This document shows positions 1-64,000 of a DNA stretch of 64,000 bases, piece by piece. The DNA is taken from positions 19,559 to 83,558 of the forward strand of contig CAMVGU010000012.1 in the NCBI GenBank assembly GCA_947167105.1, given 5' to 3'. The position numbers and the translations under genes were made by a program. A model generated the notes under the pieces. It had not been told where the DNA came from, ran no database searches, and saw only the letters and a list, made by a program, of their open reading frames with translations. Within the stretch, counting starts at the first letter, position 1. Each line of letters starts with the position of its first letter. The DNA is from an uncultured Selenomonas sp. GTDB lineage: Bacteria; Bacillota; Negativicutes; Selenomonadales; Selenomonadaceae.

Positions 1-180
1 ATTGCCGATGACGATGCCATGGTGCAGGAGTTCGAGAGGACACTGCGCTACCTTGGCACCGTTCAAGATATACTGAACAAACATCAGGCGCCAGCCACGC
101 CGTTCAGCCAGCTCAGTCCTGCACTCCTGCAAGAGGTCGAGGACGCGCTGGCCGCAGATTCGGCTGGGCAGGCGCACTAA
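1..180 (+). CDS. 3' end of an unidentified CDS (gene starts upstream of window)
   Basis: Frame 1 is open from base 1 to TAA at 178-180 (...QEVEDALAADSAGQAH*). No motif recognised. Confidence 0.3.
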   Translation: MADDDAMVQEFERTLRYLGTVQDILNKHQAPATPFSQLSPALLQEVEDALAADSAGQAH

Positions 181-199
181 CTTCAATGGAGGAATCTGC

Positions 200-1171
200 A
201 TGAAGAAAAGCGTAGAAATCCTGGGGCTCCCGGTCATCAGCATCACTGAAGGCCGTGAGCTGGGCATGAGCAAGACCTTGCTCATCGACGCCAAGAACGG
301 CCTCATCGCCGCCATAACCATCGAGGATGAGGACTGGTACCGCGGCGTCAAGCTGATACCCTATGAGTCCGTCATTGCCATCGGTGATGATGCAGTGACA
401 GTCACCAACAGCGAGAACATCCTGAAGCTGGACGATGCCGGCGACTACGAGGCCCTGCTGGACGAGAACATCCGCGTCATAGGCACCAAAGCCATCACGA
501 AGTCCGGTACCATCCAGGGCAAGATTACCGAGCTCTACATCGGCGACGATGGCAAGATTGAAAAATGCGAGATCACTTCCCCCGACGGCACCACCTCCGA
601 TGTGACCGCCGACCAGATCTCCATCTTCGGCAAGCAGGTCACAGTCATCGACCCCAACGGCACAGGCGCGGAAAAAAAAACTAAACCTGTAAGCATGCCT
701 GTCTCCCGGCCTGAGCCTGCCCCCGCAGCGGAAATACCGCCCCAGGAGCCTGAAGCTCCCAAGGCTGAGGAAGCCCCGCAGCCGGAGCCTGCGGCCCCCA
801 AGGCAGAGGCGGCTCCGGAGCCGAAGGCAGAAGCTCCTGCGGCAGAGCCGACGGCGGAAGCTCAGGAAGCGGCCCCCAAGGCAGAGGCCCAGGAGGCCGC
901 CCCCAAAGCAGAGCCTCCCAAGGCCGAAGCTCCTAAGCCTGCGCCGAAAAAAGAGGCGCCAAAACCGGCAGCAGATCCCAAACAGGCTGCCGCCGACAAG
1001 GCCACAGAGGAACGCCATCGCCGCTTCCTCCTGGGCAAGAAAGCCGCCCGCACCATCAAAATGGATAACGGCATCGTCATCGTCGAAGCCGGTGCGGACA
1101 TCACCGAGGAAGTGCTACAGAAGGCAAAGCTGGCCAACAAGTTCATCGAGCTGTCCATGAACGTGCAATAA
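200..1171 (+). CDS. PRC-barrel domain protein with Pro/Ala/Glu/Lys-rich linker
   Basis: 323-aa ORF with GGAGG 7 nt upstream of the ATG. Two N-terminal PRC-barrel-like segments (VEILGLPVISITEGRELG..., IRVIGTKAITKSGTIQGKI). A long PEPAPAAE/APKAEA low-complexity middle. A conserved-looking C-terminal ~50 aa. Confidence 0.7.
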   Translation: MKKSVEILGLPVISITEGRELGMSKTLLIDAKNGLIAAITIEDEDWYRGVKLIPYESVIAIGDDAVTVTNSENILKLDDAGDYEALLDENIRVIGTKAITKSGTIQGKITELYIGDDGKIEKCEITSPDGTTSDVTADQISIFGKQVTVIDPNGTGAEKKTKPVSMPVSRPEPAPAAEIPPQEPEAPKAEEAPQPEPAAPKAEAAPEPKAEAPAAEPTAEAQEAAPKAEAQEAAPKAEPPKAEAPKPAPKKEAPKPAADPKQAAADKATEERHRRFLLGKKAARTIKMDNGIVIVEAGADITEEVLQKAKLANKFIELSMNVQ

Positions 1172-1186
1172 AGGACTTGTAGCCAG

Positions 1187-1225
1187 AAAAGAAGCTCTCC
1201 CGAAAGATGGGAGAGCTTCTTTTTG
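1187..1225 (+). terminator. Rho-independent terminator between convergent genes (probably bidirectional)
   Basis: gaagctctccc (1191-1201) pairs with gggagagcttc (1209-1219), followed by ttttt. An A-run precedes the stem, so it can also serve the minus-strand gene ending at 1228. Confidence 0.8.
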
Positions 1226-1227
1226 CT

Positions 1228-2913
1228 TTATTCGGCCTCGGTCTGCCGCCTCACCTTCTCAATCAGGTCAAAGGCATGGACGAAGGCATCAACCACCACC
1301 GGGTCGAAGTGGGTGCCTTTCTCTTCCAGCATGATAAGGCCCCGTGCCTCCTCCGGCGTGAAGGCCCGCTTGTAGGGGCGTACCGTGGTCAGCGCATCGT
1401 AGACATCCGCTACAGCCATAATCCTGGCTGACAGAGGGATTTCCTGCTCCTTCAGGCCCTCCGGATAGCCGCGGCCGTTCCACCATTCATGGTGGTAGGC
1501 GGCCAGATCCTGGGCCATTTCCAGATATTCGCCTTCCCCCAGGCTCTCCCTGGCGCGGCGCACGATTTCCCGGCCCAGGGTGGTGTGCCGCTTCATGGCT
1601 GCGAATTCCTCGCTGGTCAGCTTGCCCGGCTTGCTCAGCACTGCATCCGGGATGCAGATCTTGCCTACATCATGCAGGGGCGCCGCCACCTGGATATCCC
1701 GGACGAAATCATCCGTAATGACATCGGTATACCGGCCCTCCTTCAGCAGCTGCAGCGCGATGATGCCTGCATAGGCCGAAGTACGCTTCACATGGGTGCC
1801 CGTGGTCACATCGCGGCTCTCGATGATATCTGCGATGGTGCTGATGATATTCGTGTGCAGTTGGCGGATCTCCTCAATCTTCAGGTTCAGGGCCGCCAGG
1901 TAATCCACCACATCGCTGGCCGTGACTGCCATCGCCGCCTGCAGGGTCTGCAGTTCGTCATGTGTCTCGATTCTCAGTCCCGTCACGGGCCCGGCATCCT
2001 CATACTTGCCATGCTGCTCCCCCCGGTCGCCCACGAAGTTGCGCATGGCATCCGTCATCTTCCTCACCGGCTCCACCAGTGTCCAGTCAATATAGCTGAC
2101 GGAAAAAGCCACTATGCAGATTTCCGCCCCCAGCATGGCGGAAAAGAGCCCGCCGCCAAAGGCGAGGGTATCCTTAAAGCCGCCCCAGCCGCCGGTGGCC
2201 TGGACAGCAAGTTCCAGCATATAGTAATGAGTGTGACAGGCCAGCAGAAAGACTGCCATGCCCGTGACTCCCGCCGAAGCCGTAATCAGCAGCACCATGC
2301 GGCGGCGCAGGGGTGACAGCTTCTTGCGGAAATGGGCAGCCTTCAGCTCCGGCCAGACCTGCCTCGCCAGCTGCACGGCAACCCAGGCCGCCGCCAGCAC
2401 CAGCGACTTATCCAGAGCCTCGATGCCACATCTGGCAATGATGCGCGCCAAAGGAAGCTCCACCCCCAGAAAGCTGCCCACCGCGCTTGCATAGGCAGCA
2501 ATCCCATCCTCATAGTAACCCAGACCGCTTAATAGCCAGGAAAAAATCTCCCCAAGCAGGCCGGTGAACAGCACGATCACCGGCACCAGCCGGAGCATAT
2601 CACTTAGGCGCGTAAAGCGTCCCTCGTCCGCTGCCCGTCCGGCCAGCCAGGCCATGATGACACAGAAAAGCCCCCAGTACAGCCACTCAGGGTCCTGGAA
2701 GGAATAAAAGAGATTGCCCAGATACCCCACCGCCATGCCCGGTATCACGCCCACCAGGGCTACCACGAAGAAAGTGCCTATATTGTCAAGGTAAAGCGGC
2801 ACACCCATCAGGCCGGGCAGTTGCGCCCCCAGAAGGTTCAGCAGCAGTCCCAGCAAAGTCAGCCCTGCCTTACGGCCAAAATAATCCCCGTGATAGTGAC
2901 TAAGCCCCAGCAA
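1228..2913 (-). CDS. Membrane-anchored HD-GYP domain protein (putative c-di-GMP phosphodiesterase)
   Basis: 561 aa. The N-terminal ~270 aa has multiple hydrophobic segments. The C-terminus carries HD...HDVGK and HHEWWNGRGYPEGL (HD-GYP signature). Confidence 0.85.
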   Translation of the reverse strand: MLGLSHYHGDYFGRKAGLTLLGLLLNLLGAQLPGLMGVPLYLDNIGTFFVVALVGVIPGMAVGYLGNLFYSFQDPEWLYWGLFCVIMAWLAGRAADEGRFTRLSDMLRLVPVIVLFTGLLGEIFSWLLSGLGYYEDGIAAYASAVGSFLGVELPLARIIARCGIEALDKSLVLAAAWVAVQLARQVWPELKAAHFRKKLSPLRRRMVLLITASAGVTGMAVFLLACHTHYYMLELAVQATGGWGGFKDTLAFGGGLFSAMLGAEICIVAFSVSYIDWTLVEPVRKMTDAMRNFVGDRGEQHGKYEDAGPVTGLRIETHDELQTLQAAMAVTASDVVDYLAALNLKIEEIRQLHTNIISTIADIIESRDVTTGTHVKRTSAYAGIIALQLLKEGRYTDVITDDFVRDIQVAAPLHDVGKICIPDAVLSKPGKLTSEEFAAMKRHTTLGREIVRRARESLGEGEYLEMAQDLAAYHHEWWNGRGYPEGLKEQEIPLSARIMAVADVYDALTTVRPYKRAFTPEEARGLIMLEEKGTHFDPVVVDAFVHAFDLIEKVRRQTEAE

Positions 2914-2949
2914 GCTATTCGCCCCCCTGCTATCTGTTCCAAGATGAAA

Positions 2950-4512
2950 TTACTCCTGCCGTGCATAGGCCGTCAGCGCCGAGGCCATCACGGAGAGGGG
3001 CAGCTGCCTTTCCACAGCCCCCATCAGCCAGGCGGCCCTGGGCATGCCGTAGACCACGGAAGTCCCCTCATCCTGGCCCAGAGTGTGGGCCCCCGCCTCG
3101 CGCATGGCCAAAAGCCCCGCTGCCCCGTCATCCCCCATGCCGGTAAGGATTAGCCCCAGGGCACGCTCCCGCAGCACCACAGCCGAGCGGAAGAGCACAT
3201 CCACGGAAGGGCAATGCCCGTTCACCGGTGCCCCGCTGGCACAGGACAGCAGCAGCATGCCTCCCAGCTTCTGCACCCGCACATGCTTATCTCCGGGAGC
3301 GATATAGGCGTGATTCGGCTCCAGTTGCATGCCCTCCTCTGCCTCGCACACCTCCAGGCGGCTTTCCGCGTTGAGCCTTTCCGCAAACAGCCGTGAGAAA
3401 TGGGGAGGTATGTGCTGCACCACCACGATGGGGGGCAGGGGCGGCATCAGCCCCTGAAAGACCTCTGCCAGGGCCTCCGTGCCGCCGGTGGAAGCGCCGA
3501 TAACGATGAGCCTGAGCCGCCCCGGAGCAGCCTGGGGCTCCAGGGGCAGGGCCGGGGCCTTGACCTTATCCCCGGCAGAGGGCGCCACCTCCTTGGGCAG
3601 CGCACTTACCTGCGGGACAGAGACGGGAGCGGGCTGCGCCGCCGGCCTTTGCCAGATGACCGTGCCTTTGGCCAGGCGCGGCTCATTCTCCTGCTCCGGC
3701 TTGCGGTAGACGGAAGGCTGGGCATAGCGGAAGGGAGCCATATCCGGCGCCACCGTCTCCGCATGTCCCACAAAGAGCCAGCCTCCCGGCACCAAACTGT
3801 CATAGAACTTGCGCACCAACTTGGCACGCCGCTCCCGGTCGAAATAGATCATCACATTGCGGCAGAAAATCACATGGAAGGGACGCTTGAAGGGAAAGAC
3901 CTCCGTCATCAGATTGAAGGGACGAAAGAGCACCGCCCGCCGGAGCTGCGGCACCACCTCCTGCACATCATCGGAAAGCCTGTGGAAATAAGCCTGCTGC
4001 CAGGAAGGCGGCAAGGCGGCCACCGCCTCCTTGGCGTAACGGCCCCGGGCAGCCTGCTCCAGCACTTCCCTGGAAACATCTGTGGCCAGAAGGGTCTTTT
4101 CCCACTCCCCCTTCAGGGAGAAATAATCCGCCAGCAGCATGGCCAGGGCATAGGCTTCCTCACCGGTGGAGGAAGCCGCGCACCAAACCCTGAGATCCCG
4201 GTCCGGAGCAGCCGCCTGCTCCAACCAGGGCAGGGTACGGTCCCGGAACAGCTCAAAATGATCCTTTTCCCGCAAGAAATAAGTATGATGGGTGGTAATG
4301 GCCTCCCCCAAGAGGCGCACCGCCTCGCCGGTGCGATCCTCCCGCACCCAGCGCAGGAAGCTCTCCGCATCCCGGAAAGGCCCTTCCCCGTTATGCTCAT
4401 TCTGGAGGCGCGCCAGTCTCGCTTCCAACAGGGCCTGCTTCTCGGAAGGCAGTTGGATGCCATAGACCTGCGCAACTATAGCCGCATAGGCGTGAAATGT
4501 TTTTTCGTCCAT
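2950..4512 (-). CDS. CheR methyltransferase - CheB methylesterase fusion protein (no receiver domain)
   Basis: The N-half has CheR motifs (VWCAASSTGEEAYALAMLL, IFCRNVMIYFD). The C-half has CheB esterase motifs (IGASTGGTEAL, HCPSVDVLF, LTGMGDDGA, VVYGMP). Start set at the ATG at 4512 (MDEKTFHAY), which has AGGAG upstream. The track ORF extends to 4608. Confidence 0.85.
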   Translation of the reverse strand: MDEKTFHAYAAIVAQVYGIQLPSEKQALLEARLARLQNEHNGEGPFRDAESFLRWVREDRTGEAVRLLGEAITTHHTYFLREKDHFELFRDRTLPWLEQAAAPDRDLRVWCAASSTGEEAYALAMLLADYFSLKGEWEKTLLATDVSREVLEQAARGRYAKEAVAALPPSWQQAYFHRLSDDVQEVVPQLRRAVLFRPFNLMTEVFPFKRPFHVIFCRNVMIYFDRERRAKLVRKFYDSLVPGGWLFVGHAETVAPDMAPFRYAQPSVYRKPEQENEPRLAKGTVIWQRPAAQPAPVSVPQVSALPKEVAPSAGDKVKAPALPLEPQAAPGRLRLIVIGASTGGTEALAEVFQGLMPPLPPIVVVQHIPPHFSRLFAERLNAESRLEVCEAEEGMQLEPNHAYIAPGDKHVRVQKLGGMLLLSCASGAPVNGHCPSVDVLFRSAVVLRERALGLILTGMGDDGAAGLLAMREAGAHTLGQDEGTSVVYGMPRAAWLMGAVERQLPLSVMASALTAYARQE

Positions 4513-4608
4513 GGCCTCGCTCCTATCTGTCCCGTCAGCACCATTCCCGGAATGTTTTCTACACTGAGTTCCTTTCTTCCTGCCTGCCGAAGGAAGGGGA
4601 AAAGCCAA

Positions 4609-6813
4609 TCAGCCGTAAAATTTCAAGCCCAGCATAGTGATGTCATCGGATTGCTCCGCCTTTCCTGCGAAGCCACCCACATCCTGCCGGACTGCGGCGA
4701 GGATATCTCTCACATTCTTTTCGCCATGCACATTCAGCGTTTCCTGCAAGCGCGCCTCCGAGTACATTTTCCTGTCCTCATTCATAGCCTCTGTCACACC
4801 GTCCGTATAGAGGAAAATCATCTCTCCCCGCTGAAGGACAAGGCGATGGGATTCATACGCCACATCCTCGTACACACCGAGCATGGAGTTTTTCTTCTTA
4901 TGCCGCAGATAATGGAAACTGCCGTTTTCCTGCACCAGGGGCGGATTATGCCCGCCATTGACATAGATGAGCTCGCCTGTTCCCAGGTCGAGCTGAGCCA
5001 AAAACACCGTGACGAACATCATTTCATCATTTTCCCTGCAAAGCTCCCGATTGGCCAGCGTCATGGCACCGGCCAAATCATCGGGCTCCCTTGCCATCAG
5101 CACCAGATTTTTCAGCGTGGTCTTGGCGCGCATCATGTAGAGAGCCGCAGGGATGCCCTTGCCGGACACATCGGCAATGGTGATAACCAGATGCCTTTCA
5201 TCCGTCAGGTAGAAATCGTAAAAGTCACCGCCCACACCCTTGACGGCATCCATGGACGCATAGATTTGAAATTCCCGGCGGCCTGTCATAAAATCCCTGG
5301 GCAGCGCCCCAAGCTGGATGTTTTTTGCCACGGAAAGCTCCGCTGCCGCTTTCTCCTTCTCTGCCGTCACCCTGGATAGATTAGCTATGTAGGCTTTCAG
5401 CTCATCCGTCATGTTATTGAAGCAGGCTGCCAGATGCTCTATTTCATCGCCGGTTTTTATCTCCAGTTTTTTATCAAGATTGCCGCCGGCAATTTCCCTT
5501 ACACCGTCGGTCATCTGCTTTATGGGCTTGACGAACCTGTCAGAAAGCCGTCCCGACAGGAAAAACATAATGACGAACATGACAAGCAGCGCCAGCAGGG
5601 CCATCTTCAACATGAAAAGATACTCACCCTGCAATTTTTCCTTGAAATTATCCATCTGCCCCATAAAATAATTTCGGCTTTCCTGGAGAGCTGAGGCAAT
5701 ATCATCCTGGGGCACCAGGATGCCAAGGCTCCAGCCCATGGTGGGTATGGGAGCAAAGGCCAGCATATACTCCCCGCCGTATATCGTGAGAGGCACCATG
5801 CCGCTTTCGCCCTCGGCCATCAGCCGGGCAGCCTGGGAAAGCCCCGGCACCTCGCAGTTCCTGAGGTCCTGGGGCTTGTCTGTCTCTGCCAGCACTCCCT
5901 CTTTCAGGGGCGAAAAGACAACCTTGCCTTCACTGGTCATAACAAAGTTAATGCCATTTTCCCCAACGGCAGTATCACGAATGTATTGCCGCAGACCCTC
6001 CGTAGCCATATCCAGGCTGGCTACCCCGGCAATGCCCTCCGAGTCATAATAGGGTGCAGAGCAGCTTATCACCTCCACGCCGCTATGTTCCTCTGTCAAA
6101 ATAGTGACATAAGGCAAGGAAAATACCGCTTTATTGGCCTTGACGGCATTTACATACCAGGGCCTGACACAGGGGTCATAGTCAAAGGCCGGATCATCAG
6201 AAACAGGGCTGTACTCGTCGCCGGGAAAGACACTGCTGCAAATCAGGAATCCGTATTTGCTGCCGAAATAAGTTGCCGAATAGCTGGCATTGCCATAGGT
6301 TTTTTCCATGGGAACCAGTGTTCCTGTGATATTGGCGGCAAGCTCCACTTCCTTCCGCACCGTTTCAATGCCACGCTTGCGCACCTCAGGGCTGTAGATG
6401 ATACAGGGCGCGGTGGGCGGGACTTTCCCGTTATAGGGGTCAAGGACGCTTCCCGGCAGGTAATTTTCCGGGTGCTTCTGCATCCAGGTCAAAGCCCCCG
6501 ACAGAATCAGCACATCGTGCTCCATCCGCGCCATCTCACGGTCAATATACCCGGCCTTCGACTTGACCAGTTCGGCCAGGGTGTCCTTGCTGGTCCTGTC
6601 TATATACCGCTTCGTATACTCCTCCCCCGCCTCCGAGAGCTGCGTCCCCATATCGGCTATGTCCTTGCGGACGAAGGTAATGCCATAAAAGGAAAGCCCG
6701 GCAAACACCAGGGCCGACAGCAGACTGCTCACGACCAGCAGGCGCAGCAAACGCTCCCTGATATTTGGCTGTCCATGCACTATTTTCCGTAAGACCCGCA
6801 GAAACGTTGCCAT
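4609..6813 (-). CDS. Sensor phosphatase: TM - Cache-like extracytoplasmic domain - TM - HAMP - PP2C/SpoIIE
   Basis: 734 aa. Two hydrophobic segments flank a ~330-aa extracytoplasmic region. HAMP-like segment (FVKPIKQMTDGVREIAGGNLDKKLEIKTGDEIEHL). PP2C/SpoIIE-type C-terminus (GGDFYDFY...IADVSGKGIPAALYM...LYTDGVTEA). Confidence 0.85.
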   Translation of the reverse strand: MATFLRVLRKIVHGQPNIRERLLRLLVVSSLLSALVFAGLSFYGITFVRKDIADMGTQLSEAGEEYTKRYIDRTSKDTLAELVKSKAGYIDREMARMEHDVLILSGALTWMQKHPENYLPGSVLDPYNGKVPPTAPCIIYSPEVRKRGIETVRKEVELAANITGTLVPMEKTYGNASYSATYFGSKYGFLICSSVFPGDEYSPVSDDPAFDYDPCVRPWYVNAVKANKAVFSLPYVTILTEEHSGVEVISCSAPYYDSEGIAGVASLDMATEGLRQYIRDTAVGENGINFVMTSEGKVVFSPLKEGVLAETDKPQDLRNCEVPGLSQAARLMAEGESGMVPLTIYGGEYMLAFAPIPTMGWSLGILVPQDDIASALQESRNYFMGQMDNFKEKLQGEYLFMLKMALLALLVMFVIMFFLSGRLSDRFVKPIKQMTDGVREIAGGNLDKKLEIKTGDEIEHLAACFNNMTDELKAYIANLSRVTAEKEKAAAELSVAKNIQLGALPRDFMTGRREFQIYASMDAVKGVGGDFYDFYLTDERHLVITIADVSGKGIPAALYMMRAKTTLKNLVLMAREPDDLAGAMTLANRELCRENDEMMFVTVFLAQLDLGTGELIYVNGGHNPPLVQENGSFHYLRHKKKNSMLGVYEDVAYESHRLVLQRGEMIFLYTDGVTEAMNEDRKMYSEARLQETLNVHGEKNVRDILAAVRQDVGGFAGKAEQSDDITMLGLKFYG

Positions 6814-7084
6814 AATCCAAACTCCCTTGCCCAGTGTCAGACTTGCACCCCTACCACACTCTCTGCATATACTCGCGGTTATGCTGTTCCATTTTTATAA
6901 CTTTCATTATCCGCGAGTATAATTCTACAGAATTGAACACAATTCCTGCCCACTGTGCCACAATCCTGGCTCCCAGACCAGGAAGCTGCTGAAGAAATCC
7001 GCAAGCCTCCTCCTTCAGCACACATTGAAAGAAGTGCGAATATATGCTAAAATCAAGGCAACAAAGCTGAAGGGAGTGCTGACC

Positions 7085-7639
7085 ATGCTTGATGCAATCG
7101 AAGCAAAATATGAGCTGATTAACGGCCAGGAAGTAATGATGTCGCCTGCCAATATCAGGCACAACATGGTTCAGGGAAATTTAATATTCATCATGGGCAG
7201 CTATCTGAAAGGCAAACACTGTGAGTTATTTTTCGGGGTCATGGTGCGCTTTGACGCCCTCAACCACTTCATCCCGGATCTGCTTATCGTCTGTGACCGT
7301 GATAAGATTAAGGCCAACTACATAGAAGGAGCACCGGACTTAGTCGTGGAAATCCTCTCCCCCTCCACCGGCAAGCGGGATGTGGGCTACAAGAAGAATG
7401 TCTATGAGCATTTCGGCGTGAGGGAGTACTGGATTGTCAATCCCAAGGATCTGTCCATCGAGGTCTATCACCTGAAGGAGGGAAGATTCGAGCTGGATGA
7501 CCGCTATACCGTCTGGGACGAGTGGGACGCGGAGCTCCTGAGCGAAAAGGAAAAGGCGGAGCACCGGCTGACCTTGAAAGTGTCACTGTATGATGATCTG
7601 GAAATCGAGGTCAAGGAGATCTTTGAGGATTTGGTATAG
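7085..7639 (+). CDS. Uma2-family (DUF820) putative endonuclease
   Basis: Family-typical pattern ...PDLLIVC...APDLVVEILSPST...D...K...Y...GVREYWIVNP. ATG at 7085 with GAAGGGAG upstream. The track ORF begins at a TTG at 7025. Confidence 0.75.
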   Translation: MLDAIEAKYELINGQEVMMSPANIRHNMVQGNLIFIMGSYLKGKHCELFFGVMVRFDALNHFIPDLLIVCDRDKIKANYIEGAPDLVVEILSPSTGKRDVGYKKNVYEHFGVREYWIVNPKDLSIEVYHLKEGRFELDDRYTVWDEWDAELLSEKEKAEHRLTLKVSLYDDLEIEVKEIFEDLV

Positions 7640-7680
7640 CTGCACAGTAAAGGCGATCGGTTCTGCTCGCATCGAGATAT

Positions 7681-7857
7681 TCAGTGGTTGCGTGCGGCAG
7701 TAGCCAGCAACACCGTGGCAACCACCAGCAGCAATGCGGCAAAGGTCAGAATGACTCCGATAAACTGTGGGTGTTTCCGGCGGGTCTTGCGGCCATGCCA
7801 CAGCAACAGGATTCCTATTGCTGCGAGAAGCAATGTGAGAGAAAAAGAGTCAATCAT
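7681..7857 (-). CDS. Small two-TM membrane protein (58 aa), absent from the ORF track
   Basis: My own translation: MIDSFSLTLLLAAIGILLLWHGRKTRRKHPQFIGVILTFAALLLVVATVLLATAARNH*. Strong RBS AAGGAGGGAG upstream of the ATG (7855-7857). Two hydrophobic helices are separated by a basic loop. Confidence 0.55.
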   Translation of the reverse strand: MIDSFSLTLLLAAIGILLLWHGRKTRRKHPQFIGVILTFAALLLVVATVLLATAARNH

Positions 7858-7893
7858 AATGGTCTGCTCCCTCCTTGCGAGTTTTAACAGGAC

Positions 7894-7947
7894 AGAAAAA
7901 AACAGGCTGCGAGGCTTTAAGTTAAGGCTCTGCAGCCTGTTTTTTAT
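7894..7947 (-). terminator. Hairpin terminator (bidirectional) downstream of the 7981-8865 gene
   Basis: aacaggctgc (7901-7910) pairs with gcagcctgtt (7932-7941), flanked by an A-run on one side and a T-run on the other. Confidence 0.6.
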
Positions 7948-7980
7948 CCAGCTTGGCGTTTTGTCACAGTAAGACGTTTC

Positions 7981-8865
7981 CTACTTTAAAAATTCCATAC
8001 CCTCTCCGGCGTTTTCCTTTTTGTCCTGCCAGGTCAGTGTACCGTTGCGGAGGGCGAAGATGCCTTCTCCGTCATTATACACCATCTTGTCCGATACACT
8101 GCCATCTTTGCTATAGGCATAATCTATGCGTGTCCCTTTGCCCCGGCTATTGCTGAAAAGGATGGCCGCATCGTTGTCATAGGTGCAGTGATAGACCCAC
8201 CGGCTGCCCTCGGCGGCACTGCTGGCCCATTGGATTTCCACGAGATACCCGGCACCTTCACGGCTCACTGTGGCGGTGTATCGGCCACAGCCCCAGGTGC
8301 CCAGGTAATCATCCGCCTTTACGCCCTTGCTGGTTTTATAGTAATCGTTGTCCCAACCACGGACAAAGTGCATGCTGCCATCCTGCCCAGCACGCAGATC
8401 CACCTGCGTCACCGCGCCTTCCTCTTTTGCAAAGGCCGCCCACAGTTTGCCTGCACTGGTGTAAGCGGAATACCAGGAGGATGCGGAACCGGCATCTTCG
8501 AGGGTCAGTCCTCCTTCTTCATAAAAAGAGTACCAAAGGGATTTTGAGCCATCCGGGTGCTCTTCCGGTGTCACCCTGACCGTACCAAAGGCTTTGCCTT
8601 CCGGGTAGACCAGCTCGTAGGTACCATCGGCACAAATTGTCAGGACTCTCGGCTCGGGGTCCCCTGCCTCACGCCAGACACCGGCGATGGGCTGGAGACT
8701 GCTCTCACTGGCGGTCAGCGATTGAGCCGCAACACTGACTGCGGCATGTGCGCGGTGAATAGCAAACTCAGTCCCGGCAAGGCCGCCCACAAGGCAAGCC
8801 GCCAGGCCGAGGGCCAGCGCCCTATGAGACTTTTGGCGCAAGGATTCACATATGGTCATTTGCAT
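7981..8865 (-). CDS. Secreted or cell-surface protein of unknown function
   Basis: Start set at the ATG at 8865 (MQMTICESLRQKSHRALALGLAACLVGGLAG...), preceded by GAGGAGGTT. Has a signal-peptide-like hydrophobic segment. The rest has no motif I recognise. Confidence 0.6.
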   Translation of the reverse strand: MQMTICESLRQKSHRALALGLAACLVGGLAGTEFAIHRAHAAVSVAAQSLTASESSLQPIAGVWREAGDPEPRVLTICADGTYELVYPEGKAFGTVRVTPEEHPDGSKSLWYSFYEEGGLTLEDAGSASSWYSAYTSAGKLWAAFAKEEGAVTQVDLRAGQDGSMHFVRGWDNDYYKTSKGVKADDYLGTWGCGRYTATVSREGAGYLVEIQWASSAAEGSRWVYHCTYDNDAAILFSNSRGKGTRIDYAYSKDGSVSDKMVYNDGEGIFALRNGTLTWQDKKENAGEGMEFLK

Positions 8866-9090
8866 AACCTCCTCTGTTTTGTCAAAATACGCTTCACCTT
8901 TGAGATTTTCGATTTCGCCAGTCACGCCGGTTGTGTCCCCCCTTGAAGTGGCAGCGACTTTTCCCATGGTCAAATCTAAAATAATACATATTGAATGTTT
9001 TGTCAATTAGATTGTCAATGATTATCAATCACCATTTTACAGATATAAGGGTCTGTTCTTCCGGGGTGCGTGCTTTTCTGCTCACGCTAA

Positions 9091-9133
9091 AACCTCCCAG
9101 GTGATGTTCCTGTTTTACATCACTTGGGAGGTT
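9091..9133 (-). terminator. Putative terminator of the MCP gene
   Basis: 16-bp inverted repeat: aacctcccaggtgatg / catcacttgggaggtt. On the minus strand it is followed by a short T-run only. Confidence 0.5.
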
Positions 9134-9239
9134 TACGCAAAACTCCTTGTCGCTGCGCCCTAAGGGACTGTAGACTTATAACCTAGACATCTTGCTGGTC
9201 TAGTTTATTTCGCTACAGTTCCCTACAGGATTTCTGCCC

Positions 9240-10940
9240 TCAATATTTCCCGAAATCTGTCGGGCCCCCCGGCTGGCCCTGGCTGATGGCCGGGGGCTGG
9301 AAGGTGATGCCCCTGTCGTCTGCCAGGCGCTTCGGCGGCTGCTGCACGAGCCTGGCCGTACTGGCCGGGCCCTGCCAGTTGCCGCCCTGCTGCTCCAGAC
9401 GGAAGCGGCCTGCCGTTTCCTGCATCCTGTCAGCCTGGGCCGAGAGCTGCTGGCTGGCCGAGGCTGCTTCCTCCGAGGTGGCAGAGTTGCCCTGGACGAC
9501 CTGGGAGACCTGCAGCACGCCCTGATTGATCTGCTCCAGGGCCAGGCGCTGCTCCTGGGAGGCCTTGGCTATGCCTGCCACCAGCTCCGTGACCTGGTTC
9601 ACCTGGCTGCGGATGGTGCGCAGGGCCTCTGCTGTCTTGCCGGCAATCTCCCGGCCGCCCTCCACTTTCTTGATGGAGTCCTCGATCATGTCCGTGGTCT
9701 CTTTGGCGGCCTTGGCGCTGCGTGCCGCCAGATTCCTGACTTCCTCGGCCACCACCGCAAAGCCTTTGCCGTGCTGTCCGGCCCGGGCAGCTTCCACTGC
9801 CGCATTCAGGGCCAGGATATTGGTCTGGAAGGCGATTTCGTCGATGACCTTGATGATTTTCGAGATATTCTCGGAGGAATGGTTGATGGCTTCCATGGCT
9901 TCCAGCATGGCCTGCATGTCCGCATCACCCACAGCGGCCTGGTCGCAGGCCTCCTGGGTCAGGCCGTTGGCATGCTCCGCATTCTCCGCATTGCTCTTGG
10001 TCTGGGAGGAAATCTCGGCTATGGAGGCGGAAAGCTGCTCCACGGAAGCCGCCTGCTCCGCCGCCCCCTGGGACAGGGAAACGCTGGCGTCGGACACGTT
10101 CTTCGCGCCGCCTGCCACCTGGTCTGCTGCCATGCGCATCTCCAGCAGGGCCTCGTTCATCTTCTTGCGCATGGTCTCGAAGCTGGTGGCCACAGCGCCG
10201 ATTTCATCATCCGCCAGGATGAGGATAGGTGTCACCAGATCCCCGCCGGCGATGACCGCTGCCTCCTCGGACAGCTTGTTGAGCCGCCAGGAGATGCTGC
10301 TGGTCTGCCTGAGGGCAAAGATAAGCACCACTGCCAGCAAAATCAGCGTCACGATGCCGGAAACGACAAAATACCGCATGACCTCGCCGGAGAGGACTTC
10401 CATCTCCTTGCCTGCCGCCGCCCCCGTAAAATCTATGATGACATTGTAGGAATCCGCAAGCTGCTTCTCCGCGTTATAATAGGCACCTGCCTCGGGCAGG
10501 CTGCCCAGGGGCTGCTCTGCCTGGGCCCTGCCCCGGGCCGACATAAAAGCCTGCCGTGCCTGACGATAATTGGTGAGCTTCTGCTGCAGATCCGCCACCA
10601 TTTCCTTGCTGCGCTCGGAAACGCAGCGCTCTTTCAGGAGGGCAAGGTAACTGTCCGCTTCCTGATCCCTTACACGCATGGCTGCCAGTGCATCCTCGCG
10701 CCGGGATGTATCCGCTGCCTGCAGAGAACGGATGAATTCCGAGCCAGCGAGGGCCGCAGAGCGGGAGGACTGCACCGCCACCGTAGTCGCATAGGAGTCC
10801 TCATCAAAAATGCGCTGATACTCACTGTTGATATAGCTGACCAGCCAGGTGCCGAAGCCCCCCAGCAGGAAGACCAGTACCGCCAGCGAGGCCACCAGCG
10901 TCAGCAGCCGTCCCTTGATATTCATATGCAAAGCTTTCAT
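9240..10940 (-). CDS. Methyl-accepting chemotaxis protein (TM - sensor - TM - HAMP - MA domain)
   Basis: 566 aa. Carries the highly conserved MCP signalling hairpin ([40 protein letters not shown]). A HAMP segment follows the second TM. Confidence 0.95.
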
Positions 10941-11467
10941 TTACCATCTGCTCCTTCTTCCTGGGTCTCATCTGCCTGCATCCTGCCTAAAAGCTCCTCA
11001 TCCTCCTGAGAGAATAATTTTTCCCAATCAAGCAGCAGCACGACGCCTTCCTCCTCGCCCAGCTTGCCCACGCCGCGTATATAGCGGTTCTGGGAAGCCG
11101 AGAGCTTAGGCTGGGGCACCACATTTGCCTCCGGTATGGTCAGCACCTCCGCCACTCCGTCCACAATCAGCCCCACCTGCATGGCCTCCGCCTCGATGAC
11201 AATTACGCAGGTGCGATCCGTATAAGGGCGGAAGGCTTGACGGAAGCGCAGCCGCATATCCACCACGGGTATGATCTTGCCCCGCAGATTGATGATGCCC
11301 CGCACGTATTCCGGCACCTCCGGCACTCCCGTGATGGGCAGGATGCCGATAATCTCCTGCACCACCCGGATATCCAGTCCGTAGACCTCGCTGCCGAGTG
11401 TAAAAGTCAGGTATTTATCCTTCTGGGTATCTTCTTCCTCAAGCAGGTTCTCCTCTTCCATGGCCAC
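10937..11467 (-). CDS. cheW: Chemotaxis coupling protein CheW
   Basis: 176 aa with a typical CheW fold sequence ([21 protein letters not shown]...[16 protein letters not shown]). Overlaps the MCP start by 4 nt. Confidence 0.9.
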
Positions 11468-11583
11468 CTCTCCCCTTTGTTTTCCCTACATACTGTTCAC
11501 GCGTTGCCACCCCACCACCGCCTGCGGCGGTCCCCCGCCCCTCCAGGGGCGGACAGGGAAACTGGCATATACGCCGTATACTG

Positions 11584-13752
11584 CTACGATGCTTTCAGCA
11601 GGCGCCTGCCAAGCTGCTGTGCGTCCAGAATCAGGCTGATGCTGCCATCCCCCAGGAGGGTGCAGCCGCTGATGCCAGTGGTCTCCATCAGCTTCGACAG
11701 GTAGAGAGGCACCGGCTTCACCACGATTTCCTGCACCCCCGTCAGCCGGTCTGCATGTACCGCCAGAGTCTCCCCCTGGCCCGTGTCCAGGAGCACCAGT
11801 ATGCCCTGGGTCAAATCCTCCTCTGCGCCCTCGATACGATAGACTTCATGGAGCCGCACCACGGGACAGCACTGCCCGTCCTCCAGCAGCAGCTCCTTGC
11901 CTTCCTCATCCCGAAAAACCTCCGTCTCCCCGGGCCTGAAGGAGCGGCGTATGCTGGAAATCGGTATGGTGAAGCGGGACTCGCCCACCTCGATATTCAT
12001 GCCCTCTATGATGGCCAGGGTCAGGGGGATGCGGATGGTGGTGGTGGAGCCATGGCCCATGCGGCTGTCCACCGTCACCGAGCCCCCCAGGGCCTTGATA
12101 TTGGACACCACCACATCCATGCCCACGCCGCGCCCGGAAAACTCCGTGACCTGCTCCTTGGTGGAGAAGCCCGGCGCAAAGATGAACTGATAGATTTCCG
12201 CGTCCGTCAGTTCTGCCTCCGGCTTGGTAAAGAGATGCTTGTCCCTGGCCCTGGCCAGGATCTTGTCCCGGTTCAGGCCGCCGCCGTCATCTTTCACCTG
12301 CAGCACCACCTCGCCGCCCACGTTGGCGGCGGAGAGTGTCACCGTGCCTGATTCCGGCTTGCCTGCCTCCAGGCGCGCCTCCGGCATCTCGATGCCGTGA
12401 TCCACCGCATTGCGCACGATGTGCATCAGCGGGTCGCCGATATGGTCATTGATGGTCTTGTCCACCTCGGTCTCCTCACCCTGCAGCACCAGCCGTGCCT
12501 TCTTGCCCAGCTTCTTCGTCATATCCCGCACAATGCGGTTCATTTTCTTGAAGGTTGCATCCAAGGGAACCATGCGCAGGGACATGACGCTGTCCTGCAG
12601 CTCACTGGAAAGCTTTTGCAGTTGGCGTGCCGCCTTCTGGAAATTCGGCAGCTCCTGCCCGGCAAGATCCGGATTCTGGGCCACCATGGACTCCGCAATC
12701 ACCAGCTCCCCCACCAGATCCATCAGCCTGTCCAGCTTATCCACCCGCACGCTGATAACCTGGGACTCATGGGGCTCGGAGGGGCGGCCTTTAGCCAGGG
12801 CTGCCGCCTCCTGCTTGGCAGCCCTGGTCTGGGGGAGCTGGGGCTCTCCCGGACTTTTCTCCACCTGGGGCACAATGGGGGTAGCATCCGGCACCAGCTC
12901 AGGCGCCCCAGGCTCTTTGGGCCAGAAGCTGCACTTATCCGTGCTTTCCAGTTCTTTAAGCTCCAGCTCCTGCAGATACCCCACGGAGTCCAGGAGCTTT
13001 TTCACTTCCTCCTGCTCCTTGTCCGTGGTGATGGCCAGGCGCAGTCCCTCTGCCTCCAGCACTGCCGCCGCTTCCGGGTCCTCCAGGAGCTTCTCCGGCA
13101 CCCAATGGGCTTCCGTCGCCTGTCCCTGCAGGTTGCTCACCACTGTATAGGCGCGCACCTCCACCATATCGCAGCCCGGCTCGAAGCGCAGCCGCGCTTC
13201 GTAGACATGGGGCCCGGCTGCTGCCTCCTGGGTGCGAACCGGCGCTATGTAATACTGCTGGGGCACGGGCTTGGGGGCAGGGGCGGCAGCCTGTGCGCCC
13301 GCCGCCGGTTTCTTGGCCTTGCGCAGGTCAACATCCGGGTCATGGCCATTGGCGATTTTCATTTCCCGCAGGAAGGCATGAGTCTCCTCCCGCAGCTCCG
13401 TGCTCACCCCCGAGGGCTTGCCCCCCTCGTCCAGCACATCGATCTCCACCCGCATGAAGTCCAGGGCCGACAGCACCAAATCCGTAATGCCCGGCACATC
13501 CACCTTCTCCGGGTGAAGTTCCCTGATGTAAAAGAAAATATCCTCCACCGCATGGGCCAGCTGGGAGACCTCGTCCAGCATCATCATCGCCGTGGAACCC
13601 TTGAGGGTGTGCATCACGCGGAAGATCTCATTTACGTCACTGCCGGCAAATTCCCCGGCTTCCTCACCCGCCAGAGCCAGTTGTTCAAGCTGCTCGAAAA
13701 ACTGCCGGGTCTCGTAAATGAAGACCTCTACCATCTGGTCATGCTCTGCCAT
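11584..13752 (-). CDS. cheA: Chemotaxis histidine kinase CheA
   Basis: 722 aa. HPt motif HTLKGSTAMM. Dimerisation and HATPase regions (DHGIE..., GRGVGMDVV). C-terminal CheW-like domain. Confidence 0.95.
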   Translation of the reverse strand: MAEHDQMVEVFIYETRQFFEQLEQLALAGEEAGEFAGSDVNEIFRVMHTLKGSTAMMMLDEVSQLAHAVEDIFFYIRELHPEKVDVPGITDLVLSALDFMRVEIDVLDEGGKPSGVSTELREETHAFLREMKIANGHDPDVDLRKAKKPAAGAQAAAPAPKPVPQQYYIAPVRTQEAAAGPHVYEARLRFEPGCDMVEVRAYTVVSNLQGQATEAHWVPEKLLEDPEAAAVLEAEGLRLAITTDKEQEEVKKLLDSVGYLQELELKELESTDKCSFWPKEPGAPELVPDATPIVPQVEKSPGEPQLPQTRAAKQEAAALAKGRPSEPHESQVISVRVDKLDRLMDLVGELVIAESMVAQNPDLAGQELPNFQKAARQLQKLSSELQDSVMSLRMVPLDATFKKMNRIVRDMTKKLGKKARLVLQGEETEVDKTINDHIGDPLMHIVRNAVDHGIEMPEARLEAGKPESGTVTLSAANVGGEVVLQVKDDGGGLNRDKILARARDKHLFTKPEAELTDAEIYQFIFAPGFSTKEQVTEFSGRGVGMDVVVSNIKALGGSVTVDSRMGHGSTTTIRIPLTLAIIEGMNIEVGESRFTIPISSIRRSFRPGETEVFRDEEGKELLLEDGQCCPVVRLHEVYRIEGAEEDLTQGILVLLDTGQGETLAVHADRLTGVQEIVVKPVPLYLSKLMETTGISGCTLLGDGSISLILDAQQLGRRLLKAS

Positions 13753-13758
13753 GGGGCC

Positions 13759-14259
13759 TCACTCCTTCTCGGACCGGGGAGCCTCGTCGCCCTTTGGGGC
13801 TGTTTCCTGCTCCGCCGCCTCATCGCTGCCCTCAGAGGCCGCTTCCTGCCCTGCCTCTGCGCCTCCCGGCAGCAGGCCGATGTTGCGCATGACTTCCTCC
13901 ACCTTGTCCGTATCTATGGGCTTGGAGGCGTAGGCATCACAGCCCAGGTCGAAGGCCTCCTTTACATAGTTCACCTCGGCCAGGGCCGTCATCATGATAA
14001 TTTTCAGATGCTCCTCCTGGCCAGTCCCAGATTGCTCCTCCAGACCCCTTATCACCCGCAGCACCTTCAAGCCGTCGATCTTGGGCATCATGATATCCAG
14101 GCACAGCAAGTCGTAGGGCTTGCCTTCCCGCACCGACTCCAGATAGAGATCCAGGGTCTCCTTGCCATCCACCGCCACATCGCACTGCCCGTAGTCCTGC
14201 ATGAAATCCTGCAGGAACAGCCTGCTGATGCGATCATCCTCTGCTATCAAGATTTTCAT
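13759..14259 (-). CDS. CheY-like single-domain response regulator with acidic tail
   Basis: Receiver motifs: MKILIAEDD...DLLCLDIMMPKIDG...MMTA...K. ATG at 14259 with AGGTGAG upstream. Confidence 0.85.
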   Translation of the reverse strand: MKILIAEDDRISRLFLQDFMQDYGQCDVAVDGKETLDLYLESVREGKPYDLLCLDIMMPKIDGLKVLRVIRGLEEQSGTGQEEHLKIIMMTALAEVNYVKEAFDLGCDAYASKPIDTDKVEEVMRNIGLLPGGAEAGQEAASEGSDEAAEQETAPKGDEAPRSEKE

Positions 14260-14279
14260 ATTCTCACCTGCATTCCCTC

Positions 14280-16079
14280 TCATTTACCCTTATCTTTATT
14301 AAGCTGCTTCATCGCATAGGCCATCAGGTCGCTGATATCCTCCGTGGCTCCCGCCACCGGCGCAGCGGCATTATCTGCCCCCTGGAGCCACAGGCGTTCC
14401 GATTCCGGCAACTGCAGCTTCGTCAGCTTCGGATTGACGAAAGCACTCTCATCCCGAGGCTCCGGCTCCGCCTCCCTGGCCACGATCAGGGGTATCCAGA
14501 AGGAGAACAGGCTCCCCTTGCCGGGCCAGGACTTCACCTCGATATTGCCCCCCATGCTGAGCAGGAGCTCCCGCACAATGGTCAGGCCCAGGCCCGAGCC
14601 GCCGTAGCGCCTGGTGGTGGAAGGATCGGCCTGGGCAAAGGGCTGGAAGATGCGCTTCAGCTCCTCCGGCTTCATGCCTATGCCCGTATCCCGCACGGAA
14701 AATTCCAGGGTAGGTTTGCCCCCCTGGGAGCCCACCACCGCCTGGATGGTTATGGAGCCTGCATGGGTAAATTTAAGTGCATTATTCAAAAGATTGCTGA
14801 AAATTTGCCTGATGCGCAGGGGGTCTCCCCTGACGAACTGGGGCAGAGCGTGGATATCCGGCAGGGACAGGGTGAGTCCTTGGGCCCTGGCCAGGGTCTT
14901 ATAGGTGTCCTCCACCTGCTCCAGCATCAGCCGCAGGTCGAAATTGATGCGCTCCAGCTTCATGCGGCCGCTGTCCAGCTTGGAAAAGTCCAGGATGTCA
15001 TTGATGAGCCGCAAAAGATCCTGGGAGCTTTGTTGGGCGTTCTTCAGGTACTCCTGCAGCTTCTCCGGCGGCGGGTTCCTGAGAGCCAGCTTCAGCATGC
15101 CCAGCACGCCATTGATGGGCGTGCGGATCTCATGGCTCATATTGCTGAGGAAGCGCATCTTCGTGCGCCCCGCCTCCTCCGCCGCATCCTTGGCCGCTTT
15201 AAGCTTCTCCTCGTAGCGGCGCCTGGCGGACTCATTGATGATGGCCAGGATGACCTGCTTGGATTCCCCCACCCCCATCTGGGAGACGAAAACCTTCAGC
15301 CACAAGGATTCCTGTGCCCGTTTCGAGCGCATGACGAACTCAAATTCACTGGTATAGGTATCGTCCGCAATGGCCGCCTGGATATTGATGCGCGCCGGGC
15401 ACTGCTTGCAGGGGGCGGACATCCCGCAGCCACGGTTCAGGCAGCTCTCGCAGATAAAGGCTTCGCCGAACTGCAGCCCCAGCACGTTATCGCTGGAGGC
15501 ATTCATGATTTCCAGGGCAGCCTCATTGATATCGACAATGGAGCCCTTCACATTCAGCAGGCAGAAGCCCACGGTTGCAGCCGAAAAGACGGAGCGCATA
15601 TAGCGCTGGTCTTCCTCCACCTTCATTTCCAGCGCCCGGAGGTGGGTCACATCGCGCACAATCACGATGCAGCCTACAATACTGCCCTTGCGGCTGCGCA
15701 TGGGCGCACAGGTCATGGACAGGTAAATGGGCCCCTGGGTGCCCAGCACGCCGATATTGCGCGCCAGTCCCACCGACCTGCCCGTGTGCATGGCCTGCAG
15801 CACCGGATTGTCATAGGGCAGGCCGGTGCGCACATCCAGGAGGGGGCAGCACACATGGAAGGGCAGCCCCGGCTTTGGCATCTCCGGCCATTCCAGAATT
15901 TCCTGGGCCGCCTCATTGCAGTAGACAATGCGTGCCTGGGGATCGGTCAGGATGACGCCATCACCCAGCTCCCCCAGAAAGCCCTGCCATAATGCGTGAC
16001 GGGAAAAGCCCTTGCGTCCAGTCAAAATGTTCACGGCGCACCACCCTCTCGAAACCTCGGTTCCGCAAAATTTTACCAT
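14280..16079 (-). CDS. PAS-domain sensor histidine kinase
   Basis: Two PAS-like regions, one with a Cys-rich stretch (CESCLNRGCGMSAPCKQCP). H-box SHEIRTPINGVLGM. HATPase_c motifs (DTGIGM, GGSGLGL). Start at ATG 16079 is uncertain; the track starts at 16115. Confidence 0.85.
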   Translation of the reverse strand: MVKFCGTEVSRGWCAVNILTGRKGFSRHALWQGFLGELGDGVILTDPQARIVYCNEAAQEILEWPEMPKPGLPFHVCCPLLDVRTGLPYDNPVLQAMHTGRSVGLARNIGVLGTQGPIYLSMTCAPMRSRKGSIVGCIVIVRDVTHLRALEMKVEEDQRYMRSVFSAATVGFCLLNVKGSIVDINEAALEIMNASSDNVLGLQFGEAFICESCLNRGCGMSAPCKQCPARINIQAAIADDTYTSEFEFVMRSKRAQESLWLKVFVSQMGVGESKQVILAIINESARRRYEEKLKAAKDAAEEAGRTKMRFLSNMSHEIRTPINGVLGMLKLALRNPPPEKLQEYLKNAQQSSQDLLRLINDILDFSKLDSGRMKLERINFDLRLMLEQVEDTYKTLARAQGLTLSLPDIHALPQFVRGDPLRIRQIFSNLLNNALKFTHAGSITIQAVVGSQGGKPTLEFSVRDTGIGMKPEELKRIFQPFAQADPSTTRRYGGSGLGLTIVRELLLSMGGNIEVKSWPGKGSLFSFWIPLIVAREAEPEPRDESAFVNPKLTKLQLPESERLWLQGADNAAAPVAGATEDISDLMAYAMKQLNKDKGK

Positions 16080-16121
16080 GAAATTATTCCCCTCACATGG
16101 CCCAAAATCCTGCAAGCCAGG

Positions 16122-16176
16122 CCAAAAAGAAATAGGGCATTTTGATTAAGCAAGCTAACCAAAAAGCCCTATTTCT
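16122..16176 (-). terminator. Possible terminator downstream of the SufD-like gene
   Basis: 11-bp stem agaaatagggc / gccctatttct with a large (27-nt) loop, followed on the minus strand by TTTTGG. Confidence 0.4.
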
Positions 16177-16179
16177 ATA

Positions 16180-17106
16180 TTATTTGAGGAAGCCGCTGAT
16201 AATCTGCTCCTCGGCCTCCTTTTCTGTCAGGCCCAGCGTCATCAGCTTGATAAGCTGATCCCCGGCAATTTTCCCGATAGCCGCCTCATGCACAAGCTGC
16301 GCGTCCACGCAGTTGGCAGCCAGGCTCGGCACGGCCAGGATCTTCGCCTCATCCATGATAATGGAGTCGCATTCCGTATGGCCGCTGCAGGCCGCATTGC
16401 CCTCGATGCCCAAGTCCAGTTTTTGATAGGACCTGTCCCTGGCCACGCCCCTGGACACCACATCGGCGCTGGAGCTTTCCCCATCCAGCACCACATGGTA
16501 GATGCTGCAGGCAGTCTGCTCCCCTGCCGTCATCAGCCGCTCCCGCACCACCATATGCGCGTCCCCGGCGAGGGTGGCTTTGGTAGTGCGATTGGTGGAG
16601 CTGACGCCCTTGATTTGCACCATTTCCAGCTCCACGGTCGCCCCTTCGGCGAGGGTGAGCTCCGTCACCGGATTCAGGATGCGCTTGCCTGCCCCCGTGC
16701 CGCTGCCATAGTGGTTCTCCACATAGCGCACATGGGAGTTCCTGCCTATCCAGAAGCGATGCACGCCGTCATGCTGGCTGTCCCGGCCGCCGCAGTTATC
16801 TATGCCGCAGCCGGCCACCACCACCACATCGCAGTCCTCGCCTATGTAGAAGTCATTGTAGACCGTTTCCTTCAGGCCGCTCTCGCTGAGCACCACCGGG
16901 ATATGCACGCTTTCCTGCTTCGTGCCCGGCTTCACATGGATTTCGATGCCCGGCTCATCCCCCTGCTTGGGTACGATGTCGATATTGGCAGTGGTCTCCC
17001 TGGCCACCGCCGTGCCATTGGCCCGGATATTGTACGCTCCCTTGGGCAGGGATTCAAGCCCGGCTATTTCCTTAAGGAGCCGGCGCTGCACTTCATCTAA
17101 TGCCAT
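16180..17106 (-). CDS. SufB/SufD-family Fe-S assembly protein
   Basis: Beta-helix-type SufBD sequence, ending ...LVHEAAIGKIAGDQLIKLMTLGLTEKEAEEQIISGFL, which is typical of the family. ATG at 17106 with AGGAGG upstream. Adjacent to the SufC-like ATPase. Confidence 0.8.
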   Translation of the reverse strand: MALDEVQRRLLKEIAGLESLPKGAYNIRANGTAVARETTANIDIVPKQGDEPGIEIHVKPGTKQESVHIPVVLSESGLKETVYNDFYIGEDCDVVVVAGCGIDNCGGRDSQHDGVHRFWIGRNSHVRYVENHYGSGTGAGKRILNPVTELTLAEGATVELEMVQIKGVSSTNRTTKATLAGDAHMVVRERLMTAGEQTACSIYHVVLDGESSSADVVSRGVARDRSYQKLDLGIEGNAACSGHTECDSIIMDEAKILAVPSLAANCVDAQLVHEAAIGKIAGDQLIKLMTLGLTEKEAEEQIISGFLK

Positions 17107-17123
17107 AATCTTTCCTCCTGCCT

Positions 17124-17849
17124 TCAGCCCTTGCCGCAGGACGCAATCGCCGATTCCGTGCCGATAATCTCCGGCATCACAGCCTCCGCAGAGCCCTGGC
17201 ACTTGATGCGTCCTTCCTGCAGCACAACGATCTCATCGGCGATATTCAGGATGCGCTCCTGATGGGAGATGATGACGATGGAGCTGTCATGAATCTCCCG
17301 GCGCATGCGCTCAAAAGCCTGGATAAGATTCTGGAAGCTCCAGAGGTCGATGCCGGCCTCCGGCTCGTCAAAGACTGACAGGCGGGACTTGCGAGCCAGC
17401 ACCGTGGCAATCTCAATGCGCTTCAGCTCACCGCCTGACAGGGAATCATTTACTTCGCGGTCAATGTACTCCCGTGCGCACAGGCCGACACCGGAAAGGT
17501 ATTCGCAGGCCTCAGCCACCTTCAGGCGCTTCCCCGCCGCAAGCCGCAGGAGGTCTATGACCTGAATGCCCTTGAAGCGCACCGGCTGCTGGAAGGCGAA
17601 GGCGATGCCCCGCCTGGCGCGGTCTGTGATGGAAAGCTCCGTGATGTCCTCCCCGTCCAGGAGAATCCTGCCCTCCGTGGGCCTCAATACCCCTGCAATC
17701 AGCTTCGCCAGGGTGGACTTGCCACCCCCATTGGGGCCTGTAATCACCACAAACTTCCTGTCCGGTATGACCAGGCTCACATCCTGGACGATTTCCTTAT
17801 TGCCGCTCTCATCATCCACGGCAAAAGATAGATTCTGCAGCTCTAGCAT
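17124..17849 (-). CDS. sufC: SufC-like ABC ATPase
   Basis: Walker A GPNGGGKST, signature LSGGELKR, Walker B LSVFDEPEAGID, H-loop ISHQ. Paired with the SufBD gene. Confidence 0.8.
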   Translation of the reverse strand: MLELQNLSFAVDDESGNKEIVQDVSLVIPDRKFVVITGPNGGGKSTLAKLIAGVLRPTEGRILLDGEDITELSITDRARRGIAFAFQQPVRFKGIQVIDLLRLAAGKRLKVAEACEYLSGVGLCAREYIDREVNDSLSGGELKRIEIATVLARKSRLSVFDEPEAGIDLWSFQNLIQAFERMRREIHDSSIVIISHQERILNIADEIVVLQEGRIKCQGSAEAVMPEIIGTESAIASCGKG

Positions 17850-17885
17850 ATACGGCTCCTTGCTCCTAAATACATTTCCAAAAAA

Positions 17886-18527
17886 TCAGGGGCGCACGCA
17901 GCAGGTATTCCTGCCCTGCCCCTTGGCCTCGTACAAGGCCCTGTCGGCCCGCTTATAGAGGCCCGCAAAATTCTCCGCCTGCTCAACCATGACGCCGCCG
18001 ACGCTGATAGTCACCTGCTGCCCCACAGAGGCCGCGTTTATGCGTTCTTCTATGACCTTCGTGATACGGTTGCAGAAATCGTACAGAGTGCCATAGCTGC
18101 CGATATTCGGCAGATACACGCAGAACTCATCACCGCCCATGCGGCCGATAATATCCCCATCACGCACCACAGAGCGCAGGCTGCGCACCATGGACTTCAA
18201 CACCTTGTCACCGGCCTGATGTCCCAGCTTGTCATTGATCTGCTTGAAATAATCCACATCCAGCATCACGAAGCCGCCGCTGCCGCTCTCCCCATCCTGT
18301 ATATGATGTTCGACCAGCTCCCGTATGGTGCCAGCATTGTAAACGCCGGTCAGGCTGTCACGCTCCGACTTGTCCCTGTACATATCAATATCACGCACGG
18401 CCAGGCCATAGCGGCGGCAAACCTGCCTCAGCAGGCAGCGCGTACGCCACAGGGCCAGCAGGGAAAAAAACAGCATCAGGCCCAGCACTACGACCAAGCC
18501 TGTAAGTATCATTGTAGATAGCAGCAT
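17886..18527 (-). CDS. Membrane-anchored GGDEF diguanylate cyclase
   Basis: One N-terminal TM, then a GGDEF domain (DVDYFKQINDKLGHQAGD, RMGGDEFCV). ATG at 18527. Confidence 0.85.
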   Translation of the reverse strand: MLLSTMILTGLVVVLGLMLFFSLLALWRTRCLLRQVCRRYGLAVRDIDMYRDKSERDSLTGVYNAGTIRELVEHHIQDGESGSGGFVMLDVDYFKQINDKLGHQAGDKVLKSMVRSLRSVVRDGDIIGRMGGDEFCVYLPNIGSYGTLYDFCNRITKVIEERINAASVGQQVTISVGGVMVEQAENFAGLYKRADRALYEAKGQGRNTCCVRP

Positions 18528-18644
18528 AAACACACACCCCAACTAACAGGAAACCAAGTAATTTACTCGTTTAGTATACAATACCGCTGTCAACAATTCA
18601 AGGTGCCCCGCTATATACCAACATTTTTGACGATTCTGCACATG

Positions 18645-18670
18645 AAAAAAGAGCCGGCCGGCACCGGCTC
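18645..18670 (-). terminator. Rho-independent terminator of codY
   Basis: gagccgg / ccggctc stem, followed by TTTTTT on the minus strand. Confidence 0.8.
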
Positions 18671-18683
18671 TCATGCCAATCAA

Positions 18684-19463
18684 TCAGTCATTACGCATTT
18701 TCTGGACTTCTTCCAGCAGGTATTCGTTCTTAACTTTGATAAAAGTTCCCTTCATGCCCAAAGACTTGGACTCGATGACACCCGCAGACTCGAACTTCCT
18801 GAGTGCGTTCACGATGACCGAGCGGGTTATCTTCACTTCATCCGCTATCTTGGAAGCCACCAGCAGCCCCTCGGTGCTGTCCAGGGCGGACAGGATGGCA
18901 ATGGCAGCCTTGCGCTCCGAGAAGGACAGGGTGTTCAGGGCAATCTGCACCGTGGCTTTCTTGCGTGCCTCCACCTCGATCTGCTGGGCATGATCCCGCA
19001 GCATCTCCATGCCCACCACGGTGGAGCCATACTCGCAGAGCAGCAGGTCATCGTCATCGAATTCATCATCATATTTTGCGACAATCAGCGTGCCAATGCG
19101 CTCGCCCACGCCGTAAATCGGCACAATCGTAGTATTCTTGCCATTGAACATGCAGCGGGTATTCTCCGCAAAGGCGCACATGCCAGTCTTGGAGCGCATA
19201 TTGGGGCTGGTCTCATCCATGCGCATCAGCCAGCTCACATAGTGCTTCGGGAACTCGCCCTGATTGATGACCTTGTCCACCATCAGGTCGCATTCAAATT
19301 CATCCACAAAGGCATAGCCGTAAATCTTGCCCTTCTGGTTGACTATGTATACATTAGCCCCCAGCACATTGCTGAGCACACGCGAGATGCCATCATATTC
19401 CACATTCTCAGAACGCTGCAGCAGACGATTGATCTTGCGTGTCTTTTCCAATAACGATGCCAT
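18684..19463 (-). CDS. codY: GTP-sensing pleiotropic repressor CodY
   Basis: MASLLEKTRKINRLLQ... N-terminus and the C-terminal wHTH ASKIADEVKITRSVIVNALRKFESAGVIESKSLGMKGT are CodY hallmarks. Located downstream of hslVU, as in Firmicutes. Confidence 0.95.
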   Translation of the reverse strand: MASLLEKTRKINRLLQRSENVEYDGISRVLSNVLGANVYIVNQKGKIYGYAFVDEFECDLMVDKVINQGEFPKHYVSWLMRMDETSPNMRSKTGMCAFAENTRCMFNGKNTTIVPIYGVGERIGTLIVAKYDDEFDDDDLLLCEYGSTVVGMEMLRDHAQQIEVEARKKATVQIALNTLSFSERKAAIAILSALDSTEGLLVASKIADEVKITRSVIVNALRKFESAGVIESKSLGMKGTFIKVKNEYLLEEVQKMRND

Positions 19464-19577
19464 GTTAAGCCTCTCCCTTTCTATTTTCAAAGCCAGACTA
19501 AATTATCGCTCTACTTAGTTTATCATATTTTTCACAATTATCATAGACGGCTGGAAAATATTTTTTCTGAAAAATTC

Positions 19578-20990
19578 TTACAGAATAAACTGGGACAGGT
19601 CACGGTTCACCACGATATCAGACAAGCGCTTATCCACATAGGCCTCATCAATCACCACATGCTTTTCCTCCAGCTCCGGGGCGTCGAAGCTGACTTCCTC
19701 CAGCAGCTTCTCCAGCAGGGTATGCAGGCGGCGGGCACCTATATCCTCGGCACTCTCATTCACGTCGCAGGCCAGCTGGGCCAGGCGGCTGATGGCCTCC
19801 GGCCTGAACTCGATGGTCACGCCCTCGGTGGCAAGCAGGGCCTCATACTGCTTGATCAACGCATTCTGTGGCTCCGTCAGGATCTTCTCGAAATCCTCCT
19901 TGCGCAGGGATTTCAACTCCACGCGGATGGGGAAGCGCCCCTGCAGCTCCGGGATCAGGTCGGAGGGCTTGGCCGTATGGAAGGCACCGGCTGCGATGAA
20001 CAGCACATGATCCGTCTTCACTTGTCCGTACTTCGTCATGACCGTGGAGCCTTCCACAATGGGCAGTATATCACGCTGCACGCCCTCACGGGAAACATCG
20101 GCCCCGCCGGAGGTGCCCCCCTTCACAGCCACCTTGTCGATTTCGTCCAGGAAGACAATGCCCGTATGCTCTGCGACCTTCACAGCCTCCTCAGCCACCG
20201 CGTCCATATCCACCAGCTTGGCCGCTTCCTCCTGGGCAAATATCTTGCGGGCCTGGGCTACAGTAACCTTGCGCTTCTTGCGGGATTTCGGCATCAGGCT
20301 GCCGATCATGTCCTGCAGATTGTCCCCCATGCCCTCAAGGCTGGAGCCTGCGAACATGCCCACCATGGGCTTGGACTGCTCCTCCACATCTATCTCTATG
20401 GTTTCTTCTTCCAGCTCCCCTTTGTCCAGGCGCTTCTTCACCCAATCCCGGCCCGCCGGATACTTCGGCTCCGCCGGCTGCTCATCCTCCTCCTCGGTCG
20501 TGCCAAAGAGCTTGCCCAGGGGATTCTGGGACTTCTTCGGCTGGGGCACGAGGACATCAAGGATGCGCTCCACGGCCAGCTCCTCCGCTTTCTCCTTCAC
20601 AGCTTCCATACGCTGCTGGCGCACCATGCGCACTGCGGTCTCGGCCAGGTCGCGGATGATGGATTCCACATCCCGGCCCACATAGCCCACCTCGGTGAAT
20701 TTCGTGGCCTCGACCTTGACGAAGGGAGCCTTCACCAGCTTGGCCAGGCGACGGGCAATCTCTGTTTTGCCCACGCCGGTAGAGCCGATCATCAGGATAT
20801 TCTTGGGAATGACTTCCTCCTGCATGGCACCGGTCAACTGGCGGCTGCGCCAGCGGTTGCGCAGGGCAATCGCCACAGAGCGCTTGGCTTCGGCCTGCCC
20901 GACAATGTATTTATCCAATTCCGCGACGATTTCCCTGGGGGTCTGCTCATTGACGCCAATTTCGGCAATCTTCTTTTCTATCTCGGTCAT
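19578..20990 (-). CDS. hslU: ATP-dependent protease ATPase subunit HslU
   Basis: 470 aa. [16 protein letters not shown]..., Walker [16 protein letters not shown], and IVFLDEIDK. Confidence 0.97.
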
Positions 20991-21535
20991 GCCAGTTCCT
21001 CCACAATGATGTTATGGTTCGTATAGACGCAAATATCTGCCGCAATGGACAGGGCTTCGCTGGCGATATCCTTCGCAGGCAGCTCCGTATGCTTGGACAT
21101 GGCCCGGGCCGCTGCCAGGGCATAGAAGCCGCCGGAGCCAATGGCTGCCACATCGCCGTCCGGCTCAATGACCTCGCCGTTGCCGGACAGCATGAGAAGC
21201 TGCTTTTGGTCAGCAACCAGGAGCAGGGCCTCCAGCTTCCTGAGCACCCGATCCGTGCGCCAGTCCTTGGCCAGCTCCACCGCCGCCCGCTGCAGATTGC
21301 CATTGTAGCTCTCCAGCTTCGACTCGAACTTCTCGAACAGGGTGAAGGCATCCGCCACCGAACCGGCAAAGCCTGCCAGCACCTTGCCATGATAGAGCTT
21401 GCGTACCTTGCGGGCATTGGCCTTCATAATGGCACGCTCGCCGAAAGTCACCTGCCCGTCACCGGCTATGGCGGTCTGCCCGTTCTTGCGCACGGCGCAG
21501 ATGGTCGTAGCATGGAAGGTCATCTTGTTATCCAT
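20987..21535 (-). CDS. hslV: ATP-dependent protease subunit HslV
   Basis: [24 protein letters not shown]... (N-terminal Thr nucleophile context). Overlaps hslU by 4 nt. Confidence 0.95.
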
Positions 21536-21536
21536 A

Positions 21537-22892
21537 TCAGCTCAACTCCTCTTTGAATCCCTCGATAGCCGCCAGGGCCCGCTTGGCCAGCACTCGCTTT
21601 TTATAGCCCTTGCGCTCGCCTCGCGGCACCAGCCTCAGCTCCTGCTTCGTAAGCCCTGTGTCGGGCAGCAGGCCAAAATTCACGTTCATGGGCTGGAAAT
21701 GCCTGGCCTCGCTGGTGGTAATGTAATGGGCCAGGGCTCCGTGGCAGCTTTCCCTGGGGAAAACCAGGGGGGCGCGGCCTGCAGCCAGCCGCGCCGCATT
21801 GACACCGGCCATCAGCCCGGAGGCAGCCGACTCCACATAGCCCTCCACCCCTGTCATCTGTCCCGCAAAAAACAGCCTCTCCTCGCCTTTAAGCTGGAAG
21901 GTGGCCTCCAGCTGCCGGGGCGAATTCAGGAAGGTATTGCGGTGCATCACACCATAGCGCAGAAACTCAGCCTGCTCCAAGCCAGGTATCAAGCCAAACA
22001 CGCGGCGCTGCTCCGGCCATTTCAGATGTGTCTGGAAACCCACGATGTTGTAAAGGGTCGCTGCGGCATTGTCCTGACGGAGCTGCACCACGGCGAAGGG
22101 CCGCTCCCCCGTCTCCGGATGCTCAAGCCCCACCGGCTTCAGAGGCCCGAACAGGAGCGTATCCTCTCCCCTGGCCGCCATCACTTCCACCGGCATGCAG
22201 CCCTCAAAGAACTTTTCCTTTTCAAACTCATGGGTCTCCGCCTTTTCGGCTGTGACCAGTTCCCGCCAGAAACGGCGGTACTCCGCCTCAGTCATGGGAC
22301 AGTTGATATAATCGGCGCTGCCCTTGCCGTAACGGGAAGCCCTGTAAGCCCTGGTCATATCAATGGACTCCAGGCTCACTATGGGGGCAGCCGCATCATA
22401 GAAATAGAGGGCCGCATCTCCCTCCCCCGCTGCCTGTGCCCTGCGGGCGATATCCTCCGCCAGCGCACCTGAGGTCAGGGGCCCGCTGGCAATGATGGTC
22501 ACGGCCTCCTCCCCCTCGGGGATAGCCTGCACCTCTTCATGCAGGACTGTGACCAACGGGTGGTGCGTAAGCTTCTCCGTGATATAGTCGCTGAAGCCCT
22601 GCCTGTCCACCGCCAGCGCGCCCCCCGCAGGCACCCTTGTCGCGTCTGCGGCTTCCATGATGAGGGAACCCAGGCGGCGCATTTCTTCCTTCAATACGCC
22701 CACCGCATTTTCCAGGCCGGCTCCCCGCAGGGAATTGCTGCACACCAGCTCCGCAAAGCCTGCGGTCTTGTGGGCGGGGCTGAATTTTTTCGGCCTCATC
22801 TCATAGAGAGTCACCCGCGCGCCTTGCCTGGCCGCCTGCCAGGCAGCCTCGGAACCTGCCAGGCCGGCCCCAACGATATAAATGTCCTTCAC
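21537..22892 (-). CDS. trmFO: Folate-dependent tRNA (U54) methyltransferase TrmFO
   Basis: 451 aa. FAD-binding [14 protein letters not shown] and the ELVCSNSLR motif. Position between topA and hslV matches the family context. Confidence 0.95.
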
Positions 22893-25117
22893 TTGCTCTC
22901 CTTTGCAGCCGCTTCTGCCGCCTGCTCTGCGTCCTTGGCACGCTTGGCCTCGGCACGCTCGCGCATCTTTTCCAGTTCCTTGTTGATGGGATGGCCTATG
23001 CGGCTCTCGCAGGCGTCATTGCTGCAATAGGTCAAGCCCCGTCCATTCTTGTAATGATGCTTCAGCATAAAGGAGCCGCATTTTTCGCAAGTTTCCTGCA
23101 GGGGCGTATCCCAGGTGGTGTAATCGCACTCAGGATAGTTCTCGCAGCCAAAGAAATTGCGCCCCCTGCGTGTCCGCCTCTCCACGATGCGCCCGCCGCA
23201 CTTGGGGCATTTGACTCCGGTATCTTTCAGGAGCGGCTTCGTATTGCGGCACTCGGGGAAGCCGGGGCAGGCGAGGAATTTGCCGAAGCGTCCCTGCTTC
23301 ACCACCATCATGCGCCCGCAAAGCTCGCAGGGTACATCCGATTCCTCCACCGGCAGCTCCACATGGCCAATGGCCTCGTCCGCCTTCTCCAGTGTTTCCT
23401 CGAAAGGCACATAAAACTCTTTCAGCAAGGCATTTTTATTGATTTTGCCCTCGGCAATCTCATCCAGCTCGCTTTCCATGCCTGCCGTGAATTTCACATC
23501 CACTATGTCCTTGAAGTATTCCTCCAGCATATCCACAACCACAAAGCCCAGCTCCGTGGGCTGGAAATGCTTATCTATGCGCTGCACATAGCCCCGTGCC
23601 TGGATGGTCTCGATAATGGGCGCATAGGTGCTGGGACGGCCTATGTCCTTTTCCTCCAGGGTCTTGACCAGGGAGGCGTCATTGTAGCGGGGCGGCGGCT
23701 CGGTGAAATGCTGCTGGGGCAGGGTTCTGGCAATCTCCAGGCGGTCGCCCTCCATAAGCTCCGGCAGCACCACATCCTTTTCCTTCTTGGCCGTATCCGC
23801 CCCCGCATAGACTGCCGTAAAGCCGGGGAACCTCAGCTGGGAGCCGTTTGCACGCAGACCATAGCGCTTGCCGGCCCTGATGCTGATGCTCATGGTGTCA
23901 TAGACAGCGGGCGTCATCTGGCTGGCCAGGAATCTCTGCCAGATCAGGGTATAGAGCTTCAGCTGATCCTTATTCAGGAACTTCCCTACCTCATCAGGCG
24001 TCAACTGTACCTGGGTCGGGCGGATGGCCTCATGGGCGTCCTGGGCCTTCTTCCCCGCCGCATAGACATTGGCCTTCTCCGGCACATATTTCCCGCCGTA
24101 GGCAGACAGCAAAAATTCCCGCGCTTCGCCCTGGGCCAGCTCGGAGATACGGGTCGAGTCCGTGCGCATGTAGGTAATAAGGCCCACCGGGCCGTGGCGT
24201 CCCAGCTCCAGGCCCTCGTAGAGCTGCTGGGCCAGCATCATGGTCTTGCGGGAAGTGAAGCCCAGCTTGCGCGCCGCATCCTGCTGCAGTGAGCTGGTGG
24301 TAAAGGGTGCAGAGGGTTTCCTGCGGCGCTCGCTCTTTTTAATGGCCTCGATAGCCAGCTCCTGCTGCTCGATATCCCGTACCAGGGCCAGTGTTGTCTG
24401 CTCATCCGGCAGCTTCGGTTTCTCGCCGTCCACGGAAACCAGCTCCGCCTCAAACATGGCAGACTTGGGCTTCCGAAGCTTCAGCCCCACAGTCCAGTAC
24501 TCCACCGATTCAAATGCCTGGATTTCCTTCTCCCGGTCACAGATCAGCTTCACCGTCACCGACTGCACGCGCCCGGCAGAGAGGCCCTTGCGCACCTTGC
24601 GCCAGAGCAGCGGCGACAATTTATAGCCCACGATGCGATCCAGCATGCGGCGCGCCTGCTGGGCATCCACCTGATCCAGATTGATGGAGCGCGGATGCTT
24701 CACCGCCTCCTGGATAGCCGGTTTCGTGATTTCATTGAATACTATACGGCAGTCGCTACCCGGCTCCAGCCCCAGGATGTAGGACAGATGCCAGGCAATG
24801 GCCTCTCCCTCCCGGTCAGGGTCGCTGGCCAGATAGATCTTGTCCGCATTCTTCGCATCTTTTTTCAGGGCCTTGATAAGATCCCCCTTGCCGCGGATAT
24901 TTATGTACTTTGGCTCAAAATCATGCTCCACATCAATGCCGAACTGGCTTTTGGGGAGATCCCTGAGATGGCCCATGGAAGCCCGGACCATGTATTTCCT
25001 GCCCAGATATTTTTCGATTGTCTTTGCCTTGGCAGGCGACTCCACCACCACCAGGGTTTTCTTGACGCCTTTTGCCTTCGGCTTGGCCTTTGACTTTGCA
25101 GCACTTGTTGCAGCCAA
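22889..25117 (-). CDS. topA: DNA topoisomerase I
   Basis: 742 aa. Toprim ([13 protein letters not shown]...DPDREGE), the active-site region, and three or more C-terminal CxxC zinc ribbons. Confidence 0.97.
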
Positions 25118-25180
25118 ACTGTCACTCCCTTTCCACCCATTTCATTCGATAGGCGATTCACACGTCGCTGAAGCGACGGT

Positions 25181-26296
25181 TCACTGCCTATCCATTCTCC
25201 GATAGGCATGCCTTTCATTTTCCTGCACCAGCCCTTCCATTTCCATCTGCAGGAGCGTAAAGGCCAATGTAGATACTTCGCCATCGGGCAAGCTTTCCAC
25301 GATTTCATCCAGGGTCAGCGGATGCTCAAAGGACAACACCTGCCAGACCCGCTGCTGCTCCGGCGGCAATTCCCGGCTCCGGTGGCTTGCCGGAGGCTCA
25401 GCCAGCCCAAAGTCCTCCAGGACATCCGCCGGACGCTGCACAAGCTTTGCCCCCTGCTGCAGCAGCTTATGGCAGCCCTCGCTCTTGGGGGAAAAGATGC
25501 TGCCCGGCACTGCGTAAACATCCCTGCCGGAAGACAGGGCCAGCTCTGCCGTAATCAGGGAGCCGGAACGCTGGGCCGCCTCCACCACAACAGTCCCCTG
25601 GGCCAGCCCCGCAATGATGCGGTTGCGGGCAGGAAAAAAGGCCGGCAGCGGCTGCGTGCCGGGCACATATTCCGAGACCAGGGCACCGCCCGTCTCCAGG
25701 ATAGCTTCAAAGAGCCTGCGATTACTGGCAGGGTAGGCCACATCAACGCCACAGCCCAGCACGGCTACCGTGCGCCCGTGCCCTGCCCTGGCTGACCTTA
25801 GTGCCCCCTTATGGGAGCAGGTATCTATGCCCCGTGCGCCGCCTGAAACCACGGTCAGGCCGGCTGCCGCCAGCTTTTCGCCCAGCTCGGTCGCCACCGC
25901 CTCACCGTAGCCCGTCATCTGCCTTGCCCCCACCAGCGCACAGCGGAGGGCATCACCCACAGGAGTGCCTCGCACATAGAGCACGGCAGGCGGCTCGAAA
26001 ATTTCCTTCAATATAATAGGGTACTCAGACTGCCAGATGGTAATGAGCCTGATCTCCTTCTGCAGGCAAAGCTCCGCCAGTTGCTCAGGATAATCCGGCT
26101 GCTCCCTGCGCATGGCCAAAGCTGACTGCACCGCCCGCTCCGGCAGCTTTGGCACAGCCTCCCGCCAGGCCTCGGCCTCCGCCGTCCAGGCTGCACGCCC
26201 GCCGCCCAGGGCCTCGCACAGCGCCCGCACCCTACTGCCGCCCATCCCAGGGCAGCGTGCCAGGGCTGCGGCATAAAAGCCCTCCAGCTCGTCCAT
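25181..26296 (-). CDS. dprA: DNA-processing protein DprA
   Basis: Rossmann-like DprA core (VSGGARGIDTCSHKGAL..., VVVEA...SGSLITA). ATG at 26296. Confidence 0.9.
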   Translation of the reverse strand: MDELEGFYAAALARCPGMGGSRVRALCEALGGGRAAWTAEAEAWREAVPKLPERAVQSALAMRREQPDYPEQLAELCLQKEIRLITIWQSEYPIILKEIFEPPAVLYVRGTPVGDALRCALVGARQMTGYGEAVATELGEKLAAAGLTVVSGGARGIDTCSHKGALRSARAGHGRTVAVLGCGVDVAYPASNRRLFEAILETGGALVSEYVPGTQPLPAFFPARNRIIAGLAQGTVVVEAAQRSGSLITAELALSSGRDVYAVPGSIFSPKSEGCHKLLQQGAKLVQRPADVLEDFGLAEPPASHRSRELPPEQQRVWQVLSFEHPLTLDEIVESLPDGEVSTLAFTLLQMEMEGLVQENERHAYRRMDRQ

Positions 26297-26452
26297 ATTA
26301 TCACATCCTAGCACTTTATGTTGTAACATATTACTCTAATTTAATATAATATGCAAGTCCTGCACGCAAATTTCAGAATATAGAAAACGATGCTCTGCCA
26401 ATAAAAAAGCTGCCGCAGGCACAGGCGGCAGCCAGACAAGCAAAATATAAAT

Positions 26453-26818
26453 TCAGTCCTTCGCATAGCGCGTGATTTCTACTTCCACAAAATCGAGAGG
26501 GCCGGAAATAGGCACGGAAGGCTTGCGAATGGTCGTTGTCACGGACTTGAAATGAGAATACTTCGCCAGCATGCGATCCCCGATATGTGCACCCAGAGCC
26601 GAGAGCATCTGGAAACGCTTGTTCTCGGTTACATCCCTTACAATATCGTAGACGGAAGCCGTATCCACGCCGTCCTTCAGGTCATCAGACTCGGCAACAT
26701 TGTCATTTTTCGTCTCGACCTCGATGTCAACGTAGAACTTCTGGCCCTGCTCGCGTTCATACTCATAAACGCCATGAAAACCATAGAACATCATGTTCTT
26801 GATACGGATCTTTGCCAT
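26453..26818 (-). CDS. folB: Dihydroneopterin aldolase
   Basis: MAKIRIKNMMFYGFHGVYEYEREQGQKFYVDIEV... is a typical FolB N-terminus. ~121 aa. Confidence 0.85.
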   Translation of the reverse strand: MAKIRIKNMMFYGFHGVYEYEREQGQKFYVDIEVETKNDNVAESDDLKDGVDTASVYDIVRDVTENKRFQMLSALGAHIGDRMLAKYSHFKSVTTTIRKPSVPISGPLDFVEVEITRYAKD

Positions 26819-26994
26819 GCTGGTCACTCCTCATAAAAATGAAAATATCAAACACAATCCTACTTAGTTTTATCTTCGCGATACATGAGGAAATTCCTGC
26901 TTCAATCAGCAAAAAGTTCATCCCAAAAAGTATAAGCCACCATCAGGAATATCAGCACCCACAGAAAAAGATCTCCCATTAAGCATGCCCCCAA

Positions 26995-27024
26995 CAGAAA
27001 AGGAGAGGCAACGCCTCTCCTTTT
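26995..27024 (-). terminator. Rho-independent terminator of the NlpC/P60 gene
   Basis: aaaaggagaggc / gcctctcctttt stem with a 3-nt loop. T-run on the minus strand. Confidence 0.8.
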
Positions 27025-27035
27025 AATACGCTCAA

Positions 27036-27701
27036 TCACAATACACGACGGGCGCCGATGTAGCAGGAGCCCCAGTAAGAGCTGTACAAGGATGCCACAG
27101 ACACGCCCTGGCTTGAAGATGCATTGATAAAGTTGCCATCGCCAAGGTAGATACCGACATGGGACGCGCCATAATCATAGGTGGAGAAGAACACCAGGTC
27201 GCCCGGGATCAGCTCCCCCGTGGACACTGCATAGCCGCATTCATACTGCACATCAGCAGTGCGCGGCAGGCTGATACCGGCCTGAGCGAAAACGTACTGC
27301 ACATATCCGGAGCAATCAAACCCGTAAGGAGACGTTCCACCGAAAACATAGGGTACTCCGAGATAATTCATGGATTCACTTACGATACGGCGAGCAATGG
27401 AATTGGAGCCGCGGCTGACCTCCGGCATGCTTCTGCCAAGGAGAGCCTCATATGTATAGGGACCTACAAGGCCATCGGCCTCGATACCCAAGGATGCCTG
27501 GAATGCCTTCACAGCTTCTGCAGTGGCAGGGCCATAGTCGCCATCAGCAGCTACATCGTAGCCAAGGCTGGCGAGCTGTCCCTGAATCTCGGCAACATCG
27601 CTGCCCTGATCACCGACCCTGAAGGCCGATGCAAATGCCACCACCGCAAAAGAGCACACGAGAATAATGGTCAACGTCAGGATGCGTATTACCTTACTCA
27701 A
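27036..27701 (-). CDS. Peptidoglycan-binding-domain + NlpC/P60 (C40) cell-wall hydrolase
   Basis: Signal/TM segment, PG_binding_1-like repeat (GDQGSDVAEIQGQLASLGYDV...DGDYGPAT), then an NlpC/P60 core (GFDCSGYVQYVF...H.GIY). The only start with an RBS is TTG at 27701 (GGGAGAGG, 4 nt upstream). There is no in-frame ATG near the 5' end. Confidence 0.8.
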   Translation of the reverse strand: MSKVIRILTLTIILVCSFAVVAFASAFRVGDQGSDVAEIQGQLASLGYDVAADGDYGPATAEAVKAFQASLGIEADGLVGPYTYEALLGRSMPEVSRGSNSIARRIVSESMNYLGVPYVFGGTSPYGFDCSGYVQYVFAQAGISLPRTADVQYECGYAVSTGELIPGDLVFFSTYDYGASHVGIYLGDGNFINASSSQGVSVASLYSSYWGSCYIGARRVL

Positions 27702-27824
27702 AGAACCTCTCCCTTCTGAACTTCCTCTCACCACTTTCAGCTTTTTTTCAGTTTCCGTCCTAACATGGAAACTGGCTGCCGGTTTTGCCCGTGCAGCCAA
27801 TCAAAAGCTGAAACAACATATCAG

Positions 27825-28187
27825 CATAAGACCATCAATAAGCCGAGTTCTGTTCCGCTCCGAAAAGCGGCGACAATCATTTATCTAGGACGCCAGTTGC
27901 CCGACGCCTCAAGCGGCTTAACCCGGAAGGTCCGCGGGCCGCATCATGCCTTCCCTATTCAGCCTTGCTCCGTGTGGGGTTTGCCTAGCCAGACAGTCAC
28001 CTGCCTGCTGGTGCGCTCTTGCCGCACCTTTCCACCCTTGCCTGCGGCACGCCGCCGGCGGTCTAAATCTCTATAGCACTTTCCCTAAGGTCGCCCTCGC
28101 TGGACGTTATCCAGCACACTGCCCTATGGAGCCCGGACTTTCCTCACCTGCCCCGAAAGGCAGCCGCGATTGTCTTGATGACTTACA
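27825..28187 (-). ncRNA. rnpB: RNase P RNA, bacterial type A
   Basis: The minus strand reads ...GAGGAAAGTCCGGGCTCCATAGGGCAGTGTGCTGGATAACG...GGAAAGTGCTATAGA...ACCGCC...ACAGAACTCGGCTTATTGATGGTCTTA. These are the universally conserved P4 strands and the E. coli-like (type A) layout. The 5' and 3' ends can form P1. End coordinates are +/-5 nt. Confidence 0.93.
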
Positions 28188-28392
28188 CCAACGGGGACAG
28201 TATAGCACTTTTAGCAACACCTGTCAAATTTAGGTACTAAATATAGTGAATGCCCCTCTATACCTTGTGTTTATGCGCCTTTTTGCACGATTTTGGTCAT
28301 GTCTGGACTTTTCAAATCATAATTTTTTTTATATACTATAGACAGGTTAAAATTTTCTGATTCCGTAGACTGAAGAAAGAGGTGCTTTTTCC

Positions 28393-29103
28393 ATGAGTAC
28401 ACCACATATCGCCGCCGAAAGCAGCCAGATAGCCGAGCGCATCCTGCTGCCGGGAGATCCCCTGCGAGCCAAATTCATTGCCGAAAATTTTCTTGAAGGC
28501 GCTGTGGAATATACGCATATACGCAACAATCTCGGCTATACGGGCACTTACAAGGGAGTGCCTGTCTCCGTCCAGGCCACCGGCATGGGCATGCCCTCCA
28601 TCTCCATCTACGCCCACGAGCTGATGAAAGTCTTCGGCTGCCAAAAACTCATCCGGGTGGGCACCTGCGGTGCCATGCACGAAGACCTGAACCTGAAAGA
28701 TGTGCTGATTGCCCAGGCCTCTACCACGGATTCCGGCATGATGAAAAGCATCTTCGGCCCCATTATGAATTACGCACCCATTGCGGACTTCACCCTGCTG
28801 CGGCGCGCTGCGGAGAATGCCGAGAAGATGAACCTGCCCGTCAAAGTTGGCAATGTCTTTTCCTGTGACCGCTTCTATGATGACGATGTGGATAACGACC
28901 GCCTGCGCAAGTACGGCATCCTGGCCGTGGAAATGGAATCTGCGGCCCTCTACACCATAGCCGCAGAGTTCCACCGCCAGGCCCTGTCCATCTTCACGGT
29001 CAGCGACCACCTGCTGAAGCACCAGGCCTGCACCGCCGAGGAGCGCCAGACCACCTTCACGGACATGATAGAGCTGGCACTGGCAACCATTATAGAAGAT
29101 TGA
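28393..29103 (+). CDS. deoD: Purine nucleoside phosphorylase, DeoD type
   Basis: 236 aa. TPHI...LLPGDPLRAKFIAE...YTG.YKG..VSV..TGMGMPS.SIY..EL and VEMESAALY are DeoD hallmarks. Confidence 0.93.
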   Translation: MSTPHIAAESSQIAERILLPGDPLRAKFIAENFLEGAVEYTHIRNNLGYTGTYKGVPVSVQATGMGMPSISIYAHELMKVFGCQKLIRVGTCGAMHEDLNLKDVLIAQASTTDSGMMKSIFGPIMNYAPIADFTLLRRAAENAEKMNLPVKVGNVFSCDRFYDDDVDNDRLRKYGILAVEMESAALYTIAAEFHRQALSIFTVSDHLLKHQACTAEERQTTFTDMIELALATIIED

Positions 29104-29141
29104 GGCGCGTTATACTCGTTAGCGCCCAGGGATGGGCGCCG

Positions 29142-29186
29142 CCCCACTCGTTCCCAGGGAAGGGAACAAGTGGGGCTGTTTTCTTT
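29142..29186 (+). terminator. Terminator of deoD
   Basis: ccccactcgttccc / gggaacaagtgggg stem (one mismatch), followed by ctgttttctttgg. Confidence 0.7.
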
Positions 29187-29187
29187 G

Positions 29188-29219
29188 GTTACTTTCTTTG
29201 TCAACACAAAGAAAGTAAC
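29188..29219 (-). terminator. Perfect 14-bp inverted repeat downstream of fbp (possible terminator)
   Basis: gttactttctttgt-caac-acaaagaaagtaac. No clear U-tract on the minus strand, so terminator function is uncertain. Confidence 0.4.
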
Positions 29220-29231
29220 ACCACTAGCCAA

Positions 29232-31136
29232 TCACTGCGGCTTCAGCAGGCCATTCTGATAAGCCAGCAGCAAATTATAAAGATCCGTGATTTCCTCCTG
29301 AATAGCCCGTCCTTCATCCGTATCACCCACCGTCGTGCGGGCCGAGACCAGCTCCACAGTCTCTGAAACAGACTCAATATCCTGGTTTTCCCGCAGGGCC
29401 TCACGCACATCCGCGATTTTCTGATGGGCCAGCAGGCGCAGGCCACGGGAATTGGAAATAAGCGTAAAACCGGATATGCCGGTTTTTTTATGGTAAGCCT
29501 TGCAGAAGCCGCCATCTATGATTATACATTTGCCCCCCGCCTTCACCGGAGTCTCGCCTTTCCTCACCTTCACCGGCACATGACCGTTCACGATATGCCC
29601 CCGCTCAGGGTCCAGCCCGAATTCCTCCAATACCAGCTTGCAATACACAGGATCATTCAGGTATTTGAAATAGGGGTCGGAAGGCTCCTGCCAGGTGCTC
29701 TCATCCGCAATCAGTATGCGCTCAAATGTCTTCATCTCCCGGCCGGATGCAGGTGACAGGCGGCCACACCACAGGAAATACATGAAATCCAGCGCCTGCT
29801 CCGTCCGGTACAGATACGCCTCACGGGCCTTCGCATCACAAAAAGCGAACCAACTGCGCCCGGCATACTCCTTCCCGCCGAATTTTATCCTGCGGAAAGA
29901 GCCGTCCTCCTCCATCAGCACGCAGCCATGGAACAGCAGATTGCCATTATAGCAACTGTACAGGCTGCCCTTCTGGTACAAATAATCCAAATGCTTCTTG
30001 AGGGTCGCGCTCTCAGTGAAATAGGACTTGAGGTCAGCCATGATGGCTCTCTCTGCCTCAGTCAGTTCAAAGGGGTCTGCCGTCCCCTCATCTATCGTGG
30101 GGAAGTACGCGCTTGCAAGCTCGTAGCGCTTGCCGTCTCCCAGCGTCGCATAGCAGGAACGGAAATCTATCTTGTCCAGCAGCAGGCGGCTTTGCATCTG
30201 GAAGTCAGGATTGCGGCGGATAAGCTGCCCCTCCAGCTTCAGCATCATAATGGCGGCTGCACGCTCCCCCGCCTTGATGGGGTTCTCATCAGGATAAATG
30301 CGGGTTGCGAAGGTCGTCAGGGGGCGCAGGGAAATGCCATAGCCCCGCTCCAGCACATCCGTATGCTTGTAGCGCAGGCAGTTCCTGACCACCGTTGCAA
30401 TGCAGGCTTCACTCCCCAGGGCCGCCCCCATCCACAGCACATCATGGTTGCCCCACTGTATATCAACAGAAGGATGCTGCATCAAGTCGTTCAAAATGGC
30501 ATCGGGACGGCCACCCCTGTCAAAAAAGTCACCGACAATATGCAGGCGATCCACAGCCAGGCGCTTAATAAGCACCGTGAAAGCCTTGATGAAATCCGCC
30601 CCGCTATCAATCTGCACAACAGTGTCCAGCAGGCGCTTATGGTAGATGAACTGCGCATTATCCGTCTCCGGCCGCGTATTCATCATCTCCACGATAACCG
30701 ACTTATAGCCCTTTGGTATAAAGCCCGCCACCTTTGAAGCCGGATACTTGTAGCTCATCAGCTTGGCCAGCTCCAGCAAATGGGAAAGATTCTCACGGTA
30801 CCAGGCCGGTGTGGCCTCCCTGCGCCTTACGACCTGCTCTATCTTTTCCCTGGGATAGTAAATCAGCGTGCAGAACTCCGCCTTCTGCGCCTCCGTCAGC
30901 CGCTCGCCGAAAACATACTCCACTTTTTCGCGTATGACACCGGAGCAATTATTCAAGATATGGTAAAAAGACGCATACTCGCCATGCAAATCGCTCATGA
31001 AATGCTCAATGCCCTTCGGCAGTGGCAACTGTGACTGCAAATAAATCAGCTTCTCATACACAGCCTCCTTGGTCGGATACTTATCAGCCAGCAGCCGCAA
31101 CAGCTTCGTCGGCCGCCCCTGGGCTAACTTAGTCAT
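29232..31136 (-). CDS. fbp: Fructose-1,6-bisphosphatase, class 3
   Basis: 634 aa. N-terminus LLADKYPTKEAVYEKLIYLQSQLPLPKGIEHFMSDLHGEY and the metallophosphatase motifs (GDFFDRG, GNHD) match class III FBPase. Confidence 0.93.
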   Translation of the reverse strand: MTKLAQGRPTKLLRLLADKYPTKEAVYEKLIYLQSQLPLPKGIEHFMSDLHGEYASFYHILNNCSGVIREKVEYVFGERLTEAQKAEFCTLIYYPREKIEQVVRRREATPAWYRENLSHLLELAKLMSYKYPASKVAGFIPKGYKSVIVEMMNTRPETDNAQFIYHKRLLDTVVQIDSGADFIKAFTVLIKRLAVDRLHIVGDFFDRGGRPDAILNDLMQHPSVDIQWGNHDVLWMGAALGSEACIATVVRNCLRYKHTDVLERGYGISLRPLTTFATRIYPDENPIKAGERAAAIMMLKLEGQLIRRNPDFQMQSRLLLDKIDFRSCYATLGDGKRYELASAYFPTIDEGTADPFELTEAERAIMADLKSYFTESATLKKHLDYLYQKGSLYSCYNGNLLFHGCVLMEEDGSFRRIKFGGKEYAGRSWFAFCDAKAREAYLYRTEQALDFMYFLWCGRLSPASGREMKTFERILIADESTWQEPSDPYFKYLNDPVYCKLVLEEFGLDPERGHIVNGHVPVKVRKGETPVKAGGKCIIIDGGFCKAYHKKTGISGFTLISNSRGLRLLAHQKIADVREALRENQDIESVSETVELVSARTTVGDTDEGRAIQEEITDLYNLLLAYQNGLLKPQ

Positions 31137-31308
31137 GGCAATCCCTCCCGCAATTTTTTATTCACCCTTATTCTACCACGCCCTTGCCCAAGGCTCCACT
31201 TGCCTAAAGTCATTGCACAATATTTTTCCCAGAAGCAGAAAAAAATATTGACATCATCCTCCACATCTCATATAATGTTATTTGTCAGTTGCGAAAGCGA
31301 CAGGCGAT

Positions 31309-31384
31309 GCTGGTTTAGCTCAGTTGGTAGAGCAGCTCATTCGTAATGAGCAGGTCGAAGGTTCGAGTCCTTTAGCCAGCTCCA
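31309..31384 (+). tRNA. tRNA-Thr (anticodon CGU), CCA encoded
   Basis: Folded by hand. Acceptor GCTGGTT/AGCCAGC (one G-U). D-arm AGCTCAGTTGGTAGAGC. Anticodon stem GCTCA/TGAGC with loop TTCGTAA. T-arm GAAGG-TTCGAGT-CCTTT. Discriminator T, then CCA. Confidence 0.92.
31338..31384 (+). repeat. attL (tRNA-Thr 3' half, island-derived copy)
   Basis: cattcgtaatgagcaggtcgaaggttcgagtcctttagccagctcca. Repeated at 56892-56938 with 4 mismatches. Confidence 0.85.
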
Positions 31385-31398
31385 TAGGAAAATCAAGG

Positions 31399-31426
31399 CT
31401 TCCGAGGATTTCTCGGGAGTCTTTTT
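31399..31426 (+). terminator. Hairpin + T-run after the tRNA (island-borne)
   Basis: cttccgag / ctcgggag stem (one G-U), followed by tcttttt. Confidence 0.65.
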
Positions 31427-31446
31427 CATTGCATGAAACGAGAATT

Positions 31447-31468
31447 TTGGGCCTTATTTGGGCCTTAT
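31447..31468 (+). repeat. Arm-type repeat (tandem GGGCCTTAT(T)T), left arm
   Basis: The 21-nt string tgggccttatttgggccttat (31448-31468) recurs identically at 56712-56732, in the same orientation. Both copies are inside the element, 64 bp and ~160 bp from the att cores. Confidence 0.6.
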
Positions 31469-31861
31469 CCGCCGAAATCTCTATGCCACTGGTGAAAAGT
31501 AGAGAGTGTTGACGTTAAGTTTATAGAATATTTCGGTGATTTGCAACATACTCCCTCTGCATTGTCCGGCAGAGCATCTACGCTCCCACCCATCGGTCTT
31601 CATCTTATCATATCCAGTGTGCTGACTCAAGCCGATTCGATTGTCCGAGACTCCTGTCAATTAGGGACGGGATGCGAATGTGTGAAACGTGTTGAAATCT
31701 GTGGTAGCATGTGATAGCATACAGTTATAGGGAGTTCGCTGGGCTTGCCAGCGGGCAGGTCAGATGTACCGGCTCGGATTCGCTGCGTTCGGGCGAAATT
31801 TTCTTCAGTGGAAAGAAAAAAGAAAAATTTCCACCCTCCACATCAACACCGGCTCTTCAAC

Positions 31862-31907
31862 ACAAAAGCGGCAATGGCACCCACCTGCTACGTGGGTGCC
31901 ATTGCCG
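31862..31907 (-). terminator. Terminator of the integrase gene
   Basis: Perfect 16-bp stem cggcaatggcacccac / gtgggtgccattgccg, followed on the minus strand by CTTTTGTG. Confidence 0.8.
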
Positions 31908-31916
31908 TAGCCTCTC

Positions 31917-33098
31917 TCATTTTGCTTTGTCCTCCTGGACGAGCTTCCTGATGCCATCGTCCAGACTGTTTGCTGCCTGCCTGTCTACTGACCGCAGCGC
32001 AGAACCGTAGATGTTTGCCGTTGTCCTGATGTCACCGTGTCCCAGGCGGGCACTGACGCTTTTCTCAGGAAGTCCCTGTGTCAACAGAATAGTGGCTGAC
32101 AGATGCCGCAGATCGTGAAAACGAATCAGAGGGAGTCCTTTCCGCTGAAGGAACTTGTGAAACCAATGTGAGGGCGTGGTCGGATAAAAGCACTTGCCGT
32201 TCTTATCCGCAAAGATCCATCCTTCATCGACGTACCGGTCTCCAGCCTCCTTCTTCTGATCGTCCTGCTCTGCGCGATGCGCTTTCAGCAGGTCTATCGT
32301 CTTTGGCGAGGCGGCAATCTGCCGAGTCGAGCTTGCGTTTTTTGTTTCCTTGATGAAGACTCCCCGGCCTTTCGCAGCCTGCATGGATTTCGTGATGTGG
32401 ATAATCGCATTATTCATGTCGATGTCTTCCCATTTCAGCGCCATAAGTTCACCCAGGCGGCAGCCGGTGTAGACAGCCAGCTGGGCGATGGTGCTGTACG
32501 GGCTCTTAGTATTTTCCAAAGCCTCCATCATCTTGCCTACACTGGGTTCGTCAAAGCGCAGGGGGGCGTGACGCATGACCTTCGGTGCCTTGACCTTCTC
32601 GCACGGGTTTTCGGCGATAACCTGCCACTCGACGGCATCCTTCAGCATGGAAGACAGGACACGGTAGCAGTACATGATGGTCTGGTCGGAAATGTTTCCG
32701 TTGCGGCCATCAAAGCGCTTACCGCCTTCCGTCAGCTTTTTCTTGAACTCGATGATGTGGATCGGGCGGATGGATTTTATGTCCAAATGTCCCATGGCAG
32801 GAAGAATGCGATACTTCAGATGATTCCTATATGAACGCTGGGTTTTGGGAGCCAGCTCCGGCTCAACAAAGTCCTTCATCCACCTTTTCGCGAAATCATA
32901 CAGCGTGATTTTGCCGCTGTACAGAATTTTTCCCTGCCTGACCTCGGCTTCGAACTCTCTGTAGGCTTCCTTGGCCTCCTTGTCGCTGGCAGCGTGGATG
33001 GTCTTCCTCATGATTTTCTGCTTTCCTTCGCGGTCATATCCATTCGCCACGTTGAGCCGGTAGGAGCCATCGCTGCGTTTCTCAATCTTCTTCGGCAT
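31917..33098 (-). CDS. Tyrosine-type site-specific integrase
   Basis: Phage-integrase layout: N-terminal SAM-like/arm domain, and a C-terminal catalytic domain with ...R..EL..L.W.DID..., HDLRH and a terminal ...GH..I.TT.NIYG (catalytic Tyr). ATG at 33098 with GGAGGAAG upstream. Confidence 0.92.
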   Translation of the reverse strand: MPKKIEKRSDGSYRLNVANGYDREGKQKIMRKTIHAASDKEAKEAYREFEAEVRQGKILYSGKITLYDFAKRWMKDFVEPELAPKTQRSYRNHLKYRILPAMGHLDIKSIRPIHIIEFKKKLTEGGKRFDGRNGNISDQTIMYCYRVLSSMLKDAVEWQVIAENPCEKVKAPKVMRHAPLRFDEPSVGKMMEALENTKSPYSTIAQLAVYTGCRLGELMALKWEDIDMNNAIIHITKSMQAAKGRGVFIKETKNASSTRQIAASPKTIDLLKAHRAEQDDQKKEAGDRYVDEGWIFADKNGKCFYPTTPSHWFHKFLQRKGLPLIRFHDLRHLSATILLTQGLPEKSVSARLGHGDIRTTANIYGSALRSVDRQAANSLDDGIRKLVQEDKAK

Positions 33099-33159
33099 TA
33101 TAAGCACTTCCTCCCTAAGTAAAAGAGCCATGTGGACGTGCCCCACACGGCCCCGATGA

Positions 33160-33378
33160 TTAGATGTCGTAGATGCGAGACTGGCTCTTGCTGCGTGCGC
33201 TTAAGCTCTCGGTCTCCTTCTCTTTAATCCACTGCACTACGGCATCAAGACGATAGTAGTACCGGCGCCCGATTCTTATGAATGGCATTTCTTCCCGCCT
33301 TCTCCACCTCCGTATAGTTAACTTGGACAAATTCAATGTTTTCGCCAAAGCAATTTCTGTCAGCAATGCCATAACCAT
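33160..33378 (-). CDS. Excisionase/AlpA-type HTH DNA-binding protein
   Basis: 72 aa. LLTEIALAKTLNLSKLTIRRWRRREEMPFIRIGRRYYYRLDAVVQWI is the excisionase-family HTH pattern. Sits immediately upstream of the integrase. Confidence 0.8.
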   Translation of the reverse strand: MVMALLTEIALAKTLNLSKLTIRRWRRREEMPFIRIGRRYYYRLDAVVQWIKEKETESLSARSKSQSRIYDI

Positions 33379-34063
33379 ACCTCCTGTTAGATTTGTTCTG
33401 GTCGAGTGTGTCAGTACCCAACCCTCTGCCGTTTAATCTCTCATCTCCTTTCATTGACAAAATCAACTAGTATCATTTTTTAACTTGACTATCTATCATG
33501 GGAGAAGGTGCTTCTCTGAAGGGAAAGGTATTTTCTATTCAAAGAGTTAGAAAAACTCATTCGAGCCATGATATTAGCTCTGAAGACAACAAAAAAGCTA
33601 TCCGCATAATAAACGCATAGCACATCGACATTATTCCGATAAAACACGCCAAACAAACACAACATGGCAATACGCCACATCGCGAATCCTCCGCAACAAA
33701 AACGAGTAACAATCATTTTTGTTGCCCACTTGGCGTCTTTTGTAAGAACAATGTACGATGCGGACTACACGCCTATTAGCGAATAGCTTTCATTAACTGC
33801 TGCTTCACTCTTGATTAAATAACCACTAAAGCACCTAAGGTACCCGAATGAAGCCATAAGAAAAATCCTAACTGATCCCGTTTTGTACACATTTCATACT
33901 AAAAACGAATCACCCAATATAAAATTGTCATCAATAACAGAACTAAAAAGGCAGTCATCAACTTATAAAATGATACCTTACTTATTAGAGTACCACAGTA
34001 TTCAGCAAAAATCAAGTTTTTTTTATTACCAGTTACCCAGTTCAAAATGTACAGCCACAGAAA

Positions 34064-34086
34064 GGCAGGGACGTTTGCCCCTGCCC
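34064..34086 (-). terminator. Terminator ending the 40376-34098 operon
   Basis: ggcaggg / ccctgcc stem, followed on the minus strand by TTTCTGTGG. Confidence 0.55.
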
Positions 34087-34097
34087 CCACACTCATC

Positions 34098-34868
34098 CTA
34101 CGCCGTCTGCTGGAATACCGCCGCCGTATTCGTTGCCTGAATCGGATGCAATCCCTCCTCCGTAGCATCAGCCTCCTCAAACCCGACATTGCTGCTGAGT
34201 GTCTTGATCTGCTCGGAGAGCTTGGCAATCAGGGGAAGTTCTTCCGCTGTCAGCGGCCTTGCGGCGCGGAAGGTCGCCTTTGCATAGGCGATGCCGCCTT
34301 TGTTGACAGCTTTGGTCAGGGAAAATTTCGTGACCACCTCGTAGCTCTTGCGTCCCTTGGAAAGCAGCCGCATCAAATACCTGCTCAGTTCCTTCAGGGA
34401 GCTTGGCGGCAGTGACAGCATGACAGGGAATAATTCGCCCTCCCTCAAAAGATACAGCCTCCTGCGCTCCTTGCAAGCCTTGGCGTTGTTCTCTGCCGTG
34501 CCGTATTCGTTGTAGATACAATTCTCGCAATCCCCGCCCGGCTCGCCGTAGCCTGTCACTGCATCGAGGCTGCCGCAGTCAGGCGGATTGACGCTGCCAT
34601 CGTACTTTCCCTTGAAGTAAGCCCGGATGGGGTGATGGTAGAGAATGACTGCCGTGAATTCCTTTTTAATCTCCGGCTCCTCCGGATTCTCCGAGGGGAG
34701 CTGGAATACCAAGGTGTCGCCGGAGGGCATCTTGATGCGCTCGAAAAAGGCGTTCAGCCCGTCCATCTCCTCTGCCAGCGTCGCACCGAGGTCAAAGTCC
34801 CTCAGAGCCAGATAGTTTTCTTCCGGCAGTGTTGCGAGTGCCTGCGTAGTCTGTGCTTTTCTTGTCAT
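34098..34868 (-). CDS. Hypothetical protein (256 aa) with a 4-Cys cluster; phage/ICE-associated
   Basis: ORF with coding-like composition. Cys cluster PPDCGSLD...GGDCENC...AKAC. No family recognised. Last gene of the operon, next to the PD-(D/E)XK nuclease. Confidence 0.6.
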   Translation of the reverse strand: MTRKAQTTQALATLPEENYLALRDFDLGATLAEEMDGLNAFFERIKMPSGDTLVFQLPSENPEEPEIKKEFTAVILYHHPIRAYFKGKYDGSVNPPDCGSLDAVTGYGEPGGDCENCIYNEYGTAENNAKACKERRRLYLLREGELFPVMLSLPPSSLKELSRYLMRLLSKGRKSYEVVTKFSLTKAVNKGGIAYAKATFRAARPLTAEELPLIAKLSEQIKTLSSNVGFEEADATEEGLHPIQATNTAAVFQQTA

Positions 34869-34919
34869 GGTTAAGACCTCCCAACTTAGAATGTCAAAAA
34901 TACTTCTCCATAAAGTGTT

Positions 34920-35813
34920 TCAGCTTGCGCGTCCCTGCAAAAGCTCCGCTACCTGCTGTGCATGGGGACAGTTTTCCCTTGCATCGCAGTATTCCAGACA
35001 CTTCCTGCCGCCCCAGTTCTCCTTGATGGAGCAAGGCGGGGGAAGCTGCTGTTTCTGGATGGCATCATGGAGCAATCTGGCTTTTTTGCCGAAATAACAA
35101 TTCAGCCAGTGGTCGCTGATGCGGTTGATGGGGATGATGTAGATTGGTTTCGTGATGCCCCGTTCTGCCGCTGTACGGAGACTGCTGTCCCTGCACAATG
35201 CTTGGATGAACATGCGTTTGACCTCGAATCCTGCCTTTTCCAGCAGCATACGATAGTAATTGAGCTGTATCGCCCAGTCCCAGACATGCTTCACGCCATC
35301 ATAGCGGAATTCCTTGCGTGTCTTCGGCTTGCCTTTCTTGAGGCCGGTCTTGTAGACATCCCCCGTGGGCACATCCACCTTGTAGATGCCCAGAGCCATC
35401 ATGATTTTATAAGAGCTTGTGACCTTGAGATCGCCAAGCACACCCTCCTCGCCGTCAATAATTTTCCCATAGAGATCGAATTTCCCACTGGTAATCCTGT
35501 CCTGCAGACGAACTTCGCTCAGAATCTCACCTTCCGTATGGTTCTCATGAATGGTGTGGACAGCCTGTCCATGCAGAGCATAGAGTGCGCTCATAGGGTC
35601 TACGCTGTAGGCCGTGGTCTTTTTCAGATACGTTTCCCTGACTCCCGAAATCAGCTCTGTCACGGTAGGCTCCGTGATGCCTCTGTCCAGTGAGTTTGCC
35701 ACTGCCCGAAGTGTCGGCAGGAACATGCACCGTTCTTTCTGCCTGCACTCTCTCAGGCACTCCGCAATCCCGACTTTTTGCCCGTTGGGGCAGATGAACC
35801 TTGTTGCTGGCAT
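34920..35813 (-). CDS. PD-(D/E)XK nuclease, Cas4/RecB-like with a Fe-S-type Cys cluster
   Basis: Core FDLYG...GDLKVTSSYK (D...D-x-K). C-terminal C-x10-C-x3-C-x5-C (CSIKENWGGRKCLEYCDARENC) plus N-terminal Cys residues. Good RBS (AAAGGAGA). Confidence 0.7.
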   Translation of the reverse strand: MPATRFICPNGQKVGIAECLRECRQKERCMFLPTLRAVANSLDRGITEPTVTELISGVRETYLKKTTAYSVDPMSALYALHGQAVHTIHENHTEGEILSEVRLQDRITSGKFDLYGKIIDGEEGVLGDLKVTSSYKIMMALGIYKVDVPTGDVYKTGLKKGKPKTRKEFRYDGVKHVWDWAIQLNYYRMLLEKAGFEVKRMFIQALCRDSSLRTAAERGITKPIYIIPINRISDHWLNCYFGKKARLLHDAIQKQQLPPPCSIKENWGGRKCLEYCDARENCPHAQQVAELLQGRAS

Positions 35814-35828
35814 GGTCTTGTCTCCTTT

Positions 35829-36128
35829 CTATGCTGCCTCGATGGGCAGGGCTTTCTTGACATTTTCCTTTCTGTCCGGCGCTTCCCCGAAGGATACTTC
35901 CAGATTCCCAAAGCATTTTGCCTCCTTCCCGATATCGTCCAAAAGTACACTCCCTGCAGCAATTTGCAGGTATTTGCCCAGAATCCTGGCTTGGTTGACG
36001 TTGAGCGTGATATGCAGCCCCGTGGAATTACCGTTTCCTGCATACAAACCCAAATGAAGACAGCCATTCTTACCGGAAATTTCGGCCCGTATGTTCTGGT
36101 AGGCCGGATACATATGATGCGCACACAT
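35829..36128 (-). CDS. Hypothetical protein (99 aa)
   Basis: ATG at 36128 preceded by GGAGG. Tightly packed between RadC and the nuclease gene. No motif recognised. Confidence 0.5.
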   Translation of the reverse strand: MCAHHMYPAYQNIRAEISGKNGCLHLGLYAGNGNSTGLHITLNVNQARILGKYLQIAAGSVLLDDIGKEAKCFGNLEVSFGEAPDRKENVKKALPIEAA

Positions 36129-36144
36129 TTCATGACCTCCTATC

Positions 36145-36762
36145 TCAAAATGTGACAGTACCCTGTTCCTTCATGCTCCTGAACCCGTAGCGGGCTACAA
36201 TCACATGGTCGAGCAGGGGGATATTCATAATCTTGGAGGCTTTCACCAGACGCTCCGTCACGGCAACGTCCTCCTTGCTTGGCTCTGCTTCTCCCGACGG
36301 ATGGTTGTGCACGACGATGATGGATGCCGCCAGATGCTTCACCGCCTCGTGGAACAGCTCTCTTGGGTGGACGACCGATGCGCTGATGCCGCCCTTGGAA
36401 ATCATCTTGCTACTGATGATGTGATTCTTCGTGTTGAGCATCAGCAGCCAGAATTCTTCCTGCTTCGCCTCTTTTAGAAAAGCAAAGTAGCTCGCCACGT
36501 CCTCCGGCCCGTGGATGACCGTCACCGATTGCTTCGAACGGAGATCTATGCGGCGTACAATCTCGCGCAGGCAGAGCAGCCGCTTTGCTCTCGTCCTGCC
36601 TACGCCCTCGGTCTGCTCCAATTCCGATTGCGGAGCGTGGAGAACCACATCATAGGCGGTGGGGTACTCGCGCAGAAGCTGCTTGCTGGCATTTTCCGGC
36701 AGAAAGGCATCCAGCAGGTCTTTGTCGGACAGGCCGGACGGCTCAAAGATTTCATTGCACAT
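36145..36762 (-). CDS. radC: RadC-like JAB/MPN domain protein
   Basis: The C-terminal JAMM motif HNHPSGEAEPSKEDVAVT...L.DH.I and the preceding EEFWLLMLNTKN match RadC. An HhH-like segment GVGRTRAKRL is present. Start set at ATG 36762; upstream track residues overlap the previous gene. Confidence 0.85.
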   Translation of the reverse strand: MCNEIFEPSGLSDKDLLDAFLPENASKQLLREYPTAYDVVLHAPQSELEQTEGVGRTRAKRLLCLREIVRRIDLRSKQSVTVIHGPEDVASYFAFLKEAKQEEFWLLMLNTKNHIISSKMISKGGISASVVHPRELFHEAVKHLAASIIVVHNHPSGEAEPSKEDVAVTERLVKASKIMNIPLLDHVIVARYGFRSMKEQGTVTF

Positions 36763-36772
36763 GTTTCTCGCC

Positions 36773-37675
36773 TCATTTCTCGCTGTGCCTTGCTCCCGGC
36801 AAGGCTCCAAAATTTTCTTCGTATAAAGGGAGCAGTGCCCGATTGCCGTAGGTTCTTCGGTATGCTTCCAGTTCCTTGGGGTGATACAGGCATAAAAGTT
36901 CCTCATAGATGTCCATATACCGCCGAGGAAGCCTTGGCAGGATGCATCCATGCCAATCGTCCCAATCCATCGGTCTTTCTCTGTACTCGAACCTTGGCAC
37001 GGTATCTTCCGCTGCCTCGGCAACCATGTCAGCTGTCTTCCCGATGGCGGCTTCCAGTTCCTCTATATTGATATGCTCATGGAGGGTATGGGGATTGTAA
37101 TAACCGGAGGAAAGATTGACCGCAGCCACGCCCAGTTCCGGGGCAATCAGTGAGATGTCGCTGAAAGAGCCTTGGGCCGTCCGGAATCCCTTGGAGGTGA
37201 TGTATTCCTCGAACGCATCATTGCCGCAGTCATAGTAGACGGCATCCCTGCTGCCTTTGCGGTCAAGCTCTATCAGGAACTTCAAGCTGCCTAGGCTTTC
37301 CGGCAGTTTGCTCTTGGCGTGGTCTTTGCAGAAGATGTGCGCCCCTTTGCCGCCAGTCTCTTCATCGCAGGTGAACAGCAGCCACGGTTTTTGGGGCGAT
37401 TGTCCGTATATCTTGGCCAGTGCATAGACACCGCAGCGGTCATCACCGCCGATGCCCTGGGGGGACATCAGGATATTGCCGCAGGAGCTTCTGCAGATTT
37501 CCCTGACAGGCTGCTTGTGGACGGTATCGAGATGGGCAATGAGCATCACAGGAACTTCGCCTTGCACCAACAGGTAGGCTCCCTTATGGCAGACAGCCTT
37601 ATCCTCGTACCTTTGCCGGAGCATAGAAAACAGCCGTTTCTGCGTGGGCCGAAGGAAATTTTCTAACTGTATCAT
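36773..37675 (-). CDS. M28/M20-like Zn metallopeptidase homologue
   Basis: IAHLDTV..., GGDDRCG, and FTCDEETGGKGA (H-x-D ... D ... EE) resemble co-catalytic metallopeptidases. ATG at 37675 overlaps the upstream stop (ATGA). Confidence 0.6.
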   Translation of the reverse strand: MIQLENFLRPTQKRLFSMLRQRYEDKAVCHKGAYLLVQGEVPVMLIAHLDTVHKQPVREICRSSCGNILMSPQGIGGDDRCGVYALAKIYGQSPQKPWLLFTCDEETGGKGAHIFCKDHAKSKLPESLGSLKFLIELDRKGSRDAVYYDCGNDAFEEYITSKGFRTAQGSFSDISLIAPELGVAAVNLSSGYYNPHTLHEHINIEELEAAIGKTADMVAEAAEDTVPRFEYRERPMDWDDWHGCILPRLPRRYMDIYEELLCLYHPKELEAYRRTYGNRALLPLYEENFGALPGARHSEK

Positions 37676-39162
37676 GCCACCGCCTCCCCGGAGGATTCCG
37701 CTTGCTGGCAGGACACGCACAGATAGCTCCTGCTGCCATCTGCATTCCATTCCTCCCTCATCCCTGATTTGGGAAAGTATTGGTCGCAGCAGCTACAGAG
37801 GGCATAATGTTCTTCCAAGCACCGATTGCATACGGCTCTGCCGTTGCCTGCCTCCCTGACATGTCCATAGTAGTGGTAATCCCCACATTCTGCACAGCGG
37901 CTGTAATTATCGTCACGGCAAGAACTGCATACATACCGCTCATCGCCATCCTCCCCGTAAACACGAAACAGTTCACTGCAATTTTCTTCGCAGTCGTCGC
38001 ATTCCTGATCCTCATCGGGGCAGCATTCTTGACAGTAAAGCTTATAGGAGATTTCCTTGCCGCAGCAGACGCAAAGACCGTAAGTGCCTATGCAGAAGGT
38101 CTGGCAGCTATCCTTGCAGTCCTCACGGACGCTGAGCTTTGCGTCAAATTCCTTGTACTCCCAGTCACAGTAGCCGCCGAAGCCGGTTCCTGCATGAATG
38201 GTAAATCTCTCATTGCCCCAGTAGCCGAAGGTCTTCCAGAGGTTTGGAGCGTCTTCCAAGGACGAAATCTCCCTTTGCACCAAATCGCGGTAGAGAACGG
38301 ATTCCTCCTGCGCTCCGCGGGTGCCACCGGAGGTGTTGTAGAGGCGGCTCTGCAACAAAAGACCGTTGTACGGTTTGTAGGCAAAAATTTGGCGTGTGGT
38401 CTTGCGGTTGTTCAAGGTTTCGGGTACATTGGGGTCAGCCACCGTAAAGACGATGAACGTATAACTGTCCCTGGCATAGCCCGAGCAGCCGCAGTTGTAC
38501 TGGTATTCCGTGGAATTGAACGAGTGGCAGCTTGTCATGGTGTCGCCGCGCCTGTCCTCCTTGGGATTGCTCATGGTGAGGAAATGGGCGGGATTCAGGG
38601 ACACATAAAGCTTGAAGTCGATTTTTTTGGCGGAAAGCTCATCCGCAAACTGGGCATAGAGCTTCTGGAACTCGCTTCCTGCAGATTCATCGGCGATTCC
38701 CAGTGCTTGGCACAATGCCTTGAAGACCCTGCTGGGCTTCTTGTTCTGGGCGTAGGCATAGGGGGCAAGCTCCTGAATGGCAGCAATGCCGGATGCCTTG
38801 TCCTCCTGCGAACCGATAAAGAACTGCATAGCTCTGCCGAGTTTCTCGCGTTCCTCGAAATCCGACTTTTCACAAGCAGGTTTCAGCAGAGCATCGCCCA
38901 GACGGGCAACAACGTCATAGTCCGGATTGTGCGTTCTGGTTCCGTTGATGACCAGTGCGTCCAGTGCCTCGTCCCAGACAGGGGACTTCCGAAACAGCGA
39001 CCTCAATTCATCTTTTGCATAGGCGTTATCCTCTGCCAGCCTGTCCACGAAACGTGCGTCGATGTCCTTGAGCACCGCTGTCTGCCAGCTATGAGCGCCG
39101 TAGTCCTCGATGGCCTGACGGATGTTTCTCTTGGCCAGATTTATTTTCTCCTGCATTTCCAT
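37672..39162 (-). CDS. Large Cys-rich protein (multiple CxxC zinc-ribbon motifs), unknown function
   Basis: ~496 aa from ATG 39162 (GGGAGGAA upstream). The C-terminal ~130 aa holds at least eight CxxC pairs (CVCCGKE, CQECC, CDDCEENC, CSSC, CAEC, CNRC, CSCC, CVSC). Confidence 0.7.
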   Translation of the reverse strand: MEMQEKINLAKRNIRQAIEDYGAHSWQTAVLKDIDARFVDRLAEDNAYAKDELRSLFRKSPVWDEALDALVINGTRTHNPDYDVVARLGDALLKPACEKSDFEEREKLGRAMQFFIGSQEDKASGIAAIQELAPYAYAQNKKPSRVFKALCQALGIADESAGSEFQKLYAQFADELSAKKIDFKLYVSLNPAHFLTMSNPKEDRRGDTMTSCHSFNSTEYQYNCGCSGYARDSYTFIVFTVADPNVPETLNNRKTTRQIFAYKPYNGLLLQSRLYNTSGGTRGAQEESVLYRDLVQREISSLEDAPNLWKTFGYWGNERFTIHAGTGFGGYCDWEYKEFDAKLSVREDCKDSCQTFCIGTYGLCVCCGKEISYKLYCQECCPDEDQECDDCEENCSELFRVYGEDGDERYVCSSCRDDNYSRCAECGDYHYYGHVREAGNGRAVCNRCLEEHYALCSCCDQYFPKSGMREEWNADGSRSYLCVSCQQAESSGEAVA

Positions 39163-39248
39163 TGCGATTCCTCCCAACATGGAATAAGGACGGGCAAAGC
39201 ACGCGGCTCTGTCCGTCCTGTCTGACATATTTTCGTTTCATTGCTATC

Positions 39249-40376
39249 TTAGGCGTAACGTACTTCCTGCTTGCCGGGGAGCTGACGCATGGGGGTGACA
39301 TTCTGCATCGTCCTCGTATTGGCCGCCTCCGGCAGCAATGCCCTTGGCACGGGGAGCGAAAGAATCTCGCCGCCGATACGCTCCAGTTCCGTCGCCCTCT
39401 CATAGTCCACGGCGTTCTGGGAGGCCGCAGTGACTGCGTTCAGCAAGCCGTACCGGGTGCAGTCACCACTGATGAAAAGCTGACGGAAGATATCTCCGCG
39501 CTCGTTTTCCGTGAGGGAGAACCTGTCCGCCAAAAGCTCCACTTCCTGCATGGGCTGATGCTCCAAGGGAATCTGCATTGCCTCCTGCATCTTATGCACG
39601 GTCAGCATGAATTTTGCCTCATCAGCGGCGCAGCGCACCGTGTCCTGCACCTTCATGAAAAATGCCTTGTCATCCTGCGCCAAGGTTTCATCACTGTAAA
39701 GCTCATAAGCGGTATCGCCGCTTTCAATCTGCCTGCCGACATGGCGCCGCTTCTGGGAGAAGTCTTTACAAATCATGCCATTCTTACAGACGAGCCGATA
39801 AATCAGCGGCTCTACGGTCAGATGTCCAAGACCGACCTCACTGTTGGAAATGACGAACCCTGCCTGCACCACATCATTGACCGCAACCTCCGCTTTCATC
39901 TTGCGGTTGATGACCTTGAGATAAAGATGCGCCTCGGTCACTTCACAGCTTTCGATGACGCTTCCCTTCATGTCCCGAATGATGGGAAGGACTGCGGCGC
40001 AAAGCTCCAGATTGTCCAGCCTGCGGTAGCGGTCAGAGAGGAATGCTCGCACGTTTCCGTCCATGACACGGAGCATCCTCCGCTCCGGGGACTGCTGCAG
40101 CCAGTTGTTCACATTCTCATCCAAGAGGACAGGGGCTTCCGTCTGCATCCTCTGGTAATATTTCAAGGGAATGCCCAGCCGTGCAGAAATCTGCTGATGG
40201 GCGAAGGGATTCACCCCGAATTCCAGCAACTTGTTTCCTGTGGTGAAGGTAATCCGTGACTTTCCGTCCTCCGTAGCAAAAGCAAGATGGCGCGTGTCTG
40301 CTACAAAGTCCTGCCTTGCTGCCCTCTGCCGCTGAAGCTCCGTTCCCAGTGCTTCCAATGTCTTTCCCTGTTTCAT
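39249..40376 (-). CDS. DUF932-family (phage/plasmid-like) protein
   Basis: 375 aa. N-terminal pattern ...F.NPFAHQQISARLGIPLKYYQRM...LL..NVN.WL...R.LR...G..RAFLSDRY..LDN is what I recall for DUF932/TIGR03299 proteins of ICE and plasmid leading regions. Assignment is from memory only. Confidence 0.65.
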   Translation of the reverse strand: MKQGKTLEALGTELQRQRAARQDFVADTRHLAFATEDGKSRITFTTGNKLLEFGVNPFAHQQISARLGIPLKYYQRMQTEAPVLLDENVNNWLQQSPERRMLRVMDGNVRAFLSDRYRRLDNLELCAAVLPIIRDMKGSVIESCEVTEAHLYLKVINRKMKAEVAVNDVVQAGFVISNSEVGLGHLTVEPLIYRLVCKNGMICKDFSQKRRHVGRQIESGDTAYELYSDETLAQDDKAFFMKVQDTVRCAADEAKFMLTVHKMQEAMQIPLEHQPMQEVELLADRFSLTENERGDIFRQLFISGDCTRYGLLNAVTAASQNAVDYERATELERIGGEILSLPVPRALLPEAANTRTMQNVTPMRQLPGKQEVRYA

Positions 40377-40412
40377 GTTGATCTGCTCCTTTCGATGTCT
40401 CGCTTGCAGGAC

Positions 40413-40445
40413 GCAAAAACGCCCCGAACCAAAGCGGTTCGGGGC
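40413..40445 (-). terminator. Terminator closing the AT-rich five-gene operon (bidirectional shape)
   Basis: gccccgaac / gttcggggc stem. On the minus strand it is followed by GTTTTTGCG. Confidence 0.75.
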
Positions 40446-40596
40446 AAGTTTTTGCGATCCTTTTTATGTTCCCTATGCATGGGTTCGCAGTGCATCTGCG
40501 AAAACCTGCTAGGTATCATTGGTATAGTATATGGTTGAAATGGGGAAGTTTGACGAATGAAAAATAACTGTACTAATTTTTTACACAGCGTCAAAG

Positions 40597-41103
40597 CTAA
40601 AATTCTTGAATGTGTTCAATATCTTTTTCGTCTCTATGGATTAATTTCATATCTACTTGATATGGTGTTTGAAGTCCGACATCTTTATTATTTTCCTTAT
40701 TGGGGGCTTGATATTCCTCCAGTTTACACTTGCCGAATACCTTTATTCGCGGCTGTAAGCCTTTTGCTCTCAGTTCATTATATAAATCCTGACACTCAGA
40801 ATTTATTATATTCTCTTGAATGATAAAATGATCAACATGTTTTTCTGTTCCGTCAGGAAATTCTAGTTTGACATTCTTTAGGCAGGTCGCCTTATCTATA
40901 TTTTTAACGACTTTTATTTTTTCTCTGTCTCCTATATTATCTGCTTGGCTTATATTGGAGTTTTTCATTTTTGCCAAGCCTGTATTATTCGCAAAATATC
41001 TATCTTTTGTCTTTCCATGATCGTTGTATGGCGAAAATTCTCCCGTGAAATGGCATTCTTGTCCAGCATACGGGATGATATTTTTTCTGTTTTTCTTCTT
41101 CAT
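40597..41103 (-). CDS. Hypothetical protein (168 aa), gene 5 of the AT-rich operon
   Basis: AT-rich ORF, Lys/Asn-rich, no TM segment, no motif recognised. 39 nt downstream of the Sel1-repeat gene. Confidence 0.55.
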   Translation of the reverse strand: MKKKNRKNIIPYAGQECHFTGEFSPYNDHGKTKDRYFANNTGLAKMKNSNISQADNIGDREKIKVVKNIDKATCLKNVKLEFPDGTEKHVDHFIIQENIINSECQDLYNELRAKGLQPRIKVFGKCKLEEYQAPNKENNKDVGLQTPYQVDMKLIHRDEKDIEHIQEF

Positions 41104-41142
41104 AACAACACATTCCTTTATTTCTATAGAAATTTAATACAA

Positions 41143-43224
41143 CTAAACTGGATTGCTTTCAATCCACTTCTTTGCATCATCATCGCCTTTTTCAGCGGCC
41201 TTTTCATACCATGAATGTGCTATGTTTTTATCAACTGCAACACCGTACCCATTCAAATACATTTCACCAAGATTACGCTCTTCATAACCATTGGCTGATC
41301 CGGCTGCAATGCCTTTTTGGTAATATGCGATTGCTGTTTGATAATCCACATCAACTCCATGCCCATATCTATAAGCCCATCCCAAATTACCTAAGGATGA
41401 AGGAAATTTATGCCTTTCTCCGATGTGCCACCAGTTTAAGGCTTCTTCGTTATTTCCATTTCCTTCTTGGCTATAATGACGAGCTATCTGATTTATGGTA
41501 TAATCATTGAATTGATGATGTTCAAACGCTTTTTTATACCATTCTATACCATAGGAGATATTTGCTTCGACACCTAATTCACCCCTAAAATAAATGTCGC
41601 CTAAGTATAGCATAGCTCTTCCATATCCCATCTCGGCGGCAATTTTAAAATATTTTTCCGCTAATTTTCCATTTTGTTCTACGCCTTGCCCAATGTAATA
41701 ACGCTTAGCTATGCCGTGATAGGCACGAAAATATCCCTGTGCTGCTGCCATTTCAAAGTAATTTAAGCCTAAGTTGTAATCAGATTCTTTTTTTCCTTCA
41801 GTAGCATTGCCAAGGTTAAAGTAATATAAAGCAAGTTCGTACTGAGCAAAAACATCATCTTGATTTGCCTTAGTCATCAATTCCTCGCAGAAGTTGAATG
41901 CCTCTTTCCAATCAATTACTTGCAATAAAGCACCATGAACTGCTGAACAGCAATAGCCCTCATCCAAATTCTGACGGATAAGTTCCTTAGCATGTTCTAA
42001 ATTACAGTCTACATCCAGACCGTCATCATAAATACGCGCCAACATGTACCTTGCCTCCACATTTCCTGCTTCGGCAAGTTCTTCTAAGAGAGGAAGTGCT
42101 TCCGTAATCTTGCAATTAAGGAACAAAGCCTTTGCTTTTTGTGCCTTTTCTTTTTCAAGTTTCGCATACCTAAGCTGTTCCAAGTTATAGAGCATTTCCA
42201 GTTCTAATTCATAATAAGGGATTTCGGTTTCCAGATGTACGTTTTCTTGTTGCAACAGATAACCATCTACCATTTGATAAGCAATATCTGTATTGGAAAG
42301 GTCAACACCGTTGCGCTGTAAAAGTCGTGCAGTTGTTTCTGTGATATATCGTTCCTCTGTACTTAGTCGATTCATTTTGCTAAGGCCAACGGATAATATT
42401 TCGTTATTCGTGGCAAGTTCATTCACACGAAGTTCCGGGCTGATAAGATGTGAAAACAGCTCCTTGTTTCCGCCAACCTCACGGACAAAGTTCTCATAGC
42501 TCATAGTTGCCTTGGGGTCAAGTCCGATGGTTCCCATGGCAGCCTTTAGCAAAAGCAGGTCAGAGGCACGCCATTCACCTTTGGTTATGCTGTAAAAATC
42601 ATGTGCCATGCAGACCAGTTTTGTAACATCATCAAGTTCCTGATACTCTATGCCGTTGTACATTTGGTATTCAATGGAATTTTGCCAATTCAACAGGTCT
42701 ACATTTCGCTCTAGGCGGTCTATCCGTGTTGCAAGCTGCATGATGTCGGCACGGGTACGGCGGAAGAAGGTTTGCATCGTGCCGCAAATGTCTCGCATCG
42801 TCCCATAGACGTTATTGATTTCTTGCTCCACGGCAATCATAGATGCGTTTAGCTTGTTGTTGACGGCTGTAATCAATTCGAAACTCATCAAGTTTTGCTC
42901 AGCCAGCTTCTGCAATGTTTGCTGTGAGGCATATTGCGCCCTAGCCAAGTTCCGGTCTATATCAGCTTGCAACCGCCTATTTTTGCCCGTAATATTATTC
43001 CAGAAACGTTTTAACATGCCTTGTGAGGCTTTCTGCTCTACAAGGTTTTCGCTTGCAGTCAGTGCAGCGGTGCTCTCGAAAACAAGACGATTTATTTGGT
43101 AGCGATTGCCCTTGTGACGTTCGATTATACTGTCAATTTGACGATCTATTTCTGTTTTTTCCTCTGACAACAGTAAACTGTCGTCCACACACATCAGCTC
43201 GTATTTCAACTTTCTCAGCTCCAT
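41143..43224 (-). CDS. Coiled-coil N-domain + Sel1-like repeat (SLR/TPR) protein, gene 4 of the AT-rich operon
   Basis: 693 aa. The N-terminal ~340 aa is heptad-rich. The C-half has about eight Sel1-type repeats (e.g. AEAGNVEARYMLARIYDDG, AAAQGYFRAYHGIAKRYYIGQGVEQN, AAEMGYGRAMLYLGDIYFRG, SLGNLGWAYRYGHGVDVDY, GSANGYEERNLGEMYLNGYGV, AAEKGDDDAKKW). The ATG overlaps the upstream gene by 10 nt. Confidence 0.8.
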   Translation of the reverse strand: MELRKLKYELMCVDDSLLLSEEKTEIDRQIDSIIERHKGNRYQINRLVFESTAALTASENLVEQKASQGMLKRFWNNITGKNRRLQADIDRNLARAQYASQQTLQKLAEQNLMSFELITAVNNKLNASMIAVEQEINNVYGTMRDICGTMQTFFRRTRADIMQLATRIDRLERNVDLLNWQNSIEYQMYNGIEYQELDDVTKLVCMAHDFYSITKGEWRASDLLLLKAAMGTIGLDPKATMSYENFVREVGGNKELFSHLISPELRVNELATNNEILSVGLSKMNRLSTEERYITETTARLLQRNGVDLSNTDIAYQMVDGYLLQQENVHLETEIPYYELELEMLYNLEQLRYAKLEKEKAQKAKALFLNCKITEALPLLEELAEAGNVEARYMLARIYDDGLDVDCNLEHAKELIRQNLDEGYCCSAVHGALLQVIDWKEAFNFCEELMTKANQDDVFAQYELALYYFNLGNATEGKKESDYNLGLNYFEMAAAQGYFRAYHGIAKRYYIGQGVEQNGKLAEKYFKIAAEMGYGRAMLYLGDIYFRGELGVEANISYGIEWYKKAFEHHQFNDYTINQIARHYSQEGNGNNEEALNWWHIGERHKFPSSLGNLGWAYRYGHGVDVDYQTAIAYYQKGIAAGSANGYEERNLGEMYLNGYGVAVDKNIAHSWYEKAAEKGDDDAKKWIESNPV

Positions 43225-44933
43225 TCTTCGGAAAGCATCTGTCGTATCTCGTTTTTCAAAGTCGTGCGCTCCTTCATAATCTTCTGTCTTTCAACATGAT
43301 ATGCTCTCTCGTCTCGTTTTGCCTGTTGCAATGTCCGTTCTGTCTGCATCAAGGTTCGATTCATCCTTTGCACAGGGCGCATGATTTTACCTATTTGGTG
43401 GGGGTGAAGGTGATACTTACTGAGAAGTTCCTGCTTCTTTGCAAGGAAGTTTTCTCTTTGTCGTTCCATATTTGAGGAAATATCTTTTCCGTCGATGACA
43501 TTCTCCAGCACACGACGCATCCCGTCTGTCCATTCTTCCGGGTACGGCATCTCTATGAACTCTCGTTGCATAGCAATATCGTTATAGCGTTCCTTGATGA
43601 AATTATGTGCCCATCCTGCGTAGTCGCCACTGGCATACATGTCTTTCAGTGCATCATAGTCTATATCTTCCTTAATAGATTCCATTAAGAGCTCGGCTTC
43701 GTTCTGAGTGAGGAATTCGTGATCCAATACTTTTCCAAGTTCTGCTTCAAAAATCCGCAGCATTTTCTTGGCATCATCTTCGATAACTGCATCCAGAACA
43801 CCTTTCGTAGCTGCACCGCCAAGCGAACCTCCTGCAAACGAGCCTATAATACCTCCCACAAAAGCGCCAGCAGCTGTGCCGATGATAGGCACAAAAGAAC
43901 CGGCAGCCGCTCCCGCCGCTGCTCCGCCTACCCATCCTGCTGCTCCACCCGCAACAGCTCCGGCAGTAGTCGTTACATTCTTAAATAGTTGGCCGCTAGA
44001 AATACGGCCTTTAAACATGTCGATAGCATCCTTGCCGGAGAGTATGACCACCGTGATGGCTGCCGTGATGATATTATTACGAAGCAGCTTGGACACATTG
44101 TTCATCGCAGCCGCTCCGTAGATATTTTCCCCTGTTTGCAAACCATTGGCAATATATCCAGATACCTTGCTCCCCATAGCTTTAGTCAGCAAATCCGTCC
44201 CACCTCTCAGACCTGCCGTAATGCCCATACGGGTTGCTTGGCTGGCTAAAATTGTGGACAAAAAAGAAACACCGCCGACCTTCAATCCAGATACGACAGC
44301 TCTTTCTACAGCCGTTGAAAAATCATCGCCATTCCATACTGATAGCGCAAAAGTTATAACTGCTGATACGCCGACTGCACTTGTGGCGATAATCACGCCA
44401 TTGACTGCATCAAACTTCAATGATTCAATCGTTCCGGCCTGTGCAATGGCCTTGGCTTCCTCATAGGTATATGCACCACGACGTATGATGTCTTTTGCTT
44501 TGCTGGGGTCTGTGATGCCATCTACTTCGCCATTTTTGATGCGGCGCTCCATAGCCGATACCGCAGAATCATACATGTCAGAAGGAACCTCAATTTGCAT
44601 TGGTTCCCCTGATTCAGTGTAGTAGCGGAAATGTCCGTCTTGAAAGCACTCTGCTACGCAAGCAGAGCCAGATGCACAGTATTTAGATTGAATCATTTGG
44701 CCGTCAACGATGCGATCGGCACCATTGGCAGCATTATCATCCCCGAGAATTCGTGCATCACGACCATTCATGTAGTCATTGAGGTGGTCTGCACGTTCCG
44801 CAGCAAAACCATGGCCTTGTCTGGCATGGAACTTTTCCATGCCAGAAGTTGTTTCGCTGGAAATACGGTTGGCGTATTGAACTCCTACCGCTTCGGACGA
44901 AGAATGTGAATTTCGGTCGTTCATATTTATCAT
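43215..44933 (-). CDS. Multi-TM protein with a glycine-zipper segment, gene 3 of the AT-rich operon
   Basis: 572 aa. Soluble N-domain (FHARQGHGFAAERADHLND...). Hydrophobic segments from ~aa 185. A long Gly/Ala zipper (GAVAGGAAGWVGGAAAGAAAGSFVPIIGTAAGAFVGGIIGSFAGGSLGGAA). A charged coiled-coil tail. Confidence 0.75.
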   Translation of the reverse strand: MINMNDRNSHSSSEAVGVQYANRISSETTSGMEKFHARQGHGFAAERADHLNDYMNGRDARILGDDNAANGADRIVDGQMIQSKYCASGSACVAECFQDGHFRYYTESGEPMQIEVPSDMYDSAVSAMERRIKNGEVDGITDPSKAKDIIRRGAYTYEEAKAIAQAGTIESLKFDAVNGVIIATSAVGVSAVITFALSVWNGDDFSTAVERAVVSGLKVGGVSFLSTILASQATRMGITAGLRGGTDLLTKAMGSKVSGYIANGLQTGENIYGAAAMNNVSKLLRNNIITAAITVVILSGKDAIDMFKGRISSGQLFKNVTTTAGAVAGGAAGWVGGAAAGAAAGSFVPIIGTAAGAFVGGIIGSFAGGSLGGAATKGVLDAVIEDDAKKMLRIFEAELGKVLDHEFLTQNEAELLMESIKEDIDYDALKDMYASGDYAGWAHNFIKERYNDIAMQREFIEMPYPEEWTDGMRRVLENVIDGKDISSNMERQRENFLAKKQELLSKYHLHPHQIGKIMRPVQRMNRTLMQTERTLQQAKRDERAYHVERQKIMKERTTLKNEIRQMLSEEWS

Positions 44934-44958
44934 TCCTATTCGTATCGGAAAAATGTTT

Positions 44959-45621
44959 TTATTCGGTTATCCATTTGGAATGAGTTTCGACAGTTATATC
45001 GCTCATAGTGCCTTCACACGTTTTCACATTTCGGGAGTCTCTGACAACATCTCCTGAAAATAGTGGTGTTATTTCCTTGCCGTCCATAACGCCGTTTAAG
45101 TTAAAAGTAACGATATCCTGCTGATAAGGAGATTCTATATAGTTTGTATAAACCTCAACTGTAGCAAATAGATTGTTTTTTTTCTCGTAATCTGAGGTAA
45201 CATACGCTATTTTTTCTCCTTTTTTAACTTGAATTTTGTTATCAAAATAAACATTATCATCTCTTGAACTTTTTATTATTTTAGTATAGTAATTGTTGCA
45301 TTCAGCTATAAGACGTGGATCATCAAAAGTTGAAAACTCAAAATGGGCTATGAATAGCCGAATTCCAAGTTTTATCTCCTTATCATTTGTGAATGTGAGA
45401 TAGATACCATAGTAATATATACCCCCCTCACAAATTCCGTCAAAAGGAGCGCGAATTCCCCCTCTTGGCTCTTTTATGAATACTTGACGCCTATTATACA
45501 TATTACTTCCTAATAATCGAGAATCCCAATTTTTTGTGTTATAATATCCATCCATGTCAGTTCTTGGTACAAAAGTACCTGAAACTGGAAAATTATCTAT
45601 GTAAATGTTTCTGATTTCCAT
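44959..45621 (-). CDS. Hypothetical protein (220 aa), gene 2 of the AT-rich operon
   Basis: AT-rich ORF, Tyr/Asn-rich, no TM segment or signal peptide. No firm motif. Confidence 0.55.
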   Translation of the reverse strand: MEIRNIYIDNFPVSGTFVPRTDMDGYYNTKNWDSRLLGSNMYNRRQVFIKEPRGGIRAPFDGICEGGIYYYGIYLTFTNDKEIKLGIRLFIAHFEFSTFDDPRLIAECNNYYTKIIKSSRDDNVYFDNKIQVKKGEKIAYVTSDYEKKNNLFATVEVYTNYIESPYQQDIVTFNLNGVMDGKEITPLFSGDVVRDSRNVKTCEGTMSDITVETHSKWITE

Positions 45622-45660
45622 TATGACATGTGCCGCTCCTTATAAATTACATAATAAATA

Positions 45661-45858
45661 TTATTCTTTCAAATCATCTTCATCATCGTGCAACATTTTC
45701 GCAATATCATCAGGTGTATTTTCAATGTATCCTGCTTCATATCCACATTCAGGACAGTAAATTAAACTGGAATAGTCCATGCCGTGTTCTATCTCCAGTT
45801 GGGCACCGCATTTAGGGCATTTCTGTGGAAATTTCTTTGAACTCACATTTTGTTCCAT
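45661..45858 (-). CDS. Small zinc-ribbon protein (65 aa), gene 1 of the AT-rich operon
   Basis: CPKCGAQL...x16...CPECGY. ATG at 45858 preceded by AAAGGAGA. The track ORF extends upstream to 45957. Confidence 0.6.
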   Translation of the reverse strand: MEQNVSSKKFPQKCPKCGAQLEIEHGMDYSSLIYCPECGYEAGYIENTPDDIAKMLHDDEDDLKE

Positions 45859-45947
45859 TTTCTTATCTCCTTTTACAATAAATATACAGGAAAAACATGT
45901 GATTCTATCCGCTTCCTTTGATATCAAACTCCGAACTTCCACACAGC

Positions 45948-46100
45948 TTATTTTCACAGGCTTTTACGGACAGCGGCTGCCACCACATCGACTTTTCCAC
46001 ATCATTGAACGACACCAAAAGGGACATATCAATTTGCAGTCCGTCTGCAATATCAAGGAGCATCGGCACGGACAGCGTATCGTTATACTTTCGACTGTCC
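45948..46100 (-). pseudogene. Truncated duplicate of the XRE-regulator gene 3' end (remnant)
   Basis: ~143 nt is about 97% identical (4 mismatches) to 49027-49170. In the XRE frame it reads ..DSRKYNDTLSVPMLLDIADGLQIDMSLLVSFNDVEKSMWWQPLSVKA.., with a TAG immediately upstream. The HTH part is therefore missing. Confidence 0.8.
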
Positions 46101-46126
46101 TAAGTATAAAGCGGATGATTGGCAAA

Positions 46127-46149
46127 AAGGTTGCCTGGCAGGCAACCTT
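46127..46149 (-). terminator. Hairpin terminator (bidirectional shape) downstream of the flagellin-DIP1984 unit
   Basis: aaggttgcc / ggcaacctt stem with a 5-nt loop, flanked by A- and T-runs. Confidence 0.6.
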
Positions 46150-46364
46150 TGAAAAAATTTCCAATGATATTCCCACAACCCACCCTCGCGTAAATGTCAG
46201 TACCCGGTAGTAAAAATGAACCGTAAAATGTGCATTTGTAACAATGAGGGCTGACAATGACGGCTTTACGCCGTGCGCATTCGCCCCGAAATGCTTTTTG
46301 TGGGTGCAACTGTTTACCCTGTTGCCGGGCCGGTACTCGCCCATAAAACGCTACACCAAAATAG

Positions 46365-46817
46365 TTATTGCAATTCCGTCAGCCAGTTCAACTGCTGAAT
46401 CCTAGAGTCGAGGCTTCGAAGGTCTTTGGACAGTGCGTCCAGTTCCTTTCGCTTCTCCGGCACGGACACTGTGCTGTGAACCTTGATTTCCGTATATGCA
46501 GAGCGTTCCACCAATTCGCTGGCTCTGTCGAGGAAATCGCGCATAAGGCCGACTTTCTTCTGCAAACACTCGCGCTTTGCCAAAAGCGCGGTAAGGGTTT
46601 CGCCGTTGTCCATGGTCGCAGAATTGGTCATGTTAATCCGGAGAATAAGTTCCTCAAGCCGCAAAATCATGCCGTCCATCTCTTGTAAGAGTTCTGCCGG
46701 ATTCTCCACCGGCTTTTCACCCTCCTGCACTTTGGCGTTATTAAGCAAACGCCCCCGTAGCTGTGAGAGTCGCTTTTGAATGTCTGCCCTCTCCTGCAGT
46801 GCTTCCGCTAATTTCAT
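46365..46817 (-). CDS. DIP1984-family (septicolysin-like) protein
   Basis: 150 aa. MKLAEALQERADIQKRLSQLRGRLLNNAKVQEGE...RINMTNSAT...NWLTEL matches my memory of the DIP1984 family consensus. GGGGGAA lies upstream of the ATG. Confidence 0.75.
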   Translation of the reverse strand: MKLAEALQERADIQKRLSQLRGRLLNNAKVQEGEKPVENPAELLQEMDGMILRLEELILRINMTNSATMDNGETLTALLAKRECLQKKVGLMRDFLDRASELVERSAYTEIKVHSTVSVPEKRKELDALSKDLRSLDSRIQQLNWLTELQ

Positions 46818-46887
46818 AATCTATTCCCCCCTGATGTCGTGAGCAATCCGCTCCAAAATGTGTCAAGATATATCATTATTGGTTTCA

Positions 46888-48972
46888 TCACAGCAATCCC
46901 AGCACATCGCCTGCATTTTGATTTGCCTGTGCGAGCATAGCCTGTGCAGCTTGTGCCAAGATGTTGCTCTTGGTGTAGTTCATTATTGCCTTGGACATAT
47001 CAGCATCGCGAATTACGCTTTCGGAATGGATTGCATTTTCCTGCGCAATAACCAGATTGTCAATGGTTTCTTCCAGTCTCATTTGATATGCACCCATACG
47101 CACATTTTCATTCAGTGCATATTCTACTGCCAAATCCAATTTTTCCAGTGCTTCTCTAGCTTTTTCCTGTGGGTCAACGGCAGCATCTTCCAATCCCATG
47201 GCTTTTGTTCGCATATCATTGATGTAAATACGAAGATGCTGGTTAGCCTTTGGCCCAGTGTGGATGATAAGAGGATTTCCCTCAAAAAGTTTATCATCGT
47301 AAATAATTACATCTTCACCACCTGAAACGCTATCGTCACCATCATCACCGGGAAGGGCATCATTACCGCCGGGAATCGTATCGTTTCCACCAGAGATTGT
47401 ATCATCGCCATCTGCGGCAGTATCATCAACGCCGTATATTTCTTCATCACCGCCACTAAGTGAACCTATACCGCCATTATAGAAAACAGGAGGTGGACTG
47501 TCAGCTTTCCAAAAGCTATATGTATCTGTCTCAATGTCGTGATGCAGTATCACGGAATGATGGTCTTTCACTAAAGCTACGTCAGTAGCGGAGGGATCAT
47601 TCTCTCCCTTTGCGTCTTGTATTCCTCTAAATATATTTTGCAAAATTTCCGATTGTGTCTGCACATCTCGGCCAATGCCAACCACATATACCTGCGAATA
47701 TTTGTAATTACTGGGTGTATCCGCTGGTGGAGTGAACAATACCCCCGTACCAGCAGGACGATTTGTTTCCAATTTTATACTTACAAACTGGTAACACCCC
47801 TGACATAAAATGGAAATACTCTGATTATTGAGGTCGATTGGCAAATTAACTGGATTACCGTTTACTGTAGCGTTGGAAAAGTCTATATCCACAGTATATC
47901 CCGTAACAGTGGTACTGAGTGGTTCACCCGTTTGGCTTATAACCAGTTTATCATTTTCATCCTGTTCTATACGGCAGGGAACAAAAACCCCAAGGTCATT
48001 CTTAACATAATACGTTGTAGACGAATTCAATGTTGGATTATTAGTATTAAAAGTAAGGCTCATATACGAACCAGAAGAGCCAACTGGCAAATATAATGAA
48101 GGCTCAGAATGATATGTAACAGTCCCCATATTTGGTAATGATGATCTGACAAAACTTAATGTACGTTGCGTCAAAGGGTAGGGCCATGACTGTACTGATG
48201 TAGAACGTGGACTATATCCTCTTACTCTTCCGCTATATGCCCATGCATTTGCTGGAGGGAAAAGGCCCTGTATTTGATTTTCTTTTGCTGGGGCAGTCGG
48301 TTCAAGACTGGGTGTGTCGCTTGTTGCGCCAAGCAACCTCAGGGAGCTACCGACTGCATTTGTGGAAAAACCGAACACCCCTCCTTTCTTGCTTGCAAAA
48401 GAAGCAGAAAAAAGTACATCTGTGGAATTTTGCGGAATTATATTGTTTCCCTGCGTCAATGCCCCATTAAAGGAAGAGGCCAATAGCATCGGTCTACTTA
48501 GTTCATTTACTCCCTTACCATTCGAGGTACCACCTTCCCTGTACCAGTACCTTCCATCCAGCAAAATCTTTCCGTTGTAGTTGGTAGTGGATGCCAGTTC
48601 ATCAATCTCTGCCATGCGAGATGAAAATTCTTTCTGCAAGATTTTTCTGTCTTTCTCTGAATTGTGGTCGTTGAGAGAGTTCAGAGCCAGTTCCTTCATT
48701 GTCCTAAGCGAGTCGATGATTCCCTGAATACCGCCCTCCGCAGTTTTCACTAGAGTAATGCCTTTCTGGGAATTCTCGATATCCTGCCCCAAAGCGCGCA
48801 CCAAAATCCGAAGTTTCTCCGATTGTGCATATTCCGATGCGCCATCCGTAGCTCCGGTTATTTTGGTGCCGGTGGAAACCTTTTTCAAGTCCTTGGCCAA
48901 CTTATTGGCATTTTTGTTGAGTTCTCCCAAAGCTAACGCCGCGGCGTTGTTATTCGCTACTGTCATCGCCAT
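46888..48972 (-). CDS. fliC: Flagellin homologue with a very large, divergent central region (~694 aa)
   Basis: Conserved N-terminal D0/D1 (MAMTVANNNAAALA...LVKTAEGGIQGIIDSLRTMKELALNS...YNGKILLDG). Conserved C-terminus (NVRMGAYQMRLEETIDNL...ESVIRDADMSKAIMNYTKSNILAQAAQAMLAQANQNAGDVLGLL). Start set at ATG 48972 (AGAGGG upstream); the track starts at 49026. Confidence 0.88.
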   Translation of the reverse strand: MAMTVANNNAAALALGELNKNANKLAKDLKKVSTGTKITGATDGASEYAQSEKLRILVRALGQDIENSQKGITLVKTAEGGIQGIIDSLRTMKELALNSLNDHNSEKDRKILQKEFSSRMAEIDELASTTNYNGKILLDGRYWYREGGTSNGKGVNELSRPMLLASSFNGALTQGNNIIPQNSTDVLFSASFASKKGGVFGFSTNAVGSSLRLLGATSDTPSLEPTAPAKENQIQGLFPPANAWAYSGRVRGYSPRSTSVQSWPYPLTQRTLSFVRSSLPNMGTVTYHSEPSLYLPVGSSGSYMSLTFNTNNPTLNSSTTYYVKNDLGVFVPCRIEQDENDKLVISQTGEPLSTTVTGYTVDIDFSNATVNGNPVNLPIDLNNQSISILCQGCYQFVSIKLETNRPAGTGVLFTPPADTPSNYKYSQVYVVGIGRDVQTQSEILQNIFRGIQDAKGENDPSATDVALVKDHHSVILHHDIETDTYSFWKADSPPPVFYNGGIGSLSGGDEEIYGVDDTAADGDDTISGGNDTIPGGNDALPGDDGDDSVSGGEDVIIYDDKLFEGNPLIIHTGPKANQHLRIYINDMRTKAMGLEDAAVDPQEKAREALEKLDLAVEYALNENVRMGAYQMRLEETIDNLVIAQENAIHSESVIRDADMSKAIMNYTKSNILAQAAQAMLAQANQNAGDVLGLL

Positions 48973-49300
48973 AGCTGCCGCCCTCTTTCTCATGCGATTC
49001 TGAACTGACGCATATTTTATTTTCACAGGCTTTTACAGACAGCGGCTGCCACCACATCGACTTTTCTACATCATTGAACGACACCAGAAGGGACATATCA
49101 ATTTGCAGTCCGTCTGCAATATCAAGGAGCATCGGCACGGACAGCGTATCGTTGTACTTGCCGCTTTCGATGCGAGAGAGGACGCTTTGGCTGATATGTG
49201 CAAGAGTTGCCAGCTCTTCCTGCTTTAAGTCGCGCAAGGTTCGATAGTAGGCGATTTTTGCTCCGATTTGCTTAAGCAATATCTTTTTTCGTACATCCAT
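48950..49300 (-). CDS. XRE-family HTH transcriptional regulator
   Basis: IGAKIAYYRTLRDLKQEELATLAHISQSVLSRIESGK is a classic Cro/C1 HTH. ATG at 49300 with AAAGGAGG upstream. The 3' end overlaps the flagellin start region. Confidence 0.85.
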   Translation of the reverse strand: MDVRKKILLKQIGAKIAYYRTLRDLKQEELATLAHISQSVLSRIESGKYNDTLSVPMLLDIADGLQIDMSLLVSFNDVEKSMWWQPLSVKACENKICVSSESHEKEGGSYGDDSSE

Positions 49301-49380
49301 GCCGTAACCTCCTTTCTGGCTATAGTGACCCATAGAATATTATCTCAAAACAGCTTCATGTCGGTCAAACATACCTGCAC

Positions 49381-49414
49381 CTAAATACGAATACTAACTT
49401 TCTAAATACGAATA
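49381..49414. promoter_or_regulatory. Two 13-bp direct repeats (candidate operator) between the two XRE genes
   Basis: ctaaatacgaata at 49381-49393 and again at 49402-49414. Start-to-start spacing is 21 bp (two helical turns). Lies in the 117-bp gap upstream of the XRE gene at 49300. Confidence 0.45.
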
Positions 49415-49417
49415 TCG

Positions 49418-49678
49418 CTAAAATTTGAAATCATCCTCTGCCAATAGTGCCCTTGGAGGGACACCCAACGCCTCCGCAATGTCAAGGAGCGTAATCACCG
49501 CAAAACTTTCAAGGTCGGCACGCTCGATCTTGCTCATGTAGCTGACGCTGATGCCGATGTTTCGTGCCAGTTCCGCCTGTGATAGTCTCCGTTGCTTCCG
49601 ATAATAGGCAATCCGGTTCCCGATTCTTTGGAATGTGGCCTTGTGCCGTTCCAATGCCCCCAATGACATCCCCTCCAT
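49418..49678 (-). CDS. XRE-family HTH transcriptional regulator
   Basis: IGNRIAYYRKQRRLSQAELARNIGISVSYMSKIERA. The start is uncertain: in-frame ATGs at 49678 and 49669, and the track starts at 49828. Confidence 0.75.
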   Translation of the reverse strand: MEGMSLGALERHKATFQRIGNRIAYYRKQRRLSQAELARNIGISVSYMSKIERADLESFAVITLLDIAEALGVPPRALLAEDDFKF

Positions 49679-49864
49679 CCATAGTATACATGGCTTATGC
49701 ACCATGTATCGCGCCCGTATCCTGCGGAAATTGTCAATCATAGTGCCAGTAAATGAGTAAGCCTTTGTGGTTACAGTATAGCGGGGCTGAAATTCGCAGG
49801 GTTGTCCATTTTGGACAAAAAATAGCACTTCCCGGCGATGGGAAGTGCCGCTTGCGTGTGAAAT

Positions 49865-51253
49865 TCAGTCTGTTTCGGGGTTAATCCATATATAGTAGGA
49901 GAAGGAACTGCTTTTTAAGTGAGGCGTGTCCGAGGAAAAGGAAAGCCAAATATATTTCCCGTTTCTTTGCAGCATCCTACCGCCCAACGGTATCGCGATT
50001 TGAGCGGTACTGCCCGGAAGAATGGCAGTATTGTAGTGTTCCATTGTAGCATTTTCATTTATGGCAGCCTTCAAAGTGGCTGCTTCTATGGGGACTCCGC
50101 TATGGTTTTCAATCGTGAGGACGATTTCCCAGTCGGAGGGGAAATACTTAGTCAGCATGGGCGTTGTTCCTGCTGTTTCCCAGGCTTCCCATTCGGCTTT
50201 TGGTACGGTGATATTGTACTTTCCTCCAGCACCGAGATTTTCGTTGCCCACAGCAAGGGACAGTCCAATATCCTCCGATGACAATTTTTTCGGTTCCTTT
50301 GCCACCTCTGGTATTGGCTGTGGTATAATGGGGACGTTCTCTTGGGTGGATGGAGATTCTGCCAAACCCGGAGAATCCGACGATACCGATTCGTTGGAGG
50401 GTTTCGGCTCTTCCAAAGGTGTTTCGATATGGGCCGGGGTATCTGTCCTCTGTTCCTCAGGGGACTCCGGCGGCAGAGCCTGTTGCCGCATCCAATATCC
50501 CACTCCGAAAATGACACAGGCAACGAGAATGAGGGCAGCTATCCGTAACGGGCGGCGGTAGGATGGACGAAGCAGGGCAGCTTTCAACTCATCTGCGTTT
50601 TGGTAACGGTCTTTGGGGTCTAACGCCGTGCATTTATCAAGTACCGCTGTCAGCCAGCCGTGATTGCCTTCCTCCAAAAGCTCCTTCATGGTCACGCCCA
50701 GGGCATAGATGTCGCTTCTTGCATCTGTCTGTCCGAAGCCATACTGCTCCGGCGGAGCGTAGCCAGAGGTGCCGAAGGCTCTGGTGTCCGGCGAGTTTTC
50801 CCTGTGCATTTCCCGCGCTACTCCGAAATCCAAGAGCCTTGCCTGTCGCTCCCCTTGTAAGATGATGTTGGAGGGCTTGATGTCACGATGGATGATTCCT
50901 GCCTGATGGAATGCTGTCATGCCATCCAGAAGCTGAAGCATGATGTTTTTGACTTCGGCAGGGGAAAATCGTCTGCCAGTCTCGATTTCTGCCGACAGTG
51001 TATTGCCGCTGACGTATTCCTCGACTACCCATGTCGTACCGTCTTCTTCTGCCGTAAACAGGATGCGAGGCCAAAGCGGGTGAGCTATCTCTTTCAGTTT
51101 TCGGAAGGGAAGCCCTGTGGTACTGAGCTGCTTGACGACAACAATCTGCCCTGTGCCATCCTTGGCGAGCCATATACTGCTATGCTCTGTTTTTTTGAGC
51201 AGTTCGACCTTTGTATATTCCGCTTTTATATAGGATGCTACCCGTTTGTCCAC
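49865..51253 (-). CDS. Hanks-type Ser/Thr protein kinase with a TM and an extracytoplasmic C-domain
   Basis: Kinase subdomains (VVVKQL, HRDIKPSNIIL, DFGVAR, GTSGYAPPE). TM LRIAALILVACVIFGVGYW. A Pro/Ser/Glu linker and a ~150-aa C-domain. GTG start with GAGGGGG upstream. Confidence 0.9.
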   Translation of the reverse strand: MDKRVASYIKAEYTKVELLKKTEHSSIWLAKDGTGQIVVVKQLSTTGLPFRKLKEIAHPLWPRILFTAEEDGTTWVVEEYVSGNTLSAEIETGRRFSPAEVKNIMLQLLDGMTAFHQAGIIHRDIKPSNIILQGERQARLLDFGVAREMHRENSPDTRAFGTSGYAPPEQYGFGQTDARSDIYALGVTMKELLEEGNHGWLTAVLDKCTALDPKDRYQNADELKAALLRPSYRRPLRIAALILVACVIFGVGYWMRQQALPPESPEEQRTDTPAHIETPLEEPKPSNESVSSDSPGLAESPSTQENVPIIPQPIPEVAKEPKKLSSEDIGLSLAVGNENLGAGGKYNITVPKAEWEAWETAGTTPMLTKYFPSDWEIVLTIENHSGVPIEAATLKAAINENATMEHYNTAILPGSTAQIAIPLGGRMLQRNGKYIWLSFSSDTPHLKSSSFSYYIWINPETD

Positions 51254-51310
51254 ATTGTCACCCCCTCAATCACGATTTTGTATTACTTCATTATATCATA
51301 GCAGGAAAGG

Positions 51311-51748
51311 ATGGGAAGGATGCCCGCCAAGGATACGGATGAACTTGTCCACGAATTGAAAAGCTCTCGCAGTATGGCAGCCTTCCTGCAGGAGAATCGG
51401 GATGAAATGGTGTCGCGCTCCCTGCCAGAGTACCTCGCGCAACTTTTAGCGGAGAAAGGTATGTCCCAGAAGGAGGTCATCAAGGCATCGGGGCTTTCGG
51501 CAAGCTACGCCTGTCACATCTTTTCCGGAGAACGCAGCACCACCCGCCCTAAAATGCTGGCCATTGCCCTTGCCATGAAGCTGACCGTGGAGGAAACACA
51601 GTACCTGCTCCATTATGCAGGACTGCCGCAGCTTTACGCCCGTGTGCCGTGGGACAGCATCATTATACATGCCATCAGCCATCAGAAATCGGTCATTGAT
51701 ACCAATCTGCTTCTGGACGATTTTGGAGAGCGGCCTTTACTTGCCTGA
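51311..51748 (+). CDS. HTH-domain regulator, divergent from the kinase gene
   Basis: LPEYLAQLLAEKGMSQKEVIKASGLSASYACHIFSGER resembles an XRE-like HTH. Followed by a ~70-aa C-domain of unknown function. Confidence 0.65.
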   Translation: MGRMPAKDTDELVHELKSSRSMAAFLQENRDEMVSRSLPEYLAQLLAEKGMSQKEVIKASGLSASYACHIFSGERSTTRPKMLAIALAMKLTVEETQYLLHYAGLPQLYARVPWDSIIIHAISHQKSVIDTNLLLDDFGERPLLA

Positions 51749-51948
51749 ACCTTGCTGTGATGGCCGAGGGAGGACATGCCCAATCCGGGATATTCCTTCC
51801 AACGGCAGTCGGATTCTCCATGCTCCATAACAATAATATATACCTGAAGAATTTCAGTTTAGCATAGACGGTCTTCCATAATGGGAAACATCCTTTTCTG
51901 TCCTCAAAAACCACAACATAGTGGTAATGAGGAAGGGAGGTGATTCCA

Positions 51949-52149
51949 ATGACGATAACGAAGTCTGTCTTTTATGTGTCCGAGGCGGCAACGCTCCTTA
52001 ACTGTGCTCCTTACTGCATTTATCAGCTGATTCGCTCAGGACAGCTAAAGGCTTACAAGAATCCGGGCGGAAGAGCGTGGCTGATTCCGGAACAGTCCAT
52101 CAGAGATTACATTGAATCGCGCATTCATCTTGATGACTACGGCGGTTGA
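51949..52149 (+). CDS. Excisionase-family HTH DNA-binding protein
   Basis: YVSEAATLLNCAPYCIYQLIRSGQLKAYKNPGGRAWLIPEQSIRDYI. ATG at 51949 with GGGAGG upstream. Confidence 0.75.
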   Translation: MTITKSVFYVSEAATLLNCAPYCIYQLIRSGQLKAYKNPGGRAWLIPEQSIRDYIESRIHLDDYGG

Positions 52150-52234
52150 TGCGCTGTTACGGAATGTTTTCCTGCACTTTCATCTTCAGAGCATGAATGA
52201 ACACAGACCATAGGCAACAAATGGAGGAAATCCT

Positions 52235-52420
52235 ATGAACAATGCTGAATCCGACCTGATAACACTGGAGGAACTTTGCGAGATCCTGATGATCGGAAGG
52301 AGCGCCGGATATCAGTTGCTGGCTTCTGGCGAGATTCCTTGCTTTCGCATCGGAAGGATATGGAAGATACCGAGAGAGGGAGTGGATGTGTACATCCGCA
52401 GGCAGAGTGGATTGTCATAA
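52235..52420 (+). CDS. Excisionase-family HTH DNA-binding protein (second copy type)
   Basis: LITLEELCEILMIGRSAGYQLLASGEIPCFRIGRIWKIPREGVDVYI. Confidence 0.75.
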   Translation: MNNAESDLITLEELCEILMIGRSAGYQLLASGEIPCFRIGRIWKIPREGVDVYIRRQSGLS

Positions 52421-52545
52421 GGAGGGGCGCTTGGCTCGATGGCCAAGCGTCCTTCCTTATGACAATGCAGATGCAATCATTATGAGTTAATATTATTTAC
52501 ATCTGCCATACAATGTGCTATCATTACAGAAAAAGGAGGTGCGCT

Positions 52546-52821
52546 ATGGCTCAGACTACTATCAGCATTCGTATGGATGACCATCTGAAGCATCAATTTG
52601 AGGAGTTTTGCGGTGCAATAGGCATGAGCATGACCACAGCGTTTAATGTTTTTGCCAAGGCAGCTGTCCGTGAACAGAAAATCCCCTTTGAGATTTCCGC
52701 TAAATCAGTCTCTACGGCCATTGCTTCCGGCAACCAAGTAGCTGATGATGAAATTGCCATGAATCTGGCTACAAGGCTGATTGCAGAAAATCGACCTGCC
52801 CTTGAGGTGTTGGCCAAATGA
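52546..52821 (+). CDS. RelB/DinJ-family antitoxin
   Basis: TISIRMDDHLKHQFEEFCGAIGMSMTTAFNVFAKAAVREQKIPFEI is the DinJ ribbon-helix-helix pattern. RBS AAAGGAGG. Its stop overlaps the toxin start (ATGA). Confidence 0.85.
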   Translation: MAQTTISIRMDDHLKHQFEEFCGAIGMSMTTAFNVFAKAAVREQKIPFEISAKSVSTAIASGNQVADDEIAMNLATRLIAENRPALEVLAK

Positions 52822-53195
52822 TTCTTTTATCGAAGCAGCAGCTTATTGCTATTCACGACCAAATTATATTGGCCACGGGAGGCACGACCGGCGTACGTGA
52901 CGAGGGCCTGCTGGATGCAGCAATCGCAGCTCCTTGGCAGACTTTCGGTGGCAATGAACTCTTCCCTTCACTGGAGGAGAAGGCTGCACGCCTGGGATAT
53001 GGGTTGGTAAATAATCATCCGTTCATAGACGGCAACAAGCGTATAGCTGCTGTGGCAACACTGGAAATTCTGGCCTTGAACGGAGTTCATCTGTCATACA
53101 GTCAAATCGAGTTGTCCGATATCTTTCTGGAGGTCGCCGCTGGACAATCCAATCAGGACGTGCTGCTGGAATGGATAAGAAGCCACAAGATATAA
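52818..53195 (+). CDS. doc: Doc (death-on-curing) / Fic-family toxin
   Basis: GVRDEGLLDAAI......KAARLGYGLVNNHPFIDGNKRIA contains the Doc/Fic core motif H-x-F-x-D-G-N-K-R. Confidence 0.9.
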   Translation: MILLSKQQLIAIHDQIILATGGTTGVRDEGLLDAAIAAPWQTFGGNELFPSLEEKAARLGYGLVNNHPFIDGNKRIAAVATLEILALNGVHLSYSQIELSDIFLEVAAGQSNQDVLLEWIRSHKI

Positions 53196-53424
53196 TGAAT
53201 GTATGGCAGAGGGGAAGCCAATGGGTATGGATCCGTGGTTAGATGAGATTGAGAATCGGGGAAGACTAAAACTGCAGGAAGGCTCTGCATCATGAATCAA
53301 CAGGCGCGACTCCACCTTTTACAGAGGCTCGTCCTTCCCTATCCATGTCAACGCCAACCTTGTCACTGCCAAAAAGTCCCTCTTCTGAGAAGGATTGCGT
53401 TCCTTTTCCTCAGATTTCAGGACA

Positions 53425-53913
53425 TCAACAGCTTTTGCAGCAACGGGACAGTCCGTAGCGGTAAGCCGCTGCACTGATCTGCTCCTTCAGATACCTCAGT
53501 TGCGGCTTCCAAAGGTCAAAGCGCACACCGGTCTCCATTCCGACGTTGTTCACGATGAAATGGGTGTGTAGCCCCGGCGGCTCGTCAAAGTGGATAGCCA
53601 TGAGCACCTGTTTCCGCTCGGCAAAGGCGGAAAGGATTTCGGCAACCTCCACACTGAAGTAGAAATAGGACTCCTCGTTATATTTGTCATCATTCCGCGG
53701 ATTGAACAGGCAGTGGTGAAATGCCTTGCCATCCATCTGGTCAAATATTTCCTTCACCCATACCATCTGTTCATAGGTGAAGATCGGAGAGACCCATGCA
53801 CCGTAAATGAAAGCGAGCTTTGCAGCATCTGGACGTATCACGTAATTGATTCTGTCATAAAGATTCTCTATGGGGTTGGCCCCTTGGAACACTCTAAATA
53901 TTGACATAACCAT
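53425..53913 (-). CDS. Short relaxase/mobilisation nuclease-domain protein (MobA/VirD2-like)
   Basis: A Tyr-containing N-terminus (NLYDRINYVIRPD) and a histidine triad AIHFDEPPGLHTHFIVNNV (H-x-D...H-x-H). Only ~162 aa, so it may be truncated or a minimal relaxase. Overlaps the mobC-like gene. Confidence 0.55.
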   Translation of the reverse strand: MVMSIFRVFQGANPIENLYDRINYVIRPDAAKLAFIYGAWVSPIFTYEQMVWVKEIFDQMDGKAFHHCLFNPRNDDKYNEESYFYFSVEVAEILSAFAERKQVLMAIHFDEPPGLHTHFIVNNVGMETGVRFDLWKPQLRYLKEQISAAAYRYGLSRCCKSC

Positions 53914-54289
53914 GCATCTCCTTCTCCGCCAATTCCCGATTACTGAGATACTTGTCATTCAAATTTTCAACAAAAGATTCAATATTGACGGCAAGTGGCT
54001 TTACAAGCATCTGGTCATTAGAAGAACAGGCAACTTTGAGTTCATTGACCTTCTTTTCAAGATTTTGCAAATCTCTTCGCACGGCAAGCGTGTTCTGGTT
54101 GAACGTATTTTCTACCTTCGATATGCGTTTCATGACATCTTTTTGCCCATAATAGACGTTGACGGTTCCTTTTTCAATCAGATCTCTGATAATGGTTCCC
54201 TTTGTCTTGCCGGATTTCCTCTTGAAATCATTCAGTTTATCGTGGCTTTCTTTATCCAAGCGCACATTGAGCTGATAGGTCTTTTTCAT
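53894..54289 (-). CDS. MobC-like relaxosome accessory protein (RHH)
   Basis: KKTYQLNVRLDKESHDKLNDFKRKSGKTKGTIIRDLI is the MobC/RHH-type N-terminus. RBS GGAGG. Sits directly upstream of the relaxase-domain gene. Confidence 0.65.
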   Translation of the reverse strand: MKKTYQLNVRLDKESHDKLNDFKRKSGKTKGTIIRDLIEKGTVNVYYGQKDVMKRISKVENTFNQNTLAVRRDLQNLEKKVNELKVACSSNDQMLVKPLAVNIESFVENLNDKYLSNRELAEKEMHGYVNI

Positions 54290-54309
54290 TGCGATACCTC
54301 CATAAAGAA

Positions 54310-54500
54310 TCTTGTATGGCTTTTGCTATACATTGCTATACATTCTCTATCTTGATATATGATTTCCCTATACAATCCAGGTGTTTTTCAAGTTCTGTTC
54401 GTCTTATTTATCACTATGATTGCTATTACTGTTATCTTCAACCTATATAAGGACTATTTATCTTCATATATCACTAGGATAGATTACCTTTATGTTAGTA
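54310..54500. promoter_or_regulatory. Repeat-rich AT-rich region upstream of mobC (candidate oriT/ori iterons)
   Basis: Tandem gctatacatt x2 (54325-54344) plus ctatacaat (54368-54376). atcactatgat / atcactaggat repeated ~60 bp apart (54410-54420, 54470-54480). Non-coding. Confidence 0.4.
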
Positions 54501-54716
54501 ATGATTAGAAAATAACATTGCAAGTCTGGCTGTTCAGTAGAGACTGCAAAAGGGCAACGCAATAGTACGAAATAATTGTCGGTAACGGAAACACAGGCTG
54601 TGTATGTATGCAAGAACTTTTTTCTCGTCGTAATCTACCGTAATTCTGCTGATATCTCCCCAAAAATATACGCTCGTTTACATGCATACATCCAGTCTTG
54701 AATCAACTTCAAAGCT

Positions 54717-54755
54717 CGAAAAAGGCGTGACGCATAAGCCGTATGCGACACGCCC
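54717..54755 (-). terminator. Terminator of the primase-helicase gene
   Basis: ggcgtgacgcata / tatgcgacacgcc imperfect stem. On the minus strand it is followed by TTTTTCG. Confidence 0.75.
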
Positions 54756-54784
54756 TTGAAACCGGTTAGCGCTTTACTGAAGGG

Positions 54785-56554
54785 TTAGGTATTATGCTCC
54801 CTCAGCGCGTAAAGTTTTCCGCTTCCGTTTCTTTTTACAATCATCTCTTCGCCGAAGCAATTTTTTAAAGCTTTTCCTAACACAGGCTTAGTCATAGAGA
54901 AGTCCGGATACTCCTTCCGCGCTATATCCAAAATTTCTTCCATCGTCATCATCTTATCAGTTTCTTCTGTCGGTTCGAAAAGTTCTTCCAATATGGATTT
55001 TACCTTGTCATCATCTGAGCACATGGTCTGCATCGAACACAAAGACGTATCTTCTGCATCCACCGAATCGTCTTCAATGCACTCATTAACGGGAGTAGAA
55101 ATGGAGAACCTTCCGCCGTTATTGAGCACTTCGCTGAATGCATGAAGTGCTTTTCTTACAATACCATACTTTTCGGTCGGCAAAAATTTCAATTCAAAGT
55201 TGTTGATTTCATCATTGTCGGTTGGCATAGGTTTTGCGAATGGGAGAACTACGATGCGGTTGATTAAAGCGGCTTCTAATCGTCCATCATCACCGGAGAA
55301 CAATTTATGGTTTGTGCAGAGCAGAATCTTATAAAGGGAGTCGTTACCGTCCGCAAGGCTTTTGATATAACTCATCTGTTTCTTCGTAATCGCCTTGTCT
55401 GCGGCATCCTTTATATGTATAAGACGGGCCGCATCAAGTTCATTGCGCATCTGCGGCTGTGTGATATCGGCTAAATCAGGTGTTTCCAAACAGTCAAATT
55501 TACCAATAAGATCGGTTATAATGTTGGCCAATCTGGATTTCCCTCCATTGGATTTACCCTGGAAAACATACACTTTTTTCAGAAGCTGCTTGGGGGATAA
55601 TAACGCACCAATATACTGATAGGCAAGGTGTACAAGTTCTTGGTCATTCTCGAAGATAACATTCAACATCAAATCAAACACTTTTGGTTCTTCGGCCTTT
55701 TCTATGTATTCATAATTCATCGAGAACTTGTTATAATACCCCTTAGGGTTCGTCGGATAGAATCTATCCTCGCTAATATCGAAGTAGCCATTAGAGAACA
55801 TAATCTGGTGATCCTCTAATACAGTCAGTCCTGAGTTTTCAGGCAGTGGGATTGCATGTTTCAGTTTATGAAACAGCATATTCGTGTCAGCGTTGGTTAA
55901 GTCCTTGCCATCCAATTCATAGCAATACTCTTGAAAATCGAGTCTCATATCTGCTTCTTCATAAACAACATGACGGAACGCATCACTATCATATTTCATG
56001 AAAAAGAATTTATTACGAGTAGTATTCTTTTGACGAAGCTTAACAATCAAGCGTTCTTGGATGAAACCTTGGATGAGGGCATCATTGCTGGTATTTCCTT
56101 TGAATATGACGTCAGTGGTATTATTGGTCAAAGTACCCTCGCCCGTAACTGGTTGGAGCTCTTTTCTTTTTATGGAAATTGCATAGTCAATCAGTCTTTT
56201 TTCCCGATATTCCTCTATACGCATCTGGTTTCTTGCTGAAGCTTTTGCGATTTCTATCCGTGCCATCTCGTATTCGTAATTCAATCTCTGGGACTGCTCA
56301 ATGCTTACGCCGACCAGAGGAATGTTTTCTGCTGGGATGAAATTTACCCCGTTAAGGGCAGTCATATAATCGTAATTCGGAAAATTATATCCCTGTGCGC
56401 GTATCGGCTGTCCTGTATTAGCAACATGATATGTTGGCTGATTATAAGGCCGTAATTTACCTGTTGATGCAGGATCATTATTATCAATCCGATTAAACAC
56501 TTTAATCTTTTCATCGGGATCGACCTGTCTCACTACCCGGATCTTCTTCTGCAT
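54785..56554 (-). CDS. P4/D5-family primase-helicase-like replication protein
   Basis: 589 aa. Central P-loop VFQGKSNGGKSRLANII with downstream Walker B-like LIHIKDA. Size and layout resemble phage/plasmid primase P4-family C-terminal NTPases. No primase catalytic motif could be confirmed by eye. Confidence 0.65.
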   Translation of the reverse strand: MQKKIRVVRQVDPDEKIKVFNRIDNNDPASTGKLRPYNQPTYHVANTGQPIRAQGYNFPNYDYMTALNGVNFIPAENIPLVGVSIEQSQRLNYEYEMARIEIAKASARNQMRIEEYREKRLIDYAISIKRKELQPVTGEGTLTNNTTDVIFKGNTSNDALIQGFIQERLIVKLRQKNTTRNKFFFMKYDSDAFRHVVYEEADMRLDFQEYCYELDGKDLTNADTNMLFHKLKHAIPLPENSGLTVLEDHQIMFSNGYFDISEDRFYPTNPKGYYNKFSMNYEYIEKAEEPKVFDLMLNVIFENDQELVHLAYQYIGALLSPKQLLKKVYVFQGKSNGGKSRLANIITDLIGKFDCLETPDLADITQPQMRNELDAARLIHIKDAADKAITKKQMSYIKSLADGNDSLYKILLCTNHKLFSGDDGRLEAALINRIVVLPFAKPMPTDNDEINNFELKFLPTEKYGIVRKALHAFSEVLNNGGRFSISTPVNECIEDDSVDAEDTSLCSMQTMCSDDDKVKSILEELFEPTEETDKMMTMEEILDIARKEYPDFSMTKPVLGKALKNCFGEEMIVKRNGSGKLYALREHNT

Positions 56555-56711
56555 TTGTATCCTCTCCTTTGCCTATCATCCCGTCTACACAGATAGAAAA
56601 GCCACAGACAGGCCGTGCTATCGCCTTGCCTGTGACGTTTCCTTGCTCTTACCGAGGATTATACATTCGGCCATCGCGCTAGTCAATGAGGCCGCCGAGG
56701 CGGCTGATCCG

Positions 56712-56732
56712 TGGGCCTTATTTGGGCCTTAT
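56712..56732 (+). repeat. Arm-type repeat, right arm
   Basis: tgggccttatttgggccttat, identical to 31448-31468. Confidence 0.6.
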
Positions 56733-56891
56733 TTGCCAATGACACATATGATTTCAGTGCTATTCGCAGCAATTTTTCTAAAAATTTCGTATCATCGTTT
56801 TCCTCTCGTGAAATAGGCGGAATCCTTGATTTACAAGGGGGGGAGCTGGACTAAGAATTTTTTTTTGAGGCCAGCAAAAATTCCTTCATTC

Positions 56892-56938
56892 GCATTCGTA
56901 ATGAGCAGGTCGTAGGTTCAAGTCCTATAACCAGCTCC
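56892..56938 (+). repeat. attR (displaced original 3' half of tRNA-Thr)
   Basis: cattcgtaatgagcaggtcgtaggttcaagtcctataaccagctcca. Its AACCAGC is perfectly complementary to the tRNA 5' acceptor strand GCTGGTT at 31309-31315. Confidence 0.85.
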
Positions 56939-56950
56939 AGTGAATTCAAG

Positions 56951-56977
56951 GCCTCCGGGGATGCCGGAGGCTTTTTT
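56951..56977 (+). terminator. Original tRNA-Thr terminator, now separated from the gene by the island
   Basis: gcctccgg / ccggaggc stem, followed by tttttt, 12 nt after attR. Confidence 0.8.
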
Positions 56978-57296
56978 GTGTGCCTTCCCTGCCCATTTTT
57001 TCAAAAGCTATGGCAAACCTGCGCAGGAATGGGAATCGGTAAATATGCTTAAATATGAGAGGCGTTCCCAAGGGCTGTCCATGTGTGGGCAGCCTTTTCT
57101 GTTATTCTGCTGTGTCACTTTACAGAACAGACATAAAATCAATCCAAGTATGATTTACATTGTAAACCTATCGTGATATAATAAACATACTGGACACCTT
57201 CGGTGTCCACACGCCCTTGCACGAAATCTAAGCTCATCTGCGCCCTGCGGACTTGATACGCTAAGATTTCGTAGTAAAAGAAAAGGTGGTGTGGTA

Positions 57297-57485
57297 ATGG
57301 CTACAGTTCCAACTCAAATAAGAATCGATCGCGAGATCAAAACGCAGGCAACAGCTCTTTTTGCCAGTCTTGGCTTAGATATGTCAAGCGCAGTCAATTT
57401 GTTCCTTCGCCAGTGTGTTCTGCGGAGAGGCATCCCATTTCCGATTGAAATGCCAAAAAATGAAACAGAAGAAATGGACAAATGA
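57297..57485 (+). CDS. RelB/DinJ-family antitoxin, orphan (no intact toxin downstream)
   Basis: MATVPTQIRIDREIKTQATALFASLGLDMSSAVNLFLRQCVLRRGIPFPIEMP. RBS AAAAGGTGG. Confidence 0.8.
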   Translation: MATVPTQIRIDREIKTQATALFASLGLDMSSAVNLFLRQCVLRRGIPFPIEMPKNETEEMDK

Positions 57486-57726
57486 CATGCTGCGAGCAGC
57501 ATCCAGGAGAGCCGTGATAAATTTATGAGTGACAACCAGACAAATGAAAATCTGTAACTCTTAACGGGAAAACCGATTATCACCAGTAAAAAAGCCTCTG
57601 AGCTGAATCATGTAGTGACACAGATGATAGAGGCGAGCGTGAGAGAGATTTCGGGAGAAAAGTGAGACTTTGTATCTGCTGGTTGCTTCTTGTTACTGAT
57701 GAAAAAACCTTATCGGATATAATTGA

Positions 57727-57817
57727 CTGATCGTGATATAAAAATGTCAGCAACTACTCTTTTTCAGTCTTGGCTTGAATATGTTTAGTACATTCAATTT
57801 GTTTCTTCATCAGTGTA
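57727..57817 (+). pseudogene. 5' part of a second DinJ-like gene (frameshifted, interrupted by an IS)
   Basis: Nucleotide-level similarity to 57330-57425 (..gatcgtgatataaaaatgtcagcaactactctttttcagtcttggcttgaatatg..). There is a 2-nt deletion relative to the intact copy and a missing N-terminus. Ends at the IS insertion point. Confidence 0.7.
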
Positions 57818-59545
57818 GTAACTGTTCAGTAGCCTAACGAAATGCCGGTTACGGTCTATCTCTGGTGGACATATCGCAATTAACTCTACGCACAGCTCAA
57901 GAAAAAGTAAACTTTTAACGATAATATAGGTAGCTTTTAAATCTGCAACTTTATGGAAGGAGGGCAGCAGCATGGAATCGATAAACGTGGAGTTTGTTCA
58001 AAATCTGCTTGCCTCCTATAAGGAACTCCAGGAGTCGTATTATGCCCTGCAAAACCGCATGGCTGCTTTCGAAGCCATGGCCTCGGCTAAATTTGAAGAC
58101 TATGAAGCCAAGCTGGCTGAAAAGGATACGGTGATTGCTTCCCTCAAATCCGAAGTTGCTGATCTTACTAAGAAACTGGAAAGATACCGCGAGAAAGACA
58201 AGACCAACAGCAGCAACAGTCATATGTCGCCATCCAGCGACAAAACGAAATCTGCCCATAAGAATACGCATAAGAATACGTCCGGACGTAAGCCGGGCGC
58301 ACAGCAAGGCCACAAGGGCAGCGGGATGTCATTGCCTGCGCATTATGACCGTCAGGAGATTACCTCTCTGACACCGAAGCCTTGCCAAAGCTGTCCCATA
58401 AGATTTGTATGCTCTAGCCTCGCCTGTGCCCGTGTATCTGCGGTACGGCATGAGGTCGATGTTGTTGTGCAGGTAGTTGTACACAAATACGAGCAGCTGG
58501 AGTGCAGATGCCATCGACTGGACAATGCTGTACTGCGTGGTACCTTCCCCGAAGGGATTGCTGCGACCATGCAGTACGGTCAGGAAACGCGGGCACTGGC
58601 TATAGCACTCCTCAATGAGGGCGCAGTATCTGCCCAGCGTACCCATGATATACTCAGTGCATTAGCAGGCATGCCTGTCAGCGTAGGCAGCATCATTGCG
58701 TGGAACTTAGGCCTGAGTGATGATTTGGAGGGAGTCCATAAAGAAATACGTGATGAACTCCTCAATGCAGCTGTAGCACACGGTGATGAGACGAGCATGA
58801 ATGTTAATGGCACAAACTGGTGGGTTCATGTTGCCTGCAACAAATTGCTGACATACCTTACCGTTCATAAGAGACGGGGGCATGAAGGCATTTGCGCAGC
58901 TGATTTTTTCCCGTTGTATAGGGGCATCTGTGTCACGGATTGCTGGAAAGCATATGACATGTTCAAAACGCTTTCCGGGCATGGTAGATGCTGCGCCCAT
59001 ATTCTGAGGGAGCTGCAAAAGGTAATTGACACACATCCAGAACTGGTATGGGCCAAGTACCTGCAGCAGACGCTGTTGAAGATGAAGGCAGCAAAGGAGA
59101 GGGCGATAGCAAAGGGCAAGAGTAGCCTGAGCAGGTCTACCATATATGGATATATGGCAGATTATGACCTCTGGATTCGTAGCGGTAAGTACTACACGCC
59201 GCTACCAAGTGAAAATCCAGAGACAGGTAAAAAAGAATCTAAGAGCTACGCCAGGCGCTTGGTTGAACGACTGGAAAGGTATAGGGATGAAGTATGCCTA
59301 TTTTTGACCAAATTTGTTGTGCCATTTGATAACAACCAAGCTGAACGTGATCTACGTCCGGTTAAGACAAAGATGAAGGTCAGTGGCGTCATGCGAACAG
59401 AACGGGGCGCTAAGGCATACGCGATTATTCGCTCATTCCTGAGTACAGCGAAAAAGCATGGCGTCAACATAATGGTTGCCCTTCGATTAGCATTCGCTGG
59501 CAGAGCCAGAGAAGCCATCTGGGGTGAAACCTACTGAACAGTTAC
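57818..59545 (+). mobile_element. IS66-family insertion sequence (single-ORF type), 1728 bp
   Basis: Terminal inverted repeats GTAACTGTTCAGTAG (57818-57832) and CTACTGAACAGTTAC (59531-59545). Flanked by an 8-bp direct repeat TCAGTGTA (57810-57817 and 59546-59553). Confidence 0.9.
57972..59537 (+). CDS. IS66-family transposase
   Basis: 521 aa. N-terminal coiled coil, a zinc-finger-like Cys region, a DDE core, and the family-typical C-terminus (PFDNNQAERDLRPVK...GVMRTERGAKAYAIIRSFLSTAKKHG). Confidence 0.92.
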   Translation: MESINVEFVQNLLASYKELQESYYALQNRMAAFEAMASAKFEDYEAKLAEKDTVIASLKSEVADLTKKLERYREKDKTNSSNSHMSPSSDKTKSAHKNTHKNTSGRKPGAQQGHKGSGMSLPAHYDRQEITSLTPKPCQSCPIRFVCSSLACARVSAVRHEVDVVVQVVVHKYEQLECRCHRLDNAVLRGTFPEGIAATMQYGQETRALAIALLNEGAVSAQRTHDILSALAGMPVSVGSIIAWNLGLSDDLEGVHKEIRDELLNAAVAHGDETSMNVNGTNWWVHVACNKLLTYLTVHKRRGHEGICAADFFPLYRGICVTDCWKAYDMFKTLSGHGRCCAHILRELQKVIDTHPELVWAKYLQQTLLKMKAAKERAIAKGKSSLSRSTIYGYMADYDLWIRSGKYYTPLPSENPETGKKESKSYARRLVERLERYRDEVCLFLTKFVVPFDNNQAERDLRPVKTKMKVSGVMRTERGAKAYAIIRSFLSTAKKHGVNIMVALRLAFAGRAREAIWGETY

Positions 59546-59630
59546 TCAGTGTATTTTAAGAGGTGGCATACCTTTTCTGATTGAGATACCAAAAACAATA
59601 TCTTCAACAAAAGAATCGGAGGATAAGTAA
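59546..59630 (+). pseudogene. 3' part of the interrupted DinJ-like gene, stop abutting the ATPase start
   Basis: From 59547 it reads QCILRGGIPFLIEIPKTISSTKESEDK*. Compare the intact copy QCVLRRGIPFPIEMPKNETEEMDK*. TAA at 59628-59630 is immediately followed by the ATG at 59631. Confidence 0.75.
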
Positions 59631-61661
59631 ATGTATTTAAAGAGGATTCATAGTGTTAATGTAGGGCCTATCGAAGATGCAGAGATAAATTTCTCATTTG
59701 TTGGTGACAAGCCTAAGCCTATTGTAATTGTCGGAGAAAATGGAACAGGAAAGTCTGTCTTGTTATCCAACATCGTAGATTCATTTTATGAGATTGCTTC
59801 TCAAAAATTTTCTGATGCGAGAAAACAGAACGAAGTATCTAAGGGACAACAATACTATAAAGCTATCCTACCACAAGAGATTCACATAGGGAAAAAATTC
59901 ATGTATTCATATCTTGAATATAAACATGATTCAAATATAATATATTCTATTTTTAAAAGTGGTAATCTTCCGTTTCAAGATTTTCAAAAAAAGGAGCCTC
60001 ACACTCCAAATAATATGTCGTGGAATAATGAAAATAATCACAAGAAAACTTCTGCAAACGAAAAGGATGCAAACGATATCTTCTCAAATAATGTATTATG
60101 TTACTTTGGACCAGAACGATATGAAAAGCCCTATTGGATGGGCGATCTGTATTACGATTTATCTAATTATGAACATCCGTCAGTTAATACAAGAACGGAT
60201 GGACAATTATACAAGCCTATTTCTGTCGTAAATGTAATAAAACCCACGTTGCAATGGCTTTTGGATATTATAGTAGATTCAAGGGCTGATATTGACGAAA
60301 ACAAGGGTATATTACAAATTGCTAATTTGGGTATTGAAAATGCTAAAACAAATTTACAAAATTTATATGCACTGGGGGTTGCCCGTAAAAATGTTGAAAA
60401 AATCATGAGTAAAATTTTAAACGAAGAAATTTATTTTGGATTGAATTACAGAAATTCTAGTGGTTCAAGATTTAATATCAAATTGAAGAGTAATAACAAA
60501 ACGATTATTCCATCTCTTGATGCCTTATCAACGGGACAAAGTGCATTATTCAACATGTTTGCAACGATTATTAGATACGCTGATACAGATGATATAAACA
60601 AAAGCATTACCTTGAACGATATCACTGGAATCGTTGTTATCGATGAAATTGACTTGCATTTGCATACTAACTTGCAAAGAGAAGTACTTCCAAAGCTACT
60701 TAAACTATTTCCCAAAGTGCAATTCATCATCTCGACGCATGCACCACTATTTTTATTGGGAATGGACACAGTATATGGAAAGGATGGTTATGAAATATAT
60801 CAAATGCCGTCGGCAAATCCAATATCGTCAGAGCGTTTCTCTGAATTTCAAAAAGCATATAATTACCTATCAGAAACCGAAAAACATCATGCTACAATAA
60901 TGGATGCTATACAAAAGCAACAAGGTAATCCATTGGTGATTACTGAAGGAGCCACGGATTGGAAACACATGAAGGCGGCGTTAAATAATTTTATTGAGCA
61001 AGAAGAATTTAAAGAAAAGTATTCTGCACTTAATTTTAATTTTCTTGAGTATGAGCCAGAAAATTCCAAGAAAGAAAATTGCATCAAATTAAAAATGGGC
61101 AATACAAATTTAAGTGCTATGTGTGAACAGATTTCAAAAATAAAACAGTCAAGAAAATTAATTTTCATTGCGGATGCCGATAATGAGAATACAACAAAAA
61201 TATTAGGTGGTTCTACTAAGAAATATAAAAATTGGGGTAATAATGTATTTTCATTTGTGTTACCATTGCCCGATAGCAGAAAAGATACACCTGAAATATG
61301 TATAGAACATTATTACACTGATGATGAGATAAAAACGAAGGTTCAGATTGGTGGTGTAATAAGAAGGCTATACATGGGAAATGAATTTACAAAACGCGGC
61401 ATATCATTAGATAAAAGATATCAGTGCATTAGTATGAATTGTTGTGGGAGAGGGAAAATAAAGATAATTGATGGAGATGAAAAAACACGTGTGTTCTCTA
61501 TTGATGATGAAGAAGAAATAACAAATTTGGCGCTACCAAAAATGGATTTCGCCACGGGGATATTGGAAAAAAAGAAGGAATTTAAGAATATAAGATTCGA
61601 TAATTTCCACTTAATCTTTGACGTGATAGAACAAATTCTTGATGAGCCAATAGTTGAATGA
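59631..61661 (+). CDS. ABC/SMC-like ATPase (AAA_21-type) fused to a Toprim-like C-domain (OLD-family / PARIS-like defence candidate)
   Basis: 676 aa, very AT-rich. Walker A GENGTGKS, signature-like LSTGQSALF, Walker B VVIDEIDLHLH, H-loop ISTHAP. The C-domain has LVITEGATD (Toprim Glu) and LIFIADADN (DxD). Confidence 0.75.
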   Translation: MYLKRIHSVNVGPIEDAEINFSFVGDKPKPIVIVGENGTGKSVLLSNIVDSFYEIASQKFSDARKQNEVSKGQQYYKAILPQEIHIGKKFMYSYLEYKHDSNIIYSIFKSGNLPFQDFQKKEPHTPNNMSWNNENNHKKTSANEKDANDIFSNNVLCYFGPERYEKPYWMGDLYYDLSNYEHPSVNTRTDGQLYKPISVVNVIKPTLQWLLDIIVDSRADIDENKGILQIANLGIENAKTNLQNLYALGVARKNVEKIMSKILNEEIYFGLNYRNSSGSRFNIKLKSNNKTIIPSLDALSTGQSALFNMFATIIRYADTDDINKSITLNDITGIVVIDEIDLHLHTNLQREVLPKLLKLFPKVQFIISTHAPLFLLGMDTVYGKDGYEIYQMPSANPISSERFSEFQKAYNYLSETEKHHATIMDAIQKQQGNPLVITEGATDWKHMKAALNNFIEQEEFKEKYSALNFNFLEYEPENSKKENCIKLKMGNTNLSAMCEQISKIKQSRKLIFIADADNENTTKILGGSTKKYKNWGNNVFSFVLPLPDSRKDTPEICIEHYYTDDEIKTKVQIGGVIRRLYMGNEFTKRGISLDKRYQCISMNCCGRGKIKIIDGDEKTRVFSIDDEEEITNLALPKMDFATGILEKKKEFKNIRFDNFHLIFDVIEQILDEPIVE

Positions 61662-61683
61662 CTATAAAGGAGCGTGACCTCAC

Positions 61684-63380
61684 ATGCCAACCCTGACTTG
61701 GGCAGGCAAGGAACATGCAACCACAGAAGCCAATTCCGTCCCTTATCGCCTGTTGGAACGGGACGAATCCCTGTGCTATGGTGACGCTACAGCAGGGAAT
61801 ATCATCGTGCAGGGAGACAATCTAGCTGCACTCAAAGCGCTCATGCCCTATTACCGTGGCAGAGTGCGTTGCATCTATATCGATCCTCCCTACAATACCC
61901 ATTCTGCTTTCGAGCATTACGATGACAGCGTGGAGCATTCTACTTGGCTTTCCCTGATGTATCCGAGACTGGAGCTTTTGCGGGAAATGCTTTCGGAGGA
62001 TGGGAGCATCTGGATTTCCATTGATGATAGGGAATATGCGAATCTCAAGTGCATTGGGGACGAGATTTTCGGATTGGACTGTTTTGTATCAAATATTTCT
62101 TGGCAACGCACCTACTCCACACGCAACGATTCCAAGGGCATTGTCAATGAGGTGGAACATATTCTGGTCTATGGCAAAAAGCCCGATTGGCAGCCGAACA
62201 AATTGCCACGAACGGCGGAGATGGACAAAATCTACAAGAATCCAGATAATGACGTAGAACGGTGGACAAGCGGAGATCCTTGTGCTGCTGGTGGTGCAGA
62301 CCATCAAGGAATGGTTTATGCCATACAACATCCGTTTACAGGTAAAATGCTATATCCCTCCCGTGATGCACATTGGCGATATAAACAGGAAGATGTGCTC
62401 GAAATCATGTGTGGCTGGTGCGAATACGAATTAAGGGATTTAAACGATGCGGATAGGCGAGCAGAAGTTTGTGGAATATCACCTGATACAGTGCGCCAGA
62501 ATGTGCAAGGTGTCGTTTTATCGCATTCGTTGGAAGAATCAAAACAAAAAGCAAGGGCAATCTACGATAGAGGACAATGGCCTCGTTTTTTCTTTACCAA
62601 AATGGGCAGGGAGGAATACGTCGAAAAACATATTTACAAAATGTAGGGGGAAAACCGCCCACCAATTTCTGGCCTTATAGTGAGGTCGGCCATACGGACG
62701 AAGCCAAGAAAGAGATCCTTGCCATTTTCGACAACAAATCGCCCTTTGCCACACCGAAGCCGGAACGGTTGATTCAACGTGTTATCTTCCTCGCCACCAA
62801 TCCCGGCGACCTCGTTCTTGATTCATTTCTTGGCTCTGGCACCACTGCTGCTGTTGCCCAGAAGATGAATCGCCACTATGTCGGCATTGAAATAGGCGAA
62901 CATGCTGTGACCCATGTGGTTCCTCGTCTGCGGAAAGTTATTGACGGCGAAGAAGGTGGTATCTCGAAAGCGGAGAACTGGCAGGGTGGCGGGGGATTTT
63001 CCTTTTACCGTTTGGGTGAAGAAGTCTTCACCGCCGAAGGGCAGATACGGAAGGACGTGACGTTCCAAACCCTCGCGGCGCATCTTTGGATGAAAAGTAC
63101 GGGAACGCCCTATCCTACCGAAACGCCGAAGGGACAAGACACCCCATCTCCGCTCCTTGGCATTCATGAGGGAACGGCCTATTATCTCCTTTATAACGGC
63201 ATACTGGGAGACAAGCGTCCGGGTGGCGGCAACGTCCTGACCAAAAGAGTGCTGGCCTTACTGCCACCCCATGATGGGCCTCGCATCATCTATGGAGAGA
63301 GCAGCAGGCTCCACGAAGAAACCTTGAAGGCGATGGGCATTGTCTTTCGGCAAATACCGAAGGAAATTCCGGCGAATTGA
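61684..63380 (+). pseudogene. mod: Type III R-M DNA methyltransferase (Mod), frameshifted
   Basis: The first ORF has LTWAGK..., QGDNL.ALK.L and IYIDPPYNT (motif IV). The second ORF (from ~62600, other frame) has RRKTYL...PPTNFW...ATPKPERLIQRVI and DSFLGSGTTAAVAQ (motif I). The frames would join with one extra A in the A4 run at 62599-62602. Confidence 0.8.
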
Positions 63381-63392
63381 TGAGGTGGAACG

Positions 63393-64000
63393 ATGTATCT
63401 GAAAAATTATCAAAAGCAAGCCCTCGACCATTTATCCGCCTTTTTGACGGAGGCAAAGGTTCTGGGAGATTCGCGCAAGGCATTCGAGACACAGCAGAAC
63501 GCTCCGGGCTATCCGCCTGTCTATACACCGCTCAAGGGACTGGAAGCTGTCCCGTATATCTGTTTACGCCTTCCTACCGGCGGTGGAAAGACGCTTCTGG
63601 CTTCCCACGCCATTCCTCTGGCTGCGCGGAACTTTTTGGAAAAGGACTATCCCTTTGTCCTGTGGCTGGTGCCTACGGATATGATCCGCAAGCAAACCTA
63701 TGCCGTCCTGTCGAATTTGGAAAGTCCCAATCGAAAGGTTTTGGAAAATGCTTTTGGGGGACGGGTGCGCGTCTATGACATTACCGAATTTACCCGCCTT
63801 CGTCCGCAGGATGTGACAGGAGAGGTCAATCTCTTCGTCGCAACCTTTGCGTCTTTCCGCGTGAAGAGCAAGGAGGGGCGCAAAGTCTATGCCCATCACG
63901 AATTTTTGGAGCCTTGTTTCCGCGATATTCCGAAACAGCCCTATTTTGACGAGGACGAAAACGGCTATGCCACCTTTCGCAATCTTCTCGCCTATCACCG
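63393..64000 (+). CDS. res: Type III restriction enzyme Res subunit (helicase-nuclease), 5' part; runs off the window
   Basis: My own translation from ATG 63393 (GAGGTGGA upstream): MYLKNYQKQALDHLSAFL...YICLRLPTGGGKTLLASHAI...LWLVPTD..., open to base 64000. Helicase motif I is PTGGGKT. This frame is not listed in the ORF track. Confidence 0.85.
   Translation, partial: MYLKNYQKQALDHLSAFLTEAKVLGDSRKAFETQQNAPGYPPVYTPLKGLEAVPYICLRLPTGGGKTLLASHAIPLAARNFLEKDYPFVLWLVPTDMIRKQTYAVLSNLESPNRKVLENAFGGRVRVYDITEFTRLRPQDVTGEVNLFVATFASFRVKSKEGRKVYAHHEFLEPCFRDIPKQPYFDEDENGYATFRNLLAYH

What the first reader, a model, noticed from the sequence alone, without database searches (positions are those of the whole stretch)
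40413..45950. AT-rich five-gene operon (Zn-ribbon / 220 aa / glycine-zipper membrane protein / coiled-coil + Sel1-repeat protein / 168 aa): candidate uncharacterised defence or abortive-infection-type module
Seen in the sequence:
- Five co-directional minus-strand ORFs sit with gaps of 39, 25, -10 and 39 nt. The 693-aa gene starts inside the last codons of the 572-aa gene (GAATGGAGCTGA).
- The operon is closed by a hairpin plus T-run at 40413-40445.
- The block is visibly much more AT-rich than the island genes on either side.
- It begins right after a truncated copy of an XRE-regulator gene, so it looks like a separately acquired cassette.

Domain reading:
- The 572-aa protein combines a soluble N-domain (FHARQGHGFAAERADHLND...), several TM segments including a ~50-residue Gly/Ala zipper, and a coiled-coil tail.
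- Its translationally coupled partner has a ~340-aa coiled-coil half plus about eight Sel1 repeats.
- The three small proteins (one a CxxC...CxxC ribbon) show no motif I recognise.

Inference: a repeat-scaffold or coiled-coil sensor coupled to a membrane-perforating glycine-zipper effector, on a mobile element next to TA, kinase and R-M genes, follows the logic of abortive-infection systems. I cannot match this gene set to any named system.
Basis: partly seen in the sequence, partly recalled or inferred. Interest (0 to 1): 0.8.

Follow-up and report, generated by a model that had tools for sequence, protein, structure and literature searches.

The report
Two-gene membrane-effector module, likely defence
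The five-gene operon is real, but only two of its genes form a conserved unit: a YeeR-family membrane protein and a helical/Sel1-repeat partner, which look like an undescribed, still untested, bacterial conflict (probably anti-phage) system whose partner protein can also pair with a phospholipase.

Summary
These are the five minus-strand ORFs, gaps of 39/25/-10/39 nt, the ATGGAGCTGA overlap, the terminator hairpin, low G+C and a truncated XRE copy.

The five genes are not a conserved unit. The 220-aa and 168-aa proteins are orphans, and the Zn-ribbon is generic.

The conserved core is the 572-aa + 693-aa pair.
- The 572-aa protein belongs to the YeeR family (Pfam YeeR_C). It has a soluble N-domain with restriction-endonuclease-like topology and invariant E46/D73/Q82-x-K84. 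This is followed by a Gly-zipper membrane region, a helical region, and a C-terminal tail specific to this subfamily.
- The tail occurs only where the partner's N-domain ("ccN") is encoded next door: 5 of 5 loci with the tail against 0 of 73 without (p = 5e-8).
- The same tail sits on patatin-like phospholipases that replace the YeeR-like gene upstream of ccN homologues in Bacillus cereus plasmids and Peptacetobacter hominis.
- The partner's C-terminal repeats vary (Sel1, TPR, other).
- WYL or XRE regulators often precede the pair.

The cassette is cargo of a 25.6-kb island integrated at tRNA-Thr.

Best reading (about 0.5): a modular, abortive-infection-like system with swappable membrane-attacking effectors. 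PADLOC has no match and no paper describes it. Function is untested.

The parts
43215..44933 (-). 572-aa YeeR-family membrane protein, the putative effector
   Evidence: Precomputed Pfam hit PF27347 YeeR_C. 50% identity to E. coli K-12 YeeR residues 393-508, E = 2e-30. 34.8% identity over residues 27-461 to full-length enterobacterial YeeR. More than 2000 homologues.
44424..44843 (-). YeeR_C soluble domain (residues about 31-170), restriction-endonuclease-like
   Evidence: The AF2 core 41-167 has pLDDT about 90 and alpha-beta-beta-beta-alpha-beta order. E46, D73, R74, Q82, K84, Y104 and E115 are invariant or nearly invariant. The weak Foldseek lists are dominated by PD-(D/E)xK nucleases, but no hit is significant.
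43809..44420 (-). Membrane region with Gly/Ala zipper (residues 172-375)
   Evidence: Hydropathy segments and two (small-xxx-small)n runs. hhalign probability 90% to the zipper module of a Cronobacter relative. NCBI names a Lactococcus homologue 'glycine zipper family protein'.
43218..43493 (-). C-terminal helical tail (residues 481-572), the inferred docking module for the partner
   Evidence: Present only in YeeR-like proteins that have a ccN neighbour (5 of 5 against 0 of 73, Fisher p = 4.7e-8). The tail HMM hits the C-termini of patatin-like partners of ccN homologues at E = 4e-12 and 6e-9.
41143..43224 (-). 693-aa partner: conserved helical N-domain ('ccN', 42115-43224) plus Sel1 repeats (41146-42114)
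   Evidence: Sel1 at E = 1.5e-33. The N-domain has 534 homologues with no Pfam family and variable C-termini: Sel1, TPR or none. No solved or predicted structural relative was found. Identity falls from the N-domain to the repeats: 82/61/49% against L176.
44959..45621 (-). 220-aa orphan protein
   Evidence: Only 2 hits in the 5.8-billion-cluster search. No family or PDB match. 71% identity in L175, where its neighbours are 95-96% identical.
40597..41103 (-). 168-aa orphan protein
   Evidence: No family or PDB match. Its cluster has 2 members. Absent from all 160 related loci.
45661..45858 (-). 65-aa CxxC...CxxC zinc-ribbon protein
   Evidence: Generic Zn-ribbon hits: LysW-like at 27.4 bits against a cut-off of 27, and Lar-like phrog_6422 at E = 1e-5. 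Not conserved next to the pair.
40420..40446 (-). Intrinsic-terminator-like hairpin closing the operon
   Evidence: 12-bp stem with 8 G-C pairs, then TTTTT.
45909..46099 (-). Truncated copy of the 3' end of XRE gene 48950-49333
   Evidence: 191-nt direct repeat at 87% identity, with a 161-nt core at 93%.

Best explanation
The core of the locus is a two-gene conflict module carried as cargo on a tRNA-Thr-integrated island.

Proposed mechanism:
- The 693-aa protein is a cytoplasmic hub. It has no hydrophobic segment.
- Its conserved N-terminal helices hold the C-terminal tail of the 572-aa YeeR-family membrane protein. This step is inferred.
- Its fast-evolving Sel1 end recognises a trigger, most plausibly a phage or other invading-element protein. 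This step is inferred.
- Trigger binding releases or activates the effector. The effector then damages the cell's own membrane through its Gly-zipper helices, and possibly cuts or binds nucleic acid with its restriction-endonuclease-like YeeR_C domain. This would be an abortive-infection-type outcome. This step is inferred.

Shown here: the pair is conserved, translationally coupled and sometimes fused. The tail and the hub co-occur strictly. The hub also pairs with tail-bearing patatin phospholipases.

The Zn-ribbon, 220-aa and 168-aa genes are lineage-specific additions, not system components.
For: - Pair conservation. All 44 metagenome loci with a full neighbour have a YeeR-like gene next to ccN, and no locus with room on both sides lacks YeeR-like DNA. 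The same pair was seen.
- Tail and ccN co-occur: 5 of 5 against 0 of 73, p = 4.7e-8.
- Single-chain fusions of the YeeR module with ccN exist: P0285, P0383 and P0370. Sel1 repeats are fused to 8 of 63 YeeR-like representatives that carry extensions.
- Effector swapping. A patatin-like phospholipase lies directly upstream of ccN homologues in B. cereus plasmids, next to type III CRISPR-Cas, and in P. hominis. Both patatins carry the tail. A dynamin-family gene follows a ccN-like gene in Moraxella.
- The partner's C-terminus is variable.
- WYL regulators lie upstream in several lineages and phyla.
- Mobile and defence context. The island att repeats were found. A PD-T4-6-like kinase lies inside the island. 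Some relatives' loci carry a type III restriction enzyme, a retron reverse transcriptase, BnzB and PDC-M09. A Lactococcus conjugative plasmid carries a homologue near an Abi gene. A phage carries one in a moron position after the endolysin.
Against: - There is no experimental evidence of any kind.
- No significant PADLOC hit and no paper.
- Many neighbours of the pair are housekeeping genes, and no formal defence-island enrichment could be computed.
- 73 of 78 YeeR-like genes in genomes have no ccN partner, so the family can act alone.
- The membrane topology is unresolved: 4 or 5 hydrophobic segments.
- The nuclease-fold assignment rests on non-significant Foldseek hits; the best E-value is 0.03.
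- The fusions could be frameshift artefacts, because the two genes overlap.
- Many metagenome loci come from one gut lineage.
Confidence: 0.5

Rival explanations
1. Membrane maintenance or remodelling module rather than immunity. The hub protein recruits membrane-active proteins (the Gly-zipper YeeR-like protein, patatin lipase, dynamin) to respond to envelope stress, in the manner of the Ter, PspA or bacterial-dynamin stress systems.
For: - All three partner types act on membranes.
- TerB and TerD are fused to YeeR-like proteins, and TerB genes occur next to them.
- Several loci lie among housekeeping genes, for example after rplM-rpsI.
Against: - The distribution is patchy across phyla (about 395 of 185,579 species genomes), and the genes are carried on islands, plasmids and a phage.
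- The repeat ends are variable, and WYL regulators and effector swapping are features typical of conflict systems.
- Deletion alleles are frequent in one gut lineage.
Confidence: 0.2
2. Toxin-antitoxin-like addiction pair that stabilises the island. The YeeR-like membrane protein is the toxin, and the Sel1 partner is its stoichiometric inhibitor. No invader is sensed.
For: - The genes are translationally coupled and overlap.
- About 25 loci of one gut lineage keep an intact partner beside an internally deleted yeeR pseudogene, the pattern of an orphan antitoxin.
- The element is mobile.
Against: - A 693-aa partner with a large, fast-evolving repeat domain is far more than an inhibitor needs.
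- Most YeeR-like genes have no partner at all.
- The partner follows rather than precedes the putative toxin in 38 of 44 loci.
Confidence: 0.15
3. One reading: all five genes form one system, with the Zn-ribbon, 220-aa and 168-aa proteins as necessary components.
For: - Tight spacing and a single terminator.
- The same five genes occur on two other contigs.
Against: - Those contigs are near-identical relatives: 100% and 92% DNA identity.
- None of the roughly 160 other loci has a homologue of the 220-aa or 168-aa protein.
- The 82%-identical pair in L176 has different flanking genes.
- The orphans differ in G+C from the pair.
Confidence: 0.07
4. Function tied to transfer or establishment of the mobile element, such as entry exclusion or a leading-region anti-defence role.
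For: YeeR-like genes lie close to DUF932 and RadC genes both here and in enterobacterial islands. One representative matches TraT.
Against: Many loci are not in recognisable transfer regions. The pair also occurs on non-mobilizable plasmids and in plain chromosomal sites. The TraT match may simply reflect Gly-rich composition.
Confidence: 0.05

Closest known systems
E. coli YeeR (CP4-44 prophage; full-length 838-aa form in pathogenic E. coli and on a Klebsiella plasmid)
   Same: Shares the YeeR_C soluble domain (50% identity). Full-length forms also share the Gly-zipper and helical module (34.8% identity over residues 27-461). It is island-borne and lies near DUF932 and RadC genes. Its function is unknown.
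   Different: YeeR has a roughly 390-aa polytopic N-terminal extension, no C-terminal tail and no ccN/Sel1 partner. It is co-transcribed with flu and irmA, and the K-12 copy is truncated (PMC6480617).
Lambda RexAB, the classical two-protein abortive infection system (from my own knowledge)
   Same: The logic is the same: a cytoplasmic sensor protein controls a polytopic membrane protein whose activation collapses membrane integrity.
   Different: No sequence relationship was found or tested. RexA has no repeat domain, and RexB has neither a Gly-zipper nor a nuclease-like domain.
Patatin-like phospholipase effectors of defence systems, e.g. CBASS CapV (from my own knowledge)
   Same: Patatin enzymes replace the YeeR-like gene upstream of ccN homologues and carry the same tail. 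This parallels effector swapping in known defence systems.
   Different: CapV is activated by a cyclic nucleotide. Here no cyclase or nucleotide-binding domain is present, and control would be by protein-protein docking.
PD-(D/E)xK (restriction-endonuclease-like) nucleases
   Same: The secondary-structure order is the same, and conserved E, D and QxK residues sit at the canonical positions. The weak Foldseek lists are full of such nucleases.
   Different: No significant structural or sequence match. The third motif is QxK rather than (D/E)xK. The domain is always tethered to a membrane region.
Glycine-zipper membrane proteins (SlyB/YcfJ type, DUF1269)
   Same: Repeated small-xxx-small motif in two adjacent hydrophobic helices. 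JGI and NCBI label relatives 'YcfJ' or 'glycine zipper family protein'.
   Different: Pfam DUF1269 scores only E = 0.021, below its cut-off. Those proteins are small and lack the YeeR_C and tail modules.
Eleos (LeoA/LeoBC) dynamin-like defence system
   Same: PADLOC gave weak hits of the 572-aa protein to LeoBC and of the 693-aa protein to LeoA. One ccN-like gene sits next to a dynamin-family gene.
   Different: Both E-values are about 0.08 and are not significant. No GTPase domain is present in either window protein.

Membership tests
YeeR family (Pfam PF27347 YeeR_C) | Significant match to the YeeR_C domain | tested here: met
   Precomputed PF27347 hit on the identical protein P0001. BLASTP against K-12 YeeR gives E = 2e-30. 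The family is absent from the local Pfam copy.
YeeR family (Pfam PF27347 YeeR_C) | The soluble domain is followed by the Gly-zipper membrane and helical module | tested here: met
   The module (query residues about 10-480) is conserved in most of 146 representatives and in full-length enterobacterial YeeR.
Sel1-repeat proteins (PF08238) | Multiple Sel1 repeats above the gathering score | tested here: met
   114.4 bits against a cut-off of 30.7, with 5 stretches. The profile hits solved Sel1 proteins at E down to 5e-78.
PD-(D/E)xK nuclease superfamily | alpha-beta-beta-beta-alpha-beta core with acidic and Lys residues on helix 1, strand 2 and strand 3 | tested here: met
   The AF2 model has H40-55, E60-62, E74-76, E79-83, H89-94 and E113-116. 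E46, D73, Q82 and K84 are conserved.
PD-(D/E)xK nuclease superfamily | Significant structural or profile similarity to a known member | tested here: inconclusive
   Best Foldseek E-values are 0.03 (PspGI) in the PDB and 0.03-0.15 in BFVD. No hit is below 1e-3. The PDB profile search found nothing.
Known or candidate defence systems in PADLOC-DB v2.0.0 | Significant HMM match of any of the five proteins | tested here: not met
   Only generic Zn-ribbon matches and E of about 0.08 to LeoA and LeoBC.
Abortive-infection / anti-phage defence system | Protection against phage, with growth arrest or death of infected cells | not testable with these tools
   Needs phage challenge of a strain that carries the cloned pair.
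Abortive-infection / anti-phage defence system | Enrichment next to known defence genes across genomes | tested here: inconclusive
   Defence genes are present in some loci: a type III restriction enzyme, a retron RT, BnzB, PDC-M09, PDC-S01 and WYL among 133 neighbour clusters, and CRISPR type III in B. cereus. No background-corrected statistic could be computed.
   Seen only in two near-identical contigs. The 220-aa and 168-aa proteins are absent from all other loci.
Glycine-zipper membrane proteins | Tandem (G/A/S)xxx(G/A/S) motifs within hydrophobic helices | tested here: met
   Runs at residues 324-344 and 352-372. The Pfam DUF1269 match is below its cut-off.

The most novel reading that the evidence does not exclude
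The 693-aa protein's N-domain defines an undescribed family of immune 'hub' proteins. Variable C-terminal repeat sensors (Sel1, TPR or other) are coupled, through a short helical tail on the neighbouring gene's product, to interchangeable membrane-attacking effectors. These are a YeeR-type Gly-zipper protein with a nuclease-like domain, a patatin phospholipase, and possibly a dynamin. If so, this would also give the first functional context for the orphan E. coli gene yeeR.
Probability: 0.4. Interest if true: 0.8.

Novelty: new variant of a known kind. Interest (0 to 1): 0.66.

Why it matters
If the pair is a defence system, it adds a new family that is common in human-gut Firmicutes. One relative of the 572-aa protein was seen on 214 contigs, and there are more than 2000 homologues.

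Its principle is directly testable: a hub protein that docks different membrane-damaging effectors through a shared C-terminal tail.

It would also give a first functional lead for YeeR, an E. coli island gene with no known role, and for the newly catalogued YeeR_C domain.

The tail and hub could become a compact, swappable protein-docking pair for engineering.

Tried and rejected
- PADLOC hits to LeoBC and LeoA (E about 0.08). Not significant, and no GTPase domain is present.
- PHROG hits of the 572-aa protein to tape-measure proteins (E down to 3e-11), and PDB hits to S-layer protein and SlyB. These are confined to the Gly/Ala-rich hydrophobic region and were treated as compositional.
- A MotX/flagellar link (NCBIfam 8e-9, plus the flagellin gene upstream). 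The match is to Sel1 repeats only. The flagellin and DUF6847 genes lie between 161-191-nt direct repeats, so they look separately inserted. Relatives have no flagellin.
- Foldseek and PDB profile searches for the partner's N-domain found nothing; all hits fall in the Sel1 part.
- I tried to show that the Cronobacter 470-aa protein has a YeeR_C domain. The family HMM gave no hit, and hhalign aligned only the zipper module at probability 90%. The N-domain resemblance is by eye only.
A subset of 63 with extensions was scanned instead.
- My own WYL HMM found WYL upstream in 9 of 63 genome loci. Pfam on the neighbours gave 8 of 109, so WYL is recurrent but in a minority.
- Literature searches for PF27347, YeeR with phage, glycine zipper with Sel1, WYL or abortive infection, and patatin with Sel1 found nothing relevant.

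Full report
**1. Observation**

All stated features are in the sequence.
- The five minus-strand ORFs lie at 45661-45858, 44959-45621, 43215-44933, 41143-43224 and 40597-41103. The gaps are 39, 25, -10 and 39 nt.
- The 572-aa and 693-aa genes share ATGGAGCTGA.
- A 12-bp G+C-rich hairpin followed by a T-run closes the block at 40446-40420.
- The block has 41.1% G+C, against 52.3% on its left, 47.7% on its right and 57.5% in the chromosomal part. The 220-aa and 168-aa genes are at about 34%.
- The 'truncated XRE' is real. Positions 45930-46090 are 93% identical to the 3' end of the intact XRE gene 48950-49333.

**2. Setting**

- A tRNA-Thr gene lies at 31309-31384. A 47-nt copy of its 3' end lies at 56893-56939.
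- Together with the tyrosine integrase at 31917-33146, these delimit a 25.6-kb integrated element.
- Inside it are RadC/JAB, DUF932, the cassette, DUF6847, a flagellin, two XRE genes, a Ser/Thr kinase matching PD-T4-6 (E = 6e-39), Fic, and a relaxase fragment.
- Beyond attR lie IS66, an OLD/PtuA-like ATPase and a split type III methyltransferase.

**3. The five proteins**

- The Zn-ribbon gives only generic matches.
- The 220-aa protein has two hits among 5.8 billion clusters: itself and a 71% relative.
- The 168-aa protein has no match anywhere.
- None of the three small genes has a homologue in about 160 related loci.
- In L175, a 92%-identical cassette, the 220-aa protein is 71% identical while its neighbours are 95-96% identical. 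In L176, where the 572-aa protein is 82% identical, the three small genes are absent.
- They are therefore lineage-specific additions.

**4. The 572-aa protein**

- Its identical database copy carries Pfam PF27347 'YeeR_C'. This family is newer than the local Pfam copy, which explains the empty local scan.
- Only residues 26-138 match the C-terminus of E. coli K-12 YeeR (50% identity, E = 2e-30). K-12 yeeR is truncated (PMC6480617).
- Full-length enterobacterial YeeR (838 aa on a Klebsiella plasmid) matches residues 27-461.
- An exhaustive search found the domain in 935 clusters at 50% identity. The conserved module is query residues about 10-480, and residues 481-572 are specific to a subfamily.

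Fold of the soluble domain:
- The AF2 model of residues 1-185 has a confident core, residues 41-167, with pLDDT about 90.
- Its order is helix (E46), strand, strand (D73-R74), strand (Q82-x-K84), helix, strand (E115). These residues are invariant or nearly so.
- This is the restriction-endonuclease (PD-(D/E)xK) arrangement.
- Foldseek gave no significant hit. Both weak-hit lists are nevertheless dominated by such nucleases: PspGI, CdiA-CT, VRR-NUC, Mus81, T7 endonuclease I-like proteins and Holliday resolvases.
- I rate the fold assignment at about 0.7. Catalytic activity is unknown.

Rest of the protein:
- Downstream are hydrophobic segments at 172-203, 212-230, 282-307 and 334-375, with two small-xxx-small zipper runs.
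- Whether there are four or five membrane passes is unresolved.

**5. The 693-aa protein**

- It has no hydrophobic segment.
- Residues 371-693 are Sel1 repeats.
- Residues 1-370 ('ccN') form a conserved, uncatalogued helical domain with 534 homologues. Their C-termini are Sel1, TPR or unassigned.
- No solved or predicted structure resembles it.
- Identity to relatives falls from the first 170 residues to the repeats: 82/61/49% against L176 and 61/36/24% against L002.

**6. Coupling of the two genes**

- Among 78 species-level genome loci with a YeeR-like gene, five have the tail and five have a ccN neighbour. They are the same five (Fisher p = 4.7e-8).
- I then searched metagenomes starting from ccN. 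44 loci have a full YeeR-like gene adjacent, 38 upstream and 6 downstream.
- No locus with at least 1.8 kb on both sides lacks YeeR-like DNA.
- About 25 loci of one gut lineage carry an internally deleted yeeR pseudogene next to an intact partner.
- Three database proteins fuse the YeeR module to ccN, though frameshift artefacts cannot be excluded because the two genes overlap.
- Eight of 63 extended representatives carry Sel1 repeats themselves. Others carry PARG, ADP-ribosylglycohydrolase, TerD or TerB.

**7. Effector swapping**

This is the most informative result.
- In three Bacillus cereus plasmids, a ccN homologue (34% identity over residues 21-349, E = 2e-56, non-Sel1 C-terminus) lies 13 nt downstream of a patatin-like phospholipase. 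The pair sits beside a type III CRISPR-Cas locus.
- In Peptacetobacter hominis, a ccN-Sel1 protein (48% identity) follows a Pfam Patatin gene.
- An HMM of the tail, built from YeeR-like proteins, hits the last 55-60 residues of both patatins at E = 4e-12 and 6e-9. It hits no other non-YeeR full-length protein among 2458 locus proteins.
- The tail is therefore a shared module that travels with whatever gene sits next to ccN. I infer that it docks onto ccN.
- A ccN-like gene in Moraxella precedes a dynamin-family gene.
- In a Cronobacter plasmid the order is WYL, then a 470-aa Gly-zipper protein, then a ccN-like protein.

**8. Regulators and context elsewhere**

- WYL proteins precede the pair in several gut lineages, in a Lactococcus conjugative plasmid near an Abi gene and in Cronobacter.
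- An XRE gene sits upstream, divergently oriented, in 19 loci.
- WYL is the commonest family among neighbours of YeeR-like genes overall, at 8 of 109.
- Neighbours of the pair include a type III restriction enzyme, a retron RT, BnzB, PDC-M09A/B and PDC-S01. They also include transposases and plain housekeeping genes.
- The family is rare in phages. There are two ccN loci among 2.9 million viral contigs, and one YeeR-like gene after an endolysin.

**9. Interpretation**

The following fit a conflict system better than a housekeeping role:
- a conserved hub;
- a variable sensor-like end;
- interchangeable effectors that all act on membranes;
- stress or defence-type regulators;
- carriage on mobile elements;
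- frequent loss alleles.

I therefore favour an abortive-infection-type module at about 0.5. The step from trigger to membrane damage is inferred, not shown. The rivals are a membrane-stress or remodelling role (0.2), a toxin-antitoxin-like addiction pair (0.15), the full five-gene system (0.07) and a transfer-related role (0.05).

**10. Novelty**

- The YeeR_C domain is catalogued, and NCBI labels relatives 'glycine zipper family protein'.
- No function is known for YeeR.
- The pair matches nothing in PADLOC v2, and no paper in the library describes it.
- The general logic, a sensor plus a membrane effector, is known. The components and the tail-docking arrangement are not.

Noticed in passing
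window 45909-46099 and 48978-49168 (segment between: 46100-48977): A 191-nt direct repeat (87% identity, core 93%) brackets the DUF6847 gene and a 712-aa flagellin gene. One copy is the 3' end of an intact XRE gene and the other is the truncated copy. This looks like an insertion or recombination scar that separated the XRE gene from the cassette.
   Followed up: partly
window 31338-31384 and 56893-56939; also 31448-31473 and 56712-56737: The 3' end of tRNA-Thr is repeated 25.6 kb away, which delimits an integrated element with the integrase at 31917-33146. A second 26-nt repeat lies just inside each end and may be integrase arm-type sites.
   Followed up: partly
L129, L142, L162, L166 and about 20 more metagenome loci: In one human-gut lineage the YeeR-like gene is an internal-deletion pseudogene. 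Only residues about 32-104 and the last few tail residues remain, with a stop codon. The partner gene is intact, and sister contigs carry the full 582-592-aa gene.
   Followed up: partly
window 36145-40376; L009 (E. coli K-12) and L173 (Klebsiella plasmid): YeeR-like genes lie a few genes from DUF932 and RadC/JAB genes both in this Firmicute island and in enterobacterial islands (GTPase, Ag43/Cah, YeeR, IrmA, DUF905, DUF932 ... RadC). This is a shared position in otherwise unrelated elements.
   Followed up: no
window 44959-45621 versus L175 293-955: The orphan 220-aa protein is only 71% identical between two cassettes whose other genes are 89-96% identical, so it evolves much faster than its neighbours.
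   Followed up: no
window 46365-46817 and L176 4378-4830: A DUF6847 protein (87% identical) lies next to the pair in both loci, upstream here and downstream in L176. In L176 it is followed by a DUF5677 protein. This suggests a shared variable hotspot in one island family.
   Followed up: no
window 61684-62646 and 62577-63380: A type III DNA methyltransferase is split into two overlapping ORFs that match the N- and C-halves of one PADLOC model. It is probably frameshifted.
   Followed up: no
window 49865-51253: A 462-aa Ser/Thr kinase inside the island matches PD-T4-6 models (E = 6e-39) and is flanked by XRE genes. It may be a second defence gene in the same element.
   Followed up: no
window 37672-39228: A 518-aa protein with a Cys-rich C-terminal half (many CxxC pairs) has no Pfam or PADLOC match. 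It lies between the DUF932 and RadC genes.
   Followed up: no
L011 (Clostridiales MAG) about 8000-13800: Two ccN paralogues (567 aa and 683 aa) flank a single YeeR-like gene.
   Followed up: no
P0333, and one other representative among the 63 scanned in A4: Some YeeR-like proteins carry N-terminal PARG and ADP-ribosylglycohydrolase domains. This hints at a link to ADP-ribose signalling in part of the family.
   Followed up: no
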